A program made the translations under genes and the position numbers. A model generated the notes under the pieces. It saw only the letters and a program-made list of their open reading frames with translations, had not been told where the DNA came from and did no database searches. A stretch of 64,000 bases of DNA from a virus. Its lineage: Duplodnaviria; Heunggongvirae; Uroviricota; Caudoviricetes. Location of the stretch: positions 1 to 64,000 of IMG/VR virus record IMGVR_UViG_3300042914_003231. One strand, given 5' to 3'. How positions within the stretch are numbered: the first letter of the stretch is position 1; the number at the start of each line of letters is the position of its first letter. Of the stretch, positions 1 through 64,000 are shown piece by piece.

Positions 1-87
1 TTGGCAACTCCAGTATTACTTGAACATTGCTTGCAGTACCTTTTCCCATCCACATTCTTCCAGATATAGGCATCTTCCCCGCATCCA

Positions 88-318
88 TCACACTTTTTTT
101 TCTTCGGTTGTATTCCCATCTCCTTCGTTTTTACCTATATTTTTTTTACTTATTAACAATCCATTACCGAATGACTTGTTTAGGATAACAACTGTTGATC
201 TTACCTGAGTCAGATCGTTTTCTTGTTTTGCTAGAGCCTTCAGTATTTCTTCCTCCATTGGAGTCTCTGGACATATTAATAGGGATACTCCTTCGTTGCA
301 GATTGTTTCTACTCTCAT
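88..318 (-). CDS. hypothetical protein, 76 aa; overlaps the 3' end of 164..718 in another frame
   Basis: ORF track. The sequence looks natural (MRVETICNEGVSLLICPETPMEEEILKALAK). Its ATG lies inside the upstream ORF. Confidence 0.4.
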   Translation of the reverse strand: MRVETICNEGVSLLICPETPMEEEILKALAKQENDLTQVRSTVVILNKSFGNGLLISKKNIGKNEGDGNTTEEKKV

Positions 319-718
319 GTGTAATAGTATTTAACTCATAGAAAACTTTAGGTAATACTTTTGTTTCAATGAGTTTGTCAATAATTTGTTTTTTTGTGAT
401 TTTTAGCATTTTGAAGCTCATGTTATTCACATACTCCGGGTCCCCAGCAATACCATAATGTTTTATAAAACATTTTGTTATTTCCATATCTGGAAACCAG
501 TTCATAAAGAATTTATTGGCCAGTATATTAACTATCTCTTGCTTCCACAGATTAATCACCTTCTGTGCTTTTTTGTAGAGTTTTATAACTCTTTGTTTTT
601 TTTCTAATGACATCTCTTGTAATTCTTTCTCTGAGTACACACTTAGGCCATAAAGGGCTCTGTTGTACAGAAAGTTTTGATGATCATTGTAATTGTTTTT
701 TTCATAATGTTTTTGCAT
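164..718 (-). CDS. hypothetical protein, 184 aa
   Basis: ORF track. The last ~50 aa, which overlap 88..318, are low-complexity and look like out-of-frame translation. Confidence 0.5.
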   Translation of the reverse strand: MQKHYEKNNYNDHQNFLYNRALYGLSVYSEKELQEMSLEKKQRVIKLYKKAQKVINLWKQEIVNILANKFFMNWFPDMEITKCFIKHYGIAGDPEYVNNMSFKMLKITKKQIIDKLIETKVLPKVFYELNTITHESRNNLQRRSIPINMSRDSNGGRNTEGSSKTRKRSDSGKINSCYPKQVIR

Positions 719-760
719 AAGGGTTAAGAAGAGGGAATAGCATTGGTTAGAAAATAAGAA

Positions 761-788
761 AAAGGGTAAAGTATAAACCTTACCCTTT
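761..788 (-). terminator. rho-independent terminator after 800..1288
   Basis: 9-bp stem AAAGGGTAA/TTACCCTTT with a 10-nt loop. On the minus strand it is followed by TTCTTATTTT. Confidence 0.7.
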
Positions 789-799
789 TTCTTTACTTA

Positions 800-1288
800 T
801 TATAGATCAGCAGGATTGTTAGATTTGCTAGAAATACCAATAGAAATCTCATCGACCTTCTCTTTATTCTTAGCATATGCTTCTTTAATCGCGTCACCAT
901 TATTATGAGCTACTGAAATATCTTCAGAAGACATGTTAGTGGTGTAGAAAGTTTTACGATAGATAGGCTGCCCATCTTGACAGCATACTATGTTAGTCTT
1001 TCCTGCGATCTTGTAGTCGCGTTCAGGATCACTAGCATTGAATGGTTCAAGACTTTCCTTGAATATAATCTTACCAGGAAGTTCCTGATCTTTTTTCCAA
1101 CCGAAAGATTTTAGATCTTCTACTGTTCCATGCACTAAAGCACTGATTGTTTTTCTACGAGCAAAGCCATTGTCGTCAACAACAATACGATTTTGCTCTA
1201 CTCTTATGTGAGCCCATTCTGGGTTGTTCTTTGATACGATGACAACATTTCCTGCATCATCAGATGTTACTTTTACTTTTGAGTCCAT
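800..1288 (-). CDS. hypothetical protein, 162 aa
   Basis: ORF track; flanked by terminators on both sides. No family recognised. Confidence 0.7.
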   Translation of the reverse strand: MDSKVKVTSDDAGNVVIVSKNNPEWAHIRVEQNRIVVDDNGFARRKTISALVHGTVEDLKSFGWKKDQELPGKIIFKESLEPFNASDPERDYKIAGKTNIVCCQDGQPIYRKTFYTTNMSSEDISVAHNNGDAIKEAYAKNKEKVDEISIGISSKSNNPADL

Positions 1289-1352
1289 GATTTTTTGATT
1301 TTTGATTGTTAAACATTGATTTGATTGTTGAGTTAAATATAGTACAAATGCA

Positions 1353-1377
1353 AAAACCGAGTAACTCTCTCGGTTTT
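1353..1377 (-). terminator. rho-independent terminator after 1406..1717
   Basis: 9-bp stem AAAACCGAG/CTCGGTTTT with a 7-nt loop. Confidence 0.65.
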
Positions 1378-1405
1378 ACATATATGCTGTCATGGCCACT
1401 AACAG

Positions 1406-1717
1406 CTAATCTTGTTCTTCTGATTCTTGTAATTCTTCACTCTCTTCAGTGATTCCTACATCATCTACTGTTATTATTGCAATAGTAGTAGTGACTTGCA
1501 TAGGAATTTCTTCACTCTCTTCCTGATAGTCAATACTCTTATCATGAGTAACTTCAGTTTTCTTTTTGGGCTTTCTGATGGCTGATTCTTGCCAATGAGA
1601 CTCTGGATATTCACCAACATTACCTGCCATAAGATCTTGAATATCTTGATCTGTCATATCAAGATATTGCTCTGTAGATATATGTACAATTTTTCCGTTA
1701 GGTAGTTGGTAAATCAT
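1406..1717 (-). CDS. acidic hypothetical protein, 103 aa
   Basis: ORF track; Glu/Asp-rich C-terminus (EESEELQESEEQD). Confidence 0.65.
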   Translation of the reverse strand: MIYQLPNGKIVHISTEQYLDMTDQDIQDLMAGNVGEYPESHWQESAIRKPKKKTEVTHDKSIDYQEESEEIPMQVTTTIAIITVDDVGITEESEELQESEEQD

Positions 1718-1721
1718 TTTA

Positions 1722-1910
1722 TTATCTCAATAGGCTAATAAGAACAATCCCTAATGCTACACAGGCAAAAAAGATATCTCTTCTTTTAATGTTCTGCTGC
1801 AGAGTGGCAATCTGTTTCTCTAAAGCTGCTACCTTCTCTTCATATTTGTCAAGGTATACATACTTTTTCTTTTTCGGCCAACCCATTCTTCTTTCTTCTT
1901 GTTCTTGCAT
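1722..1910 (-). CDS. small protein with a C-terminal transmembrane anchor, 62 aa
   Basis: ORF track; hydrophobic tail FFACVALGIVLISLL. Confidence 0.55.
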   Translation of the reverse strand: MQEQEERRMGWPKKKKYVYLDKYEEKVAALEKQIATLQQNIKRRDIFFACVALGIVLISLLR

Positions 1911-1940
1911 AGTTATTCTTTACACAAATATACACCTTTT

Positions 1941-2453
1941 TTAAAAAGGTTGATCATCTGCTGGGATAATAGGAGTTTGTTCACTTAAGGCATCCAAAAG
2001 ATCTAAAAAGGATTCTTCTTTATATGCTATGACATACTCTAATGCCTGATAAGTCACCTGTTTTATTGCTCCACTATCCATAAATGTGAAGCTAAGCACA
2101 TAAGGAGAACTATGATAAAGATTTACGTCCTCAATCTGACAAAGTAATAATCCTTCTTTATCATAAGAGGCTCCTTCTTTCCAGTGTGGCATTTTCTTAG
2201 TTTCCCGTTTATCTACCTTCCAAGATGGTAAATGACCAAACTTAACCCAGACCATATCACCCTTCTTATACTTGACTGTAGGATATATGCCTACCAAGGC
2301 TTTCATAAGCCCCGGTAAAGCATGATCTATAGTGTTTAAATAACCCACAATAACTTCTGCCAGCTTTTCATCACTAGGATCTTTTAGCCTAGTCATCAAA
2401 GCTTCTTTCACTTGATCAGGAGAGCATTCGATCATTATTTTCTTTTCACTCAT
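1941..2453 (-). CDS. hypothetical protein, 170 aa
   Basis: ORF track; 4-nt overlap with the next gene. Confidence 0.7.
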   Translation of the reverse strand: MSEKKIMIECSPDQVKEALMTRLKDPSDEKLAEVIVGYLNTIDHALPGLMKALVGIYPTVKYKKGDMVWVKFGHLPSWKVDKRETKKMPHWKEGASYDKEGLLLCQIEDVNLYHSSPYVLSFTFMDSGAIKQVTYQALEYVIAYKEESFLDLLDALSEQTPIIPADDQPF

Positions 2454-2797
2454 TGTGTTTCCATAAACCAGGTTATGTATTCGCGATAAAGACCGTTAGG
2501 TCTTCTGTTCTTAAACCTGTTGCTACTAATAAAGTGGAACCATACTCCAAATAGGAATATGCTACTAAATAGGACCGCATCTACCTTTAAGTTAAACCCA
2601 TTGTCAAGGGCACTTACATAAGGTACTATAGCCGGTCTTGGATTTAGTATTCCAAATATGATGAAAACCAAGGTCTCCATCACTAGTACAGGTATCAAGG
2701 ATTGCATTAGTATCCTGAATGCTATCCTCACAAAGTTTGTTGTCTTCATACTTATAATATAAATTATTGGTGATAACATCCAGTAACGAGTTATCAA
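2450..2797 (-). CDS. integral membrane protein, 115 aa
   Basis: ORF track; several hydrophobic segments. Confidence 0.6.
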   Translation of the reverse strand: MITRYWMLSPIIYIISMKTTNFVRIAFRILMQSLIPVLVMETLVFIIFGILNPRPAIVPYVSALDNGFNLKVDAVLFSSIFLFGVWFHFISSNRFKNRRPNGLYREYITWFMETQ

Positions 2798-2802
2798 CAG
2801 AC

Positions 2803-3027
2803 CTATGTTGATAATTTCTCATTCACTATAGTGATTTTTACCACATCATGGTGATAATGCAACCAGGCTTTTGCCTTCTTAATGTCTTCATCCGTGTGAT
2901 GACTTTCTTTAAATAGCTGGTAAGCACATCCTCCTGGACCTGCTAGATCTTCTCGGTAGAGCATATCATTGATATCTCCACCAGTTGCCCCATTGGGTCT
3001 TAGTTCTTTTAGAGTTAGAGTACTCAT
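2803..3027 (-). CDS. hypothetical protein, 74 aa
   Basis: ORF track. Confidence 0.6.
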   Translation of the reverse strand: MSTLTLKELRPNGATGGDINDMLYREDLAGPGGCAYQLFKESHHTDEDIKKAKAWLHYHHDVVKITIVNEKLST

Positions 3028-3188
3028 TTTGTAGAATTATTATCCACAAAATAAGTATCGGCTTCTTTTCCTACTACCAATTTAAACCTGAATGTACAGG
3101 TCAATATGGCTATTAGGATCAAGAAAGCACATGCCTTAGGATGGCTTTCTATTGCTGCTAGGAATGTTTCCATGCTGAATTCCTCCAT
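3024..3188 (-). CDS. small membrane protein, 54 aa (below the track cut-off)
   Basis: Manual translation: MEEFSMETFLAAIESHPKACAFLILIAILTCTFRFKLVVGKEADTYFVDNNSTK. Start and stop overlap the neighbouring genes (ATGA-type junctions), filling an otherwise empty gap. Confidence 0.4.
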   Translation of the reverse strand: MEEFSMETFLAAIESHPKACAFLILIAILTCTFRFKLVVGKEADTYFVDNNSTK

Positions 3189-3421
3189 TATGTTCTTTTT
3201 TTAATGCCGAACGCTATACCTATTTGTGAGGTATAGATGAATCGGTCTGATTGTTCTGTATCTATGTGTGCCCATGGTGGTACTATCTCCTTAACCAGAG
3301 TATCAAAGTCTGAGGGTTCCATAATAACCAACAGTCTAAGATTCTCTGGCATCGGGGATAGTCTATACACATGATGGGCAAACAATTCGATATCAGCTTG
3401 TGTTTTTAGGTTGTTTTCCAT
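3188..3421 (-). CDS. hypothetical protein, 77 aa
   Basis: ORF track. Confidence 0.6.
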   Translation of the reverse strand: MENNLKTQADIELFAHHVYRLSPMPENLRLLVIMEPSDFDTLVKEIVPPWAHIDTEQSDRFIYTSQIGIAFGIKKRT

Positions 3422-4755
3422 TAGAATGGTAATTCTGCAAAATCTGTTACTGGAGCCTTGTCTCCTAATGCACTTCTATAATCCAGTAAGTGCTGGGTGA
3501 TCATATCTCTCAATTCCTGTGGTGGATTGTGACCTTCTCTTCCATTACGGAAGCCTTGAAGTTGGTGCATGCGTAAGCTCTTACCTACTTCCAGAGTATA
3601 CCGGATATCCTTGTATACCATAGAGAATATACCACAGTCTCCATTGTTTATTCTGCTTGCATATGTTGCTACACAATGTTCTTGTTCAATACTTTCCTGA
3701 AGCAATCGCTTCTTGCTATCAACCTCTTCTACAGGTATAGCGAAGTCCTTGAACAGACCTTTGTAATTTTTGTGCATTTTCACATGCTTCACACCCTTTA
3801 AAATTCTTTCCCTGCTAAGCTTGCTGTGTTCATCTCGCATTCTCTTGTCTGAGGTGATCTTTAAGGAGAGCTTTTTGTCCAGCTCATAGTGGTCATTCAA
3901 CCAGTCTTCTACTAACCATGACAATTCATCCTTACCAAAGCACATCTCAGAGATGAGACAACCCAGACTATACTTACTTTTAGATCCTCCTGTAAGACCG
4001 TCTAAAAAAGATATGCGAGTCTCACGAGTCTCTTCAGCTTGTTTCTTTTCTTTTTCCAGGATAAACTGACAAACTCTGTTCATCTCTCCTGGATTCTGAA
4101 GTACTTTGCAAAGAACATCTAAACCCTTTATGCTTAACTTTTCAATAAGCAGTTTAGGTATCTTTACATTGTACATCTTCTCAATGACTTCAGCCTCATT
4201 TTTAGTGTTCATAAAGTTTCTGGTAAGAACTTTATCTAATACTGGCTGGTAGTCAATGTTAAGAACTGTTTTCAAGATCTGAGGACCATATGTATGAGGA
4301 ATGCGACCACCCTTCATTATTCTCGGGCCTCTGTATCTTCTGCTGGCTATGAACACATACAATTGTTTACTGTAACAAAAGATAGGATGGTTTTTCTTAA
4401 AAGGATAGAATCGGTTCTTTTTGTAAGCATAAGCATATCCATGCTCAAACTCGGCAATACTGATGCGATCTTTTTCTTTGTTGTAGAGTATAGAAAGAAC
4501 TGTTTTAACAGGCCTAGACCTATATCCATTGACTGCTTTCATGTATATCTCTGAGTCTGGTTCATGTTTCCAACCATGCTCTTTGAAATAGTTCTTACAG
4601 TACTCAATTGCTTTTAAGTTATCAGGAGAGGTCATGTCAAAGTAATAGGAGATGAATTGCTCATTCTCTATTACCTTAACCTCCCTTTCATCAGACTGTG
4701 GACGGTATAGATCCTTTACAGTCTCTATTATCCGGTTGAATATTTCTCTTTTCAT
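3421..4755 (-). CDS. PcfJ-like protein, 444 aa
   Basis: The C-terminal segment EQEHCVATYASRINNGDCGIFSMVYKDIRYTLEV...LQGFRNG resembles the PcfJ-family signature (HCV..Y...I..G). Assigned from memory, not searched. Confidence 0.55.
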   Translation of the reverse strand: MKREIFNRIIETVKDLYRPQSDEREVKVIENEQFISYYFDMTSPDNLKAIEYCKNYFKEHGWKHEPDSEIYMKAVNGYRSRPVKTVLSILYNKEKDRISIAEFEHGYAYAYKKNRFYPFKKNHPIFCYSKQLYVFIASRRYRGPRIMKGGRIPHTYGPQILKTVLNIDYQPVLDKVLTRNFMNTKNEAEVIEKMYNVKIPKLLIEKLSIKGLDVLCKVLQNPGEMNRVCQFILEKEKKQAEETRETRISFLDGLTGGSKSKYSLGCLISEMCFGKDELSWLVEDWLNDHYELDKKLSLKITSDKRMRDEHSKLSRERILKGVKHVKMHKNYKGLFKDFAIPVEEVDSKKRLLQESIEQEHCVATYASRINNGDCGIFSMVYKDIRYTLEVGKSLRMHQLQGFRNGREGHNPPQELRDMITQHLLDYRSALGDKAPVTDFAELPF

Positions 4756-4784
4756 GTGGGTTGGTTTTTGAGTTGGTTAATTTT

Positions 4785-5084
4785 TTATTCATTTACCCAT
4801 AACTCAACAGTCATGGTAGACATACTGATAAGTTTTACTACAAGATTCTTCTTGTGTTTGGTCAACAAGTAGTTGTAAAGGTCAAAGTATGGTTGTTTAA
4901 GATCATGTGCACCAAAGCCACTGCTCTGTGATAGTTTCTCCTCATAATGCTCTCTTTCAAACTTGAAAAGGAATCTTTGCACTTTACTGCCTTTATAATT
5001 TTCTTGAGCCTGCTTTTTCAAGCTGGCCAGAGTAGGAGCAGAAGCCTTTGCTTCTGCCCTTTTCTTGGTTGTTTTTTTTGCCAT
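4785..5084 (-). CDS. small basic protein, 99 aa
   Basis: ORF track; Lys/Ala-rich N-terminus MAKKTTKKRAEAKAS. Confidence 0.6.
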   Translation of the reverse strand: MAKKTTKKRAEAKASAPTLASLKKQAQENYKGSKVQRFLFKFEREHYEEKLSQSSGFGAHDLKQPYFDLYNYLLTKHKKNLVVKLISMSTMTVELWVNE

Positions 5085-5486
5085 TTATTTATTTGCTAAT
5101 GGTTTATTTGTTAGAGGAGTCAGACTATAGCCATTTTTTGTTAGCTTTAGTACAGCATCATATTCCTTATAGAAGTCTACATCTATAGTAAATGAACCGG
5201 ATTGTGTGACATCAAGCATAAGAAACTTAACATTCTGGTTCTTATCTTGGAACCTTATTAAGTACTTTGCACCTAGATCACAAGCTATGGAATAATACTT
5301 CCTAGCCTTTGTACGGTATTCACTTACAAATGTACCTTCATGATTCATCTTGTAAACAGTGAAGTTTACATTTTTCTGATGGAGAAACTCTCCTTCAAGA
5401 ATAAGATGATACGGATCTTTTGTTTTTCCTTGTACTGATATGGTACATAACAGTACCACAATTAGTGAGTTGATTAACTTTTTCAT
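5085..5486 (-). CDS. secreted protein with signal peptide, 133 aa
   Basis: N-terminus MKKLINSLIVVLLCTISVQG is signal-peptide-like. Confidence 0.65.
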   Translation of the reverse strand: MKKLINSLIVVLLCTISVQGKTKDPYHLILEGEFLHQKNVNFTVYKMNHEGTFVSEYRTKARKYYSIACDLGAKYLIRFQDKNQNVKFLMLDVTQSGSFTIDVDFYKEYDAVLKLTKNGYSLTPLTNKPLANK

Positions 5487-5530
5487 TTTGAGTTGATATT
5501 AGATTGTTGCACCAACTGCCCGGTGCCGGC

Positions 5531-6514
5531 TTATTTCATGTTGAACATTGCTGAAGTATTCCCACCCAACATGGTGGTAGGATACTTACCATCCCAGTTA
5601 GAAGCTCTGATGTAATCGATATACTGTTGGCTTAACTGTGCTTGCTTAAGCTTCATAGCCTTAGATTCTGCATCTGCTTCTACTAACATGGCTTGTGCTC
5701 TACCTGAAGCTGTAATAACGGCTTTGGCTGAATCACCTCTAGCTAGGGCAATCTTGGTTTTGGCTTGTGCATCTGCAACAATAGCCTTTTGTATTTCCCC
5801 TTGAGCTAGCTGTACAGCCTTAGTCTTTTCTTCGATCGCGTTTCTTAATGCTTCTGGTGGAACAATATTAGTTCTAAGCTGAGATATGACAAACCATTTA
5901 CTAGTCCTCTTATTACATTCTGTAACAATCTCTGCTTCAAACTGCTCTCTCTTATTAAAGATGTCATCTACAGACCATCTATTTGCCACATCATTTACTG
6001 ATCCCACAATAGCTGTCATTAACCATCCTTGTTCTATATCCTTCACTCCGAGTCTTAGAGCTTCAAACATATCTCCGACTGCATCTGCTTTTAAGGAATA
6101 GTTGAAGGTTGGTTTAATAACTGCTGAGAATCCTCCCTTTGTTATGACACCCTGATCACCATATTCAATATGTTGCTGGTAAGTAGGAAATTCATACAGT
6201 TTTTCTACCCATGTATTATAAGCTACCCAACCGGTTTTATACTGGTAGTCACTGACCCCGCGTTCATCACCTGATAGTTTAACTTTAATACCTACATGAC
6301 CAGCATCTACCCTCTCAAGGGTGTAAGGTTGAAATATGGCAACAAGCATACCTATAATGAGGATCAATAAAGGCTTAATTAGCCATGCCGGATTAGTTTT
6401 TTCAACCAAGTCATTGTACCGATCCTTAGTTTTGATTTTTGCATTTTCGCGGGTGCTAAATAGCATACCGATTACAAATAGGAGCACTGCTCCAAAAATT
6501 ATCCATGAAATCAT
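5531..6514 (-). CDS. SPFH/band-7 (prohibitin/HflC-like) membrane protein, 327 aa
   Basis: N-terminal TM segments, then VDAGHVGIKV... and an Ala/Gln/Lys-rich coiled tail (AIEEKTKAVQLAQGEIQKAIVADAQAKTKIALARG) typical of SPFH domains. Confidence 0.75.
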   Translation of the reverse strand: MISWIIFGAVLLFVIGMLFSTRENAKIKTKDRYNDLVEKTNPAWLIKPLLILIIGMLVAIFQPYTLERVDAGHVGIKVKLSGDERGVSDYQYKTGWVAYNTWVEKLYEFPTYQQHIEYGDQGVITKGGFSAVIKPTFNYSLKADAVGDMFEALRLGVKDIEQGWLMTAIVGSVNDVANRWSVDDIFNKREQFEAEIVTECNKRTSKWFVISQLRTNIVPPEALRNAIEEKTKAVQLAQGEIQKAIVADAQAKTKIALARGDSAKAVITASGRAQAMLVEADAESKAMKLKQAQLSQQYIDYIRASNWDGKYPTTMLGGNTSAMFNMK

Positions 6515-6729
6515 TTTTCTTCTTCTTTTTTAGGGTTATTAATGTTTAAAATTTTCTGTAGCAATCTTACTATATACCATACATAGGCTACAACCATGAT
6601 GATATAAATTACAGTAGCCATTGAAAATAGTGGTATTGGGAAAAGAGGCCTTGAGATAAGCTCAAAGTAACTATCACTTGCTCCTATTACTACCATAGTA
6701 ACAAACAGGAATATGATCAGATTCTTCAT
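6511..6729 (-). CDS. small membrane protein, 72 aa, translationally coupled to the SPFH gene
   Basis: Two to three hydrophobic segments; 4-nt overlaps on both sides. Confidence 0.6.
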   Translation of the reverse strand: MKNLIIFLFVTMVVIGASDSYFELISRPLFPIPLFSMATVIYIIMVVAYVWYIVRLLQKILNINNPKKEEEK

Positions 6730-7112
6730 TCTTTAGGTCCTCCCATTCCACCACCTCCTAGTATTCTTACTATTGGGTGGTTCATTTGAGATCTCATGTC
6801 AGAAATCACATACATTACATAAGCTAACTCATTTGCGTGCTTGCAGAATGTAGATGCTTCTACCATTGCTGCGGTCAGTTTATCAGTTGCTATGAATGCT
6901 TTTCTTGCATAAGACTCAAGTTCGATAAGCCTTTCTTCAGTGATACCTAGAGCCTCAAATATTTTCTCTGAGTCAGGATTGATACATTTAACATGAAGAT
7001 GTTCGGCCTTATCTACTGTACTTACATCCATCAATGTGATAGATACTTTTGTTCTTTTTACAGGAGCTTTTTTCTTTGCCGGAGCTTTTTTCTTTGTAGG
7101 TGTTTTTGCCAT
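6726..7112 (-). CDS. protein with a histone-H1-like basic N-terminus, 128 aa
   Basis: MAKTPTKKKAPAKKKAPVKRTK...; ends ILGGGGMGGPKE. Confidence 0.65.
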   Translation of the reverse strand: MAKTPTKKKAPAKKKAPVKRTKVSITLMDVSTVDKAEHLHVKCINPDSEKIFEALGITEERLIELESYARKAFIATDKLTAAMVEASTFCKHANELAYVMYVISDMRSQMNHPIVRILGGGGMGGPKE

Positions 7113-7122
7113 ACTAATGGAT

Positions 7123-7153
7123 TGTTTAAATGTTTAATGTTTAAATGTTTAAA
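7123..7153. repeat. tandem TGTTTAA(A) x4, 11-41 nt upstream of the 7112 start codon
   Basis: Read directly: tgtttaaa tgtttaa tgtttaaa tgtttaaa. Confidence 0.9.
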
Positions 7154-7225
7154 TAATAAAGTCACCCAGTAAAAGAACTGATATAGACTATGGTACTGTT
7201 AAAATTAAGGTCAAAGACCTTCCCT

Positions 7226-7671
7226 TGTTATAAAGGCAAAGGTGAAAACCAAGTCTTGTTTATACTATCACAAGGGCCAAGCCTCTACTCTCATAGGGCA
7301 AACAAAGGTCCTCTTAATGTGATAGAGTGATCCAATTATCTCCTTTCGGAGTAACCTGTTCACTGGTTGATACTTTTTATGAAAGCTCAAAAACAATAGG
7401 GGGTTTCACAAGGGAAGCGGTTGATGGGCACACCAGGTACCCGTTTAATTTAACATGATCCAAATTCATGTCTCCATTAGCAGTGGAGTGCTATTTTTCA
7501 GATAGCGAATAATAGTTTATATGTATAGTTCTTTTACCAAGCATAAAGATCTGCAGATATCAGCTTCTGCTTCTTCTACAGATCACCTTTAGGGGAGCTC
7601 TCCCAGCGTCACCTTCCTCACAGGACCGTATGCTTAACACTTAAGTTGGTAGGACTGGTAACAGGAGAGCA
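7226..7671. ncRNA. candidate structured RNA or long leader (ORF-free, GC-enriched)
   Basis: No ORF of 60 aa or more in six frames. Contains a UUUC-looped hairpin CTCC-TTTC-GGAG, long-range pairs ACTATCAC/GTGATAG and GCTCTCC/GGAGAGC, and the palindrome ATCTGCAGAT. No family recognised. Confidence 0.3.
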
Positions 7672-7718
7672 TAATAAAATGTGGGAGGGGCCGGGTCTTC
7701 GAAGCCCCTTTATCCCAC
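7672..7718 (-). terminator. terminator after 7728..8648
   Basis: Two-tier hairpin GTGGGA-GGGGC...GCCCC-TTTA-TCCCAC, followed on the minus strand by ATTTTATTA. Confidence 0.7.
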
Positions 7719-7727
7719 TAGAGTGTA

Positions 7728-8648
7728 TTAGACCTCAGGTTCTAGTCCTTTTAAGAACTGATCAATAGTTGCCTGAAATCTAGGATCGATCTGAATACGC
7801 ATTGCTGCAGTAGTCTTGATTTGCTCCTGGCGGTCAGCTTCGAATGACTCCTTCTCTACCTTAATGGCATCAGAGTATTCATCCATAGCTTTATTCCACT
7901 CATTACGCAACTTCTCATTGCGATTGTTCACCTCAGCTTGCTTTACAGCATTCTCTTTAGCAATGCGAGCATTCTCCTCAGTCACAAGGTTCTTAACCTT
8001 GGCTTTGTAGTAGTTCACGCGTTGCTCATACTTGCGGTGAAGAGTGGCTAAAGTCTCATGATGAGCTAATAACTCTTCAGATGTGTGATGTACTTCTACC
8101 TTAATAGGTGTGCGCTCTCCATCCTTGATAGTTATCCAATCAAGAGCTTTTACCTTAGGTAATTCTTTTCTCAAGCCATCCAATATGGAGTCCTTGTGAA
8201 TGAACTGACCGATGTGAGCAGCATATGCCTCTGCTTCTATATACTCTGCATATTCTGCAGAAGTAAGTTTGTCCCAGCCCCAGTCCTCACCAATAGCTTT
8301 TGCAGCAACAAACTTTTCATAGCTTGGTTGCTCTGGAGCATCTTTTGGTGCTACATAAGACTTCATTCTCAGTTCAATAAGAAGATGGTCTTTAGCCTTA
8401 ATGTTTACCATTAAGAAAGCCTGGGTTGCATGAAGTTTTGCTTTCTCTTGCAACAAGTCAGCAACATCCTTTGGCATAGGTTTACCTACCTCTTGAGTAT
8501 AGGTATCTCCACCAATTTTGAATGTCTTAGTAGCATTATTGATACCACTTAACTTGTTGTTGATCTCTAATGCGCGCTGGTAGCACAAGTTAGAAATACT
8601 TTGAGCCTGAGAAAGGCTTAATCCGGTTTTAGACAAATGATGTCTCAT
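7728..8648 (-). CDS. hypothetical protein with a coiled-coil C-terminus, 306 aa
   Basis: ORF track; family not recognised. Confidence 0.7.
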   Translation of the reverse strand: MRHHLSKTGLSLSQAQSISNLCYQRALEINNKLSGINNATKTFKIGGDTYTQEVGKPMPKDVADLLQEKAKLHATQAFLMVNIKAKDHLLIELRMKSYVAPKDAPEQPSYEKFVAAKAIGEDWGWDKLTSAEYAEYIEAEAYAAHIGQFIHKDSILDGLRKELPKVKALDWITIKDGERTPIKVEVHHTSEELLAHHETLATLHRKYEQRVNYYKAKVKNLVTEENARIAKENAVKQAEVNNRNEKLRNEWNKAMDEYSDAIKVEKESFEADRQEQIKTTAAMRIQIDPRFQATIDQFLKGLEPEV

Positions 8649-8680
8649 GATCTTTATGGTTTCCTATACACCATTAGGTT

Positions 8681-9718
8681 TTAAGTTGTTTTATTTTCTT
8701 TCCATTGAATTCCTGGACAGTAGTTCTCTTTAACAGTCATAATATACTGCCAAAAGAATTTGAAGAACTGACCTAAGCCAGATCCTATAACTATAAAGAA
8801 TTTAGCAAATGCTACAGCTGCTTTACCAAAGGTTCTTCCAAACCATGAGTTGCATATACATACAGCACATTTAGTAAATATTCTAGCAAACATCCATACT
8901 ATAAGCACTATAATTCCTACAAATACTAAAATAATTCCAGCATTTCTTAAGAATCTCCAAAGCTTATCTGGATAAAAGTGGGCCCAAGCATAGTCAATAA
9001 CTAACCATACACCGTATGCTATAATTATTAAGAGAGCTATTGCAATAATATAACCTATCCATTTAGTATACTTTACTATATTAGTAAACATCTGTTGTGT
9101 TCTTTTCTTAGCAACTTCTCTAGCTTCCCATTCTTGTTTTTCTTTAAGAGCTAACTCTTCTTGTAGTTTTTTTCTATCTTCAGCAGCTTTTAACCAGCTA
9201 TCTTTTATTTTTTGTCTCATCTCTTTAAGCTTAAGTTCCCAATCAGGATTATCTTGCTTCCAAAGATCAAACTTCTTTCTCATAGCTTTTTTCTTATACT
9301 CTTTTGTACCATAGATAGGATCTTTACCATCTTTATCTAAGAAGTATTCATCTCTCATGAAATGATAATATTCCCAGTCAGCTTCTGAATTACTTCCACG
9401 AGTCCATTCATGATTATAGTTAACTACCCATGCTTTCATAATATCATCCTCTCCCATAATTCTAGCAGCTTGTCTAACTAAAGGTTCACAGATCTTCTGA
9501 TCAAACCAGTCTGTAGACTTCTCTATAAACCAGACAAATCCCTTAACTATTAATAGAATAAGCTTTACTAATGGTACAATAGGTATGATAAAAGTTACTA
9601 GTATACAAAAATTTGTAAGCCAGAAGTAAGGACAGAAGTTGTTGAATCTAGGCGGGTTATTAAAGACAAACCTCTGTAGTCTTCTATGCCATCCATTAGA
9701 ATTTAATGTTATTTCCAT
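8681..9718 (-). CDS. multi-pass membrane protein with a central coiled coil, 345 aa
   Basis: Hydrophobic N- and C-terminal blocks flank the Lys/Glu-rich KLKEMRQKIKDSWLKAAEDRKKLQEELALKEKQEWEAREVAKK. Confidence 0.7.
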   Translation of the reverse strand: MEITLNSNGWHRRLQRFVFNNPPRFNNFCPYFWLTNFCILVTFIIPIVPLVKLILLIVKGFVWFIEKSTDWFDQKICEPLVRQAARIMGEDDIMKAWVVNYNHEWTRGSNSEADWEYYHFMRDEYFLDKDGKDPIYGTKEYKKKAMRKKFDLWKQDNPDWELKLKEMRQKIKDSWLKAAEDRKKLQEELALKEKQEWEAREVAKKRTQQMFTNIVKYTKWIGYIIAIALLIIIAYGVWLVIDYAWAHFYPDKLWRFLRNAGIILVFVGIIVLIVWMFARIFTKCAVCICNSWFGRTFGKAAVAFAKFFIVIGSGLGQFFKFFWQYIMTVKENYCPGIQWKENKTT

Positions 9719-9730
9719 ATTTGTTTTTAA

Positions 9731-9759
9731 TTTTAAAGTTTAAATATTTTAAAGTTTAA
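9731..9759. repeat. direct repeat TTTTAAAGTTTAA x2 (16-nt period) upstream of the 9718 start
   Basis: Read directly at 9731-9743 and 9747-9759. Confidence 0.85.
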
Positions 9760-9884
9760 CTATCAGCAGTCCTTGTACTGTATCTGCTGTTTTATAAGGA
9801 AATAGTTAATAGGTATTGACTGTCTAGTAAGGGCTCCATATAAAGCACTCTCGAGAACTCTGTTACGTATGCACCAAGAGACAG

Positions 9885-9916
9885 TCAAAAAGATGGGCTA
9901 GGAGATTGCTCTCCTA
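9885..9916 (-). terminator. terminator-like hairpin after 9949..10404
   Basis: 7-bp stem TAGGAGA/TCTCCTA with a GCAA tetraloop (minus strand); T-run 6 nt downstream. Confidence 0.5.
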
Positions 9917-9948
9917 TTGGCTGGTATGAGACAGCTCAATGCCCAATG

Positions 9949-10404
9949 TTATTTGTGTAAATAGTATCTCCATTCACTGGATCCTCCAGCTTCAGAGAAT
10001 ACAAACTTTGTACTGGTCAGTTGAATAATAGGAAAAGTGGAAGTGCTAAGTTCAAAATACCCGGCATTAGGTGCTTTCCAAGAATACTTTTTTAAGTTAC
10101 ACCATATATGTCCATCATCTACATTGTAAAAACCGGTTGAGTTGTTTATATAATCAGTATCATAAAACTGCATCCTACAAGAGGTTGTATTACTTGATAC
10201 AGATACACTCTGCCTTATGTTATTGTCATACCTTACAACAGAGTCCAATAACCATAAACCTAATAAGCTTTGTTCTTGAGCTGTTAGATTGTTATTACTG
10301 TTGTTCTGATTGGTAGAAGGTGATGGATTAGTAGTCGGTGCTGGTGAGTTCTTATTGCAGGCCATCATTACAATCAGGCTTAGCAAGCAAAATAGTTTTT
10401 TCAT
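9949..10404 (-). CDS. lipoprotein, 151 aa
   Basis: MKKLFCLLSLIVMMAC has a lipobox-like motif (MAC), followed by an Asn/Ser/Thr/Pro linker. Confidence 0.7.
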   Translation of the reverse strand: MKKLFCLLSLIVMMACNKNSPAPTTNPSPSTNQNNSNNNLTAQEQSLLGLWLLDSVVRYDNNIRQSVSVSSNTTSCRMQFYDTDYINNSTGFYNVDDGHIWCNLKKYSWKAPNAGYFELSTSTFPIIQLTSTKFVFSEAGGSSEWRYYLHK

Positions 10405-10424
10405 TTGAGTTGTTGTTTAATTGG

Positions 10425-10643
10425 TTAATAAATTACTCCACATTTCTTACACTTAGTATGTCCGTGATTGGATTCACCCCATTCATGTACACATGTAGAA
10501 GGAGCTGGTGTATCTTGTTTAAGTTCATAGTTCTCATTTATTAGACTGATAATTACATCAGCTGAGGCTTCTGGAGTTCTGTCTCCATTCTCCACGGCTC
10601 TTAATAGCTTGCGAAGATAGTCTCTTTGAATATGTGTTGCCAT
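10425..10643 (-). CDS. small protein with a C-terminal zinc-ribbon-like motif, 72 aa
   Basis: C-terminus CVHEWGESNHGHTKCKKCG. Confidence 0.6.
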   Translation of the reverse strand: MATHIQRDYLRKLLRAVENGDRTPEASADVIISLINENYELKQDTPAPSTCVHEWGESNHGHTKCKKCGVIY

Positions 10644-10667
10644 AGTTTGAGTTGATTTTAGAGTTGA

Positions 10668-10704
10668 TTAATAAAATGAGAGGGCTTTCTTTCGGTACCC
10701 TCTC
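10668..10704 (-). terminator. terminator-like hairpin 25-60 nt upstream of the 10643 start codon
   Basis: 7-bp stem GAGAGGG/CCCTCTC, followed on the minus strand by ATTTTATTAA. Confidence 0.5.
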
Positions 10705-11021
10705 TGACTTTACCTGCTTGCTAAGACTTTACTGTTGGCTCTCACATCCCAAAGCTATAAGGGAAAGGCACATGTTGTGTGTTTTCATACCTGGTCTTAA
10801 CCTGTTGATAGTACAACAGTGGTAGGCCCCAGTACACGCCTACTCTAATTCCGGTTATTGTATCAGCCGGTAGATTGTTAATAGATAGGTTCCCCATAAA
10901 GGGTTGGAAGTCAAAACGCTACACTTCCCGCCAGGGTGCGACCCTGTGTTTTCATCGAATGCCATGCTAAAGACCTAGAGGCGACCACCGTTACTAGATC
11001 TAGAGTTGATGCTAGAGTATA
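10705..11021. ncRNA. candidate structured RNA or long leader (ORF-free, GC-enriched)
   Basis: No ORF in the track. Hairpins CAGGGT-gcg-ACCCTG and CCGG...CCGG. A possible TAGCTTTG -7 box on the minus strand at 10753-10760. Confidence 0.3.
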
Positions 11022-11576
11022 TTAGAGTTCAAGTAATTTGTTGATATACAATACCATCTCCTTGTAAGTGATCAAGTGATTACCCAAGTATCTTTTGATC
11101 TTAGGCCACTCAGCCTTATACTTCTCATACATAGAGGAATTCTCTAGTAATGAGTACTTTATGTTTGCGATGATATCGCAGAGCTTAACAAACACAGCTA
11201 GTTCATTCTCGACTAGTGTCCGGTAGAACTCTTCATTCTTTCTTTCGGCCCTGTTCCTACCCCTCATCTCAGTACATAAGAAAATGATCTCGGCTAATTC
11301 TTCAGCCTCCTGTTGTGCCATTCCCTTCTTCCTACCTATCTCTATGATATCATTGTATGTAACCCGAGCATCTTCGATCATATCATGACCATAGCAAGCT
11401 GCCTTGACTAAGAACAGTTTATCTCCCGGTATTAGATGACTGAACTTTTTAGCTTGTGCATGCACATAGTGCAAGTGTTGGGAATAAGGTAGAACCTTAG
11501 CATACTTCTGGTTACATACCTCATCATGCCGGCTCATACACCAGTCCCTAAAGTATTCAAATGTTATAATATCCAT
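11022..11576 (-). CDS. HD-domain phosphohydrolase, RelA/SpoT-hydrolase-like (HD_4-like), 184 aa
   Basis: His...His-Asp...Asp pattern: PYSQHLHYVH, AACYGHDMIEDARVTYNDI, VKLCDIIANIKY. Confidence 0.65.
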   Translation of the reverse strand: MDIITFEYFRDWCMSRHDEVCNQKYAKVLPYSQHLHYVHAQAKKFSHLIPGDKLFLVKAACYGHDMIEDARVTYNDIIEIGRKKGMAQQEAEELAEIIFLCTEMRGRNRAERKNEEFYRTLVENELAVFVKLCDIIANIKYSLLENSSMYEKYKAEWPKIKRYLGNHLITYKEMVLYINKLLEL

Positions 11577-11642
11577 GACTAATGGTTTTAGTAGTTAAAC
11601 AATGGGATGATATGGTATAGGCTCTATGAGAGCTCGTGTTAG

Positions 11643-11858
11643 TTAGTAATTATCAGCCATAGAAGCTAGTATAAGTATTGCACCAATGACTATTAGTATG
11701 ATGGCCAGTGGGAAACATAAGTTCCACCAGCTTAATACAGCTATGGTGACTAGCATAACTCTTGGTTTGATTTCGGTGGCGGTCTCTATATCATATAGAA
11801 TACCTGCTATTATACCTATAAGAGATAGAATAGCAATTGTTAAAATGATCTTGTCCAT
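11643..11858 (-). CDS. small two-TM membrane protein, 71 aa
   Basis: ORF track; almost entirely hydrophobic. Confidence 0.6.
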   Translation of the reverse strand: MDKIILTIAILSLIGIIAGILYDIETATEIKPRVMLVTIAVLSWWNLCFPLAIILIVIGAILILASMADNY

Positions 11859-12171
11859 GGTTTATAGGTTTAAATGGTTATACAATAAGAGCTGAGTCAG
11901 CCTCGGTTAATATCTTTAAAGCTGTGGTGATCCTTTCCTACCTATATAAGGATATAGTAATAGGTATAGATATAGAGATAGTAGTATATAGGGTAATATC
12001 TTTAAGCAAGTAAACCTATTAGGTTTATTAGCTATATGGTGCACGCTCGCCTAAAGGGTGATTGAGGGCTTATTGATCATGGTATCAAAGTGTTGTAGGG
12101 AGTTCACCCCACCTCATGCACACTCTTTTCTTACACATTATCAACTAGTTAGCTGGTTTTTTGTTTGCTTT

Positions 12172-12420
12172 AGACCTGATGAGATCTATTCAACCGGTGT
12201 TATTCTCCCTATATATAGAGATAAGATAACCACCAAGTACTAAACCTGACACAACTATGCGAAGAAATATTCAAAGTGTTTGTCCTATATATAGGGAAAC
12301 ATCTACCAACTATACCATAGACCTGATAAGACTATGCGAAGACTATTTAAAAACACAGTAGATACCAAGAAAAGAAAAAGAAAAGGAACATAGGGATATT
12401 ACTCCCTATATTCCTCTGTC
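12172..12420. repeat. three degenerate tandem modules of about 70-77 bp (starts 12172, 12242, 12319), each with A(G/A)ACCTGA and a CCTATATATAG(G) core
   Basis: Exact 12-mer ACTATGCGAAGA at 12254 and 12331. CCTATATATAG at 12208 and 12284. TAGGGA/TCCCTA hairpin at 12391-12409. Confidence 0.8.
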
Positions 12421-12433
12421 CCCTCTTTATCTC

Positions 12434-12883
12434 CTACATTTTGTCAACACCGCCTTTAACAGCCGCATTCTTTGCTTGCAACTTGGCAATGTTAGCTGAG
12501 CGATTGCTAGCCAATGTGCCTGCAAAACGCTTTAGTTCAGCAAGCTTATCTTGTGCATAAGCTGCTTTGGTAGCCTCATCAGCACCGCTGATTAAGTCGG
12601 CCAATTGCTTCTCTACTGAGTTATCAGTAAACCAGATGATTTCTCCTGAAGCACTTACTGTACGCTCCAATGTTGCCGAAGTACCATACTTAACAGCGGC
12701 TTTTGCTGTGAAGTGGATTAATGGGTTGCCCTCATCGTCCTGACTGTCAATACCTTTAGCCAATTGGTCTTGGCGGTATTGTTCTGCACCCTCGCCAGTT
12801 ACCTTGTAACTAACCATTGGTGTTCCTGTTTCCTTAGCTTTGTAAGGATTTGGGTTGCTGATTGTGATTGTTTTCTTTTCCAT
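12434..12883 (-). CDS. hypothetical protein, 149 aa, GC-richer codon usage
   Basis: ORF track. Codon usage is visibly richer in G/C-ending codons than in neighbouring genes. Confidence 0.7.
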   Translation of the reverse strand: MEKKTITISNPNPYKAKETGTPMVSYKVTGEGAEQYRQDQLAKGIDSQDDEGNPLIHFTAKAAVKYGTSATLERTVSASGEIIWFTDNSVEKQLADLISGADEATKAAYAQDKLAELKRFAGTLASNRSANIAKLQAKNAAVKGGVDKM

Positions 12884-12931
12884 TTTGAGTTGGTTTTTAA
12901 GTTATGACATTATTGTCAAGGTAGTTAATGG

Positions 12932-12963
12932 GATACAAGAGAAAGAAGATACAAGAGAAAGAA
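12932..12963. repeat. tandem 16-mer GATACAAGAGAAAGAA x2, followed by degenerate copies
   Basis: Read directly. Confidence 0.9.
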
Positions 12964-13213
12964 TACACACAGAAGAATGCACACAGGTAGCCATTGCTAT
13001 CCCATGTGCATGTCCATGACAACAAAGAACGATCACCTCAAGTCGAGGCAAATAGACCCATTGATCTTAACCACTGATTTCTTCAGTGATCTGGCCAGTG
13101 TGGTGGCTGAGTCTAATGATGGATATTGTGCTATATATTGTAGCACATGTTTGCTACTAGCCTTATCCCACACTTGTTTAAATACCTGATACATAAGCCT
13201 TTATTTAAGTTAG

Positions 13214-13348
13214 TTAATGTGATACTACAGCCATAACTATGGCCGAGTCAATAACAGCAAGCCAAAGCATTGCTATTATTTTTTTGATTACTGTCCAGTC
13301 CTTTGCATCAGATAATGCAACACCTAGACCTAATGATAGTGTTATCAT
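13214..13348 (-). CDS. small membrane peptide, 44 aa (below the track cut-off)
   Basis: Manual translation: MITLSLGLGVALSDAKDWTVIKKIIAMLWLAVIDSAIVMAVVSH. Confidence 0.35.
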   Translation of the reverse strand: MITLSLGLGVALSDAKDWTVIKKIIAMLWLAVIDSAIVMAVVSH

Positions 13349-13375
13349 AGCTTTAAGTTTTTGAATAACAGTGGA

Positions 13376-13579
13376 TTATTCTCCACTGTTATTTGAGTTA
13401 TCTTTATCCCAAGCATTGTGTCCTGCAATGCTGTTAGAGATGGTGCCGTCTATATTTCTATAGAATGACTGTTTACCTGTGTATCCTTCTTTAGGAGTGA
13501 ATGCTGGTCTTTGCTTTACAGGAGACTTGGTCTCTACTGATGGCACTTGCATGAAGCCGATTACTGGTACATTTCTCAT
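13376..13579 (-). CDS. hypothetical protein, 67 aa
   Basis: ORF track; first gene of the leftward block. Confidence 0.5.
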   Translation of the reverse strand: MRNVPVIGFMQVPSVETKSPVKQRPAFTPKEGYTGKQSFYRNIDGTISNSIAGHNAWDKDNSNNSGE

Positions 13580-13606
13580 ATGATGTTGGTTTGTGTTAAA
13601 ATAATG

Positions 13607-13742
13607 ATCAAGTGCTACAGGGTGTACATTCCCTGCTCACTATTCTAGGACTCCCTCTCGTAGGTGTATTAAGTAGTAGCCACGACTGGCCTTACTCCCC
13701 CGAATAGTCTCTCAGGATTTCTCCTGTCTTGAGCACTTGATC
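13607..13742. other. structured module A: 11-bp perfect inverted repeat closing about 114 nt
   Basis: GATCAAGTGCT (13607-13617) pairs with AGCACTTGATC (13732-13742). Confidence 0.6.
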
Positions 13743-13937
13743 AATCAAGTTGATGGGATAAAGAAGAAAGAATAGAGTAAGGTGATGAGTGGATCTCTCC
13801 ACTCGCGGCCTTATATAGTTTGTCGTTGCCCTACACATGCAACTATTAAGTATGCAGGGATCGTCCTTGGTTGGCTACATGCTCAAGGATGCATGGATGA
13901 CATGATACCATCTCATCAATCAAGTTCATGGGATAAA
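13741..13937. repeat. 22-mer direct repeat TCAATCAAGTT(G/C)ATGGGATAAA, one copy after each structured module
   Basis: 13741-13762 and 13916-13937 differ by one mismatch and are 175 bp apart. Confidence 0.85.
13783..13918. other. structured module B: inverted repeat TGATGAG(T)GG / CC(AT)CTCATCA
   Basis: 13783-13792 pairs with 13908-13918. An internal hairpin GAGTGGA-tctc-TCCACTC lies at 13787-13804. Confidence 0.5.
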
Positions 13938-14012
13938 AAAAGACAGAACTTTTTCTCCAAGGAAAAAAGTTTCTTACCAGGCTGAATTAGGAAAATGTTT
14001 TTTTCAGACCCT

Positions 14013-14058
14013 GGGGGTAGGGGGTACTATGAAACACGGGGGGAGGTTGTTGGGGAGG
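14013..14058 (+). other. G-run cluster (possible G-quadruplex)
   Basis: GGGGG ta GGGGG ... GGGGGG a GG ... GGGG a GG, within an otherwise AT-rich genome. Confidence 0.4.
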
Positions 14059-14146
14059 ACCCAATCCACAAACACTATTATGTAAAATACCCACCCCGGG
14101 ATATTATATTCTATTGATCAGGTATTGCTTATCTTAGAATTTGAGT

Positions 14147-14154
14147 TATATTTG
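14147..14154 (+). promoter_or_regulatory. Bacteroidota-type -7 box TATATTTG, 4 nt before ATG 14159
   Basis: Matches the TAnnTTTG consensus. Confidence 0.5.
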
Positions 14155-14158
14155 TCCT

Positions 14159-14902
14159 ATGAAAAAAAGTACAATATGGGTTATTGTGGGACTGATAGGA
14201 GTCTTGCTTATTACCCTGGCTTGGATTATGATTTATTCTAAGCCTAAACCTATTCCGGATATAAAAAATGGAGTAACCTATCATAAGATTTATAATCATA
14301 CTAAGGATTCGGTATTGGTATGGGTTACTTTGGGGGCAACCCCGGGGTGTCTGCAGGATGTGACTAAGATACCTTTTGTTACTTCTGGATCAGGGTTAGT
14401 AGGATCCTTCTACCTAGCAGCTGGTGATTCTACTATTTGGTATGCACCGGACTCAGTTGGATTCAATGGAGTATTTAGCTTTAATTATCAGCCAGATAAC
14501 TGCCCAGCTCCTACGTATCCTAACGGTATTAACCAGTATGAGTTTATAGTGAACAATGCATTCCAAGCAGGACAACCTCAAGAGAGTATCAATATCTCAT
14601 GTGTTCATGGGGTGAACTGTGTTATTCGTGTAGATATAATTACTAGTAATCCATTTAATGCCGGCTCTAAAGTTCCTGTTGTGGAAAGCTTTGCTAATAC
14701 ACTTGATCGGAATCAACTTGGTATCCCTGGTGTATACCCGTATGCGTGCACACATTGTACAGACTACATAGGAGCCCCCGGCTGTATCTCTACTCCTCAG
14801 CCTGTTTCTAAAGAACAAATCTGCCAGGTACAAAGACCAGCTAACCAATCAGGAGGAATGATAAAAGTTATATATTTAGGAAATGAAGAACCTGCAAAAT
14901 AA
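14159..14902 (+). CDS. membrane-anchored or secreted Cys-containing protein, possibly thaumatin-like fold, 247 aa
   Basis: N-terminal TM segment. The segment NQYEFIVNN...ESINISCVHGVNCVIRV resembles the thaumatin T.AEF.L...D.YDVSLVDGFN.P pattern. The ATG at 14159 is preferred over the track's TTG at 14141. Confidence 0.6.
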   Translation: MKKSTIWVIVGLIGVLLITLAWIMIYSKPKPIPDIKNGVTYHKIYNHTKDSVLVWVTLGATPGCLQDVTKIPFVTSGSGLVGSFYLAAGDSTIWYAPDSVGFNGVFSFNYQPDNCPAPTYPNGINQYEFIVNNAFQAGQPQESINISCVHGVNCVIRVDIITSNPFNAGSKVPVVESFANTLDRNQLGIPGVYPYACTHCTDYIGAPGCISTPQPVSKEQICQVQRPANQSGGMIKVIYLGNEEPAK

Positions 14903-14903
14903 A

Positions 14904-14935
14904 TTTGCATAATTAAAAAAACTATATTATATTTG
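14904..14935 (+). promoter_or_regulatory. promoter: TTTG (-33) N20 TATATTTG (-7)
   Basis: TTTG at 14904-14907 and TATATTTG at 14928-14935. Same spacing as the promoter at 16511-16542. Confidence 0.6.
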
Positions 14936-14939
14936 TAAC

Positions 14940-15011
14940 ATGAAACTGTTTTTCTTATCGTTTAGTTGTTTATGGTATCTCTCACAAGGAGGCAGCCCGG
15001 GCATTTCATGA
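14940..15011 (+). CDS. leader ORF 1, 23 codons: MKLFFLSFSCLWYLSQGGSPGIS
   Basis: ATG lies 4 nt after the -7 box. Residues 3-15 use only F, L, S, C, W and Y, the amino acids of the next 8 tRNAs. A terminator follows 36 nt after the stop. Confidence 0.5.
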   Translation: MKLFFLSFSCLWYLSQGGSPGIS

Positions 15012-15047
15012 TAGGTTTTTCATAGTTAAACATGATTAATTGACAAA

Positions 15048-15079
15048 ATCCCTGGGCTGATTACCCGGGGATTTTTTTT
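15048..15079 (+). terminator. intrinsic terminator immediately before tRNA-Phe
   Basis: 9-bp stem ATCCCTGGG/CCCGGGGAT with a 7-nt loop and T8. Confidence 0.8.
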
Positions 15080-15151
15080 GGACTCATAGCTCAGTAGGTA
15101 GAGCGCAGGACTGAAAATCCTGCCGCACTGGTTCGATTCCAGTTGAGTCCA
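15080..15151 (+). tRNA. tRNA-Phe (GAA)
   Basis: Acceptor GGACTCA/TGAGTCC; D GCTC/GAGC; anticodon arm CAGGA-CTGAAAA-TCCTG; T arm ACTGG-TTCGATT-CCAGT. Confidence 0.92.
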
Positions 15152-15156
15152 CACAA

Positions 15157-15239
15157 GCCGACACTGTAGAGTGGGAGATCTACACCAGACTGTAAATCTG
15201 GAGTCTTAGACTTTGGGAGTTCGAATCTCTCTGGCGGCA
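15157..15239 (+). tRNA. tRNA-Tyr (GTA), long variable arm
   Basis: Acceptor GCCGACA/TGGCGGC (one mismatch); arm CCAGA-CTGTAAA-TCTGG; T arm GGGAG-TTCGAAT-CTCTC. Confidence 0.85.
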
Positions 15240-15244
15240 CAAAA

Positions 15245-15330
15245 GGAAGGTTGGCAGAGCCTGGCCGATTGCACCAGTCTTGAAAACTGGAGGTCCCTTG
15301 GATCCGTGAGTTCGAATCTCACACCTTCCT
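15245..15330 (+). tRNA. tRNA-Ser (TGA)
   Basis: Acceptor GGAAGGT/ACCTTCC; arm CCAGT-CTTGAAA-ACTGG; long variable arm; T arm GTGAG-TTCGAAT-CTCAC. Confidence 0.9.
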
Positions 15331-15390
15331 CAACATGCATAGAAAAATGCACTTTTCTATACATGTTTTTTGAAAGTGCATAAAAACTAT

Positions 15391-15431
15391 ACATCTCTAG
15401 CTCAACTGGCGGAGCAGCGGTCTCCAAAACC
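15391..15431 (+). pseudogene. truncated tRNA-Trp-like 5' portion (acceptor 5' strand to anticodon loop only)
   Basis: D arm GCTC-AACTGGCG-GAGC and loop CTCCAAA. Shares the 13-mer GGTCTCCAAAACC with the intact tRNA-Trp (15419-15431 versus 15834-15846). No T arm and no 3' acceptor complement. Confidence 0.6.
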
Positions 15432-15464
15432 ATAAAGCAGTTTGGATACTGAAGTAAAAACATG

Positions 15465-15472
15465 TATATTTG
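15465..15472 (+). promoter_or_regulatory. -7 box TATATTTG, 3 nt before ATG 15476
   Basis: Matches TAnnTTTG. Confidence 0.45.
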
Positions 15473-15475
15473 TAC

Positions 15476-15817
15476 ATGCCTTCAAAAAATAAAGAAATAC
15501 TAAAAAAGCATAGAGATGCTTGGTATAAAAAGAATAAAAAAAAACAGATTACTAACCAGCTTGAAAAAAGACAGGAATTAAAGAAATGGTTTCAGGAATA
15601 TAAGAGATCATTATCTTGTAAAGAGTGTGGATTTAGCTTTGAATTATTTCCAGAATGTTGTGATTTCCATCACAGAGATGGAGATACAAAGAAAGATGTA
15701 GTAAGCAGATTGCTACCAATGGGAATAAAAGCACTAAAGAAAGAGATTGAAAAATGTGATCCTCTTTGTGCTAATTGTCATAGAAAGCTCCATGCAAAAT
15801 TAGAATATACAGGTTAG
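15476..15817 (+). CDS. HNH homing endonuclease (free-standing, inside the tRNA array)
   Basis: CKECG...CCDFHHRDGDTKKD...CDPLCANCHRKLH is an HNH/zinc-finger motif. The stop codon lies inside the tRNA-Trp 5' end. Confidence 0.8.
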   Translation: MPSKNKEILKKHRDAWYKKNKKKQITNQLEKRQELKKWFQEYKRSLSCKECGFSFELFPECCDFHHRDGDTKKDVVSRLLPMGIKALKKEIEKCDPLCANCHRKLHAKLEYTG

Positions 15818-15880
15818 CTTATTGGAAGCACCAGGTCTCCAAAACCTCGGATGGAAGGAGTTCGATTCTCTTAACCTGTG
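15809..15880 (+). tRNA. tRNA-Trp (CCA)
   Basis: Acceptor ACAGGTT/AACCTGT; D GCTT/AAGC; loop CTCCAAA; T arm AGGAG-TTCGATT-CTCTT. Confidence 0.85.
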
Positions 15881-15885
15881 CACAA

Positions 15886-15957
15886 GGTACCGTGGGTGAG
15901 GGGTTTAGCCTCAGGTCTGCAAAACCTGCTACGTCTGTTCGAATCAGACCGGTACCT
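15886..15957 (+). tRNA. tRNA-Cys (GCA)
   Basis: Acceptor GGTACCG/CGGTACC; arm CAGGT-CTGCAAA-ACCTG; T arm GTCTG-TTCGAAT-CAGAC. Confidence 0.92.
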
Positions 15958-15958
15958 C

Positions 15959-16174
15959 ATGAAAGAGATAGATGAAGAGTTCAACTTACTTCAGTTGTAC
16001 ATCTATGATTGCATCAACCGGATGTGTTTGAATGCATACATAGATAAGACTAAGTGTTCTCATCACCCTTTGTATACTTTTGAAGAATACAAAACGGCAA
16101 TATGGGATCCTTGGACTGGAGAGACTGTAGCAAGTAGAACAAGATGGGCTTTAAATATTAAGCCTTTATTTTAG
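15959..16174 (+). CDS. hypothetical protein, 71 aa, flush between tRNA-Cys and tRNA-Ser
   Basis: The ATG lies 2 nt after the tRNA-Cys discriminator. The stop TAG (16172-16174) overlaps the tRNA-Ser start (16173). The track ORF 15878.. was trimmed to the first ATG outside the tRNA. Confidence 0.5.
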   Translation: MKEIDEEFNLLQLYIYDCINRMCLNAYIDKTKCSHHPLYTFEEYKTAIWDPWTGETVASRTRWALNIKPLF

Positions 16175-16257
16175 AGAAGTGGCTGAGTGGCTTAAGGCAC
16201 CGCACTGCTAACGCGGAGGATGTAACAGTTCCACCGGTTCGAATCCGGTCTTCTCTG
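16173..16257 (+). tRNA. tRNA-Ser (GCT)
   Basis: Acceptor AGAGAAG/CTTCTCT; loop CTGCTAA; long variable arm; T arm ACCGG-TTCGAAT-CCGGT. Confidence 0.88.
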
Positions 16258-16262
16258 CAAAT

Positions 16263-16343
16263 GCCCATATGGTGGAATGGTAGACGCGCTGGTCTTAGGA
16301 ACCAGTACCGTAAGGTATGTAGGTTCGAGTCCTACTATGGGTA
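16263..16343 (+). tRNA. tRNA-Leu (TAG)
   Basis: Acceptor GCCCATA/TATGGGT; arm CTGGT-CTTAGGA-ACCAG; long variable arm; T arm GTAGG-TTCGAGT-CCTAC. Confidence 0.9.
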
Positions 16344-16348
16344 CATAT

Positions 16349-16431
16349 ACTCCTGTGGTGTAATTGGTAGCCGCGCTAGGCTTAAGACTCAGTGGACTTA
16401 GTCCGTGCCGGTTCGAGTCCGGCCAGGAGTA
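16349..16431 (+). tRNA. tRNA-Leu (TAA)
   Basis: Acceptor ACTCCTG/CAGGAGT; loop CTTAAGA (weak anticodon stem); variable stem GGACT/AGTCC; T arm GCCGG-TTCGAGT-CCGGC. Confidence 0.8.
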
Positions 16432-16474
16432 CTTTGCTCACCTGATTAATAAAGTGACCAAAAATTATTACACT

Positions 16475-16520
16475 GTCTACCAATCAGTTAGACCTTCTGA
16501 AGAAAATATTTTTGGTAGAC
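16475..16520 (+). other. 9-bp stem-loop at the end of tRNA block 1
   Basis: GTCTACCAA (16475-16483) pairs with TTGGTAGAC (16512-16520). The 3' arm overlaps the -33 TTTG of the next promoter. Confidence 0.5.
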
Positions 16521-16542
16521 TCAAACAAACCTATTATATTTG
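16511..16542 (+). promoter_or_regulatory. promoter: TTTG (-33) N20 TATATTTG (-7)
   Basis: TTTG at 16511-16514 and TATATTTG at 16535-16542. Confidence 0.6.
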
Positions 16543-16550
16543 TCTTGCAA

Positions 16551-16652
16551 ATGAAACGCATACAACATATCCAGATGGCCAATACAGGCAGAAATACGGT
16601 GGAGATTAAAGATCCGACCGTGTCCATGGGTGTTGCATGTAGTTTTAGATAA
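16551..16652 (+). CDS. leader ORF 2, 33 codons: MKRIQHIQMANTGRNTVEIKDPTVSMGVACSFR
   Basis: ATG lies 8 nt after the -7 box. Residues 2-24 use only the 14 amino acids served by the 16 downstream tRNAs, and all 14 occur. A terminator follows 28 nt after the stop. Confidence 0.5.
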   Translation: MKRIQHIQMANTGRNTVEIKDPTVSMGVACSFR

Positions 16653-16680
16653 GACATTTTTAGTTAGCTAAACCGCATTA

Positions 16681-16710
16681 AACCCCTGGACAAGTTCTAG
16701 GGGTTTTTTG
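16681..16710 (+). terminator. intrinsic terminator immediately before tRNA-Pro
   Basis: Stem (AA)CCCCTGG/CTAGGGG(TT) with a 7-nt loop and T6. Confidence 0.8.
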
Positions 16711-16718
16711 TTTTACCC

Positions 16719-16791
16719 CGGGATGTAGATCAGTTGGTAGATTGCGTGCTTTGGGAGCATGAGGTCGCAGGTTCGAGCCCTGTCATCCCGA
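16719..16791 (+). tRNA. tRNA-Pro (TGG)
   Basis: Acceptor CGGGATG/CATCCCG; arm CGTGC-TTTGGGA-GCATG; T arm GCAGG-TTCGAGC-CCTGT. Confidence 0.9.
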
Positions 16792-16847
16792 CTAGCAGAA
16801 GTGGTACTCCAGTGCCCGTACTGAAAACCAAACAAAACTGGAGACAT

Positions 16848-16920
16848 GGGGTTCAAGCACAAGCGGACGTGCATTAGCTTTGCAAGCTAGAGGATCTCGG
16901 TTCGAGGCCGAGGAGCTCCA
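16848..16920 (+). tRNA. tRNA-Ala (TGC)
   Basis: Acceptor GGGGTTC/GAGCTCC with a G3:U70 pair; D GCAC/GTGC; arm TTAGC-TTTGCAA-GCTAG; T arm CTCGG-TTCGAGG-CCGAG. Confidence 0.88.
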
Positions 16921-16921
16921 C

Positions 16922-17083
16922 ATGAATGAAGAACTATATAATTGGCTGGAGAAGATGTTTATGTTCTCCAATATCCCTAAGTACAGGAAGTACTTTAAGG
17001 AATGGGTGGACAACATAACTGAAGATCAGATCACCGGTTTTCAGAGAATGATGGGAGCCAACTATAAGATTAAGCAGGAATAG
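16922..17083 (+). CDS. hypothetical protein, 53 aa, flush between tRNA-Ala and tRNA-Gly
   Basis: The ATG lies 2 nt after the tRNA-Ala discriminator. The stop TAG (17081-17083) lies inside tRNA-Gly, which starts at 17074. Confidence 0.5.
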   Translation: MNEELYNWLEKMFMFSNIPKYRKYFKEWVDNITEDQITGFQRMMGANYKIKQE

Positions 17084-17148
17084 CTCATCCTTGGTAGAGC
17101 TCCAGTCTTCCAAACTGGAGGTGGCGAGTTCGAGCCTCGCTTCCTGCT
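17074..17148 (+). tRNA. tRNA-Gly (TCC)
   Basis: Acceptor GCAGGAA/TTCCTGC; arm CCAGT-CTTCCAA-ACTGG; T arm GCGAG-TTCGAGC-CTCGC. Confidence 0.92.
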
Positions 17149-17331
17149 CACAACTGCAGTGCCCATGTACAGTGGGGGTACAATCACTGCAGGTAGAAGA
17201 GTGCTAAGAAATCCGGTGTTGGGTTAGCTCTGGACACTAAGGTAAGGAGTGGGTAAGGACCACAGTCCCCGTCTAACAGGGACAAAGTTTTGCAAAAGCC
17301 TTCCCTGGGATGGAGCACTCTTCATGATATT
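17149..17331 (+). ncRNA. structured non-tRNA spacer RNA (unknown family)
   Basis: 8-bp hairpin CTGCAGTG/CACTGCAG (17154-17192). 10-bp long-range helix GAAGAGTGCT (17196-17205) with AGCACTCTTC (17314-17323). Inner hairpin GTCCC...GGGAC. GC-enriched; no cloverleaf. Confidence 0.4.
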
Positions 17332-17407
17332 GGTCTGTTAGGGGAGTCCGGCCGTCCCTACCTCACTGTCTATGAGGGGATCACGGGTTCGAATCCCGTA
17401 CAGACCG
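17332..17407 (+). tRNA. tRNA-Asp (GTC)
   Basis: Acceptor GGTCTGT/ACAGACC; arm CCTCA-CTGTCTA-TGAGG; T arm ACGGG-TTCGAAT-CCCGT. Position 37 is an unusual T. Confidence 0.78.
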
Positions 17408-17518
17408 CTGGGCGGTAGTCTAATGAGCAGGGTTAGTAGCGTGCTGACTAACTAGTCTTAGGACGATCATCTTATGGGATGATAGATATCAGTAACCATT
17501 CTGATCTGCCCCACCAAT
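17408..17518 (+). ncRNA. second structured non-tRNA spacer (unknown)
   Basis: Hairpins ATCATC-ttatgg-GATGAT and ATCAG-taaccatt-CTGAT; ends ...CTGCCCCACCA; repeated TAGTCT(A/T)A. Confidence 0.3.
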
Positions 17519-17590
17519 TGCCCCTTAGCTCAGCGGTAGAGCAAAACCCTGTTAAGGTTGAGGTCCTAGGTTCAATCCCTAGAGGGGCAG
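17519..17590 (+). tRNA. tRNA-Asn (GTT)
   Basis: Acceptor TGCCCCT/AGGGGCA; loop CTGTTAA; T arm CTAGG-TTCAATC-CCTAG. Confidence 0.9.
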
Positions 17591-17595
17591 CAAAT

Positions 17596-17670
17596 AGACG
17601 AGTAGCTCAGCCTGGTTAGAGCGCCCGCCTGATACGCGGAGGGTCACAGGTTCAAATCCTGTCTTGTCTA
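17596..17670 (+). tRNA. tRNA-Ile (GAT)
   Basis: Acceptor AGACGAG/CTTGTCT; loop CTGATAC; T arm ACAGG-TTCAAAT-CCTGT. Confidence 0.88.
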
Positions 17671-17727
17671 CTTTGGGACCGTTTGGTAGTGACATAGTCT
17701 TGAACTAGATCATAGAAACTATCACAT

Positions 17728-17800
17728 AGGAGTATAGCTCAGTTGGGAGAGCATCCGGTTTACATCCGGACGGTCCAAGGTTCGAGTCCTTGTATTCCTA
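17728..17800 (+). tRNA. tRNA-Val (TAC)
   Basis: Acceptor AGGAGTA/TATTCCT; arm TCCGG-TTTACAT-CCGGA; T arm CAAGG-TTCGAGT-CCTTG. Confidence 0.9.
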
Positions 17801-17884
17801 CAAACTTTAAAGATTTAAACTTATAATGTTTACACTATTAAAATATAAGGTTATAAAGAGAAGGATAAAACCTTAACTCATTAT

Positions 17885-17956
17885 TCCCTCATAGCTTAGT
17901 GGTAAAGCAGTATACTTTTAATATACGGAGCGGCAGTTCGATTCTGCCTGGGGGAA
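17885..17956 (+). tRNA. tRNA-Lys (TTT)
   Basis: Acceptor TCCCTCA/TGGGGGA; arm GTATA-CTTTTAA-TATAC; T arm GGCAG-TTCGATT-CTGCC. Confidence 0.9.
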
Positions 17957-17962
17957 CTTTAA

Positions 17963-18034
17963 ACCCCCGTAGCTCAATGGAAGAGTAAGAGACTTCTAAG
18001 CTCAAGGTTACCAGTTCGAGTCTGGTCGGGGGTT
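17963..18034 (+). tRNA. tRNA-Arg (TCT)
   Basis: Acceptor ACCCCCG/CGGGGGT; loop CTTCTAA (short GAG/CTC stem); T arm ACCAG-TTCGAGT-CTGGT. Confidence 0.82.
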
Positions 18035-18040
18035 CTGAAT

Positions 18041-18114
18041 AGGCCCTTAGCTCAGTTGGTTAGAGCAGTACTCTTATAAGGTAAAGGTCACCGGTTCAAA
18101 CCCGGTAGGGCCTA
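18041..18114 (+). tRNA. tRNA-Ile (TAT), reads ATA
   Basis: Acceptor AGGCCCT/AGGGCCT; loop CTTATAA; T arm ACCGG-TTCAAAC-CCGGT. Confidence 0.85.
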
Positions 18115-18124
18115 CATAATATTT

Positions 18125-18199
18125 AGCGGGGTGACTGGAGTTGGTTCCAGCACAGCCTCATAAACTGTACAGACGCGGGTTCGAGTCCCGCCCCCGCTA
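18125..18199 (+). tRNA. tRNA-Met (CAT), elongator-like
   Basis: Acceptor AGCGGGG/CCCCGCT; loop CTCATAA; T arm GCGGG-TTCGAGT-CCCGC. No 3xG:C initiator signature in the anticodon stem. Confidence 0.85.
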
Positions 18200-18265
18200 C
18201 AATGAGTGCTAATGACACCTGATAAAGGAGGGGATATATTACCAGGTCCCCCGACACTCAGTAAC

Positions 18266-18337
18266 GCTCCCATCATCTAGGGGTCAGGATATCAGGTTTT
18301 CGACCTGAGCACCAGGGTTCGAATCCCTGTGGGAGTA
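18266..18337 (+). tRNA. tRNA-Glu (TTC)
   Basis: Acceptor GCTCCCA/TGGGAGT; arm TCAGG-TTTTCGA-CCTGA; T arm CAGGG-TTCGAAT-CCCTG. Confidence 0.9.
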
Positions 18338-18342
18338 CTTAA

Positions 18343-18415
18343 GCTTGAGTAGCACAATTGGTAGTGCACCTCCCTTGTAAGGAGAAGGTTGTCAGTTCGA
18401 GTCTGACCTCAAGCT
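18343..18415 (+). tRNA. tRNA-Thr (TGT)
   Basis: Acceptor GCTTGAG/CTCAAGC; D GCAC/GTGC; loop CTTGTAA; T arm GTCAG-TTCGAGT-CTGAC. Confidence 0.9.
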
Positions 18416-18417
18416 CT

Positions 18418-18491
18418 GTGTCTGTAGAGGAATTGGTAGACTCCCCGGAATGTGGATCCGGTGCTTGTGGGTTCAAGTCCCATCAGACACC
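18418..18491 (+). tRNA. tRNA-His (GTG)
   Basis: Acceptor GTGTCTG/CAGACAC; arm CCGGA-ATGTGGA-TCCGG; T arm GTGGG-TTCAAGT-CCCAT. The only tRNA followed by an encoded CCA. Base -1 is T, not G. Confidence 0.88.
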
Positions 18492-18497
18492 CCATTA

Positions 18498-18571
18498 GTT
18501 CTCATAGCTCAATTGGATAGAGTCCTTGACTACGGATCAAGAGGTTGAAGGTTCGACTCCTTCTGAGAACA
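18498..18571 (+). tRNA. tRNA-Arg (ACG)
   Basis: Acceptor GTTCTCA/TGAGAAC; arm CTTGA-CTACGGA-TCAAG; T arm GAAGG-TTCGACT-CCTTC. Confidence 0.92.
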
Positions 18572-18576
18572 CATAA

Positions 18577-18647
18577 TGCCCTTTCGTCTAACGGCAGGAC
18601 CTGTGGTTTTGGGCCACATGATCGAGGTTCGAATCCTTGAGGGGCAA
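18577..18647 (+). tRNA. tRNA-Gln (TTG)
   Basis: Acceptor TGCCCTT/AGGGGCA; arm TGTGG-TTTTGGG-CCACA; T arm CGAGG-TTCGAAT-CCTTG. Followed by a T-run. Confidence 0.9.
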
Positions 18648-18680
18648 CTAGTTTTTTATTGTTTGCACATCCAAAGTTTT

Positions 18681-18692
18681 TTTGTATATTAG
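18681..18692 (+). promoter_or_regulatory. candidate late-promoter box TTTGTATATTAG
   Basis: An identical 13-mer TTTTGTATATTAG recurs at 44670-44682, upstream of another structural gene. Confidence 0.4.
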
Positions 18693-18716
18693 CAATAATT
18701 TTCATATATTATTAAT

Positions 18717-19607
18717 ATGGATGTAGTAAACTTTGATGCTCTCAAAGCACAGGGCAAAATTATAAAAATATCAGATGTGAATCCTGATGAGGATTACTTC
18801 ATCATTGGTCATTATGATCCGCGAAGAAGAGAATTTAAAGCTACTGATTACCCTATCTATGCTATAAAAGCACGTGATGTTTTAAATTCTTCAAATGCTT
18901 TTAATAATCCTTTTGATTTCTATTTAGATGGTAATGCTCCTGCAGGAGGGGATGGCTCAGCAAGTAATCCTTTTAATTTATTTTCTCAAGCCGTTGCCTA
19001 TATTAATACACTTCCTTCAGCAACATATACTCTATATGTATTGCCGTACAGTTATACAGAATCATCCCCGGTTATTAATCTACCAAACAATTCTGCTCTA
19101 AATATAATAGGAGTAGTAGCTAATTCTTGTAGCTTTAATTTTAATGTACAATTTACCGCAATACCAGCTTCCTCATATGCTGTATGGTATGAAAATATTG
19201 CTTTTAGTAATTTTGAACTAGATCTTTCTTTAGCATCTTTTGCTTCTATATCCTTTACAGGTTCTAAGGTAGATCTTATAAGAACAGATTCTAATCCTTC
19301 TACTATAGTGACATTACAAGGTGCAATGTTTGCCTCTACCCTTTCCGGTAGAGTTTTATGGTTAAATGGTGTAATGTTTGGTGATATTAATGTTCAAACA
19401 AATGGTGAGTTGTTTTGTAATACGGTATTACAACTACAAGGACAATTTAAGTTAACAGGATCTGCTAAGTTAAAAACTTTAAGTATGCCAAACCCTACAC
19501 CTAATGGTGTAGATGGTATTCCTGTAGGTTTGAATATACCGGTTTGGAGAACTGATGCTGCAAGTGATGAAACTTTTACAGGAACTCTTACAAAAATAAT
19601 ATATTAA
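18717..19607 (+). CDS. tail fibre or receptor-binding protein, 296 aa
   Basis: The N-terminal ~55 aa are paralogous to 19610..20287 (ALKAQGKIIKISD...DYFIIGHY versus LIAQGKILKASE...DYLIIGKY). First gene after the tRNA array. Confidence 0.55.
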   Translation: MDVVNFDALKAQGKIIKISDVNPDEDYFIIGHYDPRRREFKATDYPIYAIKARDVLNSSNAFNNPFDFYLDGNAPAGGDGSASNPFNLFSQAVAYINTLPSATYTLYVLPYSYTESSPVINLPNNSALNIIGVVANSCSFNFNVQFTAIPASSYAVWYENIAFSNFELDLSLASFASISFTGSKVDLIRTDSNPSTIVTLQGAMFASTLSGRVLWLNGVMFGDINVQTNGELFCNTVLQLQGQFKLTGSAKLKTLSMPNPTPNGVDGIPVGLNIPVWRTDAASDETFTGTLTKIIY

Positions 19608-19609
19608 TT

Positions 19610-20287
19610 ATGGAAATTTTAAACATAGAATCTTTAATAGCTCAAGGGAAAATTTTGAAAGCATCAGAATTAGATTCTCAAAATGACTATTTGATAATAG
19701 GAAAGTATCAAACTGGTAACAGAAAAAAGGCTGGTGATTTTAATGCTTATCCTGCTTATGTTATTAAAGCAGGGGATTTTAGCACACCTAAGATTTTTGC
19801 AGAATTTTCTGATAAATTAACACAATCCACTCCTAATGCTAATGAAGCATCGGCTATTGAACTTAACAGTTCTGCATCTTTTAATAGTCCTGAGATTACT
19901 ACTATTTTAGATACAAATAATAAATTAACTATTATAAATTTTAGCAAGCCCGGTATTTATAATGTTGAGTTCAACATTCAGATCGCTAGAGTTTCTACAG
20001 GATTAAGTAATGATAATGTTAGATTATGGATTAGGCAAAATGGTATAAATATATCAAGAACTCTTAGAGTAATTAACATACAAAGAAATGTAGATGAATC
20101 TGAAATTATACTTTCTGGTAATTATTTTATAGAAATACAAAATATTAACGATACTGTTCAGTTAATGTGGAATACTACAGATAGAAATGTTGTATTACAA
20201 CCTATACCTGGAGCATTTGCTCAACCTGATGTTAGAGCTTATCCAGACGGATATTCAGTATTAGTAACTATTAATAAAGTTAATTAA
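19610..20287 (+). CDS. tail fibre protein with a C1q/TNF-like (BclA-C-like) C-terminal domain, 225 aa
   Basis: Shared N-terminus with the previous gene. C-terminus KPGIYNVEFNIQIA...VRLWIRQNGINI...GNYFIEIQNINDTVQLMW fits a jelly-roll C1q-like pattern (from memory). Confidence 0.5.
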   Translation: MEILNIESLIAQGKILKASELDSQNDYLIIGKYQTGNRKKAGDFNAYPAYVIKAGDFSTPKIFAEFSDKLTQSTPNANEASAIELNSSASFNSPEITTILDTNNKLTIINFSKPGIYNVEFNIQIARVSTGLSNDNVRLWIRQNGINISRTLRVINIQRNVDESEIILSGNYFIEIQNINDTVQLMWNTTDRNVVLQPIPGAFAQPDVRAYPDGYSVLVTINKVN

Positions 20288-20622
20288 TGTCAATAGGTAA
20301 TTTAAAAACTAACGGAAATAAGGGGAACAATTTTCCTTATCAACTAGCAGTATTAGAGTTGCTAAGACAAATAGCTTCTGGTACAGGAGGATCTGGTGTT
20401 GCAAGAGCTTCATCTATGATCAGAAGTTCTTCTGCAGGTTCTATTTCTGCAGGTGCAAAATCTGTTTCTTTTTACAATTCAGGAACTGTAAATGCTACAG
20501 TTTTAGGAAGTGCTCTTAAACCAGGTGAACAAGTAACTTTTAGTGTAGAAAATCCAGACACACTTCAAACTATTCCTTATTCAGGTGTAGGAACTGATTT
20601 ATTAATAACTACAATAGTATAA
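20287..20622 (+). CDS. fibre-associated protein, 111 aa; paralogue of 23007..23510
   Basis: N-terminus MSIGNLKTNGNKGNNFPYQLAVLELL is nearly identical to that of 23007..23510. Confidence 0.6.
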   Translation: MSIGNLKTNGNKGNNFPYQLAVLELLRQIASGTGGSGVARASSMIRSSSAGSISAGAKSVSFYNSGTVNATVLGSALKPGEQVTFSVENPDTLQTIPYSGVGTDLLITTIV

Positions 20623-20623
20623 G

Positions 20624-21361
20624 ATGCCAAAAACAGACATAAGACAATTTTGTATACCACCTTATGCAGCTCCGGCATTTACTGGTTTTTCCATACAGGG
20701 ACAGCCTAGTATTATTGAAGTAGGTGTTCCTTTATCAGGTGTAAAAACTTTTTTATGGTCTACAAGTAATAGTAGTAATGTACAACCAAATACTAATGTT
20801 ATTAGGGATGTAACAAACAATATTATACTAGCTTCTGGTTTACCTAATACCGGATCTTCTATTCAGAATATAGGTACTATAGTTAATACTGCTCCTATGA
20901 GTCACTCTTGGAGAGGTGAGGCTGTAGATACACAATCTACTTTATTTATATCATCAAACTTTACAATATCTAGTATCTATCCTTATTTTTGGGGAAAGGT
21001 TTCTAGTGGTGGAGCAGCTCCAGGAGTTAATAGACCTGTTTCTAATCAAGCACTAATTAATAGTGGAAACAAGGTTGTTGCCAGTTCGGCAGGAACAATA
21101 ACTATAAACTTTAATACCACTTCTGATGATTATTTTTGGTTTGCTGTACCGGCTAGCATGCCTATAAAAACAAATTGGTATGTTAATGTGATTAACAACG
21201 GTAGTATTGGTGGTCCTGTTTCTTTGGGGGGTAATTTGTTTCCGGCACCTGATTCTGTAATTATAAATAGTCCTTCCGCTTTATGGAACAATATATTATA
21301 CAACATATATGTAACAAACTATCAAAGTGCAATAACTGTTCCTATGAATCTTAACAATTAG
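20624..21361 (+). CDS. virion or fibre protein, 245 aa
   Basis: ORF track; Ser/Asn/Thr-rich; tight gene packing. Confidence 0.55.
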   Translation: MPKTDIRQFCIPPYAAPAFTGFSIQGQPSIIEVGVPLSGVKTFLWSTSNSSNVQPNTNVIRDVTNNIILASGLPNTGSSIQNIGTIVNTAPMSHSWRGEAVDTQSTLFISSNFTISSIYPYFWGKVSSGGAAPGVNRPVSNQALINSGNKVVASSAGTITINFNTTSDDYFWFAVPASMPIKTNWYVNVINNGSIGGPVSLGGNLFPAPDSVIINSPSALWNNILYNIYVTNYQSAITVPMNLNN

Positions 21362-21364
21362 ACA

Positions 21365-22756
21365 ATGGCAATATTATTAAGTGATAATTTACAAAACAAT
21401 AGTCCAAAACCTTTAGATGCAAAATATCTAAATGGAGTTACTCCTTGGGCATCTGTTGCTGCAGCTAATGCCGGTATAGCTCTTACTGAAAGATCTATAG
21501 GTTTAACAGTTAATATAAACAATGTAGAATATTGGTATGCTGCAGGAATCACTAATAGTGATCTTGTTATTAAATCAGGAGGTTCTGGATCACTACCAAT
21601 TGTAAGATATGTATATCTAGTACAAGATGCTTCTGATGCAACTAAAATGGGTGGTACTTTAAACAACGTGTATACTACATTTCAATCAGCTTATAATGCT
21701 GCAAATGTTTTACAAGTGTCGTTGGGAGGCTCTAATATTGTTGTTGTTCAAGTAGGAAATATTACAGCAGCTGCTGCTGGAGATTTAACATTAACCAGTA
21801 ATTATAATAGATTTGTGCAGTTTTCTGGAATAAGTATTGTTTCTTCTGTATTAGGAAATATAATTGCAACAAATTCTTCTGGAAATGGGTATACTGTAGG
21901 TAACGGTACCTTACAACCAGTTTTTTTTACTAATATAAGAATAGGAAACATAAATACAAACGCTACCGGCATTAGTGGTAATTCTGGAAATGTTTCTTTA
22001 AGAGTTAATAGTGTTCAGGTTGGAAACATAGATACTTCAATAACAAACGTAACTAACACAACAGGAAATGGAGGTTCTTTCACTTATAATGTAAATACAA
22101 ATAATTTTGCTGTTTTCGGAAATATAACTACATCAAGTCAAGGTTCTCTTAGTAGTGCTGGAAGTGTAAGCATATCATCTTCTAATTTTGTTTTTTCTAA
22201 CATAACTACTAGCAACGGAAATCAAGGTGGAGTAATCTCAATAGATGCTTCTTCTGGAAGATTTTTAGGAACTTCAATAACTATAAATACTACAAGTACA
22301 GTAAGTGCTAATATATTGACTTTGAGAAATGGAAATGTTAATAATATAAATGTAACAAGTGATAAAAATATAAACATTACAAATTGCACTTTAATATCAG
22401 CAACTTTCTCTAATTCAATAATTCAAAATACTTTAAATATAGTCAGTTCAATTATTAGTGGAGTTTTAACAACTAATCCTTTAACAAAATCAATAATTAA
22501 ATTATCTTCTTTGTCTAATATTATTAATTTAGGAGATGATTCTTTTATTGTAAATACTGTAGTTGATTTTCAAAATACAGTTACACCTGCTATAAACGGA
22601 ATAGGTTCAAACTGTACAATAGTAAATTCATCTATATTAGGTGGTAGTTTAAGTATAGATAATAGCACTCCTCAAATAGTTCAAATAAGCGGAGTATCTT
22701 CAACTCCATTAATTTATATTCAAAACACAATAGGAGTAAATATAACCTTAGCTTAA
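21365..22756 (+). CDS. beta-helix-like tail fibre or spike, 463 aa
   Basis: Long run of degenerate Asn/Ile/Thr/Ser/Gly repeats (GNINTNATGISGNSGNVSL, VGNIDTSITNVTNTTGNGG, FGNITTSSQGS...). Confidence 0.55.
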   Translation: MAILLSDNLQNNSPKPLDAKYLNGVTPWASVAAANAGIALTERSIGLTVNINNVEYWYAAGITNSDLVIKSGGSGSLPIVRYVYLVQDASDATKMGGTLNNVYTTFQSAYNAANVLQVSLGGSNIVVVQVGNITAAAAGDLTLTSNYNRFVQFSGISIVSSVLGNIIATNSSGNGYTVGNGTLQPVFFTNIRIGNINTNATGISGNSGNVSLRVNSVQVGNIDTSITNVTNTTGNGGSFTYNVNTNNFAVFGNITTSSQGSLSSAGSVSISSSNFVFSNITTSNGNQGGVISIDASSGRFLGTSITINTTSTVSANILTLRNGNVNNINVTSDKNINITNCTLISATFSNSIIQNTLNIVSSIISGVLTTNPLTKSIIKLSSLSNIINLGDDSFIVNTVVDFQNTVTPAINGIGSNCTIVNSSILGGSLSIDNSTPQIVQISGVSSTPLIYIQNTIGVNITLA

Positions 22757-22767
22757 AAACAAAGTTT

Positions 22768-23010
22768 ATGAAAATAACATTTAACATAAAAACAATAAAA
22801 ATAAAACCAGCTACTGAAGCAGAAATTGCTGAAGTTTCTGAAGCTGAATTAATTTCAATATCTGACATGCCAACTGAAAAAAAAATAGTAGCTTTAGTAA
22901 ATGTGCTAGGAATAGATAGAGTTATTACGTTATGGGAAGATGAAGCTTATGATAAAGTAGGAGATTGGAGTCAAGAACAAGCAAACCAAAAAATAATAGA
23001 ATTATTATGA
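22768..23010 (+). CDS. hypothetical protein, 80 aa
   Basis: ORF track; ATGA overlap with the next gene. Confidence 0.5.
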   Translation: MKITFNIKTIKIKPATEAEIAEVSEAELISISDMPTEKKIVALVNVLGIDRVITLWEDEAYDKVGDWSQEQANQKIIELL

Positions 23011-23510
23011 GTATAGGAAACTTAAAAAATAATGGTAATAAAGGTAACAATTTTCCTTATCAATTAGCGGTCTTAGAATTGCTTAATAGTATAGCAAATT
23101 CTGGATCAAATCCTTGTTGCCCTACTGCTGCCACAGAAGCTACACTTTTAACTAGATTAAGTAAAGCAGACTTTGAAGCAAGGATTAATACTCTTGGTCA
23201 AAAGACTATGAATGAATCTACTCCAGTAACTTTAGCTATTGATCAATCTTCTATTCCGGTTACCCTACCTGCAGGTGTATCTCTTACTCCAAGTCTTGTA
23301 CTTGTTCCTGCTAATACAGCACTTACAAATACAGTAGCTGGTAAGAAGCAGGTGAGTATGCGCGCTAGTGGAGGAAATGTAACAATAGGGGGTGTAGCTG
23401 TACCTAACGGAACTACTCTTACTTATACAGCTGAAGGAAATAATACTATAGGATCTATATCTTATCAAACTGGTGCAGGCTCAACAATATTAATCTCTTA
23501 TTTGACATAA
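23007..23510 (+). CDS. fibre-associated protein, 167 aa; paralogue of 20287..20622
   Basis: MSIGNLKNNGNKGNNFPYQLAVLELL. Start moved to ATG 23007, in frame with the track ORF 22965... Confidence 0.6.
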   Translation: MSIGNLKNNGNKGNNFPYQLAVLELLNSIANSGSNPCCPTAATEATLLTRLSKADFEARINTLGQKTMNESTPVTLAIDQSSIPVTLPAGVSLTPSLVLVPANTALTNTVAGKKQVSMRASGGNVTIGGVAVPNGTTLTYTAEGNNTIGSISYQTGAGSTILISYLT

Positions 23511-23511
23511 C

Positions 23512-24375
23512 ATGGTAGGAATAGAACAACAACTTGACGGTAATATTGTAGATGGATTATATGCAGCTAATACGCCATCTACAAGTAATCCTGTAGCAAC
23601 AATGGCTGATGTTGGACAAGGTATACCTCCTTTTGCAGATCAAAGACAATATGTTCAAGTTACAAATTTTGATACTGGTAGTTTACCAGTTGGATGGACA
23701 GGTAGTGTTACTGGAACAGGTGCTTCAATAGTATATACTCAAGTAAGCGACTCAGGAGTATCACCAGGTTTAGCTTTAGCCACTCTAGGTACAGCAGTAA
23801 ATGCAAGAGTATCTATTCTAACTGGTTCTGGTTTTCAGTACATGAGAACCTTTACAGATGGTCCTGAGTCAACTTGTTTTATTCAAATGAGGTGGAGTGG
23901 TGTGCCAAGCCCTACTAATTGCGCCCAAATTCTTGGGTGGATAAATTCAAATAGTTTTTCGCCATTACCTACAATGGGAAATGCACTTGCCATTATGTAC
24001 GACCCATCAAACGCAAGTACATTTAATCCAGGGCTTATAACTAATTTATTCCTTATTGCAAGATCAAATTATAATGGTCCAACAGCAAATACTATTGTTG
24101 ATTTAGGTTTTACTTTCGATGCTTCTAATTGGCATTCTTACAAAATCACATATAACACTGTTTTAAATCAAGTAGAAGTTTATAGAGATAATATTCTAAT
24201 AACAACATTAACAAATTTGAATAATGTTCCAGGTGGATCTATAAGAGGTGTAATTCCTACAGGAGCTACTAACGGTTTACAAGCTGGTTTTTATATAGGA
24301 AATGGAGCCGTTGCCCCTGCAACAGGAACAGCAATAAGAGTGTCAAAGATTAGCGTATTTAAAAGATATTCATAA
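23512..24375 (+). CDS. fibre-tip protein, possibly a concanavalin/LamG-like jelly roll, 287 aa
   Basis: C-terminal half FTFDASNWHSYKITYNTVLNQVEVYRDNILITTL resembles a LamG-type pattern. Weak assignment. Confidence 0.45.
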   Translation: MVGIEQQLDGNIVDGLYAANTPSTSNPVATMADVGQGIPPFADQRQYVQVTNFDTGSLPVGWTGSVTGTGASIVYTQVSDSGVSPGLALATLGTAVNARVSILTGSGFQYMRTFTDGPESTCFIQMRWSGVPSPTNCAQILGWINSNSFSPLPTMGNALAIMYDPSNASTFNPGLITNLFLIARSNYNGPTANTIVDLGFTFDASNWHSYKITYNTVLNQVEVYRDNILITTLTNLNNVPGGSIRGVIPTGATNGLQAGFYIGNGAVAPATGTAIRVSKISVFKRYS

Positions 24376-24920
24376 TGGACTTAAAGATATTTCAGATAAA
24401 CTCAGTAATGAATAGTGGTATAGCCACTGTCCAACTTATTAACTATAGACACATTGGCTTGTTTAAAAAGACAATCCAGGATAAAGGACTTGATGTAAAA
24501 ACTGAGTTCTATCAGTACTATGACAACAATGTCTACAGCAATCTTATTGTTGAAGAAGTCTATACCTACATAGAGCAAAATCCTTTGTATTTAGGAATCA
24601 CTACGCAGGTTAACTGGTATGATCTTATTGACACTATAGGAGAAACACAGTCTTTTACTTACATGTTCTTACCAAATGAGATCATTGAGTTTGGTATCAA
24701 GAAGAGAGGAAATATGCTTTCTAATGCTAAGTTGTACGCGTTCCAGCAACTTGGAGTTAATGCTTATACCTTGTTGGATAACTGTGCTGTGGAGATGTCG
24801 ATCTATGTACAAGGTAATACCGCACCTCTTGTAGCTAAGGTAAATACTCAAGTAGGTGTTATACCCGGATTTACTCAACAATTAGCAAATAACATTAATA
24901 ACATATTAACAAATTTATGA
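24375..24920 (+). CDS. hypothetical protein (fibre assembly?), 181 aa
   Basis: ORF track; call is by position only. Confidence 0.5.
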   Translation: MDLKIFQINSVMNSGIATVQLINYRHIGLFKKTIQDKGLDVKTEFYQYYDNNVYSNLIVEEVYTYIEQNPLYLGITTQVNWYDLIDTIGETQSFTYMFLPNEIIEFGIKKRGNMLSNAKLYAFQQLGVNAYTLLDNCAVEMSIYVQGNTAPLVAKVNTQVGVIPGFTQQLANNINNILTNL

Positions 24921-25384
24921 AAGAATTAGCAATAGGTATATGGAGCCTTTTATGGGCAATAATAGTAAGTATTCTGATGTTTAGTATTGGTACATTATAT
25001 TCTTTAATGTATTCTATTTACATGTCTATAACATTTAAAAACAAATGGATGTTTTTTAAATTTTGGTGGAGATTAATTGATGGTTTTGCAGCGGCTATCG
25101 GACATGCTCTTTATGAAATAGCTTATGCTTTGGACCTAGGGTGGAATGTAAATGGAGAAATTTTAGAAGATATGATTACTGCCAAGGAGAATACAAATTT
25201 CTCACATAAAAATATTTCTGTATCAGCAACTACTGGAAAGTTGGAAATTGATGAAGATCTTAATACCTTTGGTAAAGGATTTAGCAAAGCATTGAACTTT
25301 TTCTTTGGTCAAAAACAACATGCTAAAGATGCTTGGTTGTATACTAAAGCCAAAAAAGAATTAAAAGAAGAGTATTTTAAATAA
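24917..25384 (+). CDS. membrane protein, 155 aa
   Basis: Two N-terminal TM segments; immediately upstream of the holin. Confidence 0.55.
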   Translation: MKELAIGIWSLLWAIIVSILMFSIGTLYSLMYSIYMSITFKNKWMFFKFWWRLIDGFAAAIGHALYEIAYALDLGWNVNGEILEDMITAKENTNFSHKNISVSATTGKLEIDEDLNTFGKGFSKALNFFFGQKQHAKDAWLYTKAKKELKEEYFK

Positions 25385-25388
25385 AATT

Positions 25389-25796
25389 ATGAATACATCA
25401 ATATTAGGACAAAAATCAAATATGGAAATACTTAAATTTTATTTATTTACTTTTTTTTACTGGTTATTAATATACTTTCAACCTACTCTCGAGTTTGTAT
25501 TATTAGTAGGATTTTTTGTAGTTATGGATACTATTACTGGAATAGCTGGTGCAATAAAAACTGAACAAGCTATTACATCAAAAAAATTTAGAGCCATATT
25601 CCCTAAATTTATAGTATATGGAGCAGCCGTACTTACAGCTCATGTTTTACAAAAGCAATTTTTTCCTGATTTTCCGGCTATGAAAATAGTAGCCGGATTT
25701 GTTGCTTATAGTGAACTCATGTCTATAGATGAGAACATTCAAAAGATTACCGGTTTCAGTGTATTTAAATTCTTTATCAAAAAACTTAAAAAATAA
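25389..25796 (+). CDS. holin (phage_holin_4-like), 135 aa
   Basis: Three to four TM segments; motif VMDTITGIAGAIK...ITSKKF; directly precedes the endolysin. Confidence 0.65.
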   Translation: MNTSILGQKSNMEILKFYLFTFFYWLLIYFQPTLEFVLLVGFFVVMDTITGIAGAIKTEQAITSKKFRAIFPKFIVYGAAVLTAHVLQKQFFPDFPAMKIVAGFVAYSELMSIDENIQKITGFSVFKFFIKKLKK

Positions 25797-26287
25797 TGGA
25801 TAAAATAACTTTAGATAGAATAGCTTTATTACATCCTCAACTGAGAGATGAAGCTTTAGAAATGTACAAAGAGATATGTGACAGATTAGGTAAAAATGTA
25901 ATCTGCAGATTTTCTCATACTTTAAGAACTTTTAAAGAGCAAAATGATCTTTATGCTCAAGGAAGAAGTAAACCTGGAAAAATTGTAACCTTTGCTAAAG
26001 GAGGTCAAAGTTACCATAACTATGGTCTTGCTATTGATATTGTATTTCTTATAGATAAAGATGGCAATGGATCTTATGAAACAGCTTCTTGGGATATATC
26101 AACAGATTGGGATAAAGATGGTACTACTGATTGGAAAGAAGTAGATTTTGTTTTCAACATGTATGGATGGAAAGGTTTGTATAAAGATGGTAAAAGATGG
26201 GACTTCCCGCATTTTCAAAAAGACTTTGGTCTAAATATTGTTAAATTACAAAAACTACCTTTAGTAGGTGGTTATCCTAAACTATAA
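25796..26287 (+). CDS. endolysin, peptidase M15 (L-alanyl-D-glutamate peptidase/VanY-like), 163 aa
   Basis: RTFKEQNDLYAQGR...GQSYHNYGLAIDIV...WDFPHFQ, i.e. the SxHxxGxAxD plus distal His zinc-ligand pattern. Confidence 0.85.
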   Translation: MDKITLDRIALLHPQLRDEALEMYKEICDRLGKNVICRFSHTLRTFKEQNDLYAQGRSKPGKIVTFAKGGQSYHNYGLAIDIVFLIDKDGNGSYETASWDISTDWDKDGTTDWKEVDFVFNMYGWKGLYKDGKRWDFPHFQKDFGLNIVKLQKLPLVGGYPKL

Positions 26288-26298
26288 AAACACAGATT

Positions 26299-26547
26299 AT
26301 GAAATTACTGAAACAGTATTATTTACCTACTCCTGCTAAATGGAGAAGAATCGGAGATGCATTATTAGCTTCTGCTGGTGTAGTAGGTGGTGGTGGATTA
26401 TTAGCTTTTGATGAGTTAAAAGAAATCTTTGATGCTCATGAACTCAAATTAATTATTGGTGGAGTACTTATCTTAGGTATTAGCGGTAAATTTATTACAA
26501 ACTTCTTTGGCCCAGAGAAAAAAGAAGATCAGACACCAAATGCCTAA
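26299..26547 (+). CDS. small two-TM protein (second holin or antiholin?), 82 aa
   Basis: Hydrophobic and Gly-rich segments; located in the lysis cassette. Confidence 0.5.
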   Translation: MKLLKQYYLPTPAKWRRIGDALLASAGVVGGGGLLAFDELKEIFDAHELKLIIGGVLILGISGKFITNFFGPEKKEDQTPNA

Positions 26548-26884
26548 GAAAGTTAGTAATATGACCTGGGCATTTCTAGGTGCAATGGGTGTTATTCTGA
26601 TCCTTGTCCTTATTCTGATATTTAGGAATCCGGAGGTAATTATGCAAGGGCCTGACCGAACTAAAGCACTTCGAGACAGTATCAATTTATTGACCGAACA
26701 GATTAAGGATGAGAAAAGCTACACAGAAAGATATAAGTACATGGCCGATAGTGTTATGAACTTGCCTCCAAAAGTAAAAGTATTCTACTATGAAAAAAAA
26801 CAGTTTGTTACTCGTGCTACTATTAGCCAATTGGACAGTATTATTCGGACAGGTTCCAAACTTCCAATACGGACCACCTATTAA
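26540..26884 (+). CDS. type-II membrane protein, i-spanin-like, 114 aa
   Basis: N-terminal TM segment WAFLGAMGVILILVLILIF followed by a soluble coiled region. Start set at ATG 26540. Confidence 0.45.
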   Translation: MPKKVSNMTWAFLGAMGVILILVLILIFRNPEVIMQGPDRTKALRDSINLLTEQIKDEKSYTERYKYMADSVMNLPPKVKVFYYEKKQFVTRATISQLDSIIRTGSKLPIRTTY

Positions 26885-27209
26885 AGATAGTCTAACTTGT
26901 TATACTCCTACAGAACTTCGAGCTGTAGCTTTAACTATTGTTAATGGCCAAGAGTGTGATACCTTATTAAAAATTGCTCACCAGGCTATCTCATATAAAG
27001 ACACTATTATAAGTTCCCAAGGAAGAACTATTGAAAAACAAGAAGTTAAACAGTTTACTACCCAATTGTTAGCTGACCAGTACAAATTCCAAAAGGAAGC
27101 AGCTGAAAGTGCACTAAAAGATGAAAAGACAAAAAAGAAGTGGCTCTTAGCCGGTTGGGGAGGAACTACAGTTTTTCTTACTGTCATAACTATTTTAGCA
27201 CTTTTATAA
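26790..27209 (+). CDS. spanin-like protein with N-terminal signal and C-terminal TM, 139 aa
   Basis: MKKNSLLLVLLLANWTVLFG...; C-terminal LLAGWGGTTVFLTVITILALL. Overlaps the previous ORF by 95 nt in another frame. Confidence 0.45.
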   Translation: MKKNSLLLVLLLANWTVLFGQVPNFQYGPPIKDSLTCYTPTELRAVALTIVNGQECDTLLKIAHQAISYKDTIISSQGRTIEKQEVKQFTTQLLADQYKFQKEAAESALKDEKTKKKWLLAGWGGTTVFLTVITILALL

Positions 27210-27226
27210 ATAAATTTGGTAAGTTT

Positions 27227-27294
27227 AAACTATACACCTTTTAAATACTACTAGTCTGCAAAATAAATATTTAACATTTAAACTTGTATAGTTT
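27227..27294. repeat. 10-bp inverted repeat AAACTATACA / TGTATAGTTT with four (G/A)TTTAAAC copies nearby
   Basis: 27227-27236 pairs with 27285-27294. TTTAAAC occurs at about 27224, 27277, 27315 and 27322. Confidence 0.75.
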
Positions 27295-27306
27295 ATAGAA
27301 AAACAT

Positions 27307-27314
27307 TATATTTG
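27307..27314 (+). promoter_or_regulatory. -7 box TATATTTG upstream of 27330
   Basis: Matches TAnnTTTG. Confidence 0.5.
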
Positions 27315-27329
27315 TTTAAACTTTAAACT

Positions 27330-27614
27330 ATGTCAGAAGAAACCAACACTGAAGAACAAGGTAAAAAACTTACCTCAGAGGAATTAGCTGAGAGACGCAA
27401 AAACCTCATCACTTTCTACAAGAGCCAAGTAGAACTTCTTAAGCACCAAGAATCTTACGAAAAACTAGTAGCTGATATTGAAGAGCACAAGCTTCGCGGT
27501 CTAGTTGCTATGGTCCGTCAGGGTCAGATCATGAGCCCTCCAGATAAAACCGATAACCCGGATACACATGCTGAAAATGAAGAGAAAAAAGAAAGAACCT
27601 TAAAAAAATCATAA
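27330..27614 (+). CDS. hypothetical coiled-coil protein, 94 aa
   Basis: ORF track. Confidence 0.6.
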   Translation: MSEETNTEEQGKKLTSEELAERRKNLITFYKSQVELLKHQESYEKLVADIEEHKLRGLVAMVRQGQIMSPPDKTDNPDTHAENEEKKERTLKKS

Positions 27615-27631
27615 GCCAAAAATAAACCAAC

Positions 27632-28054
27632 ATGGCTCAGTTTAAAATAGTAGATAAAAAAGTGCAAATGTCACAGGAACAGATTATCAAGTTCCAACTA
27701 ATTACATATTGCTATCTTAACAAGATCAGCATCAGTGAATCTGATCTTGCTTGCCTTACTCTTCTTGCTCTTAATGAGAAAGCAGAATTATCTGACTTTT
27801 GCAATGCTTGTTGCTTATCTGAGTTTCGCGATAAAGACACAAGTCTTACTTATACAAAAGTTATTTTTAAAACTCCACAGACTGTAAGAAACTGTCTTAC
27901 TAAGATGGTCAATTACAACATTATTACTAAAGAAGGTCTTGGTCATGGAAAGCTTATTGAACTTAATCCGGAGATAAAGCTTCAGGCTAAAGGTAATGTA
28001 TTGTTAAACTATAAAATGTTCAGCATTGGTACCGAAGAAAGCCAAGGAGTTTAA
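27632..28054 (+). CDS. hypothetical protein, possible winged-helix DNA binder, 140 aa
   Basis: TVRNCLTKMVNYNIITKEGLGHG is wHTH-like. Weak assignment. Confidence 0.5.
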   Translation: MAQFKIVDKKVQMSQEQIIKFQLITYCYLNKISISESDLACLTLLALNEKAELSDFCNACCLSEFRDKDTSLTYTKVIFKTPQTVRNCLTKMVNYNIITKEGLGHGKLIELNPEIKLQAKGNVLLNYKMFSIGTEESQGV

Positions 28055-28448
28055 GAAAGAAGTCGCTGAAGAACTAGGCCTTTCCGAAGAAATGGTCAGT
28101 CATGTAATAGACTTCTACTGGGAAACATTAAGAAAAAAAATGTCCAGTTTATCAGAACCTGCAATAGAGATCCCAAATTTTGGTATCTTTAGGATCAAGC
28201 ACTGGGGAATTGATGGGGAGATAGAAAAGCTTAAGAGAATTATTGCAAGCTATGAAGGAAACTTTAAACACTACGCTCGCAGAAAAGATCTTGAAGATAA
28301 GATATCAGCTTTAGAAAAGATTAAGGCTTTAGTAACAGAAGAGAAAACAAAATTTAAAGAAATAAGAGAAAAAAGATATGTTAAATATAAAAACGATTTG
28401 GAACAACAGAAAGCTAATCTGGGAGGGTCTGAAGAACAAGATCTTTAG
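28026..28448 (+). CDS. HU/IHF-like DNA-binding protein (TTG start), 140 aa
   Basis: KEFKKEVAEELGLSEEMVSHVIDFYWETLRKKM...EIPNFGIFRIK resembles the HU-fold N-terminus and arm. Confidence 0.45.
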   Translation: MVPKKAKEFKKEVAEELGLSEEMVSHVIDFYWETLRKKMSSLSEPAIEIPNFGIFRIKHWGIDGEIEKLKRIIASYEGNFKHYARRKDLEDKISALEKIKALVTEEKTKFKEIREKRYVKYKNDLEQQKANLGGSEEQDL

Positions 28449-28662
28449 AACCGACATGGTAGAGGATGTATATCAAATGCGGATGAAGATCTGCAAGAAA
28501 TGCCCGAGCATTGATCCTGAAGGAAGCAAATGTATGGTAGCTGGAACTAAACCATGCTGTGGAGTTTGTGGTTGTAGCCTTTCTTTAAAACTCCGCTCTA
28601 TGGATTCATCATGTCCACATCCAGATGGTCCTAAGTGGAAGGAGGTACAAATTGAGCAATGA
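28378..28662 (+). CDS. Cys-rich metal-binding protein, 94 aa
   Basis: CKKCPSIDPEGSKCMVAGTKPCCGVCGCSLSLKLRSMDSSCP. Confidence 0.6.
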   Translation: MLNIKTIWNNRKLIWEGLKNKIFRTDMVEDVYQMRMKICKKCPSIDPEGSKCMVAGTKPCCGVCGCSLSLKLRSMDSSCPHPDGPKWKEVQIEQ

Positions 28663-28870
28663 TGTAACACTAGTATCAGGGATTATCCTACCTAGTTATC
28701 CAAACAAGGAACAAATGGTCCTAGCTCAAGTAGTAAATTATTATGTTGATCAAAAGACTATAGAATCAGAAGAAGGAGATAAGCTCATAAATATGATTAA
28801 GTCTCCAGATGAAGAAAATGTAGAACTGGCAAAAGTCATATTACAAACTAAATACCAGGTATTGAAATGA
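28625..28870 (+). CDS. small protein, member 1 of a triplicated family
   Basis: Motif LINMIKSPDEENVELAKVIL. Exact start uncertain. Confidence 0.5.
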   Translation: MVLSGRRYKLSNDVTLVSGIILPSYPNKEQMVLAQVVNYYVDQKTIESEEGDKLINMIKSPDEENVELAKVILQTKYQVLK

Positions 28871-29175
28871 GTGAATTGATGGATGAAATAGAAAGCAAAG
28901 GTCTTTCAGTAGGTTATGTGAAATTAACTACTTATAGTATTAGAGAACTTATGGTAAATGTTGCTAAAAATACACACATGCAAGGAAGAGAGTTTGTGTT
29001 ACTGTCCGGAGGAGAGCTTACTGACTCTATAGAAAAAGAAGCTTTCTCGATGATGCTTGAAACATCTAGGACTAAATATTCTATTGAAGAATATGTAAGA
29101 CTTAAAGGTATGATTGAATCCCCAGACCGGGAAAACTTTGAGATTGCCAAACTTATAATAAAGAATAAGAAATGA
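28867..29175 (+). CDS. small protein, member 2 of a triplicated family
   Basis: Motif LKGMIESPDRENFEIAKLII. Confidence 0.55.
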   Translation: MSELMDEIESKGLSVGYVKLTTYSIRELMVNVAKNTHMQGREFVLLSGGELTDSIEKEAFSMMLETSRTKYSIEEYVRLKGMIESPDRENFEIAKLIIKNKK

Positions 29176-29366
29176 ATTCAGAGTTTGAGTTATATAAGAG
29201 AAACTGCATAGATCTTCTTGAGTTCTTAGAAGCTAAAGGAGAAGTATCAGAAAATGAGAAAGCTACTGCACTAACAATGCTTAACTCATCAGATGATGAA
29301 AATGTGTACTTAGGTATTACAATTGTAAATGAGATACAGAAAAAGTTTAAGATCCGGAGAGTGTAG
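29172..29366 (+). CDS. small protein, member 3 of a triplicated family
   Basis: Motif LTMLNSSDDENVYLGITIV. Confidence 0.55.
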   Translation: MNSEFELYKRNCIDLLEFLEAKGEVSENEKATALTMLNSSDDENVYLGITIVNEIQKKFKIRRV

Positions 29367-29419
29367 TATTAGCTCAAGAGATCATAAAAGTAAAACTACA
29401 GGAAGTAAAATTATAAAAC

Positions 29420-30238
29420 ATGTCAGTAATATTTAAAGCAGAGAACCACAAGTATGAAAGCCTAGATCCTAATGATAGGATAGACTGGGTGAGTGTAACA
29501 AAATTTGTAAGCCAATTCAAACAACCATTTGATCCAGTAAAGCAGTCTATTAAGTCTTCAAAAAATCCTAGATCAAAATGGTATGGTATGAAGCCTGAGG
29601 ATATACAAGCTCAATGGGTTAAAGAAGCAGACCGTGCTGTAACAGCTGGTTCCTTCTACCATGATCAAAGAGAGTCTGATCTTACAAGCATTGAGACTAT
29701 TCAAAGATCCGGAGTAAATATCCCTATTATTAAACCTATATGGGAAGGTGGAGTAAAACATGCTCCTGATCAAAAGCTTACTGAAGGAATCTATCCTGAG
29801 CACTTTGTCTTCCTTAAGTCTGCAGGTATCTGTGGACAATCCGATCGGGTGGAAGTAATAAAAGACACTGTGGATATTATTGACTACAAAACCAATAAGG
29901 AGATTAAGATAGCCGGCTTTACAAACTGGGAAGGTAAGGTTACAAAAATGCTGGGACCATGTGAGCACCTAGATGATTGTAACTTTAATCACTATGCTCT
30001 ACAGCTTAGTACATATATGTACATTATTTTAAAACACAACCCAAGATACCGTGCAGGAAAAATGTGGTTACATCACATCATCTTCGAAAAAGAAGGAGAA
30101 GATAAGTTTGGTAATCCAATTAACAAGAAAGATGCTAGAGGAGAACCTATAGTTAAAACTGTGGTACCATATGAAGTACCTTATCTGAAGTCTGAAGTTA
30201 TTGCAATGATTGATTATACTAAAACTAATAAAAAATGA
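29420..30238 (+). CDS. PD-(D/E)XK nuclease (RecB/Cas4/exonuclease-like), 272 aa
   Basis: GQSDRVEV...VDIIDYKTNK (D...D-x-K) and HYALQLSTYMYI (QxxxY). Confidence 0.7.
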   Translation: MSVIFKAENHKYESLDPNDRIDWVSVTKFVSQFKQPFDPVKQSIKSSKNPRSKWYGMKPEDIQAQWVKEADRAVTAGSFYHDQRESDLTSIETIQRSGVNIPIIKPIWEGGVKHAPDQKLTEGIYPEHFVFLKSAGICGQSDRVEVIKDTVDIIDYKTNKEIKIAGFTNWEGKVTKMLGPCEHLDDCNFNHYALQLSTYMYIILKHNPRYRAGKMWLHHIIFEKEGEDKFGNPINKKDARGEPIVKTVVPYEVPYLKSEVIAMIDYTKTNKK

Positions 30239-30552
30239 GTCATCCAAAATTAAAAGGTATAAGATGGTTAGATGATGAGTTACCTGACTTAATAGCCATT
30301 AAAATAACCTTAGTAAACAAAAGCATTCAAGATTTAGATATTCCAGGAATGGAAATTCCAGAAACCTATGCTGAAATGAAAGTAGATCTTTCTAAGCTAG
30401 CTGCTGTAAGTCCTTGGTATCCTAAAGGTTCGGATGACCCCGCTGAAAATGCGTGTTTAGTAGACATTGAAGGTGTAGCAAATTTTGTAGCTGATACAAG
30501 TGAAAAAGATATTATTCAAGCTTGGATTTATTATAAAAGATGTAAGAAATGA
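30235..30552 (+). CDS. hypothetical protein, 105 aa
   Basis: ORF track. Confidence 0.6.
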   Translation: MSHPKLKGIRWLDDELPDLIAIKITLVNKSIQDLDIPGMEIPETYAEMKVDLSKLAAVSPWYPKGSDDPAENACLVDIEGVANFVADTSEKDIIQAWIYYKRCKK

Positions 30553-30743
30553 GTAGTACTGATGTATACCAACAGAAACACTTCTTTGAAGAAGATCCTT
30601 TTCCCGCTCGGTGTGTGCAAAGAGATGAACAAGGAAACTGTTTAATGAGCATGAAATGGGTGATTATTGATTTTAGTGAGCCTTTTTGTAAACAAGTAAA
30701 AGATAAGAAAAATGATAAAGCTATTAGACCTGCAGAACGGTAA
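30549..30743 (+). CDS. hypothetical protein, 64 aa
   Basis: ORF track. Confidence 0.5.
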   Translation: MSSTDVYQQKHFFEEDPFPARCVQRDEQGNCLMSMKWVIIDFSEPFCKQVKDKKNDKAIRPAER

Positions 30744-31227
30744 GGTTGTTCCTACAGAACACTGTCACACCTTAGCATTCCTTAAAGATATCATGGATGC
30801 TTACCCGGAGAATCATATTCCTATCTATGGATACTTGTTCTATATGACATGTCCTAATGATGAGCTTAACCCATTCTTCAACATGCCGGCCGATGATAAG
30901 GAAGAGATGATCTTGAAAGAACTGAATGCTGACTTCAGCACAGAAGATGATCTCATACATAGAGCTCTTGAAATGTGTGAGAAGCTTTATGAAACTCCTA
31001 CAGTAAGAGCTTATCGAGGTATTAGTAACATGTTAGATAGATTAGGTATTTACATGGAGAAAACTCCAATTTCTCATGGTAGAGATGGTAACATCAACTC
31101 TCTGGTGTCTGCTGCTAAAAACTTTGAAGGTATTAGAAACTCCTTCAAGGGTGTATACAAAGATCTTAAAGAAGAACAAAATGCTAGAACCCGCGGTGGT
31201 GGAGAGCTAGCTTATGACCAAAAATAA
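30712..31227 (+). CDS. hypothetical protein, 171 aa; small terminase subunit candidate by position only
   Basis: Lies two genes upstream of the large terminase. No motif recognised. Confidence 0.35.
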   Translation: MIKLLDLQNGKVVPTEHCHTLAFLKDIMDAYPENHIPIYGYLFYMTCPNDELNPFFNMPADDKEEMILKELNADFSTEDDLIHRALEMCEKLYETPTVRAYRGISNMLDRLGIYMEKTPISHGRDGNINSLVSAAKNFEGIRNSFKGVYKDLKEEQNARTRGGGELAYDQK

Positions 31228-31232
31228 AAACT

Positions 31233-31442
31233 ATGGATGCATTATATGACTGGTTGTTTCATTACAACCCACACACAAAATCATGGGCAGCTTTTAGAAG
31301 AGAGCACATGCAAAATTACTTTAATGGTGATCATGAGAATGTAGTAAAAAGCAAGTCTCAAAAAACTTTAGAAGAGCTTATCATTTCTAATGAGGGAGAT
31401 CTTGAAAGAATTCATAAATTTGTAAGTAAGCTAAAAAGCTAA
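31233..31442 (+). CDS. hypothetical protein, 69 aa
   Basis: ORF track. Confidence 0.55.
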   Translation: MDALYDWLFHYNPHTKSWAAFRREHMQNYFNGDHENVVKSKSQKTLEELIISNEGDLERIHKFVSKLKS

Positions 31443-33649
31443 TGAATTCTTTTTTCTATACTGACATACCTACCTGGGATAATGGTGAATGGAAAACCAC
31501 CAGCTTTGGCAGCCATGAAGATTTTCGGGTCTTCATAAAAAGTGTGTTCAAAGAACCCGGTAAGTATGAGTTTGATGAGACTTCAAAACTATTTAATGCT
31601 GAGGCCACTAAGTGGAATCAACAAAAGTTTTATTGTGCTGCCCCTAGGAATACTAAGGACTACATTCTTTATTGGGATGATCAAAAAGCTAAGTGTAGAA
31701 AAGGAGTTATTTTCACCCAGAAAGGAAAGACTTGGTTTCTCCCGCGCGAGTACTACATGTGGTTGAATTTCCTACCTATCAACAACAAAGAGAAAAGATT
31801 ATTTTCTTTCCCGGATATAAGAGATGCTCAGTATCACATGGCCTTGTATAATCTATTGGCTGAGTTATTCTACAAGCATTCTGCTATCCTTAAAAAACGT
31901 CAGATAGCCTCTTCTTACTATCATGCCGCCAAACTAATCAACTACTTATGGTTTGAAGAAACTCCTATCTTAAAAATGGGAGCTTCTCTAAAAGCTTATG
32001 TATTGGATACCTGGAGATTTGTAGTAGAGTACAAGAACTTTTTGGATGAACACACAGCATGGTACCGTGATATGAATCCTAAAAAACCTTTGGATTGGCA
32101 GCAACAAGTTGAGACTGAGATTCCAGGTACCACCAGAAAGATCTTAAAAGGTTTAAAGGGAGTTCTTAAAGGAACTTCTTTTGAACAAGAACCTACGGCA
32201 GGTGTAGGTGGACCTTGTACCTACTTCTTCCATGAAGAAGCTGGTGTAGCTCCTGATATGATGGAGACTTTTGGTTACATGAAACCCGCCTTAAAATCAG
32301 GTATGATCACAACTGGTACATTTATTGCTGCAGGATCTGTAGGTGACTTAGATCAGTGTGAGCCATTACGCGAGATGATCATGAGACCCGATGCCAATGA
32401 TATTTATCCTGTAACCACTAATCTTCTTGATGATAGAGGTACAGTTGGTGAATCAGGTCTTTTTATTCCTGAGCAATGGTCGATGCCTCCTTGTATAGAT
32501 GAGTTTGGAAACTCACTTGTAGAGGATGCATTAAAAATGCTGGATGATTACTTTGCCGATCTTAAGAAAAAGCTTTCTCCAGAATCATACCAGTTAGAAG
32601 TATCTCAGCATCCGCGTAACATTGAAGAAGCTTTTGCAGCCAGAACTGTTTCAATATTCCCTACTCACTTGGTTGCTTCTCAAAAGAGAAGAATCTTGGA
32701 TAAAGAATATAGCATAGAGTATGTAGATCTTGCAAGAGGAGTTGATGGTAAATGGTTGGTGGATAAATCTAAGAAAATACCTATTTCAGAGTTCCCTGTT
32801 AGCAAAGCCACAGAAGATAAAACAGGAGTAATTTGTGTATATGAAAGACCTGATCCTAAAGCTGAGTGGGGTACATACTATGCTTCTATTGACCCGGTCG
32901 CTCAAGGTAAGACAAATACTTCAGAATCTCTATGCTCTATTTATGTTTACAAAATTCCTATTGAAGTAACAAGAATCGATGGTGAAGAAGTGAAAACTTA
33001 CATAGAAGAGGATAAGATTGTTTGTTCTTGGACTGGCCGATTTGATGATATAAACAAAACCTACAAGAGACTAGAAGATATCATTGAGTGGTACAATGCA
33101 TGGACTTTAATAGAAAACAACGTACCTGGTTTCATCACCTACATGATCAGTAAGAGAAAACAAAAGTATCTGGTACCAAAAAGTCAGGTAACCTTCCGTA
33201 AAGATGTGGAGTATGTGCAACATGGTCCAGAAGAATATGGTTGGAGAAACACCGGTACTCTTTTCAAGACTTACATCCTACCTTACCTGGTAGACTATTG
33301 TAAAGAAGAAATAGATGTTATCAAAAAACAGGACAGCGAAGATATTGTAAAGATCAAGTATGGTATTGAGAGGATTCCGGATATCATGGCCATGAAAGAA
33401 ATGGAGATGTATAGAGAAGGGTTGAACGTTGACCGCTTGACAGCTCTGGGAGCTTTAATTGCTTTTGCTAAAGTGCAGGAAGCTAACAGAGGTATACGAA
33501 AAAGGATAGACCGGACAACAGATAAGAAACAGTTGCAAAAGTCAGAAAAAATCAGTACATTTACTAATAGTCCCTTTAGACATATTGGAATGAATAACGG
33601 GTCATCAGGAAAAAGACCTCCTAGAAACCCTTTTAAAAATATACGATGA
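31442..33649 (+). CDS. terL: terminase large subunit, 735 aa
   Basis: Walker-B-like TYFFHEEAG; NIEEAFAAR; nuclease motifs YYASIDPVAQGK and TLIENNVPG; precedes the portal gene. The classical GxxxxGK[ST] P-loop is not obvious (candidates KKRQIASS and QKGKT). Confidence 0.82.
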   Translation: MNSFFYTDIPTWDNGEWKTTSFGSHEDFRVFIKSVFKEPGKYEFDETSKLFNAEATKWNQQKFYCAAPRNTKDYILYWDDQKAKCRKGVIFTQKGKTWFLPREYYMWLNFLPINNKEKRLFSFPDIRDAQYHMALYNLLAELFYKHSAILKKRQIASSYYHAAKLINYLWFEETPILKMGASLKAYVLDTWRFVVEYKNFLDEHTAWYRDMNPKKPLDWQQQVETEIPGTTRKILKGLKGVLKGTSFEQEPTAGVGGPCTYFFHEEAGVAPDMMETFGYMKPALKSGMITTGTFIAAGSVGDLDQCEPLREMIMRPDANDIYPVTTNLLDDRGTVGESGLFIPEQWSMPPCIDEFGNSLVEDALKMLDDYFADLKKKLSPESYQLEVSQHPRNIEEAFAARTVSIFPTHLVASQKRRILDKEYSIEYVDLARGVDGKWLVDKSKKIPISEFPVSKATEDKTGVICVYERPDPKAEWGTYYASIDPVAQGKTNTSESLCSIYVYKIPIEVTRIDGEEVKTYIEEDKIVCSWTGRFDDINKTYKRLEDIIEWYNAWTLIENNVPGFITYMISKRKQKYLVPKSQVTFRKDVEYVQHGPEEYGWRNTGTLFKTYILPYLVDYCKEEIDVIKKQDSEDIVKIKYGIERIPDIMAMKEMEMYREGLNVDRLTALGALIAFAKVQEANRGIRKRIDRTTDKKQLQKSEKISTFTNSPFRHIGMNNGSSGKRPPRNPFKNIR

Positions 33650-34278
33650 GTAATAACTATGTATACAGACATATTCGGCTAGATAAGAATGAGCCTTTTT
33701 ACATAGGTATAGGTTCTGGAGATTCCTATAAGAGAGCACATTCTAAAAGAGGTAGAAGTAGGTTTTGGACAGCTATTTCTAAAAAAGGATATGTTGTGCA
33801 GATCTTAGCTGAAAATCTAATTAGAGAAGAAGCTTCTATAAAGGAAAAAGAGTTTATAGAGCTATATGGAAGATTGGATTTAAAAACCGGAAGCTTGTGC
33901 AACTTTACAACAGGTGGTGATAATAATTATTCTCTATCTTGTTTGACAAAGGAAAAAATGAGAAAAGCTCACACCGGTCTTAAGCAATCTACAGGCTGTG
34001 TAGAAAAAAGAGTGGAAAAATTAAAAGGTAAGAAAAGAACACCAGAGTTTTGTGAAAGAATAAGGCTTATAAAGTTAGGATCTAAACTTCCTTCTTTAAG
34101 GAGAAAAAGACCTGAGATAAGTATAGCAAAGCAACAAAAAGTTATGAATACAGATACTCATGAAATATATGAATCTGTTAATGATATGGCTAAAGCTCTT
34201 CATATTCATCCTTTAACTGCTACTAGATGGTTGAAAAATCCAGACAAGCCTTTCATAAAAGTTAAAAATATAAGATAA
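33646..34278 (+). CDS. GIY-YIG homing endonuclease (free-standing), 210 aa
   Basis: YVYRHIRLDKNEPFYIGIG...R...EKEFIELYG...N, plus NUMOD-like C-terminal repeats. ATGA overlap with the terL stop. Confidence 0.85.
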   Translation: MSNNYVYRHIRLDKNEPFYIGIGSGDSYKRAHSKRGRSRFWTAISKKGYVVQILAENLIREEASIKEKEFIELYGRLDLKTGSLCNFTTGGDNNYSLSCLTKEKMRKAHTGLKQSTGCVEKRVEKLKGKKRTPEFCERIRLIKLGSKLPSLRRKRPEISIAKQQKVMNTDTHEIYESVNDMAKALHIHPLTATRWLKNPDKPFIKVKNIR

Positions 34279-34279
34279 T

Positions 34280-37048
34280 ATGCAAGTATTAAATGCCTTA
34301 CAACTAAAAGGTGGAAAAAAAGCAGAATATAATAGGATGGGATCGATCACCCAACCTCTGCAATTTCTTCCCAGAAAAGATAAAGATCCTGAGTGGAGAG
34401 CTTGGAATATTGACTGGTTAGAATGGAATGGTCTTAAGCAAATCCGTAGAAATGCAAGAAGACTTAGTAAAAACTACAAGCTTGCTAAAGGCGTAATTGA
34501 TAAAACCGACTATATTGTTGAGGATGACAATGAGATGAGAGATCTTGTTGACACTCTTATGAAAGAAGATGTAAGTGCATTGGAACTAAAATTTTACCCT
34601 ATTATACCGAATGTAATCAATGTATTGGTTTCTGAATTTGCAAAAAGAAATAGCAAGATCACTTTCCAGGCAAAAGATGAATACTCCTACAATGAAATGC
34701 TGGAGCAAAAGCGTTCTCAAATAGAGCAAGTGCTTTATTCGCGTGCTGAACAAAAACTCTTAGCAAAGATGTTAGAACAGGGTTTGGACCCTAATGATCC
34801 AGAAGTACAGGAACAGATGCAACAGCAGACTTCTCCGGAAGCTATGAAAACTCTTCCTGAAATCCAGGAATTCTTTGATAAGAGTTATAGAAGTTTAGCT
34901 GAGCAATGGGCTACTCACCAGTTTAAGATCGATGAAGAAAGATTTAGAATGGATGAGCTTGAAGAAAGAGCCTTCCGAGACATGCTTATCACCGATCGCG
35001 AGTTCTGGCACTTTAAGATGAATGATGATGACTATGATATTGAGCTTTGGAATCCAATGCTTACTTTCTACCACAAGTCTCCTGATGCGCGTTATATCTC
35101 TCAGGGTAACTGGGTAGGTAAGATCGATATGATGACTGTGGCCGATGTTGTGGATAAGTACGGCTACATGATGACTGAAGAACAATTGGCATCTCTTGAA
35201 GCTATTTATCCGGTAAGATCTGCAGGTTATCCGTTAGCTGGTTATCAGAATGATGGTTCTTACTATGATGCTACTAAGTCTCATGAGTGGAATACCAATA
35301 TGCCAGGCTTAGCCTACAGACAGTTTGTTTCCATGTATGATAACTTCATCTACAATGGTGGAGATATTATTAACTGGATCATGGCTGAAGGTGAAGACTA
35401 TGCTCCTATGGGGTCTGCTTTTTTACTTCGTGTAACAACAGCTTACTGGAAGTCTCAAAGAAAAGTTGGGCACCTAACAAAAGTAAATGAAAGTGGAGAT
35501 GTAGAAACTGATATTGTAAGTGAAGAATACAAAGTAACTGACAAGCCTATCTATGACACTACTCTTATCAAGAATAAAACTAAGGACACTCTAGTATTTG
35601 GAGAGCACATTGACTGGATCTGGATCAACCAGGTTTGGGGTGGTGTAAAGATTGGCCCTAACCATCCTTCCTTCTGGGGTATGAACAATCCGGGTGGTAT
35701 TAATCCTATGTATTTAGGTATTGATCAGAATCAGATCGGTCCTCTTAAGTTCCAGTTCAAAGGTGACAATACTCTCTATGGATGCAAACTTCCTGTAGAA
35801 GGTGCTGTATTCAATGACAGAAATACAAGATCTACTGCGATGGTAGACTTAATGAAACCTTTTCAAATTGGCTATAATATTGTAAATAACCAAATAGCAG
35901 ATATCTTGGTAGATGAACTCGGTACCGTGATTATGCTTGATCAAAATGCTCTTCCTAAACATTCATTGGGAGAAGACTGGGGTAAGAACAACTTCCAAAA
36001 GGCTTATGTAGCCATGAAGAATTTCCAGATGCTTCCTTTAGATACTACTATTACCAACACTGAGAATGCATTAAACTTCCAGCACTTCCAGGTAATGAAC
36101 CTTGAGCAAACACAAAGAATGCTATCAAGGGTTCAATTGGCCAACTTCTTTAAGCAGCAATGTTTTGAAGTGATCGGTATCACTCCTCAAAGACTTGGTC
36201 AACAGATTGGACAAACTGATACTGCAAAAGGTATTGAGCAGGCTATAATTGGATCATATGCTCAGACTGAGACATACTTTATCCAGCACTCTGATTACTT
36301 AATGCCTCGCGTACATCAGATGAGAACTGACTTAGCTCAGTACTACTGTTCTAAAAAGCCGTCACTAAGACTTCAGTACATGCTTTCCACAGATGAAAAA
36401 GTTAACTTTGAGATGAATGGTACAGAACTTCTTTTAAGAGACATTAATGTATATGCTACAACAAAAGCTAACCAGCGCGCTATTCTAGAGCAAATGAAAC
36501 AACTTGCTGTAGGTAACAATACAACCGGTGCCACTATCTATGATCTTGGTGAGGTTATGCAATCCGAATCTCTTGGTGAACTTACCAACAAGCTTAAAGG
36601 TCTTGATAAGAAAGCACAAGCTCTTCGTCAAGAACAAATGCAGCATGAGCAACAACTTCAAAAGCAAGCTGATGACAGCCGTCTTAAGGAGAAACAACTT
36701 GAGCTTGACTACAAAGCACAAGAAGCTGAGAAAGATCGTAGAAAAGATATCCTTATTGCTGAGATCAAGTCTGCCGGCTATGGAGCTATGCAAGATATTA
36801 ACCAGAACCAACAGTCTGATTACTTGGATGCTTTAGCACAAATAAAGTCTTCTGAAGAGTTTCAGGAGTCTATGAATCTGCAGAACACTAAAGAGAACAA
36901 CCGTATGGCTGCAGACCGTGATAAAGCTCAGATAGAGCGCGAGAAAATGCAAGCTGCCATGAGAATGAAAGAAATGGATGTGGCAATAGCCAGAGAAAAT
37001 AAGAATAAATATGATGCAAAGAAAAAAGATGAGAAAAAGAAAAAGTAG
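34280..37048 (+). CDS. portal protein, 922 aa
   Basis: Position between terminase and scaffold/capsid, and size. Gln/Glu/Lys-rich coiled C-terminal tail. Confidence 0.7.
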   Translation: MQVLNALQLKGGKKAEYNRMGSITQPLQFLPRKDKDPEWRAWNIDWLEWNGLKQIRRNARRLSKNYKLAKGVIDKTDYIVEDDNEMRDLVDTLMKEDVSALELKFYPIIPNVINVLVSEFAKRNSKITFQAKDEYSYNEMLEQKRSQIEQVLYSRAEQKLLAKMLEQGLDPNDPEVQEQMQQQTSPEAMKTLPEIQEFFDKSYRSLAEQWATHQFKIDEERFRMDELEERAFRDMLITDREFWHFKMNDDDYDIELWNPMLTFYHKSPDARYISQGNWVGKIDMMTVADVVDKYGYMMTEEQLASLEAIYPVRSAGYPLAGYQNDGSYYDATKSHEWNTNMPGLAYRQFVSMYDNFIYNGGDIINWIMAEGEDYAPMGSAFLLRVTTAYWKSQRKVGHLTKVNESGDVETDIVSEEYKVTDKPIYDTTLIKNKTKDTLVFGEHIDWIWINQVWGGVKIGPNHPSFWGMNNPGGINPMYLGIDQNQIGPLKFQFKGDNTLYGCKLPVEGAVFNDRNTRSTAMVDLMKPFQIGYNIVNNQIADILVDELGTVIMLDQNALPKHSLGEDWGKNNFQKAYVAMKNFQMLPLDTTITNTENALNFQHFQVMNLEQTQRMLSRVQLANFFKQQCFEVIGITPQRLGQQIGQTDTAKGIEQAIIGSYAQTETYFIQHSDYLMPRVHQMRTDLAQYYCSKKPSLRLQYMLSTDEKVNFEMNGTELLLRDINVYATTKANQRAILEQMKQLAVGNNTTGATIYDLGEVMQSESLGELTNKLKGLDKKAQALRQEQMQHEQQLQKQADDSRLKEKQLELDYKAQEAEKDRRKDILIAEIKSAGYGAMQDINQNQQSDYLDALAQIKSSEEFQESMNLQNTKENNRMAADRDKAQIEREKMQAAMRMKEMDVAIARENKNKYDAKKKDEKKKK

Positions 37049-37166
37049 CCTGTAGCCATATATTGCCAAATATTTTTATAGGCCCCTTACAAAGTTTCAA
37101 ATCTATTAAGTTTATTTCATTATTTTTGTTATATTATAATAAGTCAGTCAATAAACCAACCAACAT

Positions 37167-38468
37167 ATGAGTGATACAAAAGATACCACAGTAATTCAAA
37201 CAGCAGACATAGATCTGAATGAACTACTTGGAACACCAGGAGGAGACAATGTAATGCTTCCTGAAGGCCAACAGGCAAAACCTAGTTTATTTACTAGAAA
37301 ACCTGAAGACCTATCGTTCCTTGACAAACCTGAAAAAAATGATACAGCAGCTGCTCAAGCTAAGCCAGCTGAAGAAACTGATCCTGCTAAAAAAGAGAAA
37401 AGTAATAATCCGAACCCAGAAGGTACCCCCAATCCAGAAGGAAAGAAAGATGACATCCTTGATGAAATCATTCAAAACACTCCTGAAGGTGGTGCTAAAC
37501 AAGATGCAGATGATGGTAAAAAAAGTGGTCGTCCTACAGGTCTTGTAGAGCTTGGAACTAAACTTATTGAAAAAGGCATCATTACTCCTTTCGAAGGAGA
37601 AGAAGATGTTAGTAAATACACCCTTAAAGACTGGGAAGAACTTTTTGAAGCTAATGAAAAAGAGAAAGCTAAGAAACTTGAAGAACAAGTATCTGCCGGT
37701 TTTTTTGAATCATTGCCTGAAGAACTTCAGGTTGCTGCCCAATATGTAGCAAATGGCGGACAAGATCTTAAGTCTTTATTTCAGTCATTAGCTGCGGTAG
37801 AAGAAATTCGCCAGTTGGACACTAAGACTGAAGAAGGTCAGGAACAAATTGTAAGAAGCTATCTTCATGCAACTCGTTTTGGTACTCCAGAAGAAATCGA
37901 AGCAGAGTTAGAAGATTGGAAAGATCGTGATCAACTAGAAGCTAAAGCTAACCAGTTTAAGCCAAAACTTGATGCTATGCAAGAACAGATTGTTCAAAGA
38001 AAACTTCAAGAACAAGAAAAGATGCGTGCTGCTCAGCAAAAGCAAGCTAAAGTATACACTGATAATATCTACAAAACCCTTGAGCCAGGTGAATTAAATG
38101 GTCTTAAGTTAGACAAAAAAACCCAGAACATGTTGTTTGCTGGTTTAACTCAAGGTAACTATCCATCAATATCAGGGCGTTCTACCAATTTACTAGGTCA
38201 CTTATTAGAAAAGTACCAGTATCAAGAACCGAATCATGCATTAATAACTGAAGCTCTTTGGTTATTAGCTGATCCAGAAGGATACCGTGCTAAAGTAAAA
38301 GAAGGCGGAAAGAAAGAAGTTGTAGCAAATACAGTGCGTACATTAAAACAGGAACAAAGTAACAGAATTGCATCAGGATCTCAAGAGGACGATGATGATT
38401 CATCAAGAGGTGGTAAGAAGACCAGTGGTATTCCTAGACCTAGTGGTGGAAATTTCTTTAAAAGATAA
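37167..38468 (+). CDS. scaffolding protein, 433 aa
   Basis: Acidic, Lys/Glu-rich and coiled-coil-like; lies between the portal and capsid genes. Confidence 0.6.
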   Translation: MSDTKDTTVIQTADIDLNELLGTPGGDNVMLPEGQQAKPSLFTRKPEDLSFLDKPEKNDTAAAQAKPAEETDPAKKEKSNNPNPEGTPNPEGKKDDILDEIIQNTPEGGAKQDADDGKKSGRPTGLVELGTKLIEKGIITPFEGEEDVSKYTLKDWEELFEANEKEKAKKLEEQVSAGFFESLPEELQVAAQYVANGGQDLKSLFQSLAAVEEIRQLDTKTEEGQEQIVRSYLHATRFGTPEEIEAELEDWKDRDQLEAKANQFKPKLDAMQEQIVQRKLQEQEKMRAAQQKQAKVYTDNIYKTLEPGELNGLKLDKKTQNMLFAGLTQGNYPSISGRSTNLLGHLLEKYQYQEPNHALITEALWLLADPEGYRAKVKEGGKKEVVANTVRTLKQEQSNRIASGSQEDDDDSSRGGKKTSGIPRPSGGNFFKR

Positions 38469-38507
38469 TAACATTAACAATTATAAACTAAAAACAAAAA
38501 ACAAAAA

Positions 38508-40133
38508 ATGGCAACTCCAGTATTAAACAATGGTATATTCTTGCGCGACACGAATTACCATGCTACATCACATGTAGACAGTTATCACCTTCAGAACATG
38601 TTAAAAGATGCTGAACCAATGGATATGGGACCGGTAGATATTTGGGCAATGACTCAAAAGGTAGAAATGCCTCTTTACCAGTTATCATCTTTTGGTGGTA
38701 AAAATATCATCATGGTTGATAATGTCCGTGGTGAATATAAATGGCAAACTCCTGTATCACAGGATTTACCTTACATTATTGAGGACATCGAGCCTACAAA
38801 CTTAGCTAAAGGTCAGGATGGCACAACCTTCCGTATCAAGATTAACAAGCGTGAGTTTGGTCATGGTGATATCATCACTTATGACAAATACAATGGTGTC
38901 GAGTTATACATTACTGCTGATGATATCTTACCTATGGGTGACGGTTTCATCTACACTGTGCAGTTGGTAAACAATGACAACTACAAATTCTTAGACAACA
39001 AGTATTTAGTTCCTCAAACCAAATTATTCCGTAAAGGTTCTGCCCGCGGTGAGTATGGAGAAAGATTCTCTGACATCCAAACTCGCTCTGGCTTCCGTGA
39101 GTTCTACAACTTCGTAGGAGGAGCAGAAGCACATGTTCACTACTCTATCAGCTCTCGTGCTGACTTACAAATCAAGGGTGGTATGAATGCAGATGGTACA
39201 GTTCCTGTAACTGAGATCTGGAGAAACTTTGATAAACAATTAGACCCTTCAATCAGTAAGATCGAAGACATCGCTTCAAAGATGGGTAAAGACTACTTGA
39301 AGCGTGCAGTGGGTAATGGTACCTTAACCCGTACCTTCTTAACCTCTATGGAGGCTGCTCACTTAACTAAGATTTCTACTGACATTGAGACCTATTTAAT
39401 GTGGGGTCATGGTGGACGCGTTAAGCAAGATGGACCAGATGACATCCGTATGTCAGTGGGTCTATGGAAACAGCTTGACAACTCTTACAAGCGCGTATAC
39501 AACAAGTCAAGCTTTAGCTTAGAATTGTTCCGTGCTGAGTTATACAACTTCTATGCAGGTCGTGTTGAGTTCCAAGGTCCGGATCCAAAACGCTCATTGA
39601 TTGTACAAACAGGTATGGGTGGTATGCGCTTAGTAAATGAGGCTATCAAGCGTGAAGCTGTAAACTCAGGTTTAGTTATCCAAGCTGCTAGCAACAATGG
39701 TATTGGTGCTATCACAGGTCAAGGTATGGACTTAAACTATGGCTTTGCATTCACAAGCTATGTAATTCCATTCTTAGCAAATGTTAAGTTTGTGTTAAAC
39801 CCTGCGTTTGACAACTTACATACTAATGACATTGAGAACCCAATCATTGATGGTAACCCATTATCATCATACAGCTTTGTGATCTTCGACATCACAGACA
39901 CTGGTAACGACAACATCTACATGTTGAAGTTATCTTGGGATAACCAATTAAAATGGTGGTACCAGAATGGTACAATGGACTACATGGGACGTACCCAAGG
40001 CTTCCAGTCTTCTGGACAGTTTAACGGTTACCGTGTATACATGAGCCAAACTATGCCAGCTATCTGGGTGAAAGACCCTACCAAAGTGTTGAAGATTGTT
40101 ATGCGCAATCCGATCACTGGTGGTTCTTTCTAA
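38508..40133 (+). CDS. major capsid protein, 541 aa
   Basis: Position after the scaffold gene; codon usage shifts to CGT, G/C-ending codons; a GC-rich stem-loop follows. Confidence 0.65.
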   Translation: MATPVLNNGIFLRDTNYHATSHVDSYHLQNMLKDAEPMDMGPVDIWAMTQKVEMPLYQLSSFGGKNIIMVDNVRGEYKWQTPVSQDLPYIIEDIEPTNLAKGQDGTTFRIKINKREFGHGDIITYDKYNGVELYITADDILPMGDGFIYTVQLVNNDNYKFLDNKYLVPQTKLFRKGSARGEYGERFSDIQTRSGFREFYNFVGGAEAHVHYSISSRADLQIKGGMNADGTVPVTEIWRNFDKQLDPSISKIEDIASKMGKDYLKRAVGNGTLTRTFLTSMEAAHLTKISTDIETYLMWGHGGRVKQDGPDDIRMSVGLWKQLDNSYKRVYNKSSFSLELFRAELYNFYAGRVEFQGPDPKRSLIVQTGMGGMRLVNEAIKREAVNSGLVIQAASNNGIGAITGQGMDLNYGFAFTSYVIPFLANVKFVLNPAFDNLHTNDIENPIIDGNPLSSYSFVIFDITDTGNDNIYMLKLSWDNQLKWWYQNGTMDYMGRTQGFQSSGQFNGYRVYMSQTMPAIWVKDPTKVLKIVMRNPITGGSF

Positions 40134-40141
40134 GAACTCGT

Positions 40142-40230
40142 GCTCTAGAGGGAGTCTTCCATGCTCCCTCTTACATGAGCACCTTGCCCGGGGATGCGTT
40201 CACCACAGAGCTCGCAACTCTGCCCGGGAA
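40142..40230 (+). other. GC-rich structured spacer after the capsid gene
   Basis: 8-bp stem AGAGGGAG/CTCCCTCT (40147-40171) extended by GCTC/GAGC, then direct repeat TGCCCGGG at 40185 and 40221. No T-run. Confidence 0.5.
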
Positions 40231-40261
40231 CAAAACTTTACAACTTTTAAAAACTAAAACA

Positions 40262-41053
40262 ATGAAACTATTCACTAATCAGATTGCCAATACATTTTCT
40301 ACTGTAAAACAATTTGTAACATTTGTCGGTGGAAACCGTGCATATGCAACTGTAGCACAGCTTAATGAAATTATCACTAAGCTTTCTCCTATGTATAAAG
40401 TCACAACTTATCCTAATAACATTGTTGCTAAAGATTTTTCTTTAAACAATCCAGTTCTTTCAAGTAGAGAAAAATTTGTTTATAATACAGTTTTTAAACC
40501 TTCTGTTTTTACAGCTTTAAATCCTGGTTTTAAATTGAATATTATTGACATAGAAAATCAATCAGAGTTAACATCTGTTGAAAGACTTGAAGTTGTAATA
40601 GGATATGAAGGCTTAAATAATTGGGATGGTGGAGATTTTCAACTTTGGTTAGGAAATTCTCTTGTTGCAACTATTCCTTCAGCTACTATGACTAATACTA
40701 GTGGAACACCTAATTATTCAAAATCATTACTTGTACCTATTACAAATGTTATAGAACTAGCTACTGGTACTTATACAGCAGGAGTTTCTGGAAGAGGTAT
40801 TCAATTTAACAATCCTAAAACAATGTTTAACATCAGATTAACTTCTAAAACTACTAGTTTTATAGGAGCTGTAGGATTAAATATGATTGTTGCAAAACAA
40901 AATAATGCGGGATGTGGTACATGGTGTGAAACAACTTGTAATTTTAATGATCCTGCTAGTACTGTTTATTGTAGTATTATAGCAGGTAATAAATGTAGCT
41001 ATTGCAAAATTCCAAATGGAGCTTGGGATTCAGGTGATGTAAATCCTGTATAA
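40262..41053 (+). CDS. virion protein with a Cys-rich C-terminus, 263 aa
   Basis: Start moved to ATG 40262, after the structured spacer. C-terminus GCGTWCETTCNF...YCSIIAGNKCSYCKIP. Confidence 0.6.
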   Translation: MKLFTNQIANTFSTVKQFVTFVGGNRAYATVAQLNEIITKLSPMYKVTTYPNNIVAKDFSLNNPVLSSREKFVYNTVFKPSVFTALNPGFKLNIIDIENQSELTSVERLEVVIGYEGLNNWDGGDFQLWLGNSLVATIPSATMTNTSGTPNYSKSLLVPITNVIELATGTYTAGVSGRGIQFNNPKTMFNIRLTSKTTSFIGAVGLNMIVAKQNNAGCGTWCETTCNFNDPASTVYCSIIAGNKCSYCKIPNGAWDSGDVNPV

Positions 41054-41081
41054 CCTTATAAACCAACAATAAACCAACAAT

Positions 41082-42101
41082 ATGAGTACAGTAACAATCG
41101 TCTCTACTGCAGAGACAGCAAAATCAGGTGGTATATCCATCAAACCGTTCTTTGATCCAAACAAACAAAATATGGGCCTTGAAAAATACGGCCTTGCTTT
41201 GTTTGATGGCATTTTTCATGAAGAGCAATTAGCTTGCCTTGAAAGAAATGGTCAAAAAAGATACTTAACCGGACTTAATGAGTTTTCTCCAGATGTAAAA
41301 AACATCCCTAATCCTGAAGACAGGGAAGCAAAGATCAAAGAGATTCGTACTGTAGTAGCTCAACTTGAGAGAGAATTGGCTTCTAATGTTATTGATCCTA
41401 AAGATCCCGAGTTCTGGAACAAGGTTCAGTTACTTAGACCAGATAATGATGATTTGTGGTCTAAGATCACAATTCGTTGTGGTAATGAACCAGTAATTCT
41501 TGATCCTTCTAGAGAACCGTATGATCTTATCAAAATCTATGCTATTGAAGCCGGTGGATTTTCTCTTGTAGCTAAAAGCTATGAGGATGCGCGTAGCAGA
41601 GCTGTATCACCAAAATTCTTTTTGGATAAATACACAGAAACTGTATCTACCAAAACAGAAGTTACCAAGATCCGTAACAAAGCCTTGGCTGAGCTTATCA
41701 AGTTATTTGATAAGAACCAGAACAAGTTATTCTTAGTTGCAAAAGTTGTGGATGGTAATAGTGTTCAGTACAAGAAGTCTACTCCTAATGATATTGTTTA
41801 TGATAACATGGACCGCTTCATTACAGGACAAGGTGTTGAGAAAAACATGAAGCGTGCTGCTCAGAGCTTTATCGATGCTTGTGCTATGAGCATGGAAGAA
41901 TTAAAGATCAAAGCCTTGATCAAAGATTCTACCTACTACAAGTTTATTCAGTTAAAAGCTGATGGCTTTATCTACCACACAGACACTTCTACTCTAATGG
42001 GTAAGAATGTATCAGACTGTTTTGAGTTCTTGAAGAATCCTTTACACGATGCAGTGTTACTGGATCTTACTCAAAAGGTAGAAAAGTACTGGAATGTGTA
42101 A
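41082..42101 (+). CDS. hypothetical structural-module protein, 339 aa
   Basis: ORF track. Confidence 0.65.
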   Translation: MSTVTIVSTAETAKSGGISIKPFFDPNKQNMGLEKYGLALFDGIFHEEQLACLERNGQKRYLTGLNEFSPDVKNIPNPEDREAKIKEIRTVVAQLERELASNVIDPKDPEFWNKVQLLRPDNDDLWSKITIRCGNEPVILDPSREPYDLIKIYAIEAGGFSLVAKSYEDARSRAVSPKFFLDKYTETVSTKTEVTKIRNKALAELIKLFDKNQNKLFLVAKVVDGNSVQYKKSTPNDIVYDNMDRFITGQGVEKNMKRAAQSFIDACAMSMEELKIKALIKDSTYYKFIQLKADGFIYHTDTSTLMGKNVSDCFEFLKNPLHDAVLLDLTQKVEKYWNV

Positions 42102-42119
42102 TAAGAAAAACAACATACA

Positions 42120-42338
42120 ATGGCAACAAAAAAAATGAAAACTGGTGGGATGACAAATCCTAATAAAGCAGTAACAGTGAGCAAGACTCCTACTAAGTAT
42201 ACTGGCGGAAAGAATGCTTCGGCTTCGGTACAAAAAGTTACTCCTAAAGCAAGTGTAACTAAAGGCTCTAATGCTTCGGCAAAAGTGTCTCCATCTAAGA
42301 AGATGGGTGGTTCTACAAAAAGTAAGAAAAGTTGTTAA
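42120..42338 (+). CDS. tiny Lys-rich protein, 72 aa, ends KKMGGSTKSKKSC
   Basis: ORF track; C-terminus paralogous to that of 42753..42980. Confidence 0.6.
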   Translation: MATKKMKTGGMTNPNKAVTVSKTPTKYTGGKNASASVQKVTPKASVTKGSNASAKVSPSKKMGGSTKSKKSC

Positions 42339-42387
42339 ACCAGAAATGGCCCCAGAGAAATCTGGGGTCTTTCTATAAACCAAACAC

Positions 42388-42591
42388 ATGGCAAAAATAA
42401 CAAATAAAGTAGATAAAGAGTACCAAGCTAAATGGGATCTTGATACGCTAAGACAAGCTAAAGAAATTCAAAGCAATACTGCTAGAATGAAAGCTGCTCA
42501 AAACTATGCTAAAGAACAAGTAAAAATGTTAGGTGGTATTGTATCTGACAAAGGTAAAGCACCCGCAAGAAAATCTTCTAGGAAGAAATAA
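42388..42591 (+). CDS. tiny basic protein, 67 aa
   Basis: ORF track. Confidence 0.6.
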   Translation: MAKITNKVDKEYQAKWDLDTLRQAKEIQSNTARMKAAQNYAKEQVKMLGGIVSDKGKAPARKSSRKK

Positions 42592-42592
42592 T

Positions 42593-42751
42593 ATGTCTGA
42601 TAAAAAATGGATCCAAAAAGCCACAGCTTCCATCAAACGTAGAGGAACTGAAGGCAAATGTACTCCTATTACAAAACCAGGATGTACAGGTAAAGCAAAA
42701 GCTTTAGCAAAAACTTTTAAAAAAATGGCAGCAGCCAGAAAAGGAAAATAA
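42593..42751 (+). CDS. tiny basic protein, 52 aa
   Basis: MSDKKWIQKATASIKRRGTEGKCTPITKPGCTGKAKALAKTFKKMAAARKGK. Start set at ATG 42593, in frame with the track ORF. Confidence 0.55.
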   Translation: MSDKKWIQKATASIKRRGTEGKCTPITKPGCTGKAKALAKTFKKMAAARKGK

Positions 42752-42752
42752 C

Positions 42753-42980
42753 ATGGCAAAGAAATTAATAAAAAAACAAACTGGTGGAGTAAGTTCCGGA
42801 CAAAGAGCTCAACAAAAAATGGATTCCTTGTACAATGCTAATAAAGCAAGAACAAAGGCTATGTATGATTCTATGATGAAAAGCGTACCTAAAGCACAAG
42901 CTCCGAAAGCTAAAGATAGTACAAAAGTCACAATAACCAAGAAAAAAATGGGTGGTTCAAGTAAATCTAAAAAATGTTAG
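42753..42980 (+). CDS. tiny Lys-rich protein, 75 aa, ends KKMGGSSKSKKC
   Basis: ORF track. Confidence 0.6.
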   Translation: MAKKLIKKQTGGVSSGQRAQQKMDSLYNANKARTKAMYDSMMKSVPKAQAPKAKDSTKVTITKKKMGGSSKSKKC

Positions 42981-42981
42981 C

Positions 42982-43266
42982 ATGGCAAAAAAAACACCAG
43001 CATGGACAAGAAAAGAAGGTAAGAATCCTTCTGGAGGCTTGAATAAAAAAGGAGTAGCTTCATACAGAAAAGAAAATCCAGGTAGTAAATTGCAAACTGC
43101 AGTAACTACTAAACCTTCAAAATTAGATCCTGATAGTAAGGATGCTAAAAGAAGAAGCTCTTTTTGTTCTAGAATGGAAGGTATGAAGAAAAAACTTACT
43201 TCATCTAAAACAGCAAAAGATCCTAACTCAAGAATTAACAAGTCATTAAGAAAATGGAATTGTTAA
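42982..43266 (+). CDS. small basic protein, 94 aa
   Basis: MAKKTPAWTRKEGKNPSGGLNKKG...SFCSRMEGMKKK...RINKSLRKWNC. Start set at ATG 42982. Confidence 0.6.
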   Translation: MAKKTPAWTRKEGKNPSGGLNKKGVASYRKENPGSKLQTAVTTKPSKLDPDSKDAKRRSSFCSRMEGMKKKLTSSKTAKDPNSRINKSLRKWNC

Positions 43267-43340
43267 ATTTAAGATTTATGAATACACTTTATTAAAGGTG
43301 GTAAAAACAAGTAGTAAAATAAAATTTAAAAAGAAATAAC

Positions 43341-43520
43341 ATGTCCGGATTAAAAAAAGGCTCTAAGAGCACAGGTGGTATAGATGCTACAAACCTTAAA
43401 GTGATCAAGCACTATAATGATACATTTGAGGACAATAACAAAAAAAGAAATCAACCTCGAGTAGAGGTGATGCAAGAATTCTTTCCTAATGGGAAAGCTC
43501 CTAAAGCTAAAAGAAAATAA
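43341..43520 (+). CDS. tiny basic protein, 59 aa (below the track cut-off)
   Basis: Manual translation: MSGLKKGSKSTGGIDATNLKVIKHYNDTFEDNNKKRNQPRVEVMQEFFPNGKAPKAKRK. Its stop overlaps the next ATG. Confidence 0.5.
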   Translation: MSGLKKGSKSTGGIDATNLKVIKHYNDTFEDNNKKRNQPRVEVMQEFFPNGKAPKAKRK

Positions 43521-44224
43521 TGCAAAATTCCGCTATACTCATAAAGGTTCAGGAAAGGTTGAACAAGATCTCTAGCAGTGACTATGATAACATAGAACCG
43601 TGGCAGATTATTGAAGCCTTCTGTAAGGCCCAAGTCGATTGGTGCCGTAGAAATCTTCATGGTTTGAACATTAAAAAAGAAGGTGATGAACAGTCAACTA
43701 GAAGAATAGATGACCTTCAGAAATTGTTGATTGCATCTCCTATAATAATGAATAACAAGCAAACCTATTATGAGAGTGTAACCTTTCCTGCTGATTACTT
43801 ACAATGGAAAAGAGTATCTTGTCAAGCAACAAGTGAATGCTGCTCTAGTCCTAAACCTATGGTTGTTTATTTAGCTGAAGTAGCTAATGAAGATGAACTT
43901 TTAAGAGATCTTAATAAACAACCTAGTTTTGAGTGGGGAGAAACATTTGCTACTCTATTAAATAATACTTTAAGAATCTACACTAATGGTTTATTTACTC
44001 CGGTTCAGGTAGAGTTTTACTATTACCGTCAACCAAGAAGAATTCAAATAGCCGGTGTTGTAGATCCTTACACAGGAAATACATCTGCTACAGATGTTAT
44101 ATCAGAATTCAAAGATGACCTAGTAGAGGTTATGATCGATGAAGCTGTTAAGATCTTAGCTGGTGATATAGAGTCAATGACTCAATACCAAAGAGCAAGT
44201 CAATCTGTAGAAAACAATAATTAA
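43520..44224 (+). CDS. head-completion or head-tail adaptor candidate, 234 aa
   Basis: Call is by position; C-terminus DEAVKILAGDIES is adaptor-like. Weak assignment. Confidence 0.4.
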   Translation: MQNSAILIKVQERLNKISSSDYDNIEPWQIIEAFCKAQVDWCRRNLHGLNIKKEGDEQSTRRIDDLQKLLIASPIIMNNKQTYYESVTFPADYLQWKRVSCQATSECCSSPKPMVVYLAEVANEDELLRDLNKQPSFEWGETFATLLNNTLRIYTNGLFTPVQVEFYYYRQPRRIQIAGVVDPYTGNTSATDVISEFKDDLVEVMIDEAVKILAGDIESMTQYQRASQSVENNN

Positions 44225-44226
44225 CA

Positions 44227-44649
44227 ATGACAATAACTAGACCATTAAAAGGAACAAACAATAAGGAATCTCTTGAAGGTTCTGTTGCAAATTGTGTAAC
44301 TGAGCTAATGAATGCAGCTACAACATTTCATAAATTGCATCTTAAAGTAAGAGGTACTGGAGCATATGCTGCTCACAAAGCTCTTAATGAACTTTATACC
44401 GCATTACCCGAGCATGCAGATGCATTAGCTGAAGGATTCCAAGGAGCTTGTGAAAAGCTATTAGAGTGTTCAGATATGATCCCAAGAAAGGTTGAATCAG
44501 TAGATGAGGCAATAACTTACATAAGAGATCTTACTACTATGGTGAATAATCTTCAGAGTAAAATGCCATATTCAGAAATAGTGAATGAACTTGACACAGT
44601 TAAGGATACTTTTAACTCTGCCAAGTACAAATTATTATTTTTAAAATAA
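44227..44649 (+). CDS. Dps/ferritin-like four-helix-bundle protein, 140 aa
   Basis: FHKLHLKVRGTGAYAAHKALNELYTALPEHADALAEGF resembles the Dps H..vkG..F..lH..l.e.y......D.iAE pattern. Confidence 0.5.
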   Translation: MTITRPLKGTNNKESLEGSVANCVTELMNAATTFHKLHLKVRGTGAYAAHKALNELYTALPEHADALAEGFQGACEKLLECSDMIPRKVESVDEAITYIRDLTTMVNNLQSKMPYSEIVNELDTVKDTFNSAKYKLLFLK

Positions 44650-44670
44650 ATTTGCACAAAAGATAAAGAT

Positions 44671-44682
44671 TTTGTATATTAG
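44671..44682 (+). promoter_or_regulatory. candidate late-promoter box TTTGTATATTAG
   Basis: Same 13-mer as at 18680-18692. Confidence 0.4.
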
Positions 44683-44719
44683 TATTATTATTTATTTATA
44701 AACCTAAAAAAGAAAAAAA

Positions 44720-46114
44720 ATGAGTTATTTTAACCATGCCTTCTCCAAGCAATTTCTTGGAACCGGCCCAACCCGCAACCTGGTTAGTACTGGCGCAGCT
44801 GCTTCAGTAACCAACCCTTTTTCAAACGGTGGTTTCATCTTGACCCCTGGTACAAGCACAACCACTTTATCAAATCTTCCAGCAGGTACTACTAACTTGC
44901 CTAAATCAGGTTACTTTGGATTTTTTGATCCAAACACTTACCTGTCTATTGATCCAACATTGACGACTTACAACTGTTGTCCTTTAGTGTTAGCTTCGGC
45001 TTCATTATTGACTAATGACAAGATTGGTCCTTTTCACGGTGGTTACCGCGAGACTAACAAATCTAAGGTAATTAATCCTAAGTATGTACAAAAAGCATAC
45101 AAGGTTACTACTTGCGTTCCTCAACAAACTGTAGTTTCTGTAGGTAGCACTCCTCAAACTCTTTTACCAACTGTTCCTGAAAAATTCCAAGGTGGTACAA
45201 CTTCTGCAACATGTTGTTTTACTTTCCTTTGTGGTGAAACATACTACTTACGCGTAGATATTAAAGGTTCTCCTGCACTTCGTGCTTTGAATCACAATGC
45301 TTACCAAACAGTAGATGCTTATACAGGTTGCTGTGCAGGACCTACTCCAACACCGGTTGACTCTACTTTAGTGTTCATTCAGTGGGCTGAGCAAATCATT
45401 CAAAATAACTACTTAAAGCCTTTTGTGCTTCCAGTAGTATTTGATCAAACTGGTGCTGCATGGTATGCTCCTGGTACTACAGTAGATCCTATTACTTTAG
45501 CTCCAGTATTACCAGCTCAGTGGTGGACTGCTTATGTGTCTCCAGGATATACTACAGGTGCTTGTGGTGGTATGCGTTTATTCGGTGCCTTTGTTGAGAC
45601 AAAGTTTGGTAACTGTACTTTCCAAGTAACTGATTTCTTCGAGAAAGAGCCAATTAAGATTTATGCCTCTATGGTTGACTACACTGGTGATCCTTGTGTA
45701 TTCGAAGGAATTTGTGTGTATAACGACTGCCTTGGCTTACAAGGTATGGGCTTTGGTGAACAAGTTGTTCGTGACTTGATCCTTTCTGAATCATACTTAC
45801 AAAACTTCTTTGCAAGTAATGACTTCCGTGTGAGAGAGATCACTCAAGGTTATGACATCTTGAACTCTGTAAACCGTAATGCATTGTACACTCGTTACTT
45901 CTTGTTACATAGTGTGCCTCGTTTCAACAACCCTACTGGTGTGTTTGATAATGATCGTTACATGCTTGAGATTATTGTTCCTGAGGTTAACCCTCTTGTG
46001 CCGGTAGGAAATCCAGCATTGGATACCTTCTTGACCAACTGGTTAGCAAGTTGTGCAAACTGTGTACCTTTTGAAACACAATCTTGTACATACTGTACTC
46101 CAGAAAACAACTAA
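44720..46114 (+). CDS. abundant structural protein (major tail protein or second shell protein?), 464 aa
   Basis: Own promoter-like box and a strong terminator; capsid-like codon usage; several Cys pairs (NCC, CCF, GCCAG). Confidence 0.7.
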   Translation: MSYFNHAFSKQFLGTGPTRNLVSTGAAASVTNPFSNGGFILTPGTSTTTLSNLPAGTTNLPKSGYFGFFDPNTYLSIDPTLTTYNCCPLVLASASLLTNDKIGPFHGGYRETNKSKVINPKYVQKAYKVTTCVPQQTVVSVGSTPQTLLPTVPEKFQGGTTSATCCFTFLCGETYYLRVDIKGSPALRALNHNAYQTVDAYTGCCAGPTPTPVDSTLVFIQWAEQIIQNNYLKPFVLPVVFDQTGAAWYAPGTTVDPITLAPVLPAQWWTAYVSPGYTTGACGGMRLFGAFVETKFGNCTFQVTDFFEKEPIKIYASMVDYTGDPCVFEGICVYNDCLGLQGMGFGEQVVRDLILSESYLQNFFASNDFRVREITQGYDILNSVNRNALYTRYFLLHSVPRFNNPTGVFDNDRYMLEIIVPEVNPLVPVGNPALDTFLTNWLASCANCVPFETQSCTYCTPENN

Positions 46115-46134
46115 AATTATAAGCCTAGAAAGAA

Positions 46135-46161
46135 GGGGAGGGGGGAACTCCTCCCTTTTTT
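46135..46161 (+). terminator. strong intrinsic terminator
   Basis: 8-bp stem GGGAGGGG/CTCCTCCC with a GGAA loop and T6. Confidence 0.8.
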
Positions 46162-46167
46162 GTTAAT

Positions 46168-46488
46168 ATGCAGTCTATTCTTAGATGTAAAAAGCCGAGT
46201 TGCTCAAATAGTTTCGAGCAAACTAGAAAAGACAGAGTCTATTGTTCTAGACACTGTAAGACTACGCATAAGACTAACAAAAGCAAGAAGAAAAAGCAAA
46301 AGCCCTATACAATTTTTAAAAAAGATATTTGTGAAAATTGTAAATTTGTACCTATCCATTCTTGCCAGTTAGATGTAGATCATATTGATGGTGATAATAA
46401 TAACAATCAGCCATACAATCTGAGAACCTTATGTGCAAACTGTCATAGGCTAAAAACATTTATGAGTGAGGATTGGAAAAAAGTTTAA
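46168..46488 (+). CDS. HNH homing endonuclease, 106 aa
   Basis: CQLDVDHIDGDNNNNQPYNLRTLCANCHRLKT. Begins 7 nt after the terminator. Confidence 0.8.
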   Translation: MQSILRCKKPSCSNSFEQTRKDRVYCSRHCKTTHKTNKSKKKKQKPYTIFKKDICENCKFVPIHSCQLDVDHIDGDNNNNQPYNLRTLCANCHRLKTFMSEDWKKV

Positions 46489-46499
46489 TAAATTTCATC

Positions 46500-47063
46500 A
46501 TGTCAAGACACGTTTTAAGTCTGGAAATACCAGACACACTCAATAAGTGTATTCTAAGGGTAGTTGACACTAGTGTCTATGACCCAAACATAGCTGTTAC
46601 TTGTCCTCTGTTACAAGTAACTACACCTGGTTTTATACATCCTGTTAATTTTTCTGAGCCTCAAATTTTTCCCGGATTCATGGCGAACTTAACAGCTTGT
46701 GATCTAGGCCTTCAAACAGCAGATTGTAATACTGTGTTCTTTGATATTCCTGATGGGATTTATATCATAAAGTATAGTGTTGAACCAAAAAAGTTTGTGT
46801 ATGTTGAATACAATCACTTAAGAACAACTTGTGCTTTAAATCGAATCAATAAGATTCGATGCTCTCTAAACCTTGGAGCTTGTGAACCTCCTACAGATGT
46901 TTTACAAAAGCTTCAACAAATTGGTCTAATTGAACAATACATTAAAGCTGCTAAAGCCTATGTAGAAGATTGTCATGATCCTAAAAAAGGTATGGAAATC
47001 TTTAAGTATGCTGTAAAGCTAATTGATAAGTTATCTTGTTCAACTGGATGTGAAACTTGCTAA
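46500..47063 (+). CDS. Cys-containing virion protein, 187 aa
   Basis: Start set at ATG 46500. Ends CSTGCETC. Confidence 0.6.
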   Translation: MSRHVLSLEIPDTLNKCILRVVDTSVYDPNIAVTCPLLQVTTPGFIHPVNFSEPQIFPGFMANLTACDLGLQTADCNTVFFDIPDGIYIIKYSVEPKKFVYVEYNHLRTTCALNRINKIRCSLNLGACEPPTDVLQKLQQIGLIEQYIKAAKAYVEDCHDPKKGMEIFKYAVKLIDKLSCSTGCETC

Positions 47064-47085
47064 ATAATTTTTAAAACCAACAAAT

Positions 47086-47277
47086 ATGAATTGTACAAAC
47101 TGTGGAGCTAAATTAGGATGTGGTTGTCAAAAAAGAATTGCTAGTGATGGCAGATCTTGTTGTGCTAACTGCATTTCAGCATACGAAGCCGGTCTTAAAA
47201 AAACCAATTTAAGTATGCCAGGAACTAAACCTTCTAATGTAAGTGTGTTTTACACAGCTCCAAAAAAGACAAACTAA
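47086..47277 (+). CDS. small Cys-rich protein, 63 aa
   Basis: MNCTNCGAKLGCGCQKRIASDGRSCCANC. Confidence 0.6.
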   Translation: MNCTNCGAKLGCGCQKRIASDGRSCCANCISAYEAGLKKTNLSMPGTKPSNVSVFYTAPKKTN

Positions 47278-47280
47278 CAA

Positions 47281-50200
47281 ATGGCATGTTACGAAATACA
47301 AAATTGTCAGACTAATACTACTAGTATAATTAGTTATGCAGGACCTAGTTTAACACTTGGGGATATTATTAAACCTACACCTTCTATCGATCCGCCAAAT
47401 GTTAGTGCTGATTGCTGGACGGTTATTGGGGGTCCTATCCCTTGTGACAGTTTGCCTTTTGTAACAGTTACCAGTGTTGTTATTTATAATAGTTGCTCAC
47501 CTTGTATTGCAACACAACTTCCTACTTGTTATGAACTTACTGATTGTTCAGGAACTGTTGTATACTATACTAATGATAATCTATCATCTTTTGTAGGTAA
47601 CTATGTTTCTAGCCCTCTTTATCCGGGATATTGCTTTTATGTAGCAGTATCTCAAACTTGTACTAATCCTGTAGCTTTTAGTAATCCTGTTGCTTGTACT
47701 TGTACTTGTTATACTTTAACTGATTGTGAAGGAATTATTCCCCCATTTAATACATTCTCTAACTTAGCAGCTTATTTTGGTCAGGTAATTCAAATTAATG
47801 AAAATGGTGGATGTGCTGGACCATGTTTCTTTGTTAGTGTTAACACTGGAACATGTGGTGAACCTCGTGCTGCTACTGTTACACTTAATTGTCAACCGTG
47901 TCCTCCTTGTAATGATTGTTATGTACTACTTGACTGTACTACAAGACAACCGTTTCTCACTCTTTCAAACCCTACAGCAAATGGTATTGACTTATCTACT
48001 CTTATTGGTCAAGTTATTGGTCAAGTTTGTCTTGGCCCTAATAATACGCAATGTACAAATGGTTGTTGGGAAATTCAACAAGCTTCATCATGTGCTGGAT
48101 CAGTAAATGCTTATGTATATAACATATTCCAAGATTGTGTATCATGTAATGCAGTATGTTATAAGTTTACAAATTGTCAAACCTTACAAGAGATACTTGT
48201 TACTTACACTGTTCCGAATATTACTCTACCGAATCCATCAACTCTTTTAGGTAATACATTAGGTTCTTTATGTTTTAAACCTCCTACAAATTGTTTATCT
48301 GGGTGCTGGAATGTATCACTTAATGATACTGCAGATTGTTCAGGAGCTATTGATTGGACCGCTGCTCTTAGTTACACAGAGTTTGCAAATTGTACTCAGT
48401 GTCAGCCTGCGTGTTACCTTCTTACTGAATGTGCTCCGGCAATTACTCCTCCTTTTATTGTGAGTAATGACTTGAGTCTTTATGTAGGAAATGTTGTTAA
48501 AATATGTGACTCTCAAGGTAATTGTAATTGCTATAATGTAGAACTTGCACAAACTTGTGATGGATCTATTGTTATAGATAATGCTAATGCAAGCTTTACT
48601 ACTTGTGAAGAATGTAATTCTTGTGATTGTCCTCCAGGTTATACTAAGATTGATGACTATTGTCAAAAAATTACTAGTGTTCCTGCTATCTTAAATCCTT
48701 CTATTTATAACTCAGCTCCAGGAAGTATTAATGATAACTACGGTAGTCTTGGTACAAGATTCTATCCGAATGTTACAAGTCTTCCTTATCCTTTAACAGC
48801 TGTTACTGGACCAGATAGATTTGTTGATTTTGCTAATGTTAATGTTTCTTATACATCAAGTGTAGTAGGTATATGGGGTGGTCCTGTCGGATCAAGATTA
48901 AGTACGGTTGGTATATGGACATCTGTTGCTCCTAATCCTATAAACGAATGGATCGGTTTTGCACAGTGTATTAATATTCCTACAACCGGAACTTATTGTG
49001 TAGGTATTGGTGGTGATGATTGTGTAAGAGTAAAACTTGACGGAGTTATTATTGCAGAGGCTTGTATAGGATTTTTTGATTTTAGATACTGGCATGTATT
49101 TGAGTTAAATCTTACAGCAGGAACTCATGTGATTGTTGTTGAAGGAAATAGTGGAGGTGGACCTGCAGCCTTTGGTGCTGAAATTTATCAAACTAACATT
49201 GTTGCTTTACAAGCAATAACTACTGTCCCAGCTTTACAAGCTATTACTGTGTTTAGTACTTTCCCAATGAGAAGTACTCCAACACCATTCCAAACCGGTC
49301 AAACATCTGGTTACTCTTGTCCTCCAGGTTCAACACTTAATTTGTGTGGAACACCTAGTTGTACAATTATTGAAACTATTCCTTTTGTTTCTTGTGCTCC
49401 AACATTCAGAGTAACTGATTGTGCAGGTATTATGGAACCTTTTATTACTAATACAGATCTTTCTTCTTACCTAACAGGTATTCATAAAACTTGTATTACA
49501 ACTGCTAATTATAGTACTACTTGTTACTTATTAAGAGACTGTAACCGATTAGTAGATGAAGTTATTACAACAAGTAATATGGAGTCTTATCTATGGACTT
49601 CTGTTTCTCTTAATGAATATCCGGGATCATGCTTTTTAGTATTACCTTTACCTTCAAATACCACATGTGTAACTAATCCTGTAACATTAAGTTCTAATCC
49701 TTGTGTTTGCCCTAATGCTCAACAGCCTTGGCCAAATGGTTGCTATTGTGTTACAGTAGAAGAAATACTTATACCAGAAGTAGCTCCAGATTTTCTTGGA
49801 GTATTCCAAAATCAACTTTATAACTGCTGTGAGGACTGTCTTCGCGTGTGCTATTTACTTACAGATTGTCAAGGAGCCCTTGACCCAGTAGTAGTATGTA
49901 ATGATCTAGAACTATATATAGGAAAAATAATTCAGATTGAAGGTTGTGGTGATACTTGTTGGCAAGTTGCAACATCAAACAATTGTAATAGCAATACAAT
50001 CTTTGCTGGAGCTATTACCAGTTTCGAAACATGTGAAGATTGTCTTCCGCCAATTCCTCCAGCTCCACTTTTAGAGTTGCACCCAAGAAGAATTAAACCA
50101 GGGTACTTCAGCCCTAACTGTAAGATTCCTTTAGAATATATTGAAAAAGTAAACTGTACTTTTGCTAGACAAGTTTATGACAGTATGCTTATATTAAGAT

Positions 50201-51525
50201 ATGGTATAACAGTTTGTTGTGATCATGACTTACCTCTTTGGGCCAATCGAAAAGCAATTCTTGATTATGAGATGTTAATCGATCCTAGCTTATGTAAGTC
50301 TACATTATGTTATTGTCCAAAACCTTGTCTCATCAGTGTGGAAATTGTATTACTTCCTACATGTGTTGCTCCTGTAATAGTAAATACTTTGATAGATTTT
50401 GTATGTCCTGCTCCAGTAGTTATTGATGCAGTAATTGAATACAATCCAGTTACGGCTGATTGTAATTGCTATACAATAACTCCTCTGGAACAACCTATAG
50501 AAATGTTGTATTTGGATTGCTGTTGTGCTTTACAAAGAATAATAATTGATAATTTAGAACCAATAAATATTTGTGCTAGTACAACTCCTGCTATTTATCC
50601 ACAATCAGGTAGTGCTACTGTAGTACTTAATGGTGATTGTAACGATCTTGGTCCATGTAATCCTCCAATATGTTATTGTTGGAAGGTAACTAATACTAAT
50701 TCTCCAGGTTCACCTGATGGTGAAGCTTCATTTGATGCATGCTCTACAGGGCCATCCCAAACAAGTGTGTCTGCTTTTGTATCTGCTGGAAGCTTTATTT
50801 CTAATTGTGCATTTAACCCACCTACAGTTAGTTCAGGATTAGTTGTTGAAAACATGGGGCCGTGTGTTAATGGTCGTTGTGTACCTCCTCCATGTCAGTG
50901 TTATGAAGTAACATCTATGGTATCATGCCTATACAATTATACAAACTGTGATGGACAACCTGCTACTATACTAACAACTCCTGGTATTTCATACATCTGT
51001 TCTCAGACTTTACCATTTCCAGATGCTATTTGTTCAAACGAAAGTTCAGTAATTCTTACATCTTACCCTTGTGATCCACTACTTGGTACTTGTGGTCCAC
51101 CTCCTCCATGTGTTTGTTATATTGTAACAATTCAAACTCCGGGTGGTCAAGGTTGTAGTATAGATTATACTCCGTGTGGAGAATCACCTAGATCACAAAT
51201 ATTCCCTGATGGCCTAAACTATATCTGTTCACAAACTCCTCCTGTGCAAAGCGTTGGATCAACTTGCACAGTAACTATTCAGTCTACATCACTGAATTGT
51301 GGTTTAGGAGAATGTAATGATTTTGTATTACCTTGTAATTGTTATACATTTACAGTTCAAGGTAGTAATTTTGCATTCCAAAGTATAATAGACTGTTCAG
51401 GAAATCCTGGTGAAATAGGAGGTGCACCTGGAACAGTAGGTGTTGCTTGTGTACAAAATTTTGGGCCACCTAACCCTAATATTATTATATCCGCTACACC
51501 AGGAGCTTGTGGATCAACCTGCTAA
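47281..51525 (+). CDS. giant Cys-rich repeat protein with a central PA14-like domain (adhesin/receptor-binding candidate), 1414 aa
   Basis: At least 9 copies of a ~60-85-aa CY.LTDC module, about 5 C-terminal C.CY..T modules, and a PA14-like segment TGTYCVGIGGDDCVRVKLDGVII...LTAGTHVIVVEGNSGGGPAAFGAEIY (about nt 48706-49191). Confidence 0.75.
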   Translation: MACYEIQNCQTNTTSIISYAGPSLTLGDIIKPTPSIDPPNVSADCWTVIGGPIPCDSLPFVTVTSVVIYNSCSPCIATQLPTCYELTDCSGTVVYYTNDNLSSFVGNYVSSPLYPGYCFYVAVSQTCTNPVAFSNPVACTCTCYTLTDCEGIIPPFNTFSNLAAYFGQVIQINENGGCAGPCFFVSVNTGTCGEPRAATVTLNCQPCPPCNDCYVLLDCTTRQPFLTLSNPTANGIDLSTLIGQVIGQVCLGPNNTQCTNGCWEIQQASSCAGSVNAYVYNIFQDCVSCNAVCYKFTNCQTLQEILVTYTVPNITLPNPSTLLGNTLGSLCFKPPTNCLSGCWNVSLNDTADCSGAIDWTAALSYTEFANCTQCQPACYLLTECAPAITPPFIVSNDLSLYVGNVVKICDSQGNCNCYNVELAQTCDGSIVIDNANASFTTCEECNSCDCPPGYTKIDDYCQKITSVPAILNPSIYNSAPGSINDNYGSLGTRFYPNVTSLPYPLTAVTGPDRFVDFANVNVSYTSSVVGIWGGPVGSRLSTVGIWTSVAPNPINEWIGFAQCINIPTTGTYCVGIGGDDCVRVKLDGVIIAEACIGFFDFRYWHVFELNLTAGTHVIVVEGNSGGGPAAFGAEIYQTNIVALQAITTVPALQAITVFSTFPMRSTPTPFQTGQTSGYSCPPGSTLNLCGTPSCTIIETIPFVSCAPTFRVTDCAGIMEPFITNTDLSSYLTGIHKTCITTANYSTTCYLLRDCNRLVDEVITTSNMESYLWTSVSLNEYPGSCFLVLPLPSNTTCVTNPVTLSSNPCVCPNAQQPWPNGCYCVTVEEILIPEVAPDFLGVFQNQLYNCCEDCLRVCYLLTDCQGALDPVVVCNDLELYIGKIIQIEGCGDTCWQVATSNNCNSNTIFAGAITSFETCEDCLPPIPPAPLLELHPRRIKPGYFSPNCKIPLEYIEKVNCTFARQVYDSMLILRYGITVCCDHDLPLWANRKAILDYEMLIDPSLCKSTLCYCPKPCLISVEIVLLPTCVAPVIVNTLIDFVCPAPVVIDAVIEYNPVTADCNCYTITPLEQPIEMLYLDCCCALQRIIIDNLEPINICASTTPAIYPQSGSATVVLNGDCNDLGPCNPPICYCWKVTNTNSPGSPDGEASFDACSTGPSQTSVSAFVSAGSFISNCAFNPPTVSSGLVVENMGPCVNGRCVPPPCQCYEVTSMVSCLYNYTNCDGQPATILTTPGISYICSQTLPFPDAICSNESSVILTSYPCDPLLGTCGPPPPCVCYIVTIQTPGGQGCSIDYTPCGESPRSQIFPDGLNYICSQTPPVQSVGSTCTVTIQSTSLNCGLGECNDFVLPCNCYTFTVQGSNFAFQSIIDCSGNPGEIGGAPGTVGVACVQNFGPPNPNIIISATPGACGSTC

Positions 51526-51575
51526 TAAGATTTGCTAAATTGATAAAAAATAAGTATATTTAATAAACAAGAATA

Positions 51576-53045
51576 ATGAAGCCACTTAACATAGACAAAA
51601 CCGGTTGCAGTAATATATCATCTAATTGTGTTACATGGCAAGGTCCTGATATTGAGTGTATTAATTTATGTAAGGGTGACTCCGTTACTGAAGTAGTATA
51701 TAAATTAGCCCTTGAATTATGTAATCTTATGGACACTTTTGATCTTAAGAATTATGATCTTAAGTGCTTTTCTACCGGAGTGTGCCAACCTAAAGATTTT
51801 AAAGACTTCTTAAACATTTTAATCACCAAAGTATGTGCACTACAAGATTGCACTGGTTGCGGTGATAATTGTAATCCTTGCCCTACACCAACTATTCCTT
51901 CAACTAATGGGACAAATGGTGATCCTAATCCAGTAATGAAAGTGGCTCCTGCTTTTTACTATACTAATCAGTATGGTGATCAGGTTACTACCATGTCAAT
52001 GCAGGATTATGTAACTACTATTGGCAATCGTGTTTCTACACAAGTAAGCCAGATTCAGAATATTCAGGCTACTTTACTGCAGCAAAATGAGCGTATTACA
52101 AATCTTGAAAATAAACCAGATCCTAGTTTTAGTATGCCTCAAATTGTACAAGATGGGAATTTAGTTAATCTGGATGTTGTTTTACAAACATTAAGCAGTG
52201 AGTTTTCTCAGCTTGAAAATGCAACGGGTGATCCTAATTCCATCTACACAAACATGCAAAAAGTAGATGCTAATTTGTCCAACACGCCTAGTTTAGCTAC
52301 CCCTGGTGCTACTATGGGATCTTTACCAGGATGGACAGTAAATCCTTCTAACCAAGCTGAAAGCTTTGGTAACATGTGGAAAACTATCTTAGATATAAGA
52401 AATGCTGTTCAAAACTTAATCAATAATTATGTTCCAAATATCTGCTCTAGTATCTCTATTAGCTTAGTTGCTACTTATGACTCTAATGTTAACCAAGTAA
52501 CTCTTTACTTTACTGGTGCTATTCCTACAGATTTTGTTAACACAATCCCTGGAGGAACAACTTTTACAATAGCTGACGTATATAATAATACTACAACAGT
52601 ATTGATTGATATTCAAAGTGTAATTAATAATGTAGCTGGTTATGTTGTTCCTCTTGGAGGAACTCGTTTAAATACAGCAGGTAACTTGATTATATCAGCT
52701 AGTCCTTCTTATAATAGCAGATCAACAGGTTCTCAGTGTGTATCTACTCTAAACTTTACTATTGTAAATACAGGAGCCTGCCCTTCTGCAACTTACACTC
52801 CTACTAACAACTCTATTGAGTATTCATTTACTACAGAGTCAGGAACAAGAACATATACTGTTGAATTATCAAATAGTGGCGGTGGCCTACCTCCTACTAT
52901 ACAAACATTCACAACTACTAGTGTACAAAACATTACAAGTGTGTTTGCAGGATTAACTTCATTGACTAATTACACAGTAAGAATAACAGTAACTGTAAAT
53001 GGTGTATCAACAGCTTGTCCAATTACAGCAGTAACAACATTATAA
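51576..53045 (+). CDS. virion protein, 489 aa, with an N-terminal Cys module shared with 53057..54271
   Basis: SSNCVTWQGPDIECINLCKGDSVTEVVYKL aligns with DSKCVIYTGEDLPCIGVEQGNSIEQVILAL in the next gene. Confidence 0.65.
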   Translation: MKPLNIDKTGCSNISSNCVTWQGPDIECINLCKGDSVTEVVYKLALELCNLMDTFDLKNYDLKCFSTGVCQPKDFKDFLNILITKVCALQDCTGCGDNCNPCPTPTIPSTNGTNGDPNPVMKVAPAFYYTNQYGDQVTTMSMQDYVTTIGNRVSTQVSQIQNIQATLLQQNERITNLENKPDPSFSMPQIVQDGNLVNLDVVLQTLSSEFSQLENATGDPNSIYTNMQKVDANLSNTPSLATPGATMGSLPGWTVNPSNQAESFGNMWKTILDIRNAVQNLINNYVPNICSSISISLVATYDSNVNQVTLYFTGAIPTDFVNTIPGGTTFTIADVYNNTTTVLIDIQSVINNVAGYVVPLGGTRLNTAGNLIISASPSYNSRSTGSQCVSTLNFTIVNTGACPSATYTPTNNSIEYSFTTESGTRTYTVELSNSGGGLPPTIQTFTTTSVQNITSVFAGLTSLTNYTVRITVTVNGVSTACPITAVTTL

Positions 53046-53056
53046 AATAAACTAAA

Positions 53057-54271
53057 ATGAGCGATTGTACAAAATGTGGAAAATGTCAAGAAGACTGCGG
53101 GTGCATTCCTAGAGGTATGACAACTCCTAACTATTGCCCTGGAGATCTTCCGCCTTGTCCTGAGCCTTCACCATGTAATGAAACATTTGATAGCAAGTGT
53201 GTTATCTATACAGGAGAAGATCTTCCTTGTATTGGAGTAGAACAGGGTAATTCGATAGAGCAAGTTATTCTTGCTTTAAATGAAAAACTGTCTCCTCTGT
53301 TTTGTTTAGAGTGTCCTAGTTTAAATATCCCGGCTAATAATGCTGTGAATATCCCTTATGATCAAACTCTAAACTGGAATGCTGTTCCAGGAGCTACATC
53401 TTATGATGTGTACTTTGGAACAACTGCTGTTAATCCTCCTCTTGTATCAGCTGGTCAAATTTCAACAGCATATACTTATCCGTATCCGTTGCTTCCAGGA
53501 ACTGATTATTACTGGAAAGTAGTACCTAAGAATGCTACAAGTGCTGCACAAAATTGTGCTACTTACCAATTCAAGACTAAAGAAGTTACTTGTGTAAATC
53601 CTTTATCTTACATGCTTGAGTATGTAATGAGTGAGCAACCTTTAAACAGTGTGTTTAATCCTGGAACTTTAGTTGACTCTATAGTTGATTTTTTGAATAA
53701 TGGTGAGTTAATCACTAACTGTAATTTTTGTTGTCCTGATTGTAAAGATACTAACAGATATGTATTAGCTTCTGCTCCTTTGTACGCGTTACACTATAGC
53801 CAATTCTATAGTCTTCCTAATTGTCCTCCAATATGCTGTACAGAAGTAGATGCTTCTTTAACAGCTATGATTGCTACATTCAATAATGCTTCTCCATCTT
53901 TATCTGAAGCCTTTAAAGATATTCCTCCTGTGACAAACTGTTGTGGAACAAACTTCAGCGAATGTGCTGATTCTTTAAAAGTTTCTTTAGGTACATCACG
54001 GGATGCTATTTTCAAATTATTAGGTGTAGTAGAAGAATCTACAATTAGTAATACAACGCAGCTTTGTGTACTATCTACATTCTTAAACTCATTACCGCCA
54101 GCAGTTACTGATGCTCAAAAAGCTTCAATTATTGCTGCAATTCTTAACAATGGATTTGTTGTAGATTGCCGTCCAGAGGGTACTATTATTTCAGGAATTC
54201 AGAAATACAAACAATACATAACAGCTGTTCAAGATGGCTGCTTATGTTATAAACCATGTATAACACCATAA
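53057..54271 (+). CDS. Cys-rich virion protein with an FN3/Ig-like segment, 404 aa
   Basis: LNWNAVPGATSYDVYFGTT...GTDYYWKVVPKN is FN3-like. Many CxxC/CC pairs. Confidence 0.65.
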   Translation: MSDCTKCGKCQEDCGCIPRGMTTPNYCPGDLPPCPEPSPCNETFDSKCVIYTGEDLPCIGVEQGNSIEQVILALNEKLSPLFCLECPSLNIPANNAVNIPYDQTLNWNAVPGATSYDVYFGTTAVNPPLVSAGQISTAYTYPYPLLPGTDYYWKVVPKNATSAAQNCATYQFKTKEVTCVNPLSYMLEYVMSEQPLNSVFNPGTLVDSIVDFLNNGELITNCNFCCPDCKDTNRYVLASAPLYALHYSQFYSLPNCPPICCTEVDASLTAMIATFNNASPSLSEAFKDIPPVTNCCGTNFSECADSLKVSLGTSRDAIFKLLGVVEESTISNTTQLCVLSTFLNSLPPAVTDAQKASIIAAILNNGFVVDCRPEGTIISGIQKYKQYITAVQDGCLCYKPCITP

Positions 54272-54282
54272 ACCAATAAAAC

Positions 54283-55014
54283 ATGCTAACACCAGCAACA
54301 TTAACAGTAACATTCACAGCTAACTATGCAGGACCACACAGAATCTGTTGGAGAATCCAAGGATCTACAGGACCATATGTGTGCACTAATATAGTAAACT
54401 GCGCGGGAGGGGGAAACGTCTGCCAAGCAGTGGTATCCATAATGGTGGATCCTGAAAGTTGTGATCCAGTTACCTACGAAGGATATATTCAAGCAACTTG
54501 TAATCCGGAAGGATCTCCTGTAGATCAAGTACCTTGGGTGGCTACTTTTACACCTAATCCAGTATGTAAAATGTATAGTATTAGATCTACACCTAATGTG
54601 CTTTGTACAACTCCTCCACAATTGCTTCCGTTAATTCCTGCTACCACAATGGGTCTGAACTGTAATGGTACAGCTAGACCAGCTGTTCAGCTTTTTTGTG
54701 CTAAACCTGTTTATTTGTGTGCAGTAGGTATCATCCCTAATTTACCTCCAGAGTATGTTATGACATTATTTGATGGTTGCTGTTATGATTGTACTGAATA
54801 TGATGTTACTATTTCACCAGCTTGTCCTGGTTGTGTACTTAATGGATCAAGCATATATTACATAGATTGCAATACAAAAGAATTAATAAGACAAGACTTT
54901 ACTGGTAATACTGCTGTAACAATTTCCGGTATTTGTGCTGTTACTGGTTCTGTATCTTTACAAACGACTGAGGAAGCTAATGGTGTAATTACACCAATCG
55001 GACCTTGTTCATAA
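54283..55014 (+). CDS. Cys-rich virion protein, 243 aa
   Basis: ORF track; Cys residues throughout. Confidence 0.65.
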   Translation: MLTPATLTVTFTANYAGPHRICWRIQGSTGPYVCTNIVNCAGGGNVCQAVVSIMVDPESCDPVTYEGYIQATCNPEGSPVDQVPWVATFTPNPVCKMYSIRSTPNVLCTTPPQLLPLIPATTMGLNCNGTARPAVQLFCAKPVYLCAVGIIPNLPPEYVMTLFDGCCYDCTEYDVTISPACPGCVLNGSSIYYIDCNTKELIRQDFTGNTAVTISGICAVTGSVSLQTTEEANGVITPIGPCS

Positions 55015-55059
55015 TATTATGATGTCACGGTTTGTTGGTTTCAACGTGGCTGACAAGCA

Positions 55060-55097
55060 AAGTCCCTGGTTAAATTATACTGGGGACTTTTGCATTT
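55060..55097 (+). terminator. terminator after the Cys-rich block
   Basis: 7-8-bp stem AAGTCCC(T)/(G)GGGACTT followed by TTGCATTT. Confidence 0.5.
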
Positions 55098-55161
55098 AAA
55101 GAATTGTACTTTACACTATAAAAGTTTATTTTTAAACTTTCAAAAAAATGTGTATATTTAT

Positions 55162-55764
55162 ATGGGAGATATGATGTTAAAAAAATTTAGAAAACCTGAC
55201 GTTAAGGCTCCTAGATGTAGACCTGGAGCAAGTAGACTAGTTAACAAAACTTTTCTAGATGAGCTTGCTAGTTGCCATCCTGAAACAAAAGACTTAGGAA
55301 TAGCCGATGTAAATAAAATATTACAAACAATGCATGGTAAAATGTGGGACCATGCTGCTAACTATCGAGATGGAATAGAGCTTTTTGAACAGCTTGGTTT
55401 TGTATTTGTTGGTACCTGCAATTCTCCAAAGAAGTACAATGTGGATTATGGTAACTCTATTAAGAATGGATCTACTCTAAGACACAGAAATTTTGAGTCT
55501 GATAATTATTTAGCTAAGATCTTCTATACAAACTTTGCTTCTAAGTATAAGTTTAAAAATAGAGATATGTGGATGTTTGAACCAACGCGTGCATTTCAAA
55601 GAACTGTATCTAAGATATATCCTGAGAAGTGGAAGATTTTTGTTCAAGTAGAGAACAACAGAAATATCTCAAGATACATAGAAAAAGCTATGAAATCTTC
55701 TTTTATAAAAAAGAGATCTATGCTGCCAGTAGATGATAACTATGATGAATTCAATTTGGACTAA
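55162..55764 (+). CDS. hypothetical protein, 200 aa
   Basis: Start set at ATG 55162, just after the TATATTTA box at 55153-55160. Confidence 0.6.
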   Translation: MGDMMLKKFRKPDVKAPRCRPGASRLVNKTFLDELASCHPETKDLGIADVNKILQTMHGKMWDHAANYRDGIELFEQLGFVFVGTCNSPKKYNVDYGNSIKNGSTLRHRNFESDNYLAKIFYTNFASKYKFKNRDMWMFEPTRAFQRTVSKIYPEKWKIFVQVENNRNISRYIEKAMKSSFIKKRSMLPVDDNYDEFNLD

Positions 55765-56435
55765 TGACAACAATAGGTGATTCAATATCAAGGGTTAGAA
55801 ACCTAGTTAAAGGTGTTAAGGAAGATGCTTTCCTTACTGACCGACTTATCTTTTCTCTAATCGAGAAGTATGGTAAGCTTCTTATTAAAAGACAAGATGA
55901 TCAGAACAAGATCATGAAGTTTCAGTCTTTGTTTGAGAAACTACCTTGTGTAGAACTTATTGAAGTAGATAAAATAGAAGCTTGTTGTGCTGGCATAAAA
56001 TCCGGTTGTACAATTCGAAGAACTAAAGAAAAATTACCTACAGTCCTTGAAGGAGCATATGGTCCATTGTTTAGAACAATATCATCTATTGATGGCTCTA
56101 TTGAGTTTTTTAAAACTTATCCTACTACTTATGTAGCAATGACACATAGTACTAATTTTAAGTACAATAAAAATAAGTATTATTGGTATTTAGGTGGGCA
56201 TCTTTATTTTCCAAATATCGATTGGGATTCTGTTTCTGTAGAAGGCTTATGGGATGGAAGTATTCAAAGATATATTTGTGGTGGAGATGTTTGCTTGCCA
56301 AGACAACAACAAAAAATTCCTCTTCCGGAATACATGTTTGCTGACATAGAAAATATGGTTATTAAAGATCTTCTTACTACTATACAGTTACCGGTTGAAA
56401 ATAATGATGATAATCAAAACATCTTAAGAACATAA
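55764..56435 (+). CDS. hypothetical structural protein, 223 aa
   Basis: ORF track; ATGA-type junction. Confidence 0.6.
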   Translation: MTTIGDSISRVRNLVKGVKEDAFLTDRLIFSLIEKYGKLLIKRQDDQNKIMKFQSLFEKLPCVELIEVDKIEACCAGIKSGCTIRRTKEKLPTVLEGAYGPLFRTISSIDGSIEFFKTYPTTYVAMTHSTNFKYNKNKYYWYLGGHLYFPNIDWDSVSVEGLWDGSIQRYICGGDVCLPRQQQKIPLPEYMFADIENMVIKDLLTTIQLPVENNDDNQNILRT

Positions 56436-56439
56436 TATC

Positions 56440-57462
56440 ATGAGTTACAACTATACCCTGAAATATAAGACATTCAACCAGTTGCTAGAAGAAATACATG
56501 TGGATTTTCAGAATTACAACTTAGAATCTTTTATCGAACCTCAACAATTAATTAAGGTTGCTAAGCGTGTTAGTTATGAACTCGGCTTAAGAGTTCTTAT
56601 GACAAAAGAAGCTCTAGTAGAAATTCATAATGGAAAAGTAAGACTACCTGATGATTTTTATGTTCTTAACTACGCTTTGGTGTGTGATCATCTTACTATT
56701 AATGAGCCGGTGATTCAAGGAACTAATATGCAAGAAATTCCTTTAGCTCCTCCTCGTTATGAAACTTCTGCTATTATTGATCCTTGTACAGATGCTATTC
56801 CAAATTGCCAAACTTGTGGGGTACCTACATATCCATGCGCATGTCCTAGTCCGTCTAATTGCCTACCTCCGCCTCCTAATGAAGTAAATTGCACTAAGCC
56901 TAGAATAGTACTTACTTGTAAAGGTAATAATTATGAGCTAGTTCAAGTTGTGAAGACTCAAACTAGAACTTTTAGAAGATTATGGGCTTTACAATTTCTT
57001 GCTAATGATCAGACTATTGCTTGCAACTGTCCAAATCTTTATGTGAAGAGTCCTAACCATGCTTGGATACGAGATGGTTTTTTGTTTACTAATTTAGAAA
57101 ATGCTAATATATACATTAGTTATCAAGGAATGTTAGAAGATGATGAAGGAAACCTTTTAGTTCCGGACCATGATCTTATCAATGAATACTATGAGTATGC
57201 TCTTAAAAAAAGAATTCTTGAAAATCTTATCATGAATGATGAGAATGTTTCTCAGGCAAAGATTCAACTTATTGAAAATGGTTATAGAACATCTAGAAAT
57301 TTAGCTATGAGTGTTGTAAATACTCCTAACTTTGCTGAAATGAAAGAAATGTGGTGGCAAAATAGAAAAGCTCAGTATGGTAAATATTATGATATGTTTT
57401 CTAGCTATCCATGGAATCAAGCTTTCAATATTAATGTTCAAGGACAAATGAACCAATACTAA
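56440..57462 (+). CDS. structural protein with a Cys/Pro-rich insert, 340 aa
   Basis: CQTCGVPTYPCACPSPSNCLPPPPNEVNC. Confidence 0.6.
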   Translation: MSYNYTLKYKTFNQLLEEIHVDFQNYNLESFIEPQQLIKVAKRVSYELGLRVLMTKEALVEIHNGKVRLPDDFYVLNYALVCDHLTINEPVIQGTNMQEIPLAPPRYETSAIIDPCTDAIPNCQTCGVPTYPCACPSPSNCLPPPPNEVNCTKPRIVLTCKGNNYELVQVVKTQTRTFRRLWALQFLANDQTIACNCPNLYVKSPNHAWIRDGFLFTNLENANIYISYQGMLEDDEGNLLVPDHDLINEYYEYALKKRILENLIMNDENVSQAKIQLIENGYRTSRNLAMSVVNTPNFAEMKEMWWQNRKAQYGKYYDMFSSYPWNQAFNINVQGQMNQY

Positions 57463-60400
57463 TGGCACAAGAACAGAATACAAGCAATAATCAAGTAAGA
57501 ACTTTTGATAAGTCTCTTAATGAAGATGTTAATGACTTTCATTTGCCATCCAATGAATGGACTCATGGTAGAAATGTGATCAATAACTCTGTAACTGGTG
57601 ACTTAGGTAAACTTGGAAACGAGCCTGCAAACATTCTTTGTGTTCAAGCACCTTATCCTATTATCGGGTTTATTCATATTATTGAAGATCGATGGGCAGT
57701 TTTCTCTACTGATGGAACTAACTCCGAGATTGGTCTGTTTATAGAAGGTAATTGTGGTACTTTGGAGCCAGCATATTATACTATTGTAAATGCTCCGTGC
57801 TTAAAGTTCAATATAGAAAAGCTAATCATTGGTGTTTCCCGTCCTACAAGTACTTGTACTTACAAGTTATATTGGGATGATGGTATCAATCCTTCACGCG
57901 TTCTTGAGATAGACATAGATAATCCTAGCAGAAACTGGTATACTGATCCTAATAGTACTCTTCCTTGGGTACAGAATTGTGTAGATAGTAATGGTCCTTC
58001 TCCTGGTGGATGTATCATTTGTACTAATACTCCGGTGTTAGACTGTGATAAGATCAGACTAGCATTATTTATCAATCCTATTTGTCCTCGCGTAGAGAAT
58101 GGGACACAAGGTGGAAACCTTCTTAATGGTTCTTACATGGTTGCTATGGCCTATGCAATAAAGGGTCAGAAGATATCTGATTGGTATGTTTCCAATGTAC
58201 AGTCATTATGGACTCATCAGAATTCATCAGGCTCTATTGATGTGTTCATCGATAGTATTGATCCTGATTTTGATGAAGTAATTGTTACTGTGATCTCTGT
58301 TACTAACCAGCAAACTGTTGCAAGACAAGCTGGAGTATACAGCACGCGTCAAACTCGCTTAGGCTTTGATATTATATCAGACACATGGCCGGCTGTCCCT
58401 ATTGAACAGCTTCCTCTAATGACTCCTATTATTGATAAGTCAGATGCTATGTACAATGTTGGTGACTATCTTATTCGTGTAGGACCAACATCAAAAGAAG
58501 ATTTCAATTATCAGCCTCTGGCAAATCAGATTGTTTCTAAGTGGCAATCTGTAGAATACCCAGCTGACTACTATTATAAAGGAAACAATAAGACCGGTTA
58601 CATGAGAGATGAGGTTTATCCTTTTTTCATTGTGTGGGAATATGATACAGGTGATGAATCTGCAGCATATCACATTCCTGGCCGTCCTGCTTTTTCTTCA
58701 GATCTTACACCTCCTGCAGGTAATGTGATTGCTGGAGAAACACAAACTTGGCAAGTATACAATACAGCAACTCAAACTGCTACTCCTGGTACTGTATTAC
58801 CGGATGGTGGTGTAGTTATTGCTGAAGGCTTAATGGGCTACTGGCAATCAACAGAATACTATCCTGATAAAAAGCCTCAAGTATGGAATGCAAGCGCACA
58901 TTGTTGGTCATCTCTGAACCCGGGCTCGATCCCAGGATGCTTAGAACCAACTCCACCTATACCGTATACAGGTACTGCTTCAGGCCTAGCATCATTCGAT
59001 TTATGTGGTACTCCAATACGACATCATAAGTTTCCTGAAGATAGTCTTACAACTCAAACAAACCGTTTTAATGCTGGTGTAGGAAACAAGATTAGAATTA
59101 TGGGTGTGAAGTTTGAAAACATCAGAGCTCCTAGAAGAAGTGATGGAAGTCTTATTCCTGGTATTATAGGATACAAGATCATGCGTGGTACTCGTAATGG
59201 TAACAAAACTGTTATTGCTAAGGGTATGATCAATAACACACATGAGTATGATATTCCTGGAGCACCGGGCACTAAAGGCTATTATCCTAACTACCCATTT
59301 AATGATCTTAGAGATGATCCATTTTTAAGTACTACTCAGACAAGTACAGCATCTATTTTAAATCCTGCTTTACCAGGAGGAGATATAAAAAATTACAATG
59401 CTATGCCTGGAGGATTTGGTACAGGTAGATTCAGTCCTAATCTAGTAACATTTCATTCACCAGAAACTAACTTCAACAATCCTTATTTAGCTACAAAAGA
59501 GCTAAGGATCTATCAAGGTATTAATGGTAATGTGAAAGGCAAGTTTGAAATATCAGAACAGCATCCTAAAGAAAAACTTATTACTGATATGGCTTTTATC
59601 ATAGCTTCTATTGGAGGTTTAGGTGTTGCTGCTTTGGCTACAAATGGTAATAGAAGAGTTCATAGAGAATATCCTAACTATCAAGGTTTCTCACAAGAGC
59701 CTAATTACTTTACTAAGAATACTTATAACTTAAATGAGAATGGTTCAATAAATGGTACTGACACTTCTACTCAAGCTCCTTATCCAGAAGCAGGTACTGA
59801 AACCGGTGGTCCTTTACCTACACCTGTTGCAACAGCCAATCTGATAACACCTACTCCGATCATTACTACTTTAAATGAAACAACTACTAATAATGTAAAT
59901 GGGACTACTGATTTGAGTGTTCCTCAGAAAACTAATATAATATCTCAGCCAGCACCAACTCATTTACCTATTATGAGTCCTGCTTTAGTTGCAGTGTTTT
60001 CAGCTTTTACAGGATATGATGCAGTTAAAAATTCAGGAGCCTCTTTAGCTTTAACTATTGTTCCAGGAACTACAGATGATGTAGCTCAAGAAGCCGGAAT
60101 GAATACAGCAAATACAGCAGCTACAAGTTCACTTACAGGTGTATCAAGTGCTCAGATAACTATTGAAAATGAAGATGGTGATTACCAAGGTATCCCGCAA
60201 CCATTTAGAACAATAAGTTCTTTTCCATTATTCTTAAACTACTATAGTGATGGTACAGACAGTTTGATAAGACTTATCCGTGCTATCATCCGTTACAAGG
60301 ATTATGTAGTAAGATATCATTCACATGGTTTCTACAACAGAACAGAAAACAGACCTGTTACTTTTAGAACAGCTTTATCTGATCAGCAATATATTGATCC

Positions 60401-62831
60401 TGAGATTGTGGATTATAGTTCTTCTATACGAATCAATAACTTATATAGACAAAGAACTGTTGCCTTAGCTACTATTACTCCGTTTGGATCAGGTATAGGT
60501 TTACCGACAGTAGCTGATAAAACTCGTTATGATTATGCAGGATTGGCTCCTAGCTTCTGGCCTACAGGTATTTTAGGTTCTAATTGGACTCACACAGCAG
60601 AAGCTCTTTGTTCAAAATGGATCGATGGATCTAGCACTGTAGATGGGGCTAACAATGGCCAAGTTGCTTCTTCATGGTATGGTGCTCTTAAAGTAAGAAT
60701 TGACAATCAGTATGGACAATTAAACAATATTGTTCAGGTACCAATCAGTCATTGCTTTACACCAGTGACTATTAATAGAGTAACTAAACAGATTACTAGT
60801 GGATCTTCTACTGGACCATTATTTGGTGGAGACATTTATGTAAACAGATATACTGAGAAGAATACTTTCTTGTTTTTCTATGACTGGCTTTATGGTCAGC
60901 TAGATGGAGCTCAGTTAGATTATCTACAACATCAGATGATTCCTTATCCTAAGTACTGGTGTAACTTCAATCAATTCCAGACTAATGATTTTACTTCTAC
61001 TATCTTCCAAAACTTAATAACTTGGAACTGGCCTTCAGGTACTGTTTTTACTCCAAGTAGTTATTATGCTGTAGACGGTCCAGGTAATGTACCATTAGCA
61101 GGATGGAATATTTTAGCAAACATTGCTAATGCTTTCTTCTTAGATAAAAAAGGCTGGATGTATCTATCTAACTGTGGAGTGAGAGACTTCTTTGTAGAGA
61201 GTGAGATAAACTTAGCTCAACGCGATTATGGTGATATACCTGAGCAAAAATTTTACAATCCATATAATGGAGGAAGTACTAAAGACTTATTCAGCACTGG
61301 TATTATCAAGTCTGGTAATTACTACAAGTATGATCAGTCTTTAAGTATCTCTAAGTTGTTCATCAATTATGCATCTTGGTCTTCTACTCAGTCTCCAAGT
61401 TATGATCCTTATATTGCAGAGACATGTTTTGTGTATCGACCTACAAGAGTAATATATTCTTTACCAGCGCAGTTTGAAGGGCTTAGAGATGGTTGGATGG
61501 TATTTTTACCTAATAACTATTATGACTTTATTAATTTGGTCACATGCATTAAACCCGTGAATAAAAACGGTGCTATGATATTCTTTAATGCTGCTAGTCC
61601 AGTTCAATTCCAAGGATTAGATCAGCTTCAGACAGATCTTGGTACCAAGCTTACTATTGGAGATGGTGGCTTATTCTCACAGCCTTTACAACAAATTATA
61701 AATGTAGATGCTTCTCATGAGTATGCTTCTTGTCAAAATAGAATGAGTGTGATCAATACTCCAGCCGGCTTATATTGGATAAGTCAGAACCAGGGTAAGA
61801 TTTTTAATTATGCAGGAGGTCTTAAAGAGATTTCTAACATTGATCTTAAGTGGTGGTTTGCTCAATACTTACCTTATACTCTTACAAAAGATTTCCCATC
61901 TTTTGAACTAGTAGATAATCCGGTTATGGGTATAGGATGTCAGTCAGTATATGATAATGAAAACAGTTTAGTATATTTCTCTAAGAGAGATTTCAGACTT
62001 AAGCTAGAATATACTCCTGATCAATTTGAGTATTTAGGCGGCTATCAATTCAGATATCTTGTAACAGGTCTTTTAATTGACCTTGGTGACCCTGATTTTT
62101 TTGATGATACATCTTGGACAGCTAGTTTTGATCCTAAAACTAATGCTTGGTTAGGATGGCATGATTGGCATCAAACATTAAATATGCCAGGTAAAAATAC
62201 TTTCATGACTGTAAATCCGATAGACAAAAGAGGTATCTGGATTCATAATGAAAGATGTGATCTTTATTGCAACTACTATGGAGTAGATTATCCTTTTGAA
62301 GTAGAATTCAAAGTTAATACAGGAGGTACTGTAAATACTTTAAGAAGTATTGAGTATATCATGGAAGTGTACAAGTATGCATTAAATTGCTATGATCGAT
62401 TCCATGTATTAGACTTCAACTTCGATGAGGCTATTGTTTATAATACAGAGCAAGTATCTGGATTATTGAGATTGAACCTTAAGCCTAAACAAGATCCAAG
62501 TCAGATCTTGCAATACCCTATTGTCAATCTTACAAACATTGATATTATCTTTTCTAAGGAAGAGAACAAGTATAGATTCAACCAGTTCTGGGATATTACT
62601 GCAGATCGCGGTGAGTACAATCCGGCTGCACAAAGAGTGATTTGGGATACTGCTCCTAATGGTTATGCTGCAGTACTCAATCCATTCAACTTAGATTATG
62701 CTAAACCTCCTATGCAAAGAAAGAAATTCAGACATTATACGGTCACAATCCGTCTGAGAAGAAATGTATCTGGAGATAGAAAGATGTTAGTAATGCTAGC
62801 TGATATTAAAAATCTTTATTCACCAAGATAA
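57462..62831 (+). CDS. giant virion protein, 1789 aa, function unknown
   Basis: Uninterrupted ORF. No coiled-coil tape-measure character; no motif recognised. Confidence 0.7.
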   Translation: MAQEQNTSNNQVRTFDKSLNEDVNDFHLPSNEWTHGRNVINNSVTGDLGKLGNEPANILCVQAPYPIIGFIHIIEDRWAVFSTDGTNSEIGLFIEGNCGTLEPAYYTIVNAPCLKFNIEKLIIGVSRPTSTCTYKLYWDDGINPSRVLEIDIDNPSRNWYTDPNSTLPWVQNCVDSNGPSPGGCIICTNTPVLDCDKIRLALFINPICPRVENGTQGGNLLNGSYMVAMAYAIKGQKISDWYVSNVQSLWTHQNSSGSIDVFIDSIDPDFDEVIVTVISVTNQQTVARQAGVYSTRQTRLGFDIISDTWPAVPIEQLPLMTPIIDKSDAMYNVGDYLIRVGPTSKEDFNYQPLANQIVSKWQSVEYPADYYYKGNNKTGYMRDEVYPFFIVWEYDTGDESAAYHIPGRPAFSSDLTPPAGNVIAGETQTWQVYNTATQTATPGTVLPDGGVVIAEGLMGYWQSTEYYPDKKPQVWNASAHCWSSLNPGSIPGCLEPTPPIPYTGTASGLASFDLCGTPIRHHKFPEDSLTTQTNRFNAGVGNKIRIMGVKFENIRAPRRSDGSLIPGIIGYKIMRGTRNGNKTVIAKGMINNTHEYDIPGAPGTKGYYPNYPFNDLRDDPFLSTTQTSTASILNPALPGGDIKNYNAMPGGFGTGRFSPNLVTFHSPETNFNNPYLATKELRIYQGINGNVKGKFEISEQHPKEKLITDMAFIIASIGGLGVAALATNGNRRVHREYPNYQGFSQEPNYFTKNTYNLNENGSINGTDTSTQAPYPEAGTETGGPLPTPVATANLITPTPIITTLNETTTNNVNGTTDLSVPQKTNIISQPAPTHLPIMSPALVAVFSAFTGYDAVKNSGASLALTIVPGTTDDVAQEAGMNTANTAATSSLTGVSSAQITIENEDGDYQGIPQPFRTISSFPLFLNYYSDGTDSLIRLIRAIIRYKDYVVRYHSHGFYNRTENRPVTFRTALSDQQYIDPEIVDYSSSIRINNLYRQRTVALATITPFGSGIGLPTVADKTRYDYAGLAPSFWPTGILGSNWTHTAEALCSKWIDGSSTVDGANNGQVASSWYGALKVRIDNQYGQLNNIVQVPISHCFTPVTINRVTKQITSGSSTGPLFGGDIYVNRYTEKNTFLFFYDWLYGQLDGAQLDYLQHQMIPYPKYWCNFNQFQTNDFTSTIFQNLITWNWPSGTVFTPSSYYAVDGPGNVPLAGWNILANIANAFFLDKKGWMYLSNCGVRDFFVESEINLAQRDYGDIPEQKFYNPYNGGSTKDLFSTGIIKSGNYYKYDQSLSISKLFINYASWSSTQSPSYDPYIAETCFVYRPTRVIYSLPAQFEGLRDGWMVFLPNNYYDFINLVTCIKPVNKNGAMIFFNAASPVQFQGLDQLQTDLGTKLTIGDGGLFSQPLQQIINVDASHEYASCQNRMSVINTPAGLYWISQNQGKIFNYAGGLKEISNIDLKWWFAQYLPYTLTKDFPSFELVDNPVMGIGCQSVYDNENSLVYFSKRDFRLKLEYTPDQFEYLGGYQFRYLVTGLLIDLGDPDFFDDTSWTASFDPKTNAWLGWHDWHQTLNMPGKNTFMTVNPIDKRGIWIHNERCDLYCNYYGVDYPFEVEFKVNTGGTVNTLRSIEYIMEVYKYALNCYDRFHVLDFNFDEAIVYNTEQVSGLLRLNLKPKQDPSQILQYPIVNLTNIDIIFSKEENKYRFNQFWDITADRGEYNPAAQRVIWDTAPNGYAAVLNPFNLDYAKPPMQRKKFRHYTVTIRLRRNVSGDRKMLVMLADIKNLYSPR

Positions 62832-63370
62832 TGAGTAAGAATGGTCAAGATATAAGACGAGCAATGCAGGATGCAAAGCTTGAGCCTGAAAAGAAAAATC
62901 CTTTCAGAAAGGATGTTATTGTTGATCCTATGGGTCAGTGGAAGTACCCTGGTCAAGTGACTAAGATACCTTCTAACCAGATCACAATGCAAGGAGTTCC
63001 TTATCCGGTCCTTGGAGTGGATGACTTAGGTAACCAACAGATGATGTTTCCTGGTATGGAATATCAGTTTGCCGGTCAGCATGTGACTGAGTATCCTATG
63101 CCTTTTGGCGGCCAGAATTCTAAGACGGGTACCCATTTTGAAGGAGGTGGTTGGCTAGATGAGTTTGAAGAAGAGTTTAAAAGAGGTGGTATGACAAATC
63201 CTTTAATGAGATCTCGAAGTAAAAGAGCTACAACTAAGAAAAATATACAGTCCTCTATAAACAAGATATTCTTAAGAAATAAAGATATATTTGGTCCAGG
63301 AGGAAAAAATGTATATGACCCTAAATCAAAGTACCAAATGGGTGGTGGTTGGCTTGATAATCTCGAGTAA
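62831..63370 (+). CDS. hypothetical protein, 179 aa, with two GGGWLD motifs
   Basis: HFEGGGWLDEFEEEF and YQMGGGWLDNLE. KRGGMTNP resembles KTGGMTNP in 42120..42338. Confidence 0.6.
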   Translation: MSKNGQDIRRAMQDAKLEPEKKNPFRKDVIVDPMGQWKYPGQVTKIPSNQITMQGVPYPVLGVDDLGNQQMMFPGMEYQFAGQHVTEYPMPFGGQNSKTGTHFEGGGWLDEFEEEFKRGGMTNPLMRSRSKRATTKKNIQSSINKIFLRNKDIFGPGGKNVYDPKSKYQMGGGWLDNLE

Positions 63371-63376
63371 TTTTAG

Positions 63377-63384
63377 TATATTTG
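63377..63384 (+). promoter_or_regulatory. -7 box TATATTTG, 4 nt before ATG 63389
   Basis: Matches TAnnTTTG. Confidence 0.45.
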
Positions 63385-63388
63385 TAAT

Positions 63389-64000
63389 ATGACCAAAGAA
63401 GATATCTTAAACGGCATGTCAGAAGATGAGTTCTACCAACTCTATCCGACAAAGGAAGCCTGGGAGCAAGCTACTCAAATGAAGCTTGGAGGCCTGAGTG
63501 GTGCGCCTCATAATGGTCAGCCTACTGCTGATCAATTCTTTAACTATGGCTCACATGCCTTAGATAAGTTCAATATTCCTTTTGGTCATTTTGCTTATGG
63601 CGGTGGTCCTATTTATCCGGCTAAGCTTGGAGGTCTTCCCTGTCATGAATGTGGAGGAATGCACAAAGCTCAGTATGGATTCAACAGTGGAGTGAACTAT
63701 GGTTCATTTACGGTACCTATGCAGGTAGGAGGAGATCCTACATCTGTATGGTTAGCTGGAGAACAAATGGCTCTTCAGAAAAAAACTAAGGCTGCTATTC
63801 CTTCTGATGTAAAACCTACAGGTACAAATCCTTTATACTATAATCCTTTTTTAAAAGGAAGTGATATTGCTAAACCAGATTCAATGCATACAAGTCCTTA
63901 TGATCCTAACATTGCTGCTTATTTTAAAGGTGATAAGGTAATTGCGGGACCGGCTACAGATACTGGTAAAGCTAAGCAAGCTGCGATGAAGCTTAATAAA
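63389..64000 (+). CDS. hypothetical Gly-rich protein, partial (runs off the window)
   Basis: Manual translation: MTKEDILNGMSEDEFYQLYPTKEAWEQATQMKLGGLSGAPHNGQ... Open to the last base; absent from the track because it is incomplete. Confidence 0.6.
   Translation, partial: MTKEDILNGMSEDEFYQLYPTKEAWEQATQMKLGGLSGAPHNGQPTADQFFNYGSHALDKFNIPFGHFAYGGGPIYPAKLGGLPCHECGGMHKAQYGFNSGVNYGSFTVPMQVGGDPTSVWLAGEQMALQKKTKAAIPSDVKPTGTNPLYYNPFLKGSDIAKPDSMHTSPYDPNIAAYFKGDKVIAGPATDTGKAKQAAMKLNK

Follow-up and report, generated by a model that had tools for sequence, protein, structure and literature searches.

A probable leader-peptide transcription attenuator in front of a block of phage tRNA genes

The attenuators of amino-acid operons (trpL, hisL, pheL, leuL, thrL and the multivalent ilvL) consist of a promoter, a short ORF of regulatory codons, an ORF-proximal segment set against the 5' arm of a terminator, and the regulated genes behind them. 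Both ilvL and thrL sense more than one amino acid, and the attenuator of E. coli pheST, which encodes phenylalanyl-tRNA synthetase, uses a leader peptide to control a target in the translation apparatus and responds to the cognate charged tRNA. In T-box riboswitches, it is the status of a tRNA that picks between terminator and antiterminator upstream of translation-related genes. The purpose of tRNA genes in phages, and the time of their use, is debated: the genes may offset a codon-usage mismatch, make up for host tRNAs as their pool decays or help the phage to evade defence systems that cleave tRNAs, and to our knowledge essentially nothing is known about the regulation of phage tRNA expression. 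In mycobacteria, leaderless polycysteine short ORFs are described as Cys-responsive attenuators in a preprint (bioRxiv 10.1101/834739). A literature search, in which subscription journals were thinly covered and an earlier description is possible, returned no prior account of such control for tRNA genes.

We analysed a window of 64,000 nucleotides, positions 1 to 64,000 of the Caudoviricetes record IMGVR_UViG_3300042914_003231. In its tRNA region, the initial annotation had proposed a tRNA-sensing attenuator made of a promoter, a short ORF with a pairing segment in its tail, a hairpin and a run of eight T, and we find each of these parts in the sequence where it had been placed. ARAGORN likewise returns the same eight tRNAs before the next such element (Phe-gaa, Tyr-gta, Ser-tga, Trp-cca, Cys-gca, Ser-gct, Leu-tag and Leu-taa), and the claim that residues 3-15 of the ORF use only the amino acids of these tRNAs, with all eight anticodons represented, holds codon by codon, each of codons 3-15 being cognate to one of them. 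A second unit (16511-16716) precedes the other 16 tRNAs. The features are as follows.

14904-14935, + strand: predicted promoter of unit 1, Bacteroidota-type sigma-A, with TTTG at -33 (14904-07), a 20-nt spacer and the -7 box TATATTTG (14928-35)
14940-15011, + strand: leader ORF 1, 23 codons and a stop (15009-11), reading MKLFFLSFSCLWYLSQGGSPGIS, predicted to be leaderless
14946-14984, + strand: putative sensing core of leader 1, codons 3-15, every codon cognate to block-1 tRNAs, 8/8 anticodons
14995-15003, + strand: candidate antiterminator strand (region 2) in the tail of leader ORF 1, GCCCGGGCA, complementary to the terminator 5' arm
15048-15079, + strand: intrinsic terminator of unit 1, a 9-bp hairpin (15048-56 with 15064-72, loop 15057-63) and T8 (15072-79)
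15080-16432, + strand: putatively regulated block 1, tRNA-Phe, Tyr, Ser(tga), Trp, Cys, Ser(gct), Leu(tag) and Leu(taa), interrupted by two inserted ORFs
16511-16542, + strand: predicted promoter of unit 2, TTTG and then TATATTTG at 16535-42
16551-16652, + strand: leader ORF 2, reading MKRIQHIQMANTGRNTVEIKDPTV followed by SMGVACSFR
16623-16632, + strand: candidate region 2 of leader 2, UCCAUGGGUG
16680-16714, + strand: intrinsic terminator of unit 2, formed by a stem (16680-90 paired with 16696-706) and a T-rich run, with tRNA-Pro a few nt downstream
16719-18648, + strand: putatively regulated block 2, 16 tRNAs: Pro, Ala, Gly, Asp, Asn, Ile, Val, Lys, Arg, Ile-tat, Met, Glu, Thr, His, Arg and Gln
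17826-17876, + strand: third codon-matched mini-ORF, MFTLLKYKVIKRRIKP

The ATG at 14940 lies 4 nt beyond the -7 box TATATTTG, and the distance from the start of the box to the ATG is 12 nt, the same in five homologs. Both the motifs and their spacing at 14904-35 agree with the Bacteroidota sigma-A consensus of -33 TTTG and -7 TAnnTTTG (PMC7366714), a motif match on which the predicted promoter is based. The -7 box has been placed at -12 to -5 relative to the transcription start (PMC9723704), so transcription is predicted to begin exactly at 14940. Bacteroidota mRNAs with a 5' UTR shorter than 10 nt are rare, at about 4-6% (PMC7366714, PMC9723704), and this rarity weighs against a leaderless leader 1. 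The full promoter motif has five matches in the 64 kb window, three of which fall in the tRNA region on the + strand. The terminator hairpin, of -13.7 kcal/mol by folding, starts 36 nt past the stop of leader 1, and its T8, ending at 15079, directly adjoins tRNA-Phe, which starts at 15080; with no room for a promoter between these two positions, the block-1 tRNAs would be reachable by read-through alone. An inserted HNH-like ORF in block 1 (15441-15817) has its own promoter, which could independently drive five of the eight block-1 tRNAs. An in-frame-conserved short ORF thus lies between promoter and tRNAs with codons that correspond to the tRNAs behind it, and an intrinsic terminator with no promoter after it separates ORF 1 from those tRNAs.

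The same anatomy could belong to a constitutive terminator that insulates a separate small unit, with the tRNAs transcribed by another polymerase, such as a phage RNA polymerase coming from upstream, and the ORF in some other role that depends on phage tRNAs. Host-type promoter motifs are rare elsewhere in the window, so most of the phage genes are presumably under another transcription system, and crAss-like phages encode their own RNA polymerases. However, the upstream gene ends at 14902, just before the promoter, no other promoter lies between terminator and tRNAs, and such an insulator would account neither for each ORF sampling its own following tRNAs, in a way that changes with the block, nor for the complementarity of the ORF tails to their own terminator arms. 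We regard it as quite improbable.

The reading that we prefer, at a probability of roughly three in four, is a ribosome-mediated (leader-peptide) transcription attenuator that controls the phage tRNA-gene block, and as judged from the sequence the switch most likely activates the tRNA genes upon a shortage of the tRNAs that they encode. Host RNA polymerase would start at the Bacteroidota-type promoter, probably at the A of the ATG, and produce a leaderless mRNA, on which a ribosome would translate the 23-codon leader, with codons 3-15 serving as a panel that holds at least one codon per downstream tRNA. With all eight charged tRNAs plentiful, the ribosome would run to the stop and cover, or have only just unwound, the G-rich tail (14995-15003); the tail being masked, the hairpin with its T8 would form and transcription would end right before tRNA-Phe. 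With any one of these tRNAs scarce, the ribosome would stall in the core and leave the tail free to pair with the emerging terminator 5' arm, which would block the terminator and let the polymerase enter the tRNA block. The outcome would be a demand-driven, self-limiting expression of exactly the short tRNAs, and unit 2 would apply the same scheme to the other 16. We infer translation of the leader, the effect of a stall on read-through, the direction of that effect and the exact pairing register, and we observe the anatomy, the match of codons to tRNAs, its co-variation across phages, the conservation of the terminator and the co-adaptation of tails and arms. Each tRNA is represented by only one to three leader codons, as opposed to the tandem runs of classical attenuators, so the strength of any stall is uncertain.

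The match between leader codons and downstream tRNAs exceeds chance in every comparison. For the run of 13 in-set codons in leader 1, the analytic bound under the phage's own codon usage is 4e-7, and the in-set runs in its other two frames reach at most 4 codons, which confines the signal to frame 0. Among 1,472 real ATG ORFs of 15-60 codons, drawn from six frames of eight loci, leader 1 is the only one with an equal run and full coverage. Across the crAss-like lineage, a cognate codon for every anticodon of its own block is present in 14 of the 14 leaders tested, and the run-length p-values of the other families range from about 1e-3 to 1e-6. Run and coverage together are attained by at most one in 20,000 random leaders drawn from phage codon usage and, in each of five families, by none of 20,000 dinucleotide shuffles. 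Runs counted against the wrong block are no longer than 6 codons, compared with 8-24 against the leader's own block. The composition test against downstream anticodons that the initial annotation had outlined therefore gives, by the shuffles and the wrong-block runs, a match beyond chance. Selection appears to act on the reading frame as well: ORF 1 stays open in L018, L026, L008 and L001, and in pairwise comparisons of the window, L018 and L026, codons 7-15 of leader 1 carry seven synonymous and no nonsynonymous differences, whereas its tail carries three synonymous and 15 nonsynonymous ones, yet retains GCC(C/T)GGG. This contrast of core and tail is, by sequence comparison, one of frame-specific selection.

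Could leader 1 instead encode a functional micropeptide, its hydrophobic residues resembling a signal or membrane-like peptide, or be no gene at all and owe its resemblance to the tRNAs to composition? The core of leader 1 is T-rich and hydrophobic, and by the genetic code the amino-acid set of block 1 is the UNN-codon set; F, L, S, Y, C and W have U-first codons, so a T-rich stretch would yield them. However, dinucleotide shuffles of leader 1's own sequence, which preserve its T-richness, attain its run and coverage in 0 of 20,000 cases, so T-richness is no explanation for the match and a UNN-codon origin of the set is ruled out. A signal-peptide or micropeptide reading is ruled out by hydrophilic leaders that follow the same rule (MKRIQHIQ..., FFPQQPFF, SSRSRSS and QQQQQQQ). 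Together with the partition co-variation described below, which includes a forecast made in advance, and with no other short ORF qualifying among the 1,472, these sequence comparisons effectively refute both versions, and we give them next to no weight.

Next, we examined how the leaders follow the partition of tRNAs in other phages. In phages of the window's type, the tRNAs are split 8+16; the leader of the first block is rich in F/L/S/C/W/Y and that of the second in the 14 remaining amino acids. In leader 2 of the window, codons 1-24 specify the 14 amino acids of block 2 and no others, with a cognate codon for each of the 16 anticodons, and the homologs of this leader in L001 and L026 retain the codon match despite differing sequences. 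In a second type of related phage (L035, L013 and L019), the split is 3+13+4 amino acids, and the leader cores differ accordingly, with FFPQQPFF preceding Pro-Phe-Gln, NIIIINNKATKNMWVERTGTDC preceding the 13-amino-acid block and SLHSLSYLSL preceding His-Ser-Ser-Tyr-Leu-Leu. This last block was forecast in writing from a truncated contig and then located in a longer one. In L001 and L026 the eight block-1 tRNAs are contiguous. The tracking of tRNA content by the leader is imperfect over short timescales: in L026, tRNA-Ile(tat), Met and Glu have been lost while the leader retains ATA, ATG and GAG, and leader 1 of L001 also holds nine kinds of non-block residue. The initial annotation had made presence of the element in related phages, and its co-variation with their tRNA content, the point on which the idea should stand or fall, and there the element is both present and co-varying.

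Other searches for relatives gave a narrower return. A near-identity search of a deposited phage collection matched tRNAs only, the protein downstream of the array retrieved no related loci as a query, and a clade-specific 30-mer of tRNA-Gly had no match in the viral collection. Several homologs of the upstream flanking protein lie on contigs without a tRNA array nearby (L020, L021, L022, L025, L030 and L031), and a 463-aa protein used as query led only to contigs with 0-2 isolated tRNAs. Neither PHROGs nor Pfam gave a match for the flanking proteins or for the ORFs that lie within the array. In L035, the 340-nt gap between the block-B terminator and the first tRNA contains no TAnnTTTG and no Rfam match.

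The same design is present in two unrelated huge phages (642 and 635 kb), LR756502.1 and LR745206.1, as independent lineages. LR756502.1 carries seven such units (Fisher-combined p = 9e-9); one of them, MTTSFQQQQQQQINRTD, has seven Gln codons in a row and precedes four tRNA-Gln genes, and another, SSRSRSS, precedes Arg-Ser-Arg. LR745206.1 retains three of these units with diverged sequence. As negative controls, the isolated-tRNA loci on the contigs with the 463-aa protein contain no such units. They are also absent from the tRNA arrays of two other phages, one of Stenotrophomonas and one of Bacillus, so the design is not universal. The original suggestion of a translated leader in which the codons read by the tRNAs behind a conditional terminator are sampled thus gains support, at the level of sequence, from the codon statistics, the second unit, the tracking across relatives, the confirmed forecast and the huge phages.

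We then considered the terminators and the predicted antiterminator. A GC hairpin followed by T5-T9 lies between ORF and tRNAs in every one of more than 20 full units. In five homologs of unit 1 the terminator helix is 88% paired, three pairs have both partners changed and none of 500 shuffles attains its score, by which the helix is conserved through compensatory changes. A simple terminator scan listed the hairpin of leader 2 and missed that of leader 1, which is backed by a separate scan, by folding and by pair covariation in relatives. When nascent transcripts are folded, 10 of 16 leaders have the 5' arm of the terminator paired with a part of the ORF tail that lies 5-29 nt before the stop. 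Leader 1 has a ddG of -8.7 kcal/mol compared with -4.7 kcal/mol in shuffles, of which 2 in 100 are as low; the corresponding figure is 3 in 100 for leader 2 of L001, and most other leaders are not significant. When tails and arms are swapped, a tail pairs with its own arm at -10.2 and with others at -7.6 kcal/mol (0/20,000 permutations), and a uniform tail definition over 18 leaders gives -8.84 and -6.54 (0/20,000), whereas ORF cores show no own-arm preference (p = 0.15). By these pairing energies, the tail and the terminator 5' arm of the same unit are co-adapted across families.

How cleanly such pairing would switch was modelled by static folding with ribosome footprints in three states, namely no ribosome, a stalled ribosome and a ribosome at the stop. 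Three leader-1 homologs follow the classical pattern of high arm capture in the stalled state and low capture at the stop, with probabilities (none/stalled/stop) of 0.40/0.96/0.57 in L018, 0.31/0.78/0.38 in L026 and 0.20/0.75/0.05 in L001. In leader 1 of the window, the arm is captured at 0.87 without a ribosome and at 0.62 with one on the stop, so the switch is not clean in silico, and in several leaders the arm is captured in all modelled states. In leaders of the L2, A and B types, region 2 lies 16-29 nt before the stop, where a terminating ribosome would not cover it, so a kinetic explanation is needed. The pairing of GCCCGGGC (14995-15002, within the tail of leader ORF 1) with the terminator arm, as the initial annotation had drawn it, is the weaker part of that proposal: the folds predict this segment as the one that pairs with the arm, and tails prefer their own arms, but the exact register has no compensatory changes in column-wise covariation over five homologs, and the static switch is unclean for leader 1.

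The antiterminator is the weakest link, by the shuffle tests and by a register without covariation, and this bears on the idea that the codon sensor is real and its output is another one: an opposite sign, in which efficient translation promotes read-through, an effect through Rho or polarity, or an influence of the ribosome on how the tRNA precursor is processed, folded or kept stable. The leaders whose arm is captured in every modelled state fit this idea, and so does the mini-ORF at 17826-17876. Half of its codons (8/16) are AAR, AGR or ATA, which are read by the three tRNAs that follow, Lys(ttt), Arg(tct) and Ile(tat), a count attained by 50 of 20,000 shuffles; the mini-ORF is kept in L026 and L001, has its stop 8 nt ahead of tRNA-Lys and is followed by no terminator. 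At least there, codon-matched ORFs may use another output, with an effect on RNase P access or tRNA folding suggested. However, canonical GC hairpins with their T-runs in all of the more than 20 full units, the co-adaptation of tails to their own 5' arms and the stalled-high, stop-low pattern of the three homologs speak for termination, and the stop, about 36 nt before the hairpin, is too far away for direct occlusion by a terminating ribosome. We therefore consider another output unlikely, albeit the most serious competitor of attenuation.

If attenuation is correct, it would be the first attenuator class to target tRNA genes and would give phages a built-in sensor of attacks on the tRNA pool. 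We lean, less firmly than for the unit itself, towards a wider view of phages with Bacteroidota-type hosts, in which every block of tRNA genes would lie behind a leader-peptide attenuator whose ORF tests for that block's own tRNAs. The arrays would then be demand-driven circuits with the resolution of single codons, such that shortage of any one host tRNA would switch on the matching phage tRNAs and restored supply would switch them off; codon-usage mismatch, host shut-off or cleavage by anticodon-nuclease defence could each cause the shortage. Phages would in that case gauge the tRNA pool one codon at a time and answer demand as it arises, and since the codon content of a sensor names the shortage that its block answers, the debate on phage tRNAs would become directly testable. 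Textbook leader-peptide attenuation, known for amino-acid biosynthesis genes and a synthetase operon, would extend to tRNA genes and to panels of up to 16 species, in what would be a natural, compact and programmable sensor of tRNA availability. One tRNA block was forecast correctly by this rule before it had been seen, so the rule can be used in annotating incomplete phage contigs.

Among the described systems, T-box riboswitches share with the phage units a choice between terminator and antiterminator that is set by tRNA status upstream of translation-related genes, but act by direct tRNA binding, which uses a specifier codon and the T-box sequence, involves neither an ORF nor a ribosome and senses one tRNA per element, whereas the phage units depend on a reading frame. 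The T-box family (RF00230) has no match at E <= 1 in positions 14000-19000 of the window nor at E <= 0.1 in L035, and the Rfam leader families (Trp, His, Leu, Thr and similar) have no match, with only tRNAs and sub-threshold chance matches returned; the best Rfam match over the leader is NsiR1, at 22 bits compared with a gathering score of 39. The mycobacterial polycysteine ORFs, as described in the preprint, are likewise leaderless 5' short ORFs whose codon content ties downstream expression to one supply, and differ in sensing a single amino acid, in having protein-coding targets and in belonging to a different phylum. The pheST attenuator differs in its synthetase target, its single amino acid and its bacterial setting. 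With the amino-acid operon attenuators, the phage units share the promoter, the short ORF of regulatory codons, an ORF-proximal candidate segment for pairing with the 5' arm of an intrinsic terminator and the regulated genes behind them and, as proposed here, the sensor, namely the speed of the ribosome on codons whose charged tRNA is limiting; the huge-phage unit MTTSFQQQQQQQ before tRNA-Gln genes closely resembles hisL and pheL. In contrast to these attenuators, the phage units are phage-carried and probably leaderless, they target the tRNAs themselves and not enzymes, they cover up to 16 tRNA species, usually with 1-3 codons each and not in tandem runs, and they sample isoacceptors separately, including both families of Ser, Leu and Arg and ATA as distinct from ATY for Ile.

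The tRNA array of the window is located at the switch from leftward to rightward genes and is divided into two units of the same layout, each composed of a promoter, a leader ORF, a terminator and a tRNA block (block 1, Phe, Tyr, Ser-tga, Trp, Cys, Ser-gct, Leu-tag and Leu-taa; block 2, the remaining 16 tRNAs). The window terminase is ~24% identical to terminases of crAss-like phages of Bacteroides, Flavobacterium and Cellulophaga, and a DNA search of the deposited phage collection returned no close relative.

Features of the window (coordinates, strand, description)
TTTG 14904-07, 20 nt, TATATTTG 14928-35, 4 nt, ATG 14940, +, promoter of leader 1, read from the sequence
14940-15011, +, leader ORF 1, MKLFFLSFSCLWYLSQGGSPGIS, read from the sequence
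15048-56 with 15064-72, +, leader-1 terminator, 9-bp hairpin plus T8 to 15079, -13.7 kcal/mol
15080-18648, +, tRNA array, 24 genes, all 20 amino acids, 3.6 kb
16511-42, +, promoter of leader 2, TTTG then TATATTTG
16551-16652, +, leader ORF 2, peptide MKRIQHIQMANTGRNTVEIKDPTV followed by SMGVACSFR
16680-16714, +, leader-2 terminator, hairpin and T-run; tRNA-Pro starts at 16719
31442-33649, terminase, head and packaging module
34280-37048, portal, same module
38508-40133, major head protein, same module

Every anatomical detail that the initial annotation gave for leader 1 (promoter, ORF, 9-bp hairpin with T8, tRNA-Phe) was recovered in place, with the hairpin beginning 36 nt past the ORF end and T8 abutting tRNA-Phe at 15080. 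Its claim of an exact amino-acid set with eight cognate anticodons also holds: every one of codons 3-15 is cognate to the next eight tRNAs, and 8/8 block-1 anticodons are sampled, those of the two Ser and the two Leu isoacceptor families among them. Given the codon usage of the phage, the in-set codon probability is 0.267, which for a run of 13 gives an upper bound of 4e-7. The block-1 set, F, L, S, Y, C and W, comprises exactly the amino acids with U-first codons. Because a T-rich stretch could in principle mimic such a signal, leader composition was compared with the downstream anticodons by permutation, as the initial annotation had suggested, with dinucleotides preserved; 0/20,000 shuffles of the leader sequence reach the run, ruling out T-rich composition as its source. 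The signal is frame-specific, the other two frames of leader 1 having in-set runs of 4 and 2, and among 1,472 real ATG ORFs (15-60 codons; six frames, eight loci) leader 1 alone reaches the run with full coverage. The match of leader 1 to its tRNAs is not due to chance.

Leader 2 repeats this pattern on a larger scale. Its first 24 codons specify each of the 14 amino acids served by the other 16 tRNAs, and no others, and cover 16/16 anticodons, the two Arg tRNAs being matched by CGC and AGA and the two Ile tRNAs by ATA and ATY; neither random nor shuffled sequences reached this run plus coverage. Each leader is specific to its own block, with own versus other runs of 13 versus 3 for leader 1 and 24 versus 3 for leader 2.

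Other elements were observed within the array. A third codon-matched mini-ORF, MFTLLKYKVIKRRIKP (17826-17876, +), is conserved in the related contigs L026 (13625-13672) and L001 (12745-12795), and 8/16 of its codons are AAR, AGR or ATA, which are exactly what the three following tRNAs, Lys(ttt), Arg(tct) and Ile(tat), read (a count equalled by 50/20,000 shuffles). It is not followed by a terminator, and only 8 nt separate its stop from tRNA-Lys, therefore any function must use another mechanism. Between tRNA-Gly and tRNA-Asp lies a conserved structured RNA of ~140-180 nt (17150-17331; homologs at L001:12164-12328 and L026:13017-13189), for which the RNAalifold structure has 49 pairs at -55 kcal/mol, 12 with changes on both sides yet pairing kept; without a match in Rfam, it appears to be a non-coding RNA of unknown family. 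An HNH-like ORF (15470-15817; Cys/His motifs recognized by eye, no match in Pfam) is inserted between tRNA-Ser(tga) and tRNA-Trp with its own promoter, TTTG/TATATTTG (15441-72), just 5' of which ~15395-15440 resembles a duplicated 5' fragment of tRNA-Trp. The segment 15395-15817 is missing in L001 and L026 and looks like a homing-endonuclease insertion, whose promoter could drive five block-1 tRNAs past the attenuator.

Next, we investigated contigs with related arrays, reached by way of homologs of a 253-aa protein encoded immediately 5' of the array. In the window-type phages (L001, L018, L026-29, L008) the 8+16 partition and both leaders are kept, with differing sequences and the same amino-acid sets; the L001 leader-1 core, TGT CTA TAT TGG AGT TTG TTT TCA, serves each of the eight tRNAs with one codon. 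A second group (L010, L012-14, L019, L024, L032-37) has a different tRNA partition, and its leaders are altered to match: cores such as FFPQQPFF, FPQPQQPF and FFPQQQPF stand before Pro-Phe-Gln in a unit with its own downstream terminator, and cores such as MNRKNIVINNNRTTNMWIERTAGKDC hold exactly the 13 amino acids of the following block. Trp and Cys are grouped with F/L/S/Y in the window type and with the large block in the second, His and Phe also switch blocks, and the leaders shift accordingly. From a third leader in L013, with core SLHSLSYLYL before a tRNA-His at the contig end, Ser, Leu and Tyr tRNAs were forecast to follow before the longer contig L035 was examined; there, core SLHSLSYLSL and a terminator precede His, Ser, Ser, Tyr, Leu, Leu and a second terminator, as forecast. 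Own-block anticodon coverage was 100% in 14/14 leaders examined. The initial annotation had staked its proposal on the element being present and co-varying in relatives, and the leaders do follow block content across two partition types.

At a finer scale, in L026 (regions 12525-12620 and 13600-14142) block 2 no longer includes tRNA-Ile(tat), Met and Glu, yet leader 2 retains ATA, ATG and GAG, therefore leaders do not track small tRNA losses; these losses are probably recent. The L026 tRNA-Thr(tgt) (~13840-13912) was missed by ARAGORN and identified by eye. Large-block units carry a ~280-340 nt spacer between attenuator terminator and first tRNA (L035 11073-11410; L013 3368-3644), in which no promoter motif or Rfam match was found. 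In L024 (11470-11545 and 11696-11843), a leader variant starts at GTG (VKKIVYILQPFNQFPQGSKGFLCE), a tRNA remnant lies between tRNA-Pro and tRNA-Gln, and tRNA-Phe is displaced behind two small ORFs, one with a GatB/YqeY-domain match; rearrangement of this unit seems to be under way. A TROVE (Ro60-like) protein gene adjoins the array in L019 (9884-11296), and weak sub-threshold YrlA (Y RNA-like) matches lie over tRNAs (window 17982-18097; L035 5808-5916), which may represent a phage Ro/Y-RNA module near tRNA arrays. Suppressor-type tRNAs with anticodons tta (reading TAA) and tca (reading TGA; called SeC by ARAGORN) occur in L006 (4351-4422) and L007 (1946-2021), two contigs whose relationship rests on the N-terminal part of a 463-aa protein, and suggest stop-codon recoding in these phages. 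L021, a 141-kb contig with a flanking-protein homolog, has Cas7-like and Cas3-like genes (13926-18768) that may form a phage-borne CRISPR-Cas module.

Searching the phage collection with the array DNA gave a single non-trivial match, to a tRNA of LR756502.1, a 642-kb uncultured phage of an independent lineage. Seven units built in this way are present in its tRNA clusters.

Units of LR756502.1 (leader or its core, then the tRNAs past the terminator)
...KHKHFSKLNKWFSNHRF..., Phe, His, Phe, Lys, Lys, Lys
...SSRSRSS..., Arg, Ser, Arg
...IETIGYTGYEGAYSE..., Glu, Tyr, Glu, Tyr, Glu
...GVIAIGAG... (three ATA codons), Ile(tat), Gly, Gly, Gly, Ala
MKTMNLNMNLNTLTVVNNTLCIR..., Asn/Leu/Val/Ile/Thr/Arg block
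...VDQDQPD..., Pro, Pro, Asp, Asp, Asp
MTTSFQQQQQQQINRTD, four tRNA-Gln genes

Singly, these units have shuffle p-values from 0.11 to 6.5e-4 (Fisher's method, combined 9e-9). A 635-kb relative, LR745206.1, keeps three of the seven, with diverged sequences and different terminator arms. The tRNA arrays of one Stenotrophomonas and one Bacillus phage lacked such units, as did loci with isolated tRNAs, indicating that the design is specific and neither a general tRNA-array property nor a scan artefact.

Among the RNA structures, the leader-1 terminator helix is well supported (five homologs; 88% of cells paired, three pairs changed on both sides, 0/500 shuffles as high), whereas the case for an antiterminator is less certain. 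With the 3' arm left out of the folded transcript, the partner of the 5' arm is an ORF-tail segment in 10/16 leaders, always between sensing core and stop. Pairing of ORF tails is stronger with the terminator arm of the same leader than with arms of other leaders (0/20,000 permutations, and again 0/20,000 with a uniform tail definition in 18 leaders of both lineages), and ORF cores show no such preference in the same swap tests. Modelled arm capture with the ribosome footprint absent, stalled in the core or on the stop was 0.40/0.96/0.57 in L018, 0.31/0.78/0.38 in L026 and 0.20/0.75/0.05 in L001, so these three leader-1 homologs show classical attenuator behaviour in the model. Counting against the switch, the static model has the arm of window leader 1 captured in every state, 0.87 falling only to 0.62 at the stop, and the MFE-versus-shuffle antiterminator test is significant for only a few leaders. 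The tail-arm pairing of the initial annotation is a candidate; its exact register, GCCCGGG:CCCTGGGC, shows no compensatory change among the five homologs compared, and the modelled switch of leader 1 is weak. In several leader types region 2, the candidate antiterminator strand, is too far from the stop for cover by a terminating ribosome, therefore a kinetic explanation would be required there.

Translation of leader 1 is favoured by the frame specificity of the signal and by sequence comparison. Between the window, L018 and L026 there are 7 synonymous and 0 nonsynonymous changes in core codons 7-15 and 3 and 15, respectively, in the eight tail codons, with the GCC(C/T)GGG segment retained, as would be expected of a decoded core and a tail working as RNA. 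The bipartite sigma-A motif of Bacteroidota, TTTG-N17-23-TAnnTTTG, has 5 matches in the 64-kb window, where 3.4 are expected, and is not over-represented window-wide; 3/5 lie inside 1.7 kb of the tRNA region (14904-16542, +), all with TATATTTG, and precede leader 1, the HNH-like ORF and leader 2. The remainder of the phage genome seems to rely on other promoters. Since the flavobacterial -7 box spans -12..-5 (PMC9723704), the predicted start is 14940, the A of ATG, and leader 1 is probably leaderless; box start to ATG is 12 nt in all five leader-1 homologs. 5' UTRs <10 nt are uncommon in Bacteroidota mRNAs, ~4-6% (PMC7366714, PMC9723704).

Overall, as far as sequence analysis reaches, the interpretation of the initial annotation, a candidate leader-peptide attenuator sensing the tRNAs it would control, is supported. 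A full-text literature search, mostly outside subscription journals, found no description of such an attenuator on a tRNA operon, and Rfam leader and T-box models had no match in the window array region or L035. In function, the element would resemble leader-peptide attenuation at the trp, his, phe, leu, thr and ilv operons and at pheST; as with T-boxes, tRNA status would decide whether transcription terminates. In contrast to these systems, its targets would be tRNA genes, its sensor would be a panel of up to 16 tRNA species, and it is phage-borne and probably leaderless.

Follow-up and report, generated by a model that had tools for sequence, protein, structure and literature searches.

Candidate ribosome-mediated attenuators whose leader codons mirror the tRNA genes downstream of them in a phage tRNA array

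The tRNA array of this phage is divided into two blocks, and each block lies behind a short open reading frame (ORF) that holds a cognate codon for every tRNA gene of that block. We consider it likely that these leaders belong to two ribosome-mediated transcription attenuators of the trp/his/ilv type, which would control tRNA genes. The best reading of the data is classical ribosome-mediated attenuation, applied to tRNA genes through multi-codon mirror leaders. All coordinates refer to the window, that is, the whole 64-kb stretch of DNA analyzed.

Two tRNA blocks and their leader ORFs

ARAGORN found 24 tRNA genes, all of them on the plus strand between 15080 and 18648, and Rfam agreed. Dense, on the same strand and canonical, they form a phage tRNA array, in a window whose other genes include those for the large subunit of a terminase, for a portal protein and for a major head protein. 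The terminase shares about 24% identity with those of Crassvirales. The blocks and the elements preceding them are as follows.

14904-14935, plus strand: promoter-like element of leader 1, with TTTG (-33-like) at 14904-14907 and TATATTTG (-7-like, TAnnTTTG) at 14928-14935, ending 4 nt before the ATG
14940-15011, plus strand: leader ORF 1, MKLFFLSFSCLWYLSQGGSPGIS and stop
14946-14984, plus strand: regulatory core 1, CTG TTT TTC TTA TCG TTT AGT TGT TTA TGG TAT CTC TCA
15080-16432, plus strand: tRNA block 1, tRNAs 1-8, Phe(gaa), Tyr(gta), Ser(tga), Trp(cca), Cys(gca), Ser(gct), Leu(tag), Leu(taa) (ARAGORN, Rfam)
16511-16542, plus strand: promoter-like element of leader 2, with TTTG at 16511-16514 and TATATTTG at 16535-16542, the ATG lying 8 nt further on
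16551-16652, plus strand: leader ORF 2, ATG at 16551, MKRIQHIQMANTGRNTVEIKDPTVSMGVACSFR and stop
16554-16622, plus strand: regulatory core 2, 23 codons after the ATG
16719-18648, plus strand: tRNA block 2, tRNAs 9-24, Pro, Ala, Gly, Asp, Asn, Ile(gat), Val, Lys, then Arg(tct), Ile(tat), Met, Glu, Thr, His, Arg(acg), Gln (ARAGORN, Rfam)

The first-pass annotation had proposed that the blocks split the amino acids without overlap, {F,Y,S,W,C,L} against {P,A,G,D,N,I,V,K,R,M,E,T,H,Q}. The ARAGORN and Rfam calls agree with this division, and the two sets total 20. It had also claimed that each core uses only the set of its own block, which holds for the 13 residues in a row in leader 1 (peptide LFFLSFSCLWYLS) and for the 23 residues in a row after Met in leader 2, all of which avoid {F,Y,S,W,C,L}. 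The match goes further than that claim: each of the 8 + 16 tRNAs is represented by a cognate codon in the core of its own leader. Core 1 consists of 13 consecutive codons, every one readable by block-1 tRNAs, and covers 8/8 of them; the 23 codons of core 2 are all readable by block-2 tRNAs and cover 16/16. The two Arg tRNAs are served by CGC and AGA, the two Ile tRNAs by ATA and ATC/ATT. Hence, at both leaders, a short ORF lies upstream of the candidate regulated genes on the same strand, as in an attenuator, and its codons are cognate to what the operon supplies, a correspondence replicated in relatives.

A six-frame scan of the 64 kb yielded 27,819 maximal runs of block-1 codons and 29,449 of block-2 codons. 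Among these roughly 57,000 runs, only the two leaders reached full coverage, and both are placed exactly at the starts of their blocks; the next-best runs in the window covered 7/8 (block 1) and 14/16 (block 2). Monte Carlo sampling with the codon usage of the phage gave per-position probabilities of 3e-9 (leader 1) and 1.7e-7 (leader 2), with 4e-4 and 2e-2 full-coverage hits expected across the window, respectively. The scan and the simulation thus bear out the earlier view that the reciprocal match is very unlikely to arise by chance.

The primary-sigma promoter of Bacteroidota, as worked out in Bacteroides and Flavobacterium, consists of a -33 TTTG and a -7 TAnnTTTG. In related loci, 18 of 26 leaders have a bipartite motif of the form TTTG-N19-21-TAnnTTTG at a distance of 4-12 nt from their start, placed before ATGAAA in most leaders. 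The motif also precedes leaders 1 and 2, as a putative promoter of the Bacteroidota type; over the window as a whole it shows no enrichment (4 occurrences vs 3.25 expected).

Regarding the interior of block 1, it is interrupted in the window by an HNH-endonuclease cassette and a second ORF (15332-15808 and 15959-16172), whereas relatives lack both. The inserted HNH gene has a promoter-like motif of its own (15441-15472), with an AT-rich terminator-like hairpin upstream of it at 15335-15372; therefore, the five distal tRNAs of block 1 may escape control by leader 1 in the window.

Terminators, predicted antiterminators and the proposed mechanism

Downstream of both leaders come a GC-rich hairpin and then a U-run, the end of which lies 4-12 nt ahead of the first tRNA. 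An intrinsic terminator (-15 to -18 kcal/mol) stands between each leader and the first gene it would regulate, and a segment in each ORF tail is able to pair with the 5' arm of that terminator, giving a predicted antiterminator.

14993-15006, plus strand: antiterminator 1, 5' strand (segment 2); CAGCCCGGG is located in the ORF tail, with 2 nt between it and the stop, and its predicted pairing partner is CCUGGGCUG (15051-15059)
15045-15079, plus strand: intrinsic terminator 1, AAAAUCCCUGGG-loop-CCCGGGGAUUUU and U-run, -17.5 kcal/mol, its end 1 nt before tRNA-Phe
16623-16634, plus strand: antiterminator 2, 5' strand (segment 2); the predicted pairing partner of UCCAUGGGUGUU is AACCCCUGGA (16681-16690)
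16680-16715, plus strand: intrinsic terminator 2, AAACCCCUGGA-CAAGU-UCUAGGGGUUU and U-run, 3 nt before tRNA-Pro

Both leader RNAs folded better than their shuffles (z = -2.6 for leader 1 and -3.8 for leader 2), and the antiterminator 2 duplex (dG -11.4) was equalled or bettered by 1% of shuffles. Segment 2 starts 0-12 nt past the last regulatory codon, and in silico the antiterminator overlaps the 5' arm of the terminator and could be occluded by a ribosome finishing the ORF. In the minimum free energy (MFE) folds of full-length leaders, the regulatory codons are paired with segment 2 of the ORF tail, forming a '1:2' helix.

When leaders of related phages were included, an antiterminator was predicted in 13 of the 13 leaders folded. 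In 8 of the 12 leaders with both energies computed, its stability equalled or exceeded that of the terminator, and comparison of the duplex energy with shuffles gave 0.1 or less in 13 of 17. ORF tails also pair better with their own terminator arms than with those of other phages: none of 100,000 permutations did as well (p ~1e-5). The predicted antiterminators are weak in leader 1 of the relatives L061 and L077.

According to our model, each unit would be transcribed from its own Bacteroidota-type promoter into an mRNA that is leaderless or nearly so and opens with the short ORF, whose core would hold at least one codon per downstream tRNA. With fast decoding of all core codons, the ribosome would enter the ORF tail and the stop codon and cover segment 2, the terminator hairpin (segments 3:4) would form, and RNA polymerase would halt just upstream of the first tRNA. 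When charged tRNA is scarce, slow decoding of any one codon would stall the ribosome in the core; the 1:2 helix would be broken, segment 2 would pair with segment 3, the terminator would be blocked and the entire block transcribed. Newly made tRNAs would lift the stall, closing a negative feedback loop. Since any single slow codon would stall the ribosome, each leader would act as an OR-gate over its block, and the array would comprise two independently sensed regulons of 8 and 16 tRNAs. Several sensor codons are single-copy in their leader, and the Asp and Pro codons of leader 2 lie 7-12 nt away from segment 2; stalling at these two might therefore hide the antiterminator under the ribosome.

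We infer from the sequence that the leader ORFs are translated and, from the model, that read-through into the tRNA blocks would depend on stalling; the phage probably makes its own tRNAs only upon ribosome stalling for lack of them. That each block is switched on by slow decoding of its own codons had been suggested in the first-pass annotation, and the reading gains support in silico from the attenuator anatomy, from the conservation of a property and not of a sequence, and from the covariation between leaders and blocks. As to triggers, a depletion of host tRNAs, a mismatch in codons or the action of anticodon nucleases can only be speculated upon.

Leaders and tRNA blocks in related phages

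Comparative genomics of homologous arrays, which the first-pass annotation had put forward as a check, revealed leaders that keep their coverage with scrambled order and that change with the partition of the tRNAs, together with antiterminators that covary with terminators. In eight related metagenomic phages, leader 1 retains 8/8 coverage with a different residue order, and leader 2 covers 16/16 in five of seven, again reordered (homologues keeping coverage despite reordering: L001, L013, L061, L077, L089, L071 and L141). Some homologous leaders are compact: CLYWSLFS serves 8 tRNAs with 8 codons, and MKHIINIMQVGKTAERDPRT serves 16 with 19.

Other partitions come with other leaders. FFPQQPFF-type leaders (4 sequences) lie upstream of Pro-Phe-Gln blocks; LSLHSSLSLTQYPQ and SLQLSHLQPQYLP, the latter matching the amino acids Pro-His-Ser-Tyr-Leu-Gln, upstream of Pro-His-Ser-Ser-Tyr-Leu-Leu(-Gln) blocks; and YLSPSSLSPSYPS upstream of a Tyr-Pro-Thr-Leu-Ser-Ser-Leu block. 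The leader of a 17-tRNA block covers 16/17. Arg-only blocks are preceded by Arg-run ORFs (RRRSRRSRRR) using the codons of all isoacceptors, which in a case with four Arg tRNAs are AGG, AGA, CGC and CGG, and single tRNA-Gln genes are preceded by QQQQ(Q) leaders. No canonical terminator was found at the Arg-type leaders. Across at least eight partitions, down to single-tRNA Gln and Arg units, the codons of a leader thus follow the set of tRNAs in the next block, and 22 of 24 leaders score best against the amino-acid set of their own block. Across all loci, a leader ORF is present at nearly all terminator-before-tRNA junctions, the exceptions being L088, a duplicate locus, and crAss001, where junctions of this kind are absent.

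The covariation is imperfect. In L089 (three assemblies), the tRNAs for Ile2, Met and Glu have been lost, but ATA, ATG and GAG remain in the leader; leader 2 of L013 has no CGN codon, and the L054 core has no Thr.

We think it likely, with somewhat less confidence than for the two attenuators of the window, that these leaders make up a modular 'codon-mirror' attenuator family in environmental crAss-like phages of Bacteroidota, in which a leaderless mini-ORF would inventory the anticodons of each sub-operon and tRNA sets would be autoregulated by the decoding speed of their own codons. Sub-operons so understood range in size from a single tRNA-Gln to the 16-tRNA block.

Alternative explanations and known systems

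One could argue that the attenuator is genuine and senses the supply of amino acids in the host, or translational capacity in general, so as to give a rightward structural-gene unit a cue on timing or nutrition, with tRNA feedback being incidental. Starvation would also stall leader ribosomes, because classical attenuators are driven by charged tRNA. Besides, the isoacceptors of one amino acid are always in one block (Ser UCN with Ser AGY, Leu CUN with Leu UUR), so sensing at the amino-acid level fits; yet the leaders cover isoacceptors individually (CGC and AGA; ATA and ATY; AGG, AGA, CGC and CGG) and track the tRNAs of the very next block, as described above. No terminator was found downstream of the last array tRNA, and read-through could therefore extend towards ORF 18717, but this gene has a separate promoter-like element before its start. 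We regard this explanation as unlikely.

The short ORFs might instead encode functional micropeptides, for example a hydrophobic membrane peptide in leader 1, the tRNA-set match being a by-product of composition. Core 1 does resemble a hydrophobic segment and FSCLWYL is conserved in five relatives, but L001, L077 and all leader 2 sequences differ in the order of their residues, whereas per-tRNA coverage is conserved. Leader 2 and the Arg-run, Gln-run and FFPQQPFF leaders share no peptide character, and the tails are constrained as RNA, with antiterminator covarying with terminator; we judge the micropeptide explanation very unlikely. Least probable of all, to the point of being hardly credible, is that the hairpins are ordinary terminators or processing signals, the blocks are constitutively read through and the match reflects chance or a post-hoc partition. 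The choice of the block boundary is indeed partly post hoc, and a 15-codon chance run covering 14/16 block-2 tRNAs occurs inside a protein gene at 26624. Against this stand the uniqueness of the full-coverage runs in the window and their position exactly at the block starts, the joint per-position probabilities (3e-9 and 1.7e-7), and the replication and covariation of the pattern in independent lineages, so this explanation is disfavoured on statistics.

Regarding attenuation by own-codon decoding, we found no precedent in Rfam or the literature for tRNA-gene attenuators with multi-codon mirror leaders. If true, these would be the first tRNA genes under ribosome-mediated attenuation, and the leaders would provide a natural and programmable means of sensing tRNA abundance, which could plausibly be tuned to the loss of host tRNAs or to defences based on anticodon nucleases.

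As an array, the locus resembles those of T4, T5 and crAss001 in being a dense same-strand tRNA cluster near a module boundary, with interspersed HNH homing-endonuclease genes and small stable RNAs. No leader ORF and terminator ahead of blocks was found in the 23-tRNA array of crAss001, a cultured relative, and the annotation of the T5 array shows numerous constitutive promoters but none of these leaders. For the region 14000-19500, an Rfam scan by E-value returned tRNA matches and sub-threshold noise only, with no cis-regulator, and gave no match to the T-box riboswitch (RF00230: stem I, specifier loop, T-box). T-boxes and the pheST (pheM) attenuator are alike in that scarce charged tRNA leads to antitermination of genes restoring decoding. 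However, T-boxes bind uncharged tRNA directly via a specifier codon and the T-box sequence, and the known targets of both are genes for aminoacyl-tRNA synthetases, biosynthesis and transporters, not tRNA genes.

In mycobacteria, leaderless polycysteine short ORFs are described as Cys-responsive attenuators (bioRxiv 10.1101/834739). As far as that description goes, they share with the phage leaders a leaderless short ORF whose translation speed reports an amino acid and controls downstream genes; they concern one amino acid, protein-coding operons and another phylum. The ilvGMEDA (Ile/Leu/Val codons) and thr (Thr/Ile) leaders integrate several shortages in one leader, as an OR-gate, but for two or three amino acids of one pathway, whereas the phage leaders hold a one-to-one inventory of the downstream tRNAs, which changes when the set of tRNAs does.

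In anatomy, the phage elements resemble the trpL, hisL, leuL and pheL attenuators of the Yanofsky model. Shared features are a leader ORF that is short and contains regulatory codons, a terminator of the intrinsic type ahead of the first regulated gene, and an antiterminator, predicted in the phage, that is mutually exclusive with it and has its 5' strand at the end of the leader ORF; in the MFE folds, the codon region of the phage leaders is also predicted to pair with this strand, as it might in untranslated RNA. Unlike the Yanofsky-type attenuators, the phage leaders are phage-encoded, with an apparently leaderless mRNA and a Bacteroidota-type promoter, and in place of a run of one codon they carry codons for 6 or 14 amino acids (8 or 16 tRNAs), mostly in 1-3 copies. 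Finally, those attenuators regulate enzyme genes, while the phage leaders precede tRNA genes, and the product that would relieve the stall is the tRNA itself.

Two tRNA blocks and their leaders

ARAGORN identified 24 tRNA genes on the plus strand of the window (15080-18648), which were confirmed with the Rfam tRNA model and fall into two groups with a 286-nt gap between them. Under standard wobble rules, all sense codons but CGG (60 of 61) are readable by them. Each block is preceded by a short ORF, or leader. We have defined as core the run of leader codons that are all readable by the tRNAs of its own block, and as tail the rest of the ORF, 3′ of the core.

Leaders and tRNA blocks in the window
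14940-15011: leader 1 ORF, MKLFFLSFSCLWYLSQGGSPGIS*
15080-16432, plus strand: block 1, eight tRNAs (Phe, Tyr, Ser-UGA, Trp, Cys, Ser-GCU, Leu-UAG, Leu-UAA)
16551-16652: leader 2 ORF, MKRIQHIQMANTGRNTVEIKDPTVSMGVACSFR*
3′ of leader 2, plus strand: block 2, 16 tRNAs (Pro, Ala, Gly, Asp, Asn, Ile-GAU, Val, Lys, Arg-UCU, Ile-UAU, Met, Glu, Thr, His, Arg-ACG, Gln)

As the first-pass annotation had stated, the amino-acid sets of the two blocks (ARAGORN and Rfam calls) do not overlap and jointly comprise all 20. Its observation that two leaders mirror the 8 + 16 split is confirmed, and its counts hold: leader 1 has an unbroken stretch of 13 residues drawn from {F,Y,S,W,C,L}, and leader 2 one of 23 without them. 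The match goes beyond these residue counts, since it holds at the codon level. The 13-codon core of leader 1 contains at least one codon for each block-1 tRNA (8/8), with both Ser and both Leu families present, while the 23-codon core of leader 2 contains at least one for each block-2 tRNA (16/16), including CGC and AGA for the two Arg tRNAs and ATA and ATC/ATT for the two Ile tRNAs. In the tails, residues of the other block account for 23 of 70 (counted by eye) against a 27% background, giving no signal of cross-regulation.

Block 1 serves precisely the UNN-encoded amino acids and contains every tRNA with a long variable arm (Leu, Ser, Tyr), a composition that may hint at the reason for the grouping. 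A MiaA-made i6A37 or ms2i6A37 is usual in bacterial tRNAs for UNN codons, so the partition may reflect a common modification or vulnerability. The virus is a tailed phage, with PHROGs matches for terminase large subunit, portal and major head proteins; its terminase shares around 24% identity with the terminases of Crassvirales that infect Bacteroides, Flavobacterium and Cellulophaga.

The array also holds other elements. Between tRNA-Gly and tRNA-Asp (17150-17331) lies a conserved structured RNA, present in all six relatives aligned (alignment A3), with 23 pairs predicted by RNAalifold, 13 of them showing compensatory changes; it matched no Rfam family and probably represents a small stable RNA made in the same transcript as block 2. 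A small ORF of around 53 aa (MNEELYNWLEKMF..., 16922-17083) begins directly 3′ of tRNA-Ala and overlaps the start of tRNA-Gly; because it is also conserved in the related locus L141, block 2 probably contains a genuine small gene here. The spacer from tRNA-Met to tRNA-Glu (18201-18265) forms a conserved hairpin common to loci L001 and L077, and is overlapped by a sigma-70-like promoter match (18212-18240). Finally, block 1 carries at 15332-15881 a cassette absent from L001 and L061, which looks like a homing-endonuclease insertion that displaced the resident tRNA-Trp.

Parts of the cassette within block 1
15335-15372: AT-rich terminator-like hairpin
~15392-15437: remnant, 5′ two-thirds of tRNA-Trp, matching the tRNA-Trp of L001
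15441-15472: promoter-like TTTG...TATATTTG
15470-15817: HNH endonuclease ORF
15809-15881: divergent, low-scoring replacement tRNA-Trp (Rfam, 30.8 bits)

Given the terminator-like hairpin and the promoter-like motif of the cassette, control by leader 1 over the five distal block-1 tRNAs may be loosened in the window.

Predicted attenuator anatomy

A terminator-like hairpin separates each leader from its first tRNA. We distinguish four segments in the leader RNAs: the codon region (1), the ORF tail strand (2), and the 5′ and 3′ arms of the terminator (3 and 4), with 2:3 as the antiterminator.

Terminators and predicted antiterminators
15045-15079: terminator 1, GC-rich hairpin and U-run just 5′ of the first block-1 tRNA
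16680-16715: terminator 2, GC-rich hairpin and U-run just 5′ of the first block-2 tRNA
14993-15001 (CAGCCCGGG) with 15051-15059 (CCUGGGCUG): antiterminator 1, predicted by folding
16623-16634 with 16681-16690: antiterminator 2, predicted by folding

Both leader RNAs fold more stably than their dinucleotide shuffles (z = -2.6 for leader 1 and -3.8 for leader 2). In the full-length MFE fold, the regulatory codons pair with the ORF tail (1:2) and the terminator (3:4) forms. When folding is restricted to a partial transcript that begins where the core ends and stops at the terminator loop, the tail pairs instead with the 5′ arm of the terminator (2:3). Segment 2 lies inside the ORF and begins 0-12 nt past the last regulatory codon; hence, a ribosome completing the leader would cover it, while one stalled earlier in the core would leave it free. 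Upstream of both leaders we found TTTG-N20-TATATTTG, which we take to be the Bacteroidota -33/-7 promoter type, known from Bacteroides and Flavobacterium. It ends 4 nt (leader 1) and 8 nt (leader 2) before the ATG, implying leaderless or near-leaderless mRNAs. Judged by sequence and predicted folds, this architecture appears to be that of a Yanofsky-type attenuator on every count.

Leaders of related arrays

Related arrays were collected by locus searches in IMG/VR, JGI metagenomes, Logan/ENA assemblies and MAGs, and their weak tRNAs were called by ARAGORN at a relaxed threshold. The flanking 253-aa protein gave 111 homologues; by tblastn it had no match in cultured-phage records, where megablast of the array returned isolated tRNA matches only. 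A search of IMG/VR with the downstream 296-aa protein returned no loci, and of the 18 matches there to a 17-nt leader-1 DNA pattern, only one was a true relative (L141). Among the contigs recovered, those of P0088, P0099, P0098, P0043 and P0076 had loci without tRNA arrays, and that of P0051 had two tRNAs only.

The 8+16 layout is common to L001, L013, L061, L077, L089 and L141, and to the partial loci L011 and L071. Residue order varies among these relatives, both in leader 1 cores (CLYWSLFS, LSSLSFSSCLWYL, SLCFSYLWSSLL) and in leader 2 cores (KHVQHINIQVAKAMITRRGDEP, KNTIHIQPVMKNTQRGDEA, KQNIHITQPNMGRTRKADEV, KHIINIMQVGKTAERDPRT). Coverage nonetheless persists: leader 1 reaches 8/8 in each of the six loci whose blocks are complete and whose coverage was scored (in L001 with exactly eight codons for eight tRNAs), and leader 2 reaches 16/16 in five loci, with L013 at 15/16. 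What is conserved is thus the composition of the leaders, not their peptide sequence. Terminator stems vary as well, and segment 2 varies along with them: for 13 of 17 leaders the energy of its duplex with the terminator arm is better than that of shuffles (≤0.1), and tails pair better with their own terminator arm than with those of other phages (0 of 100,000 permutations as good).

One exception is L089, found in three assemblies: its Ile2, Met and Glu tRNAs are lost and its leader 2 still has ATA, ATG and GAG. The region at ~13760-13915 of L089/L090/L091 is a natural variant without Ile(UAU/CAU), Met and Glu tRNAs and with the codons kept; its tRNA-Thr (13837-13913) was missed by ARAGORN.

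As read from the sequences, leader content follows block content also in lineages that share the flanking gene but are partitioned otherwise.

Leaders of differently partitioned arrays
Pro-Phe-Gln: cores FFPQQPFF, FFPQQQPF, FPQPQQPF (4 sequences)
Pro-His-Ser-Ser-Tyr-Leu-Leu(-Gln): cores LSLHSSLSLTQYPQ (L024), SLQLSHLQPQYLP (L097)
Tyr-Pro-Thr-Leu-Ser-Ser-Leu: core YLSPSSLSPSYPS (L054)
Trp...Lys, 17 tRNAs (L041): 35-codon core, coverage 16/17
Two to four Arg tRNAs: ORF ends RTRNRRRR*, PRRRSRRSRRR*, RKRSRRFRRR*, all Arg isoacceptors being represented by codons
Single tRNA-Gln: QQQQ / QQQQQ leaders

When leaders were scored by log-odds against the amino-acid sets of the blocks, 22 of 24 came out best with their own block. 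Comparative genomics of homologous arrays, proposed as a check in the first-pass annotation, found coverage largely kept and leaders mostly following their blocks. The Pro-Phe-Gln leaders (L004, L005/L087, L006, L009/L010) share an N-terminal MK-x-(I/L)N(T/I)YNN stretch (including NTYNN) of residues from outside their own block. The Arg-run ORFs precede Arg-tRNA sub-blocks in L024, L028, L041, L010 and L097 (coordinates of all but L010 are on the reverse complement). Their stop codon is enclosed in a small hairpin (GACGG-TAACT-CCGTC), 3′ of which the sequence is rich in pyrimidines, and no canonical terminator was found in these five; they may use a different read-out mechanism. On the related phage contig L087, Rfam also detected a permuted tmRNA (RF04321, 53.8 bits; 9550-9843) just 5′ of a conserved 249-aa gene.

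Proposed mechanism, alternative readings and relation to known systems

One could argue that the leader-block match arose by chance. We enumerated all maximal runs of block-1- or block-2-readable codons in the six frames of the 64 kb (27,819 and 29,449 runs, respectively): leader 1 alone reached 8/8 and leader 2 alone 16/16, with runners-up at 7/8 and 14/16. The latter, 15 consecutive codons (RNPEVIMQGPDRTKA, 26624-26668) within ORF 26507-26884, has no terminator or tRNA nearby and is treated as chance. With the phage's own codon usage, per-position probabilities are 3e-9 (leader 1) and 1.7e-7 (leader 2). A chance origin is therefore rejected, bearing out the earlier view that such a reciprocal match is very unlikely. 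A functional micropeptide was rejected because residue order is scrambled between relatives, and a T-box because Rfam models matched neither a T-box nor any other cis-regulatory family in the array region (14000-19500), where tRNAs alone scored above threshold. Ribosome-mediated attenuation, in which a tRNA block is switched on when its own codons are decoded slowly, as first proposed, is supported in silico, and we hold it to be quite probable.

tRNA genes are generally held to be controlled at their promoters, by growth rate and the stringent response, and in phages by temporal promoters. In the present case, transcription of the tRNAs appears to be under direct feedback from the speed at which their own codons are decoded. 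Should this be confirmed, attenuation would gain a new class of target and a new design, the multi-codon inventory. It would also account for how a phage with a near-complete set of tRNAs keeps from making them wastefully, would bear on why phages carry tRNAs (on-demand supply, or countering tRNA-targeting defences), and would offer synthetic biology compact, programmable sensors of individual tRNA availability.

Full-text literature searches found no earlier description of leader-attenuated tRNA genes, and a review of viral tRNAs does not mention leaders. In crAss001, a cultured member of the Crassvirales, the array comprises 23 tRNAs and is without leader/terminator units, so no ready experimental model was found. 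The tRNA array of phage T5 is organised differently, with no comparable architecture. Its 91-aa ORF T5.072 (L149, record 35617-35892, minus strand) contains SWEGWEGEIEWLYFY, rich in W, E, Y and F, upstream of the cluster Tyr-Glu-Trp-Phe; an annotated promoter lies between them, an attenuator-like terminator was not found in the region, and the richness may be a coincidence. In contrast to known attenuators, the putative units described here are phage-borne, would target tRNA genes, have as regulatory codons an inventory of up to 16 tRNAs and apparently lie on a leaderless mRNA. The leader-tRNA units would be a variant of a known mechanism, ribosome-mediated attenuation, new in its target and in its codon inventory.
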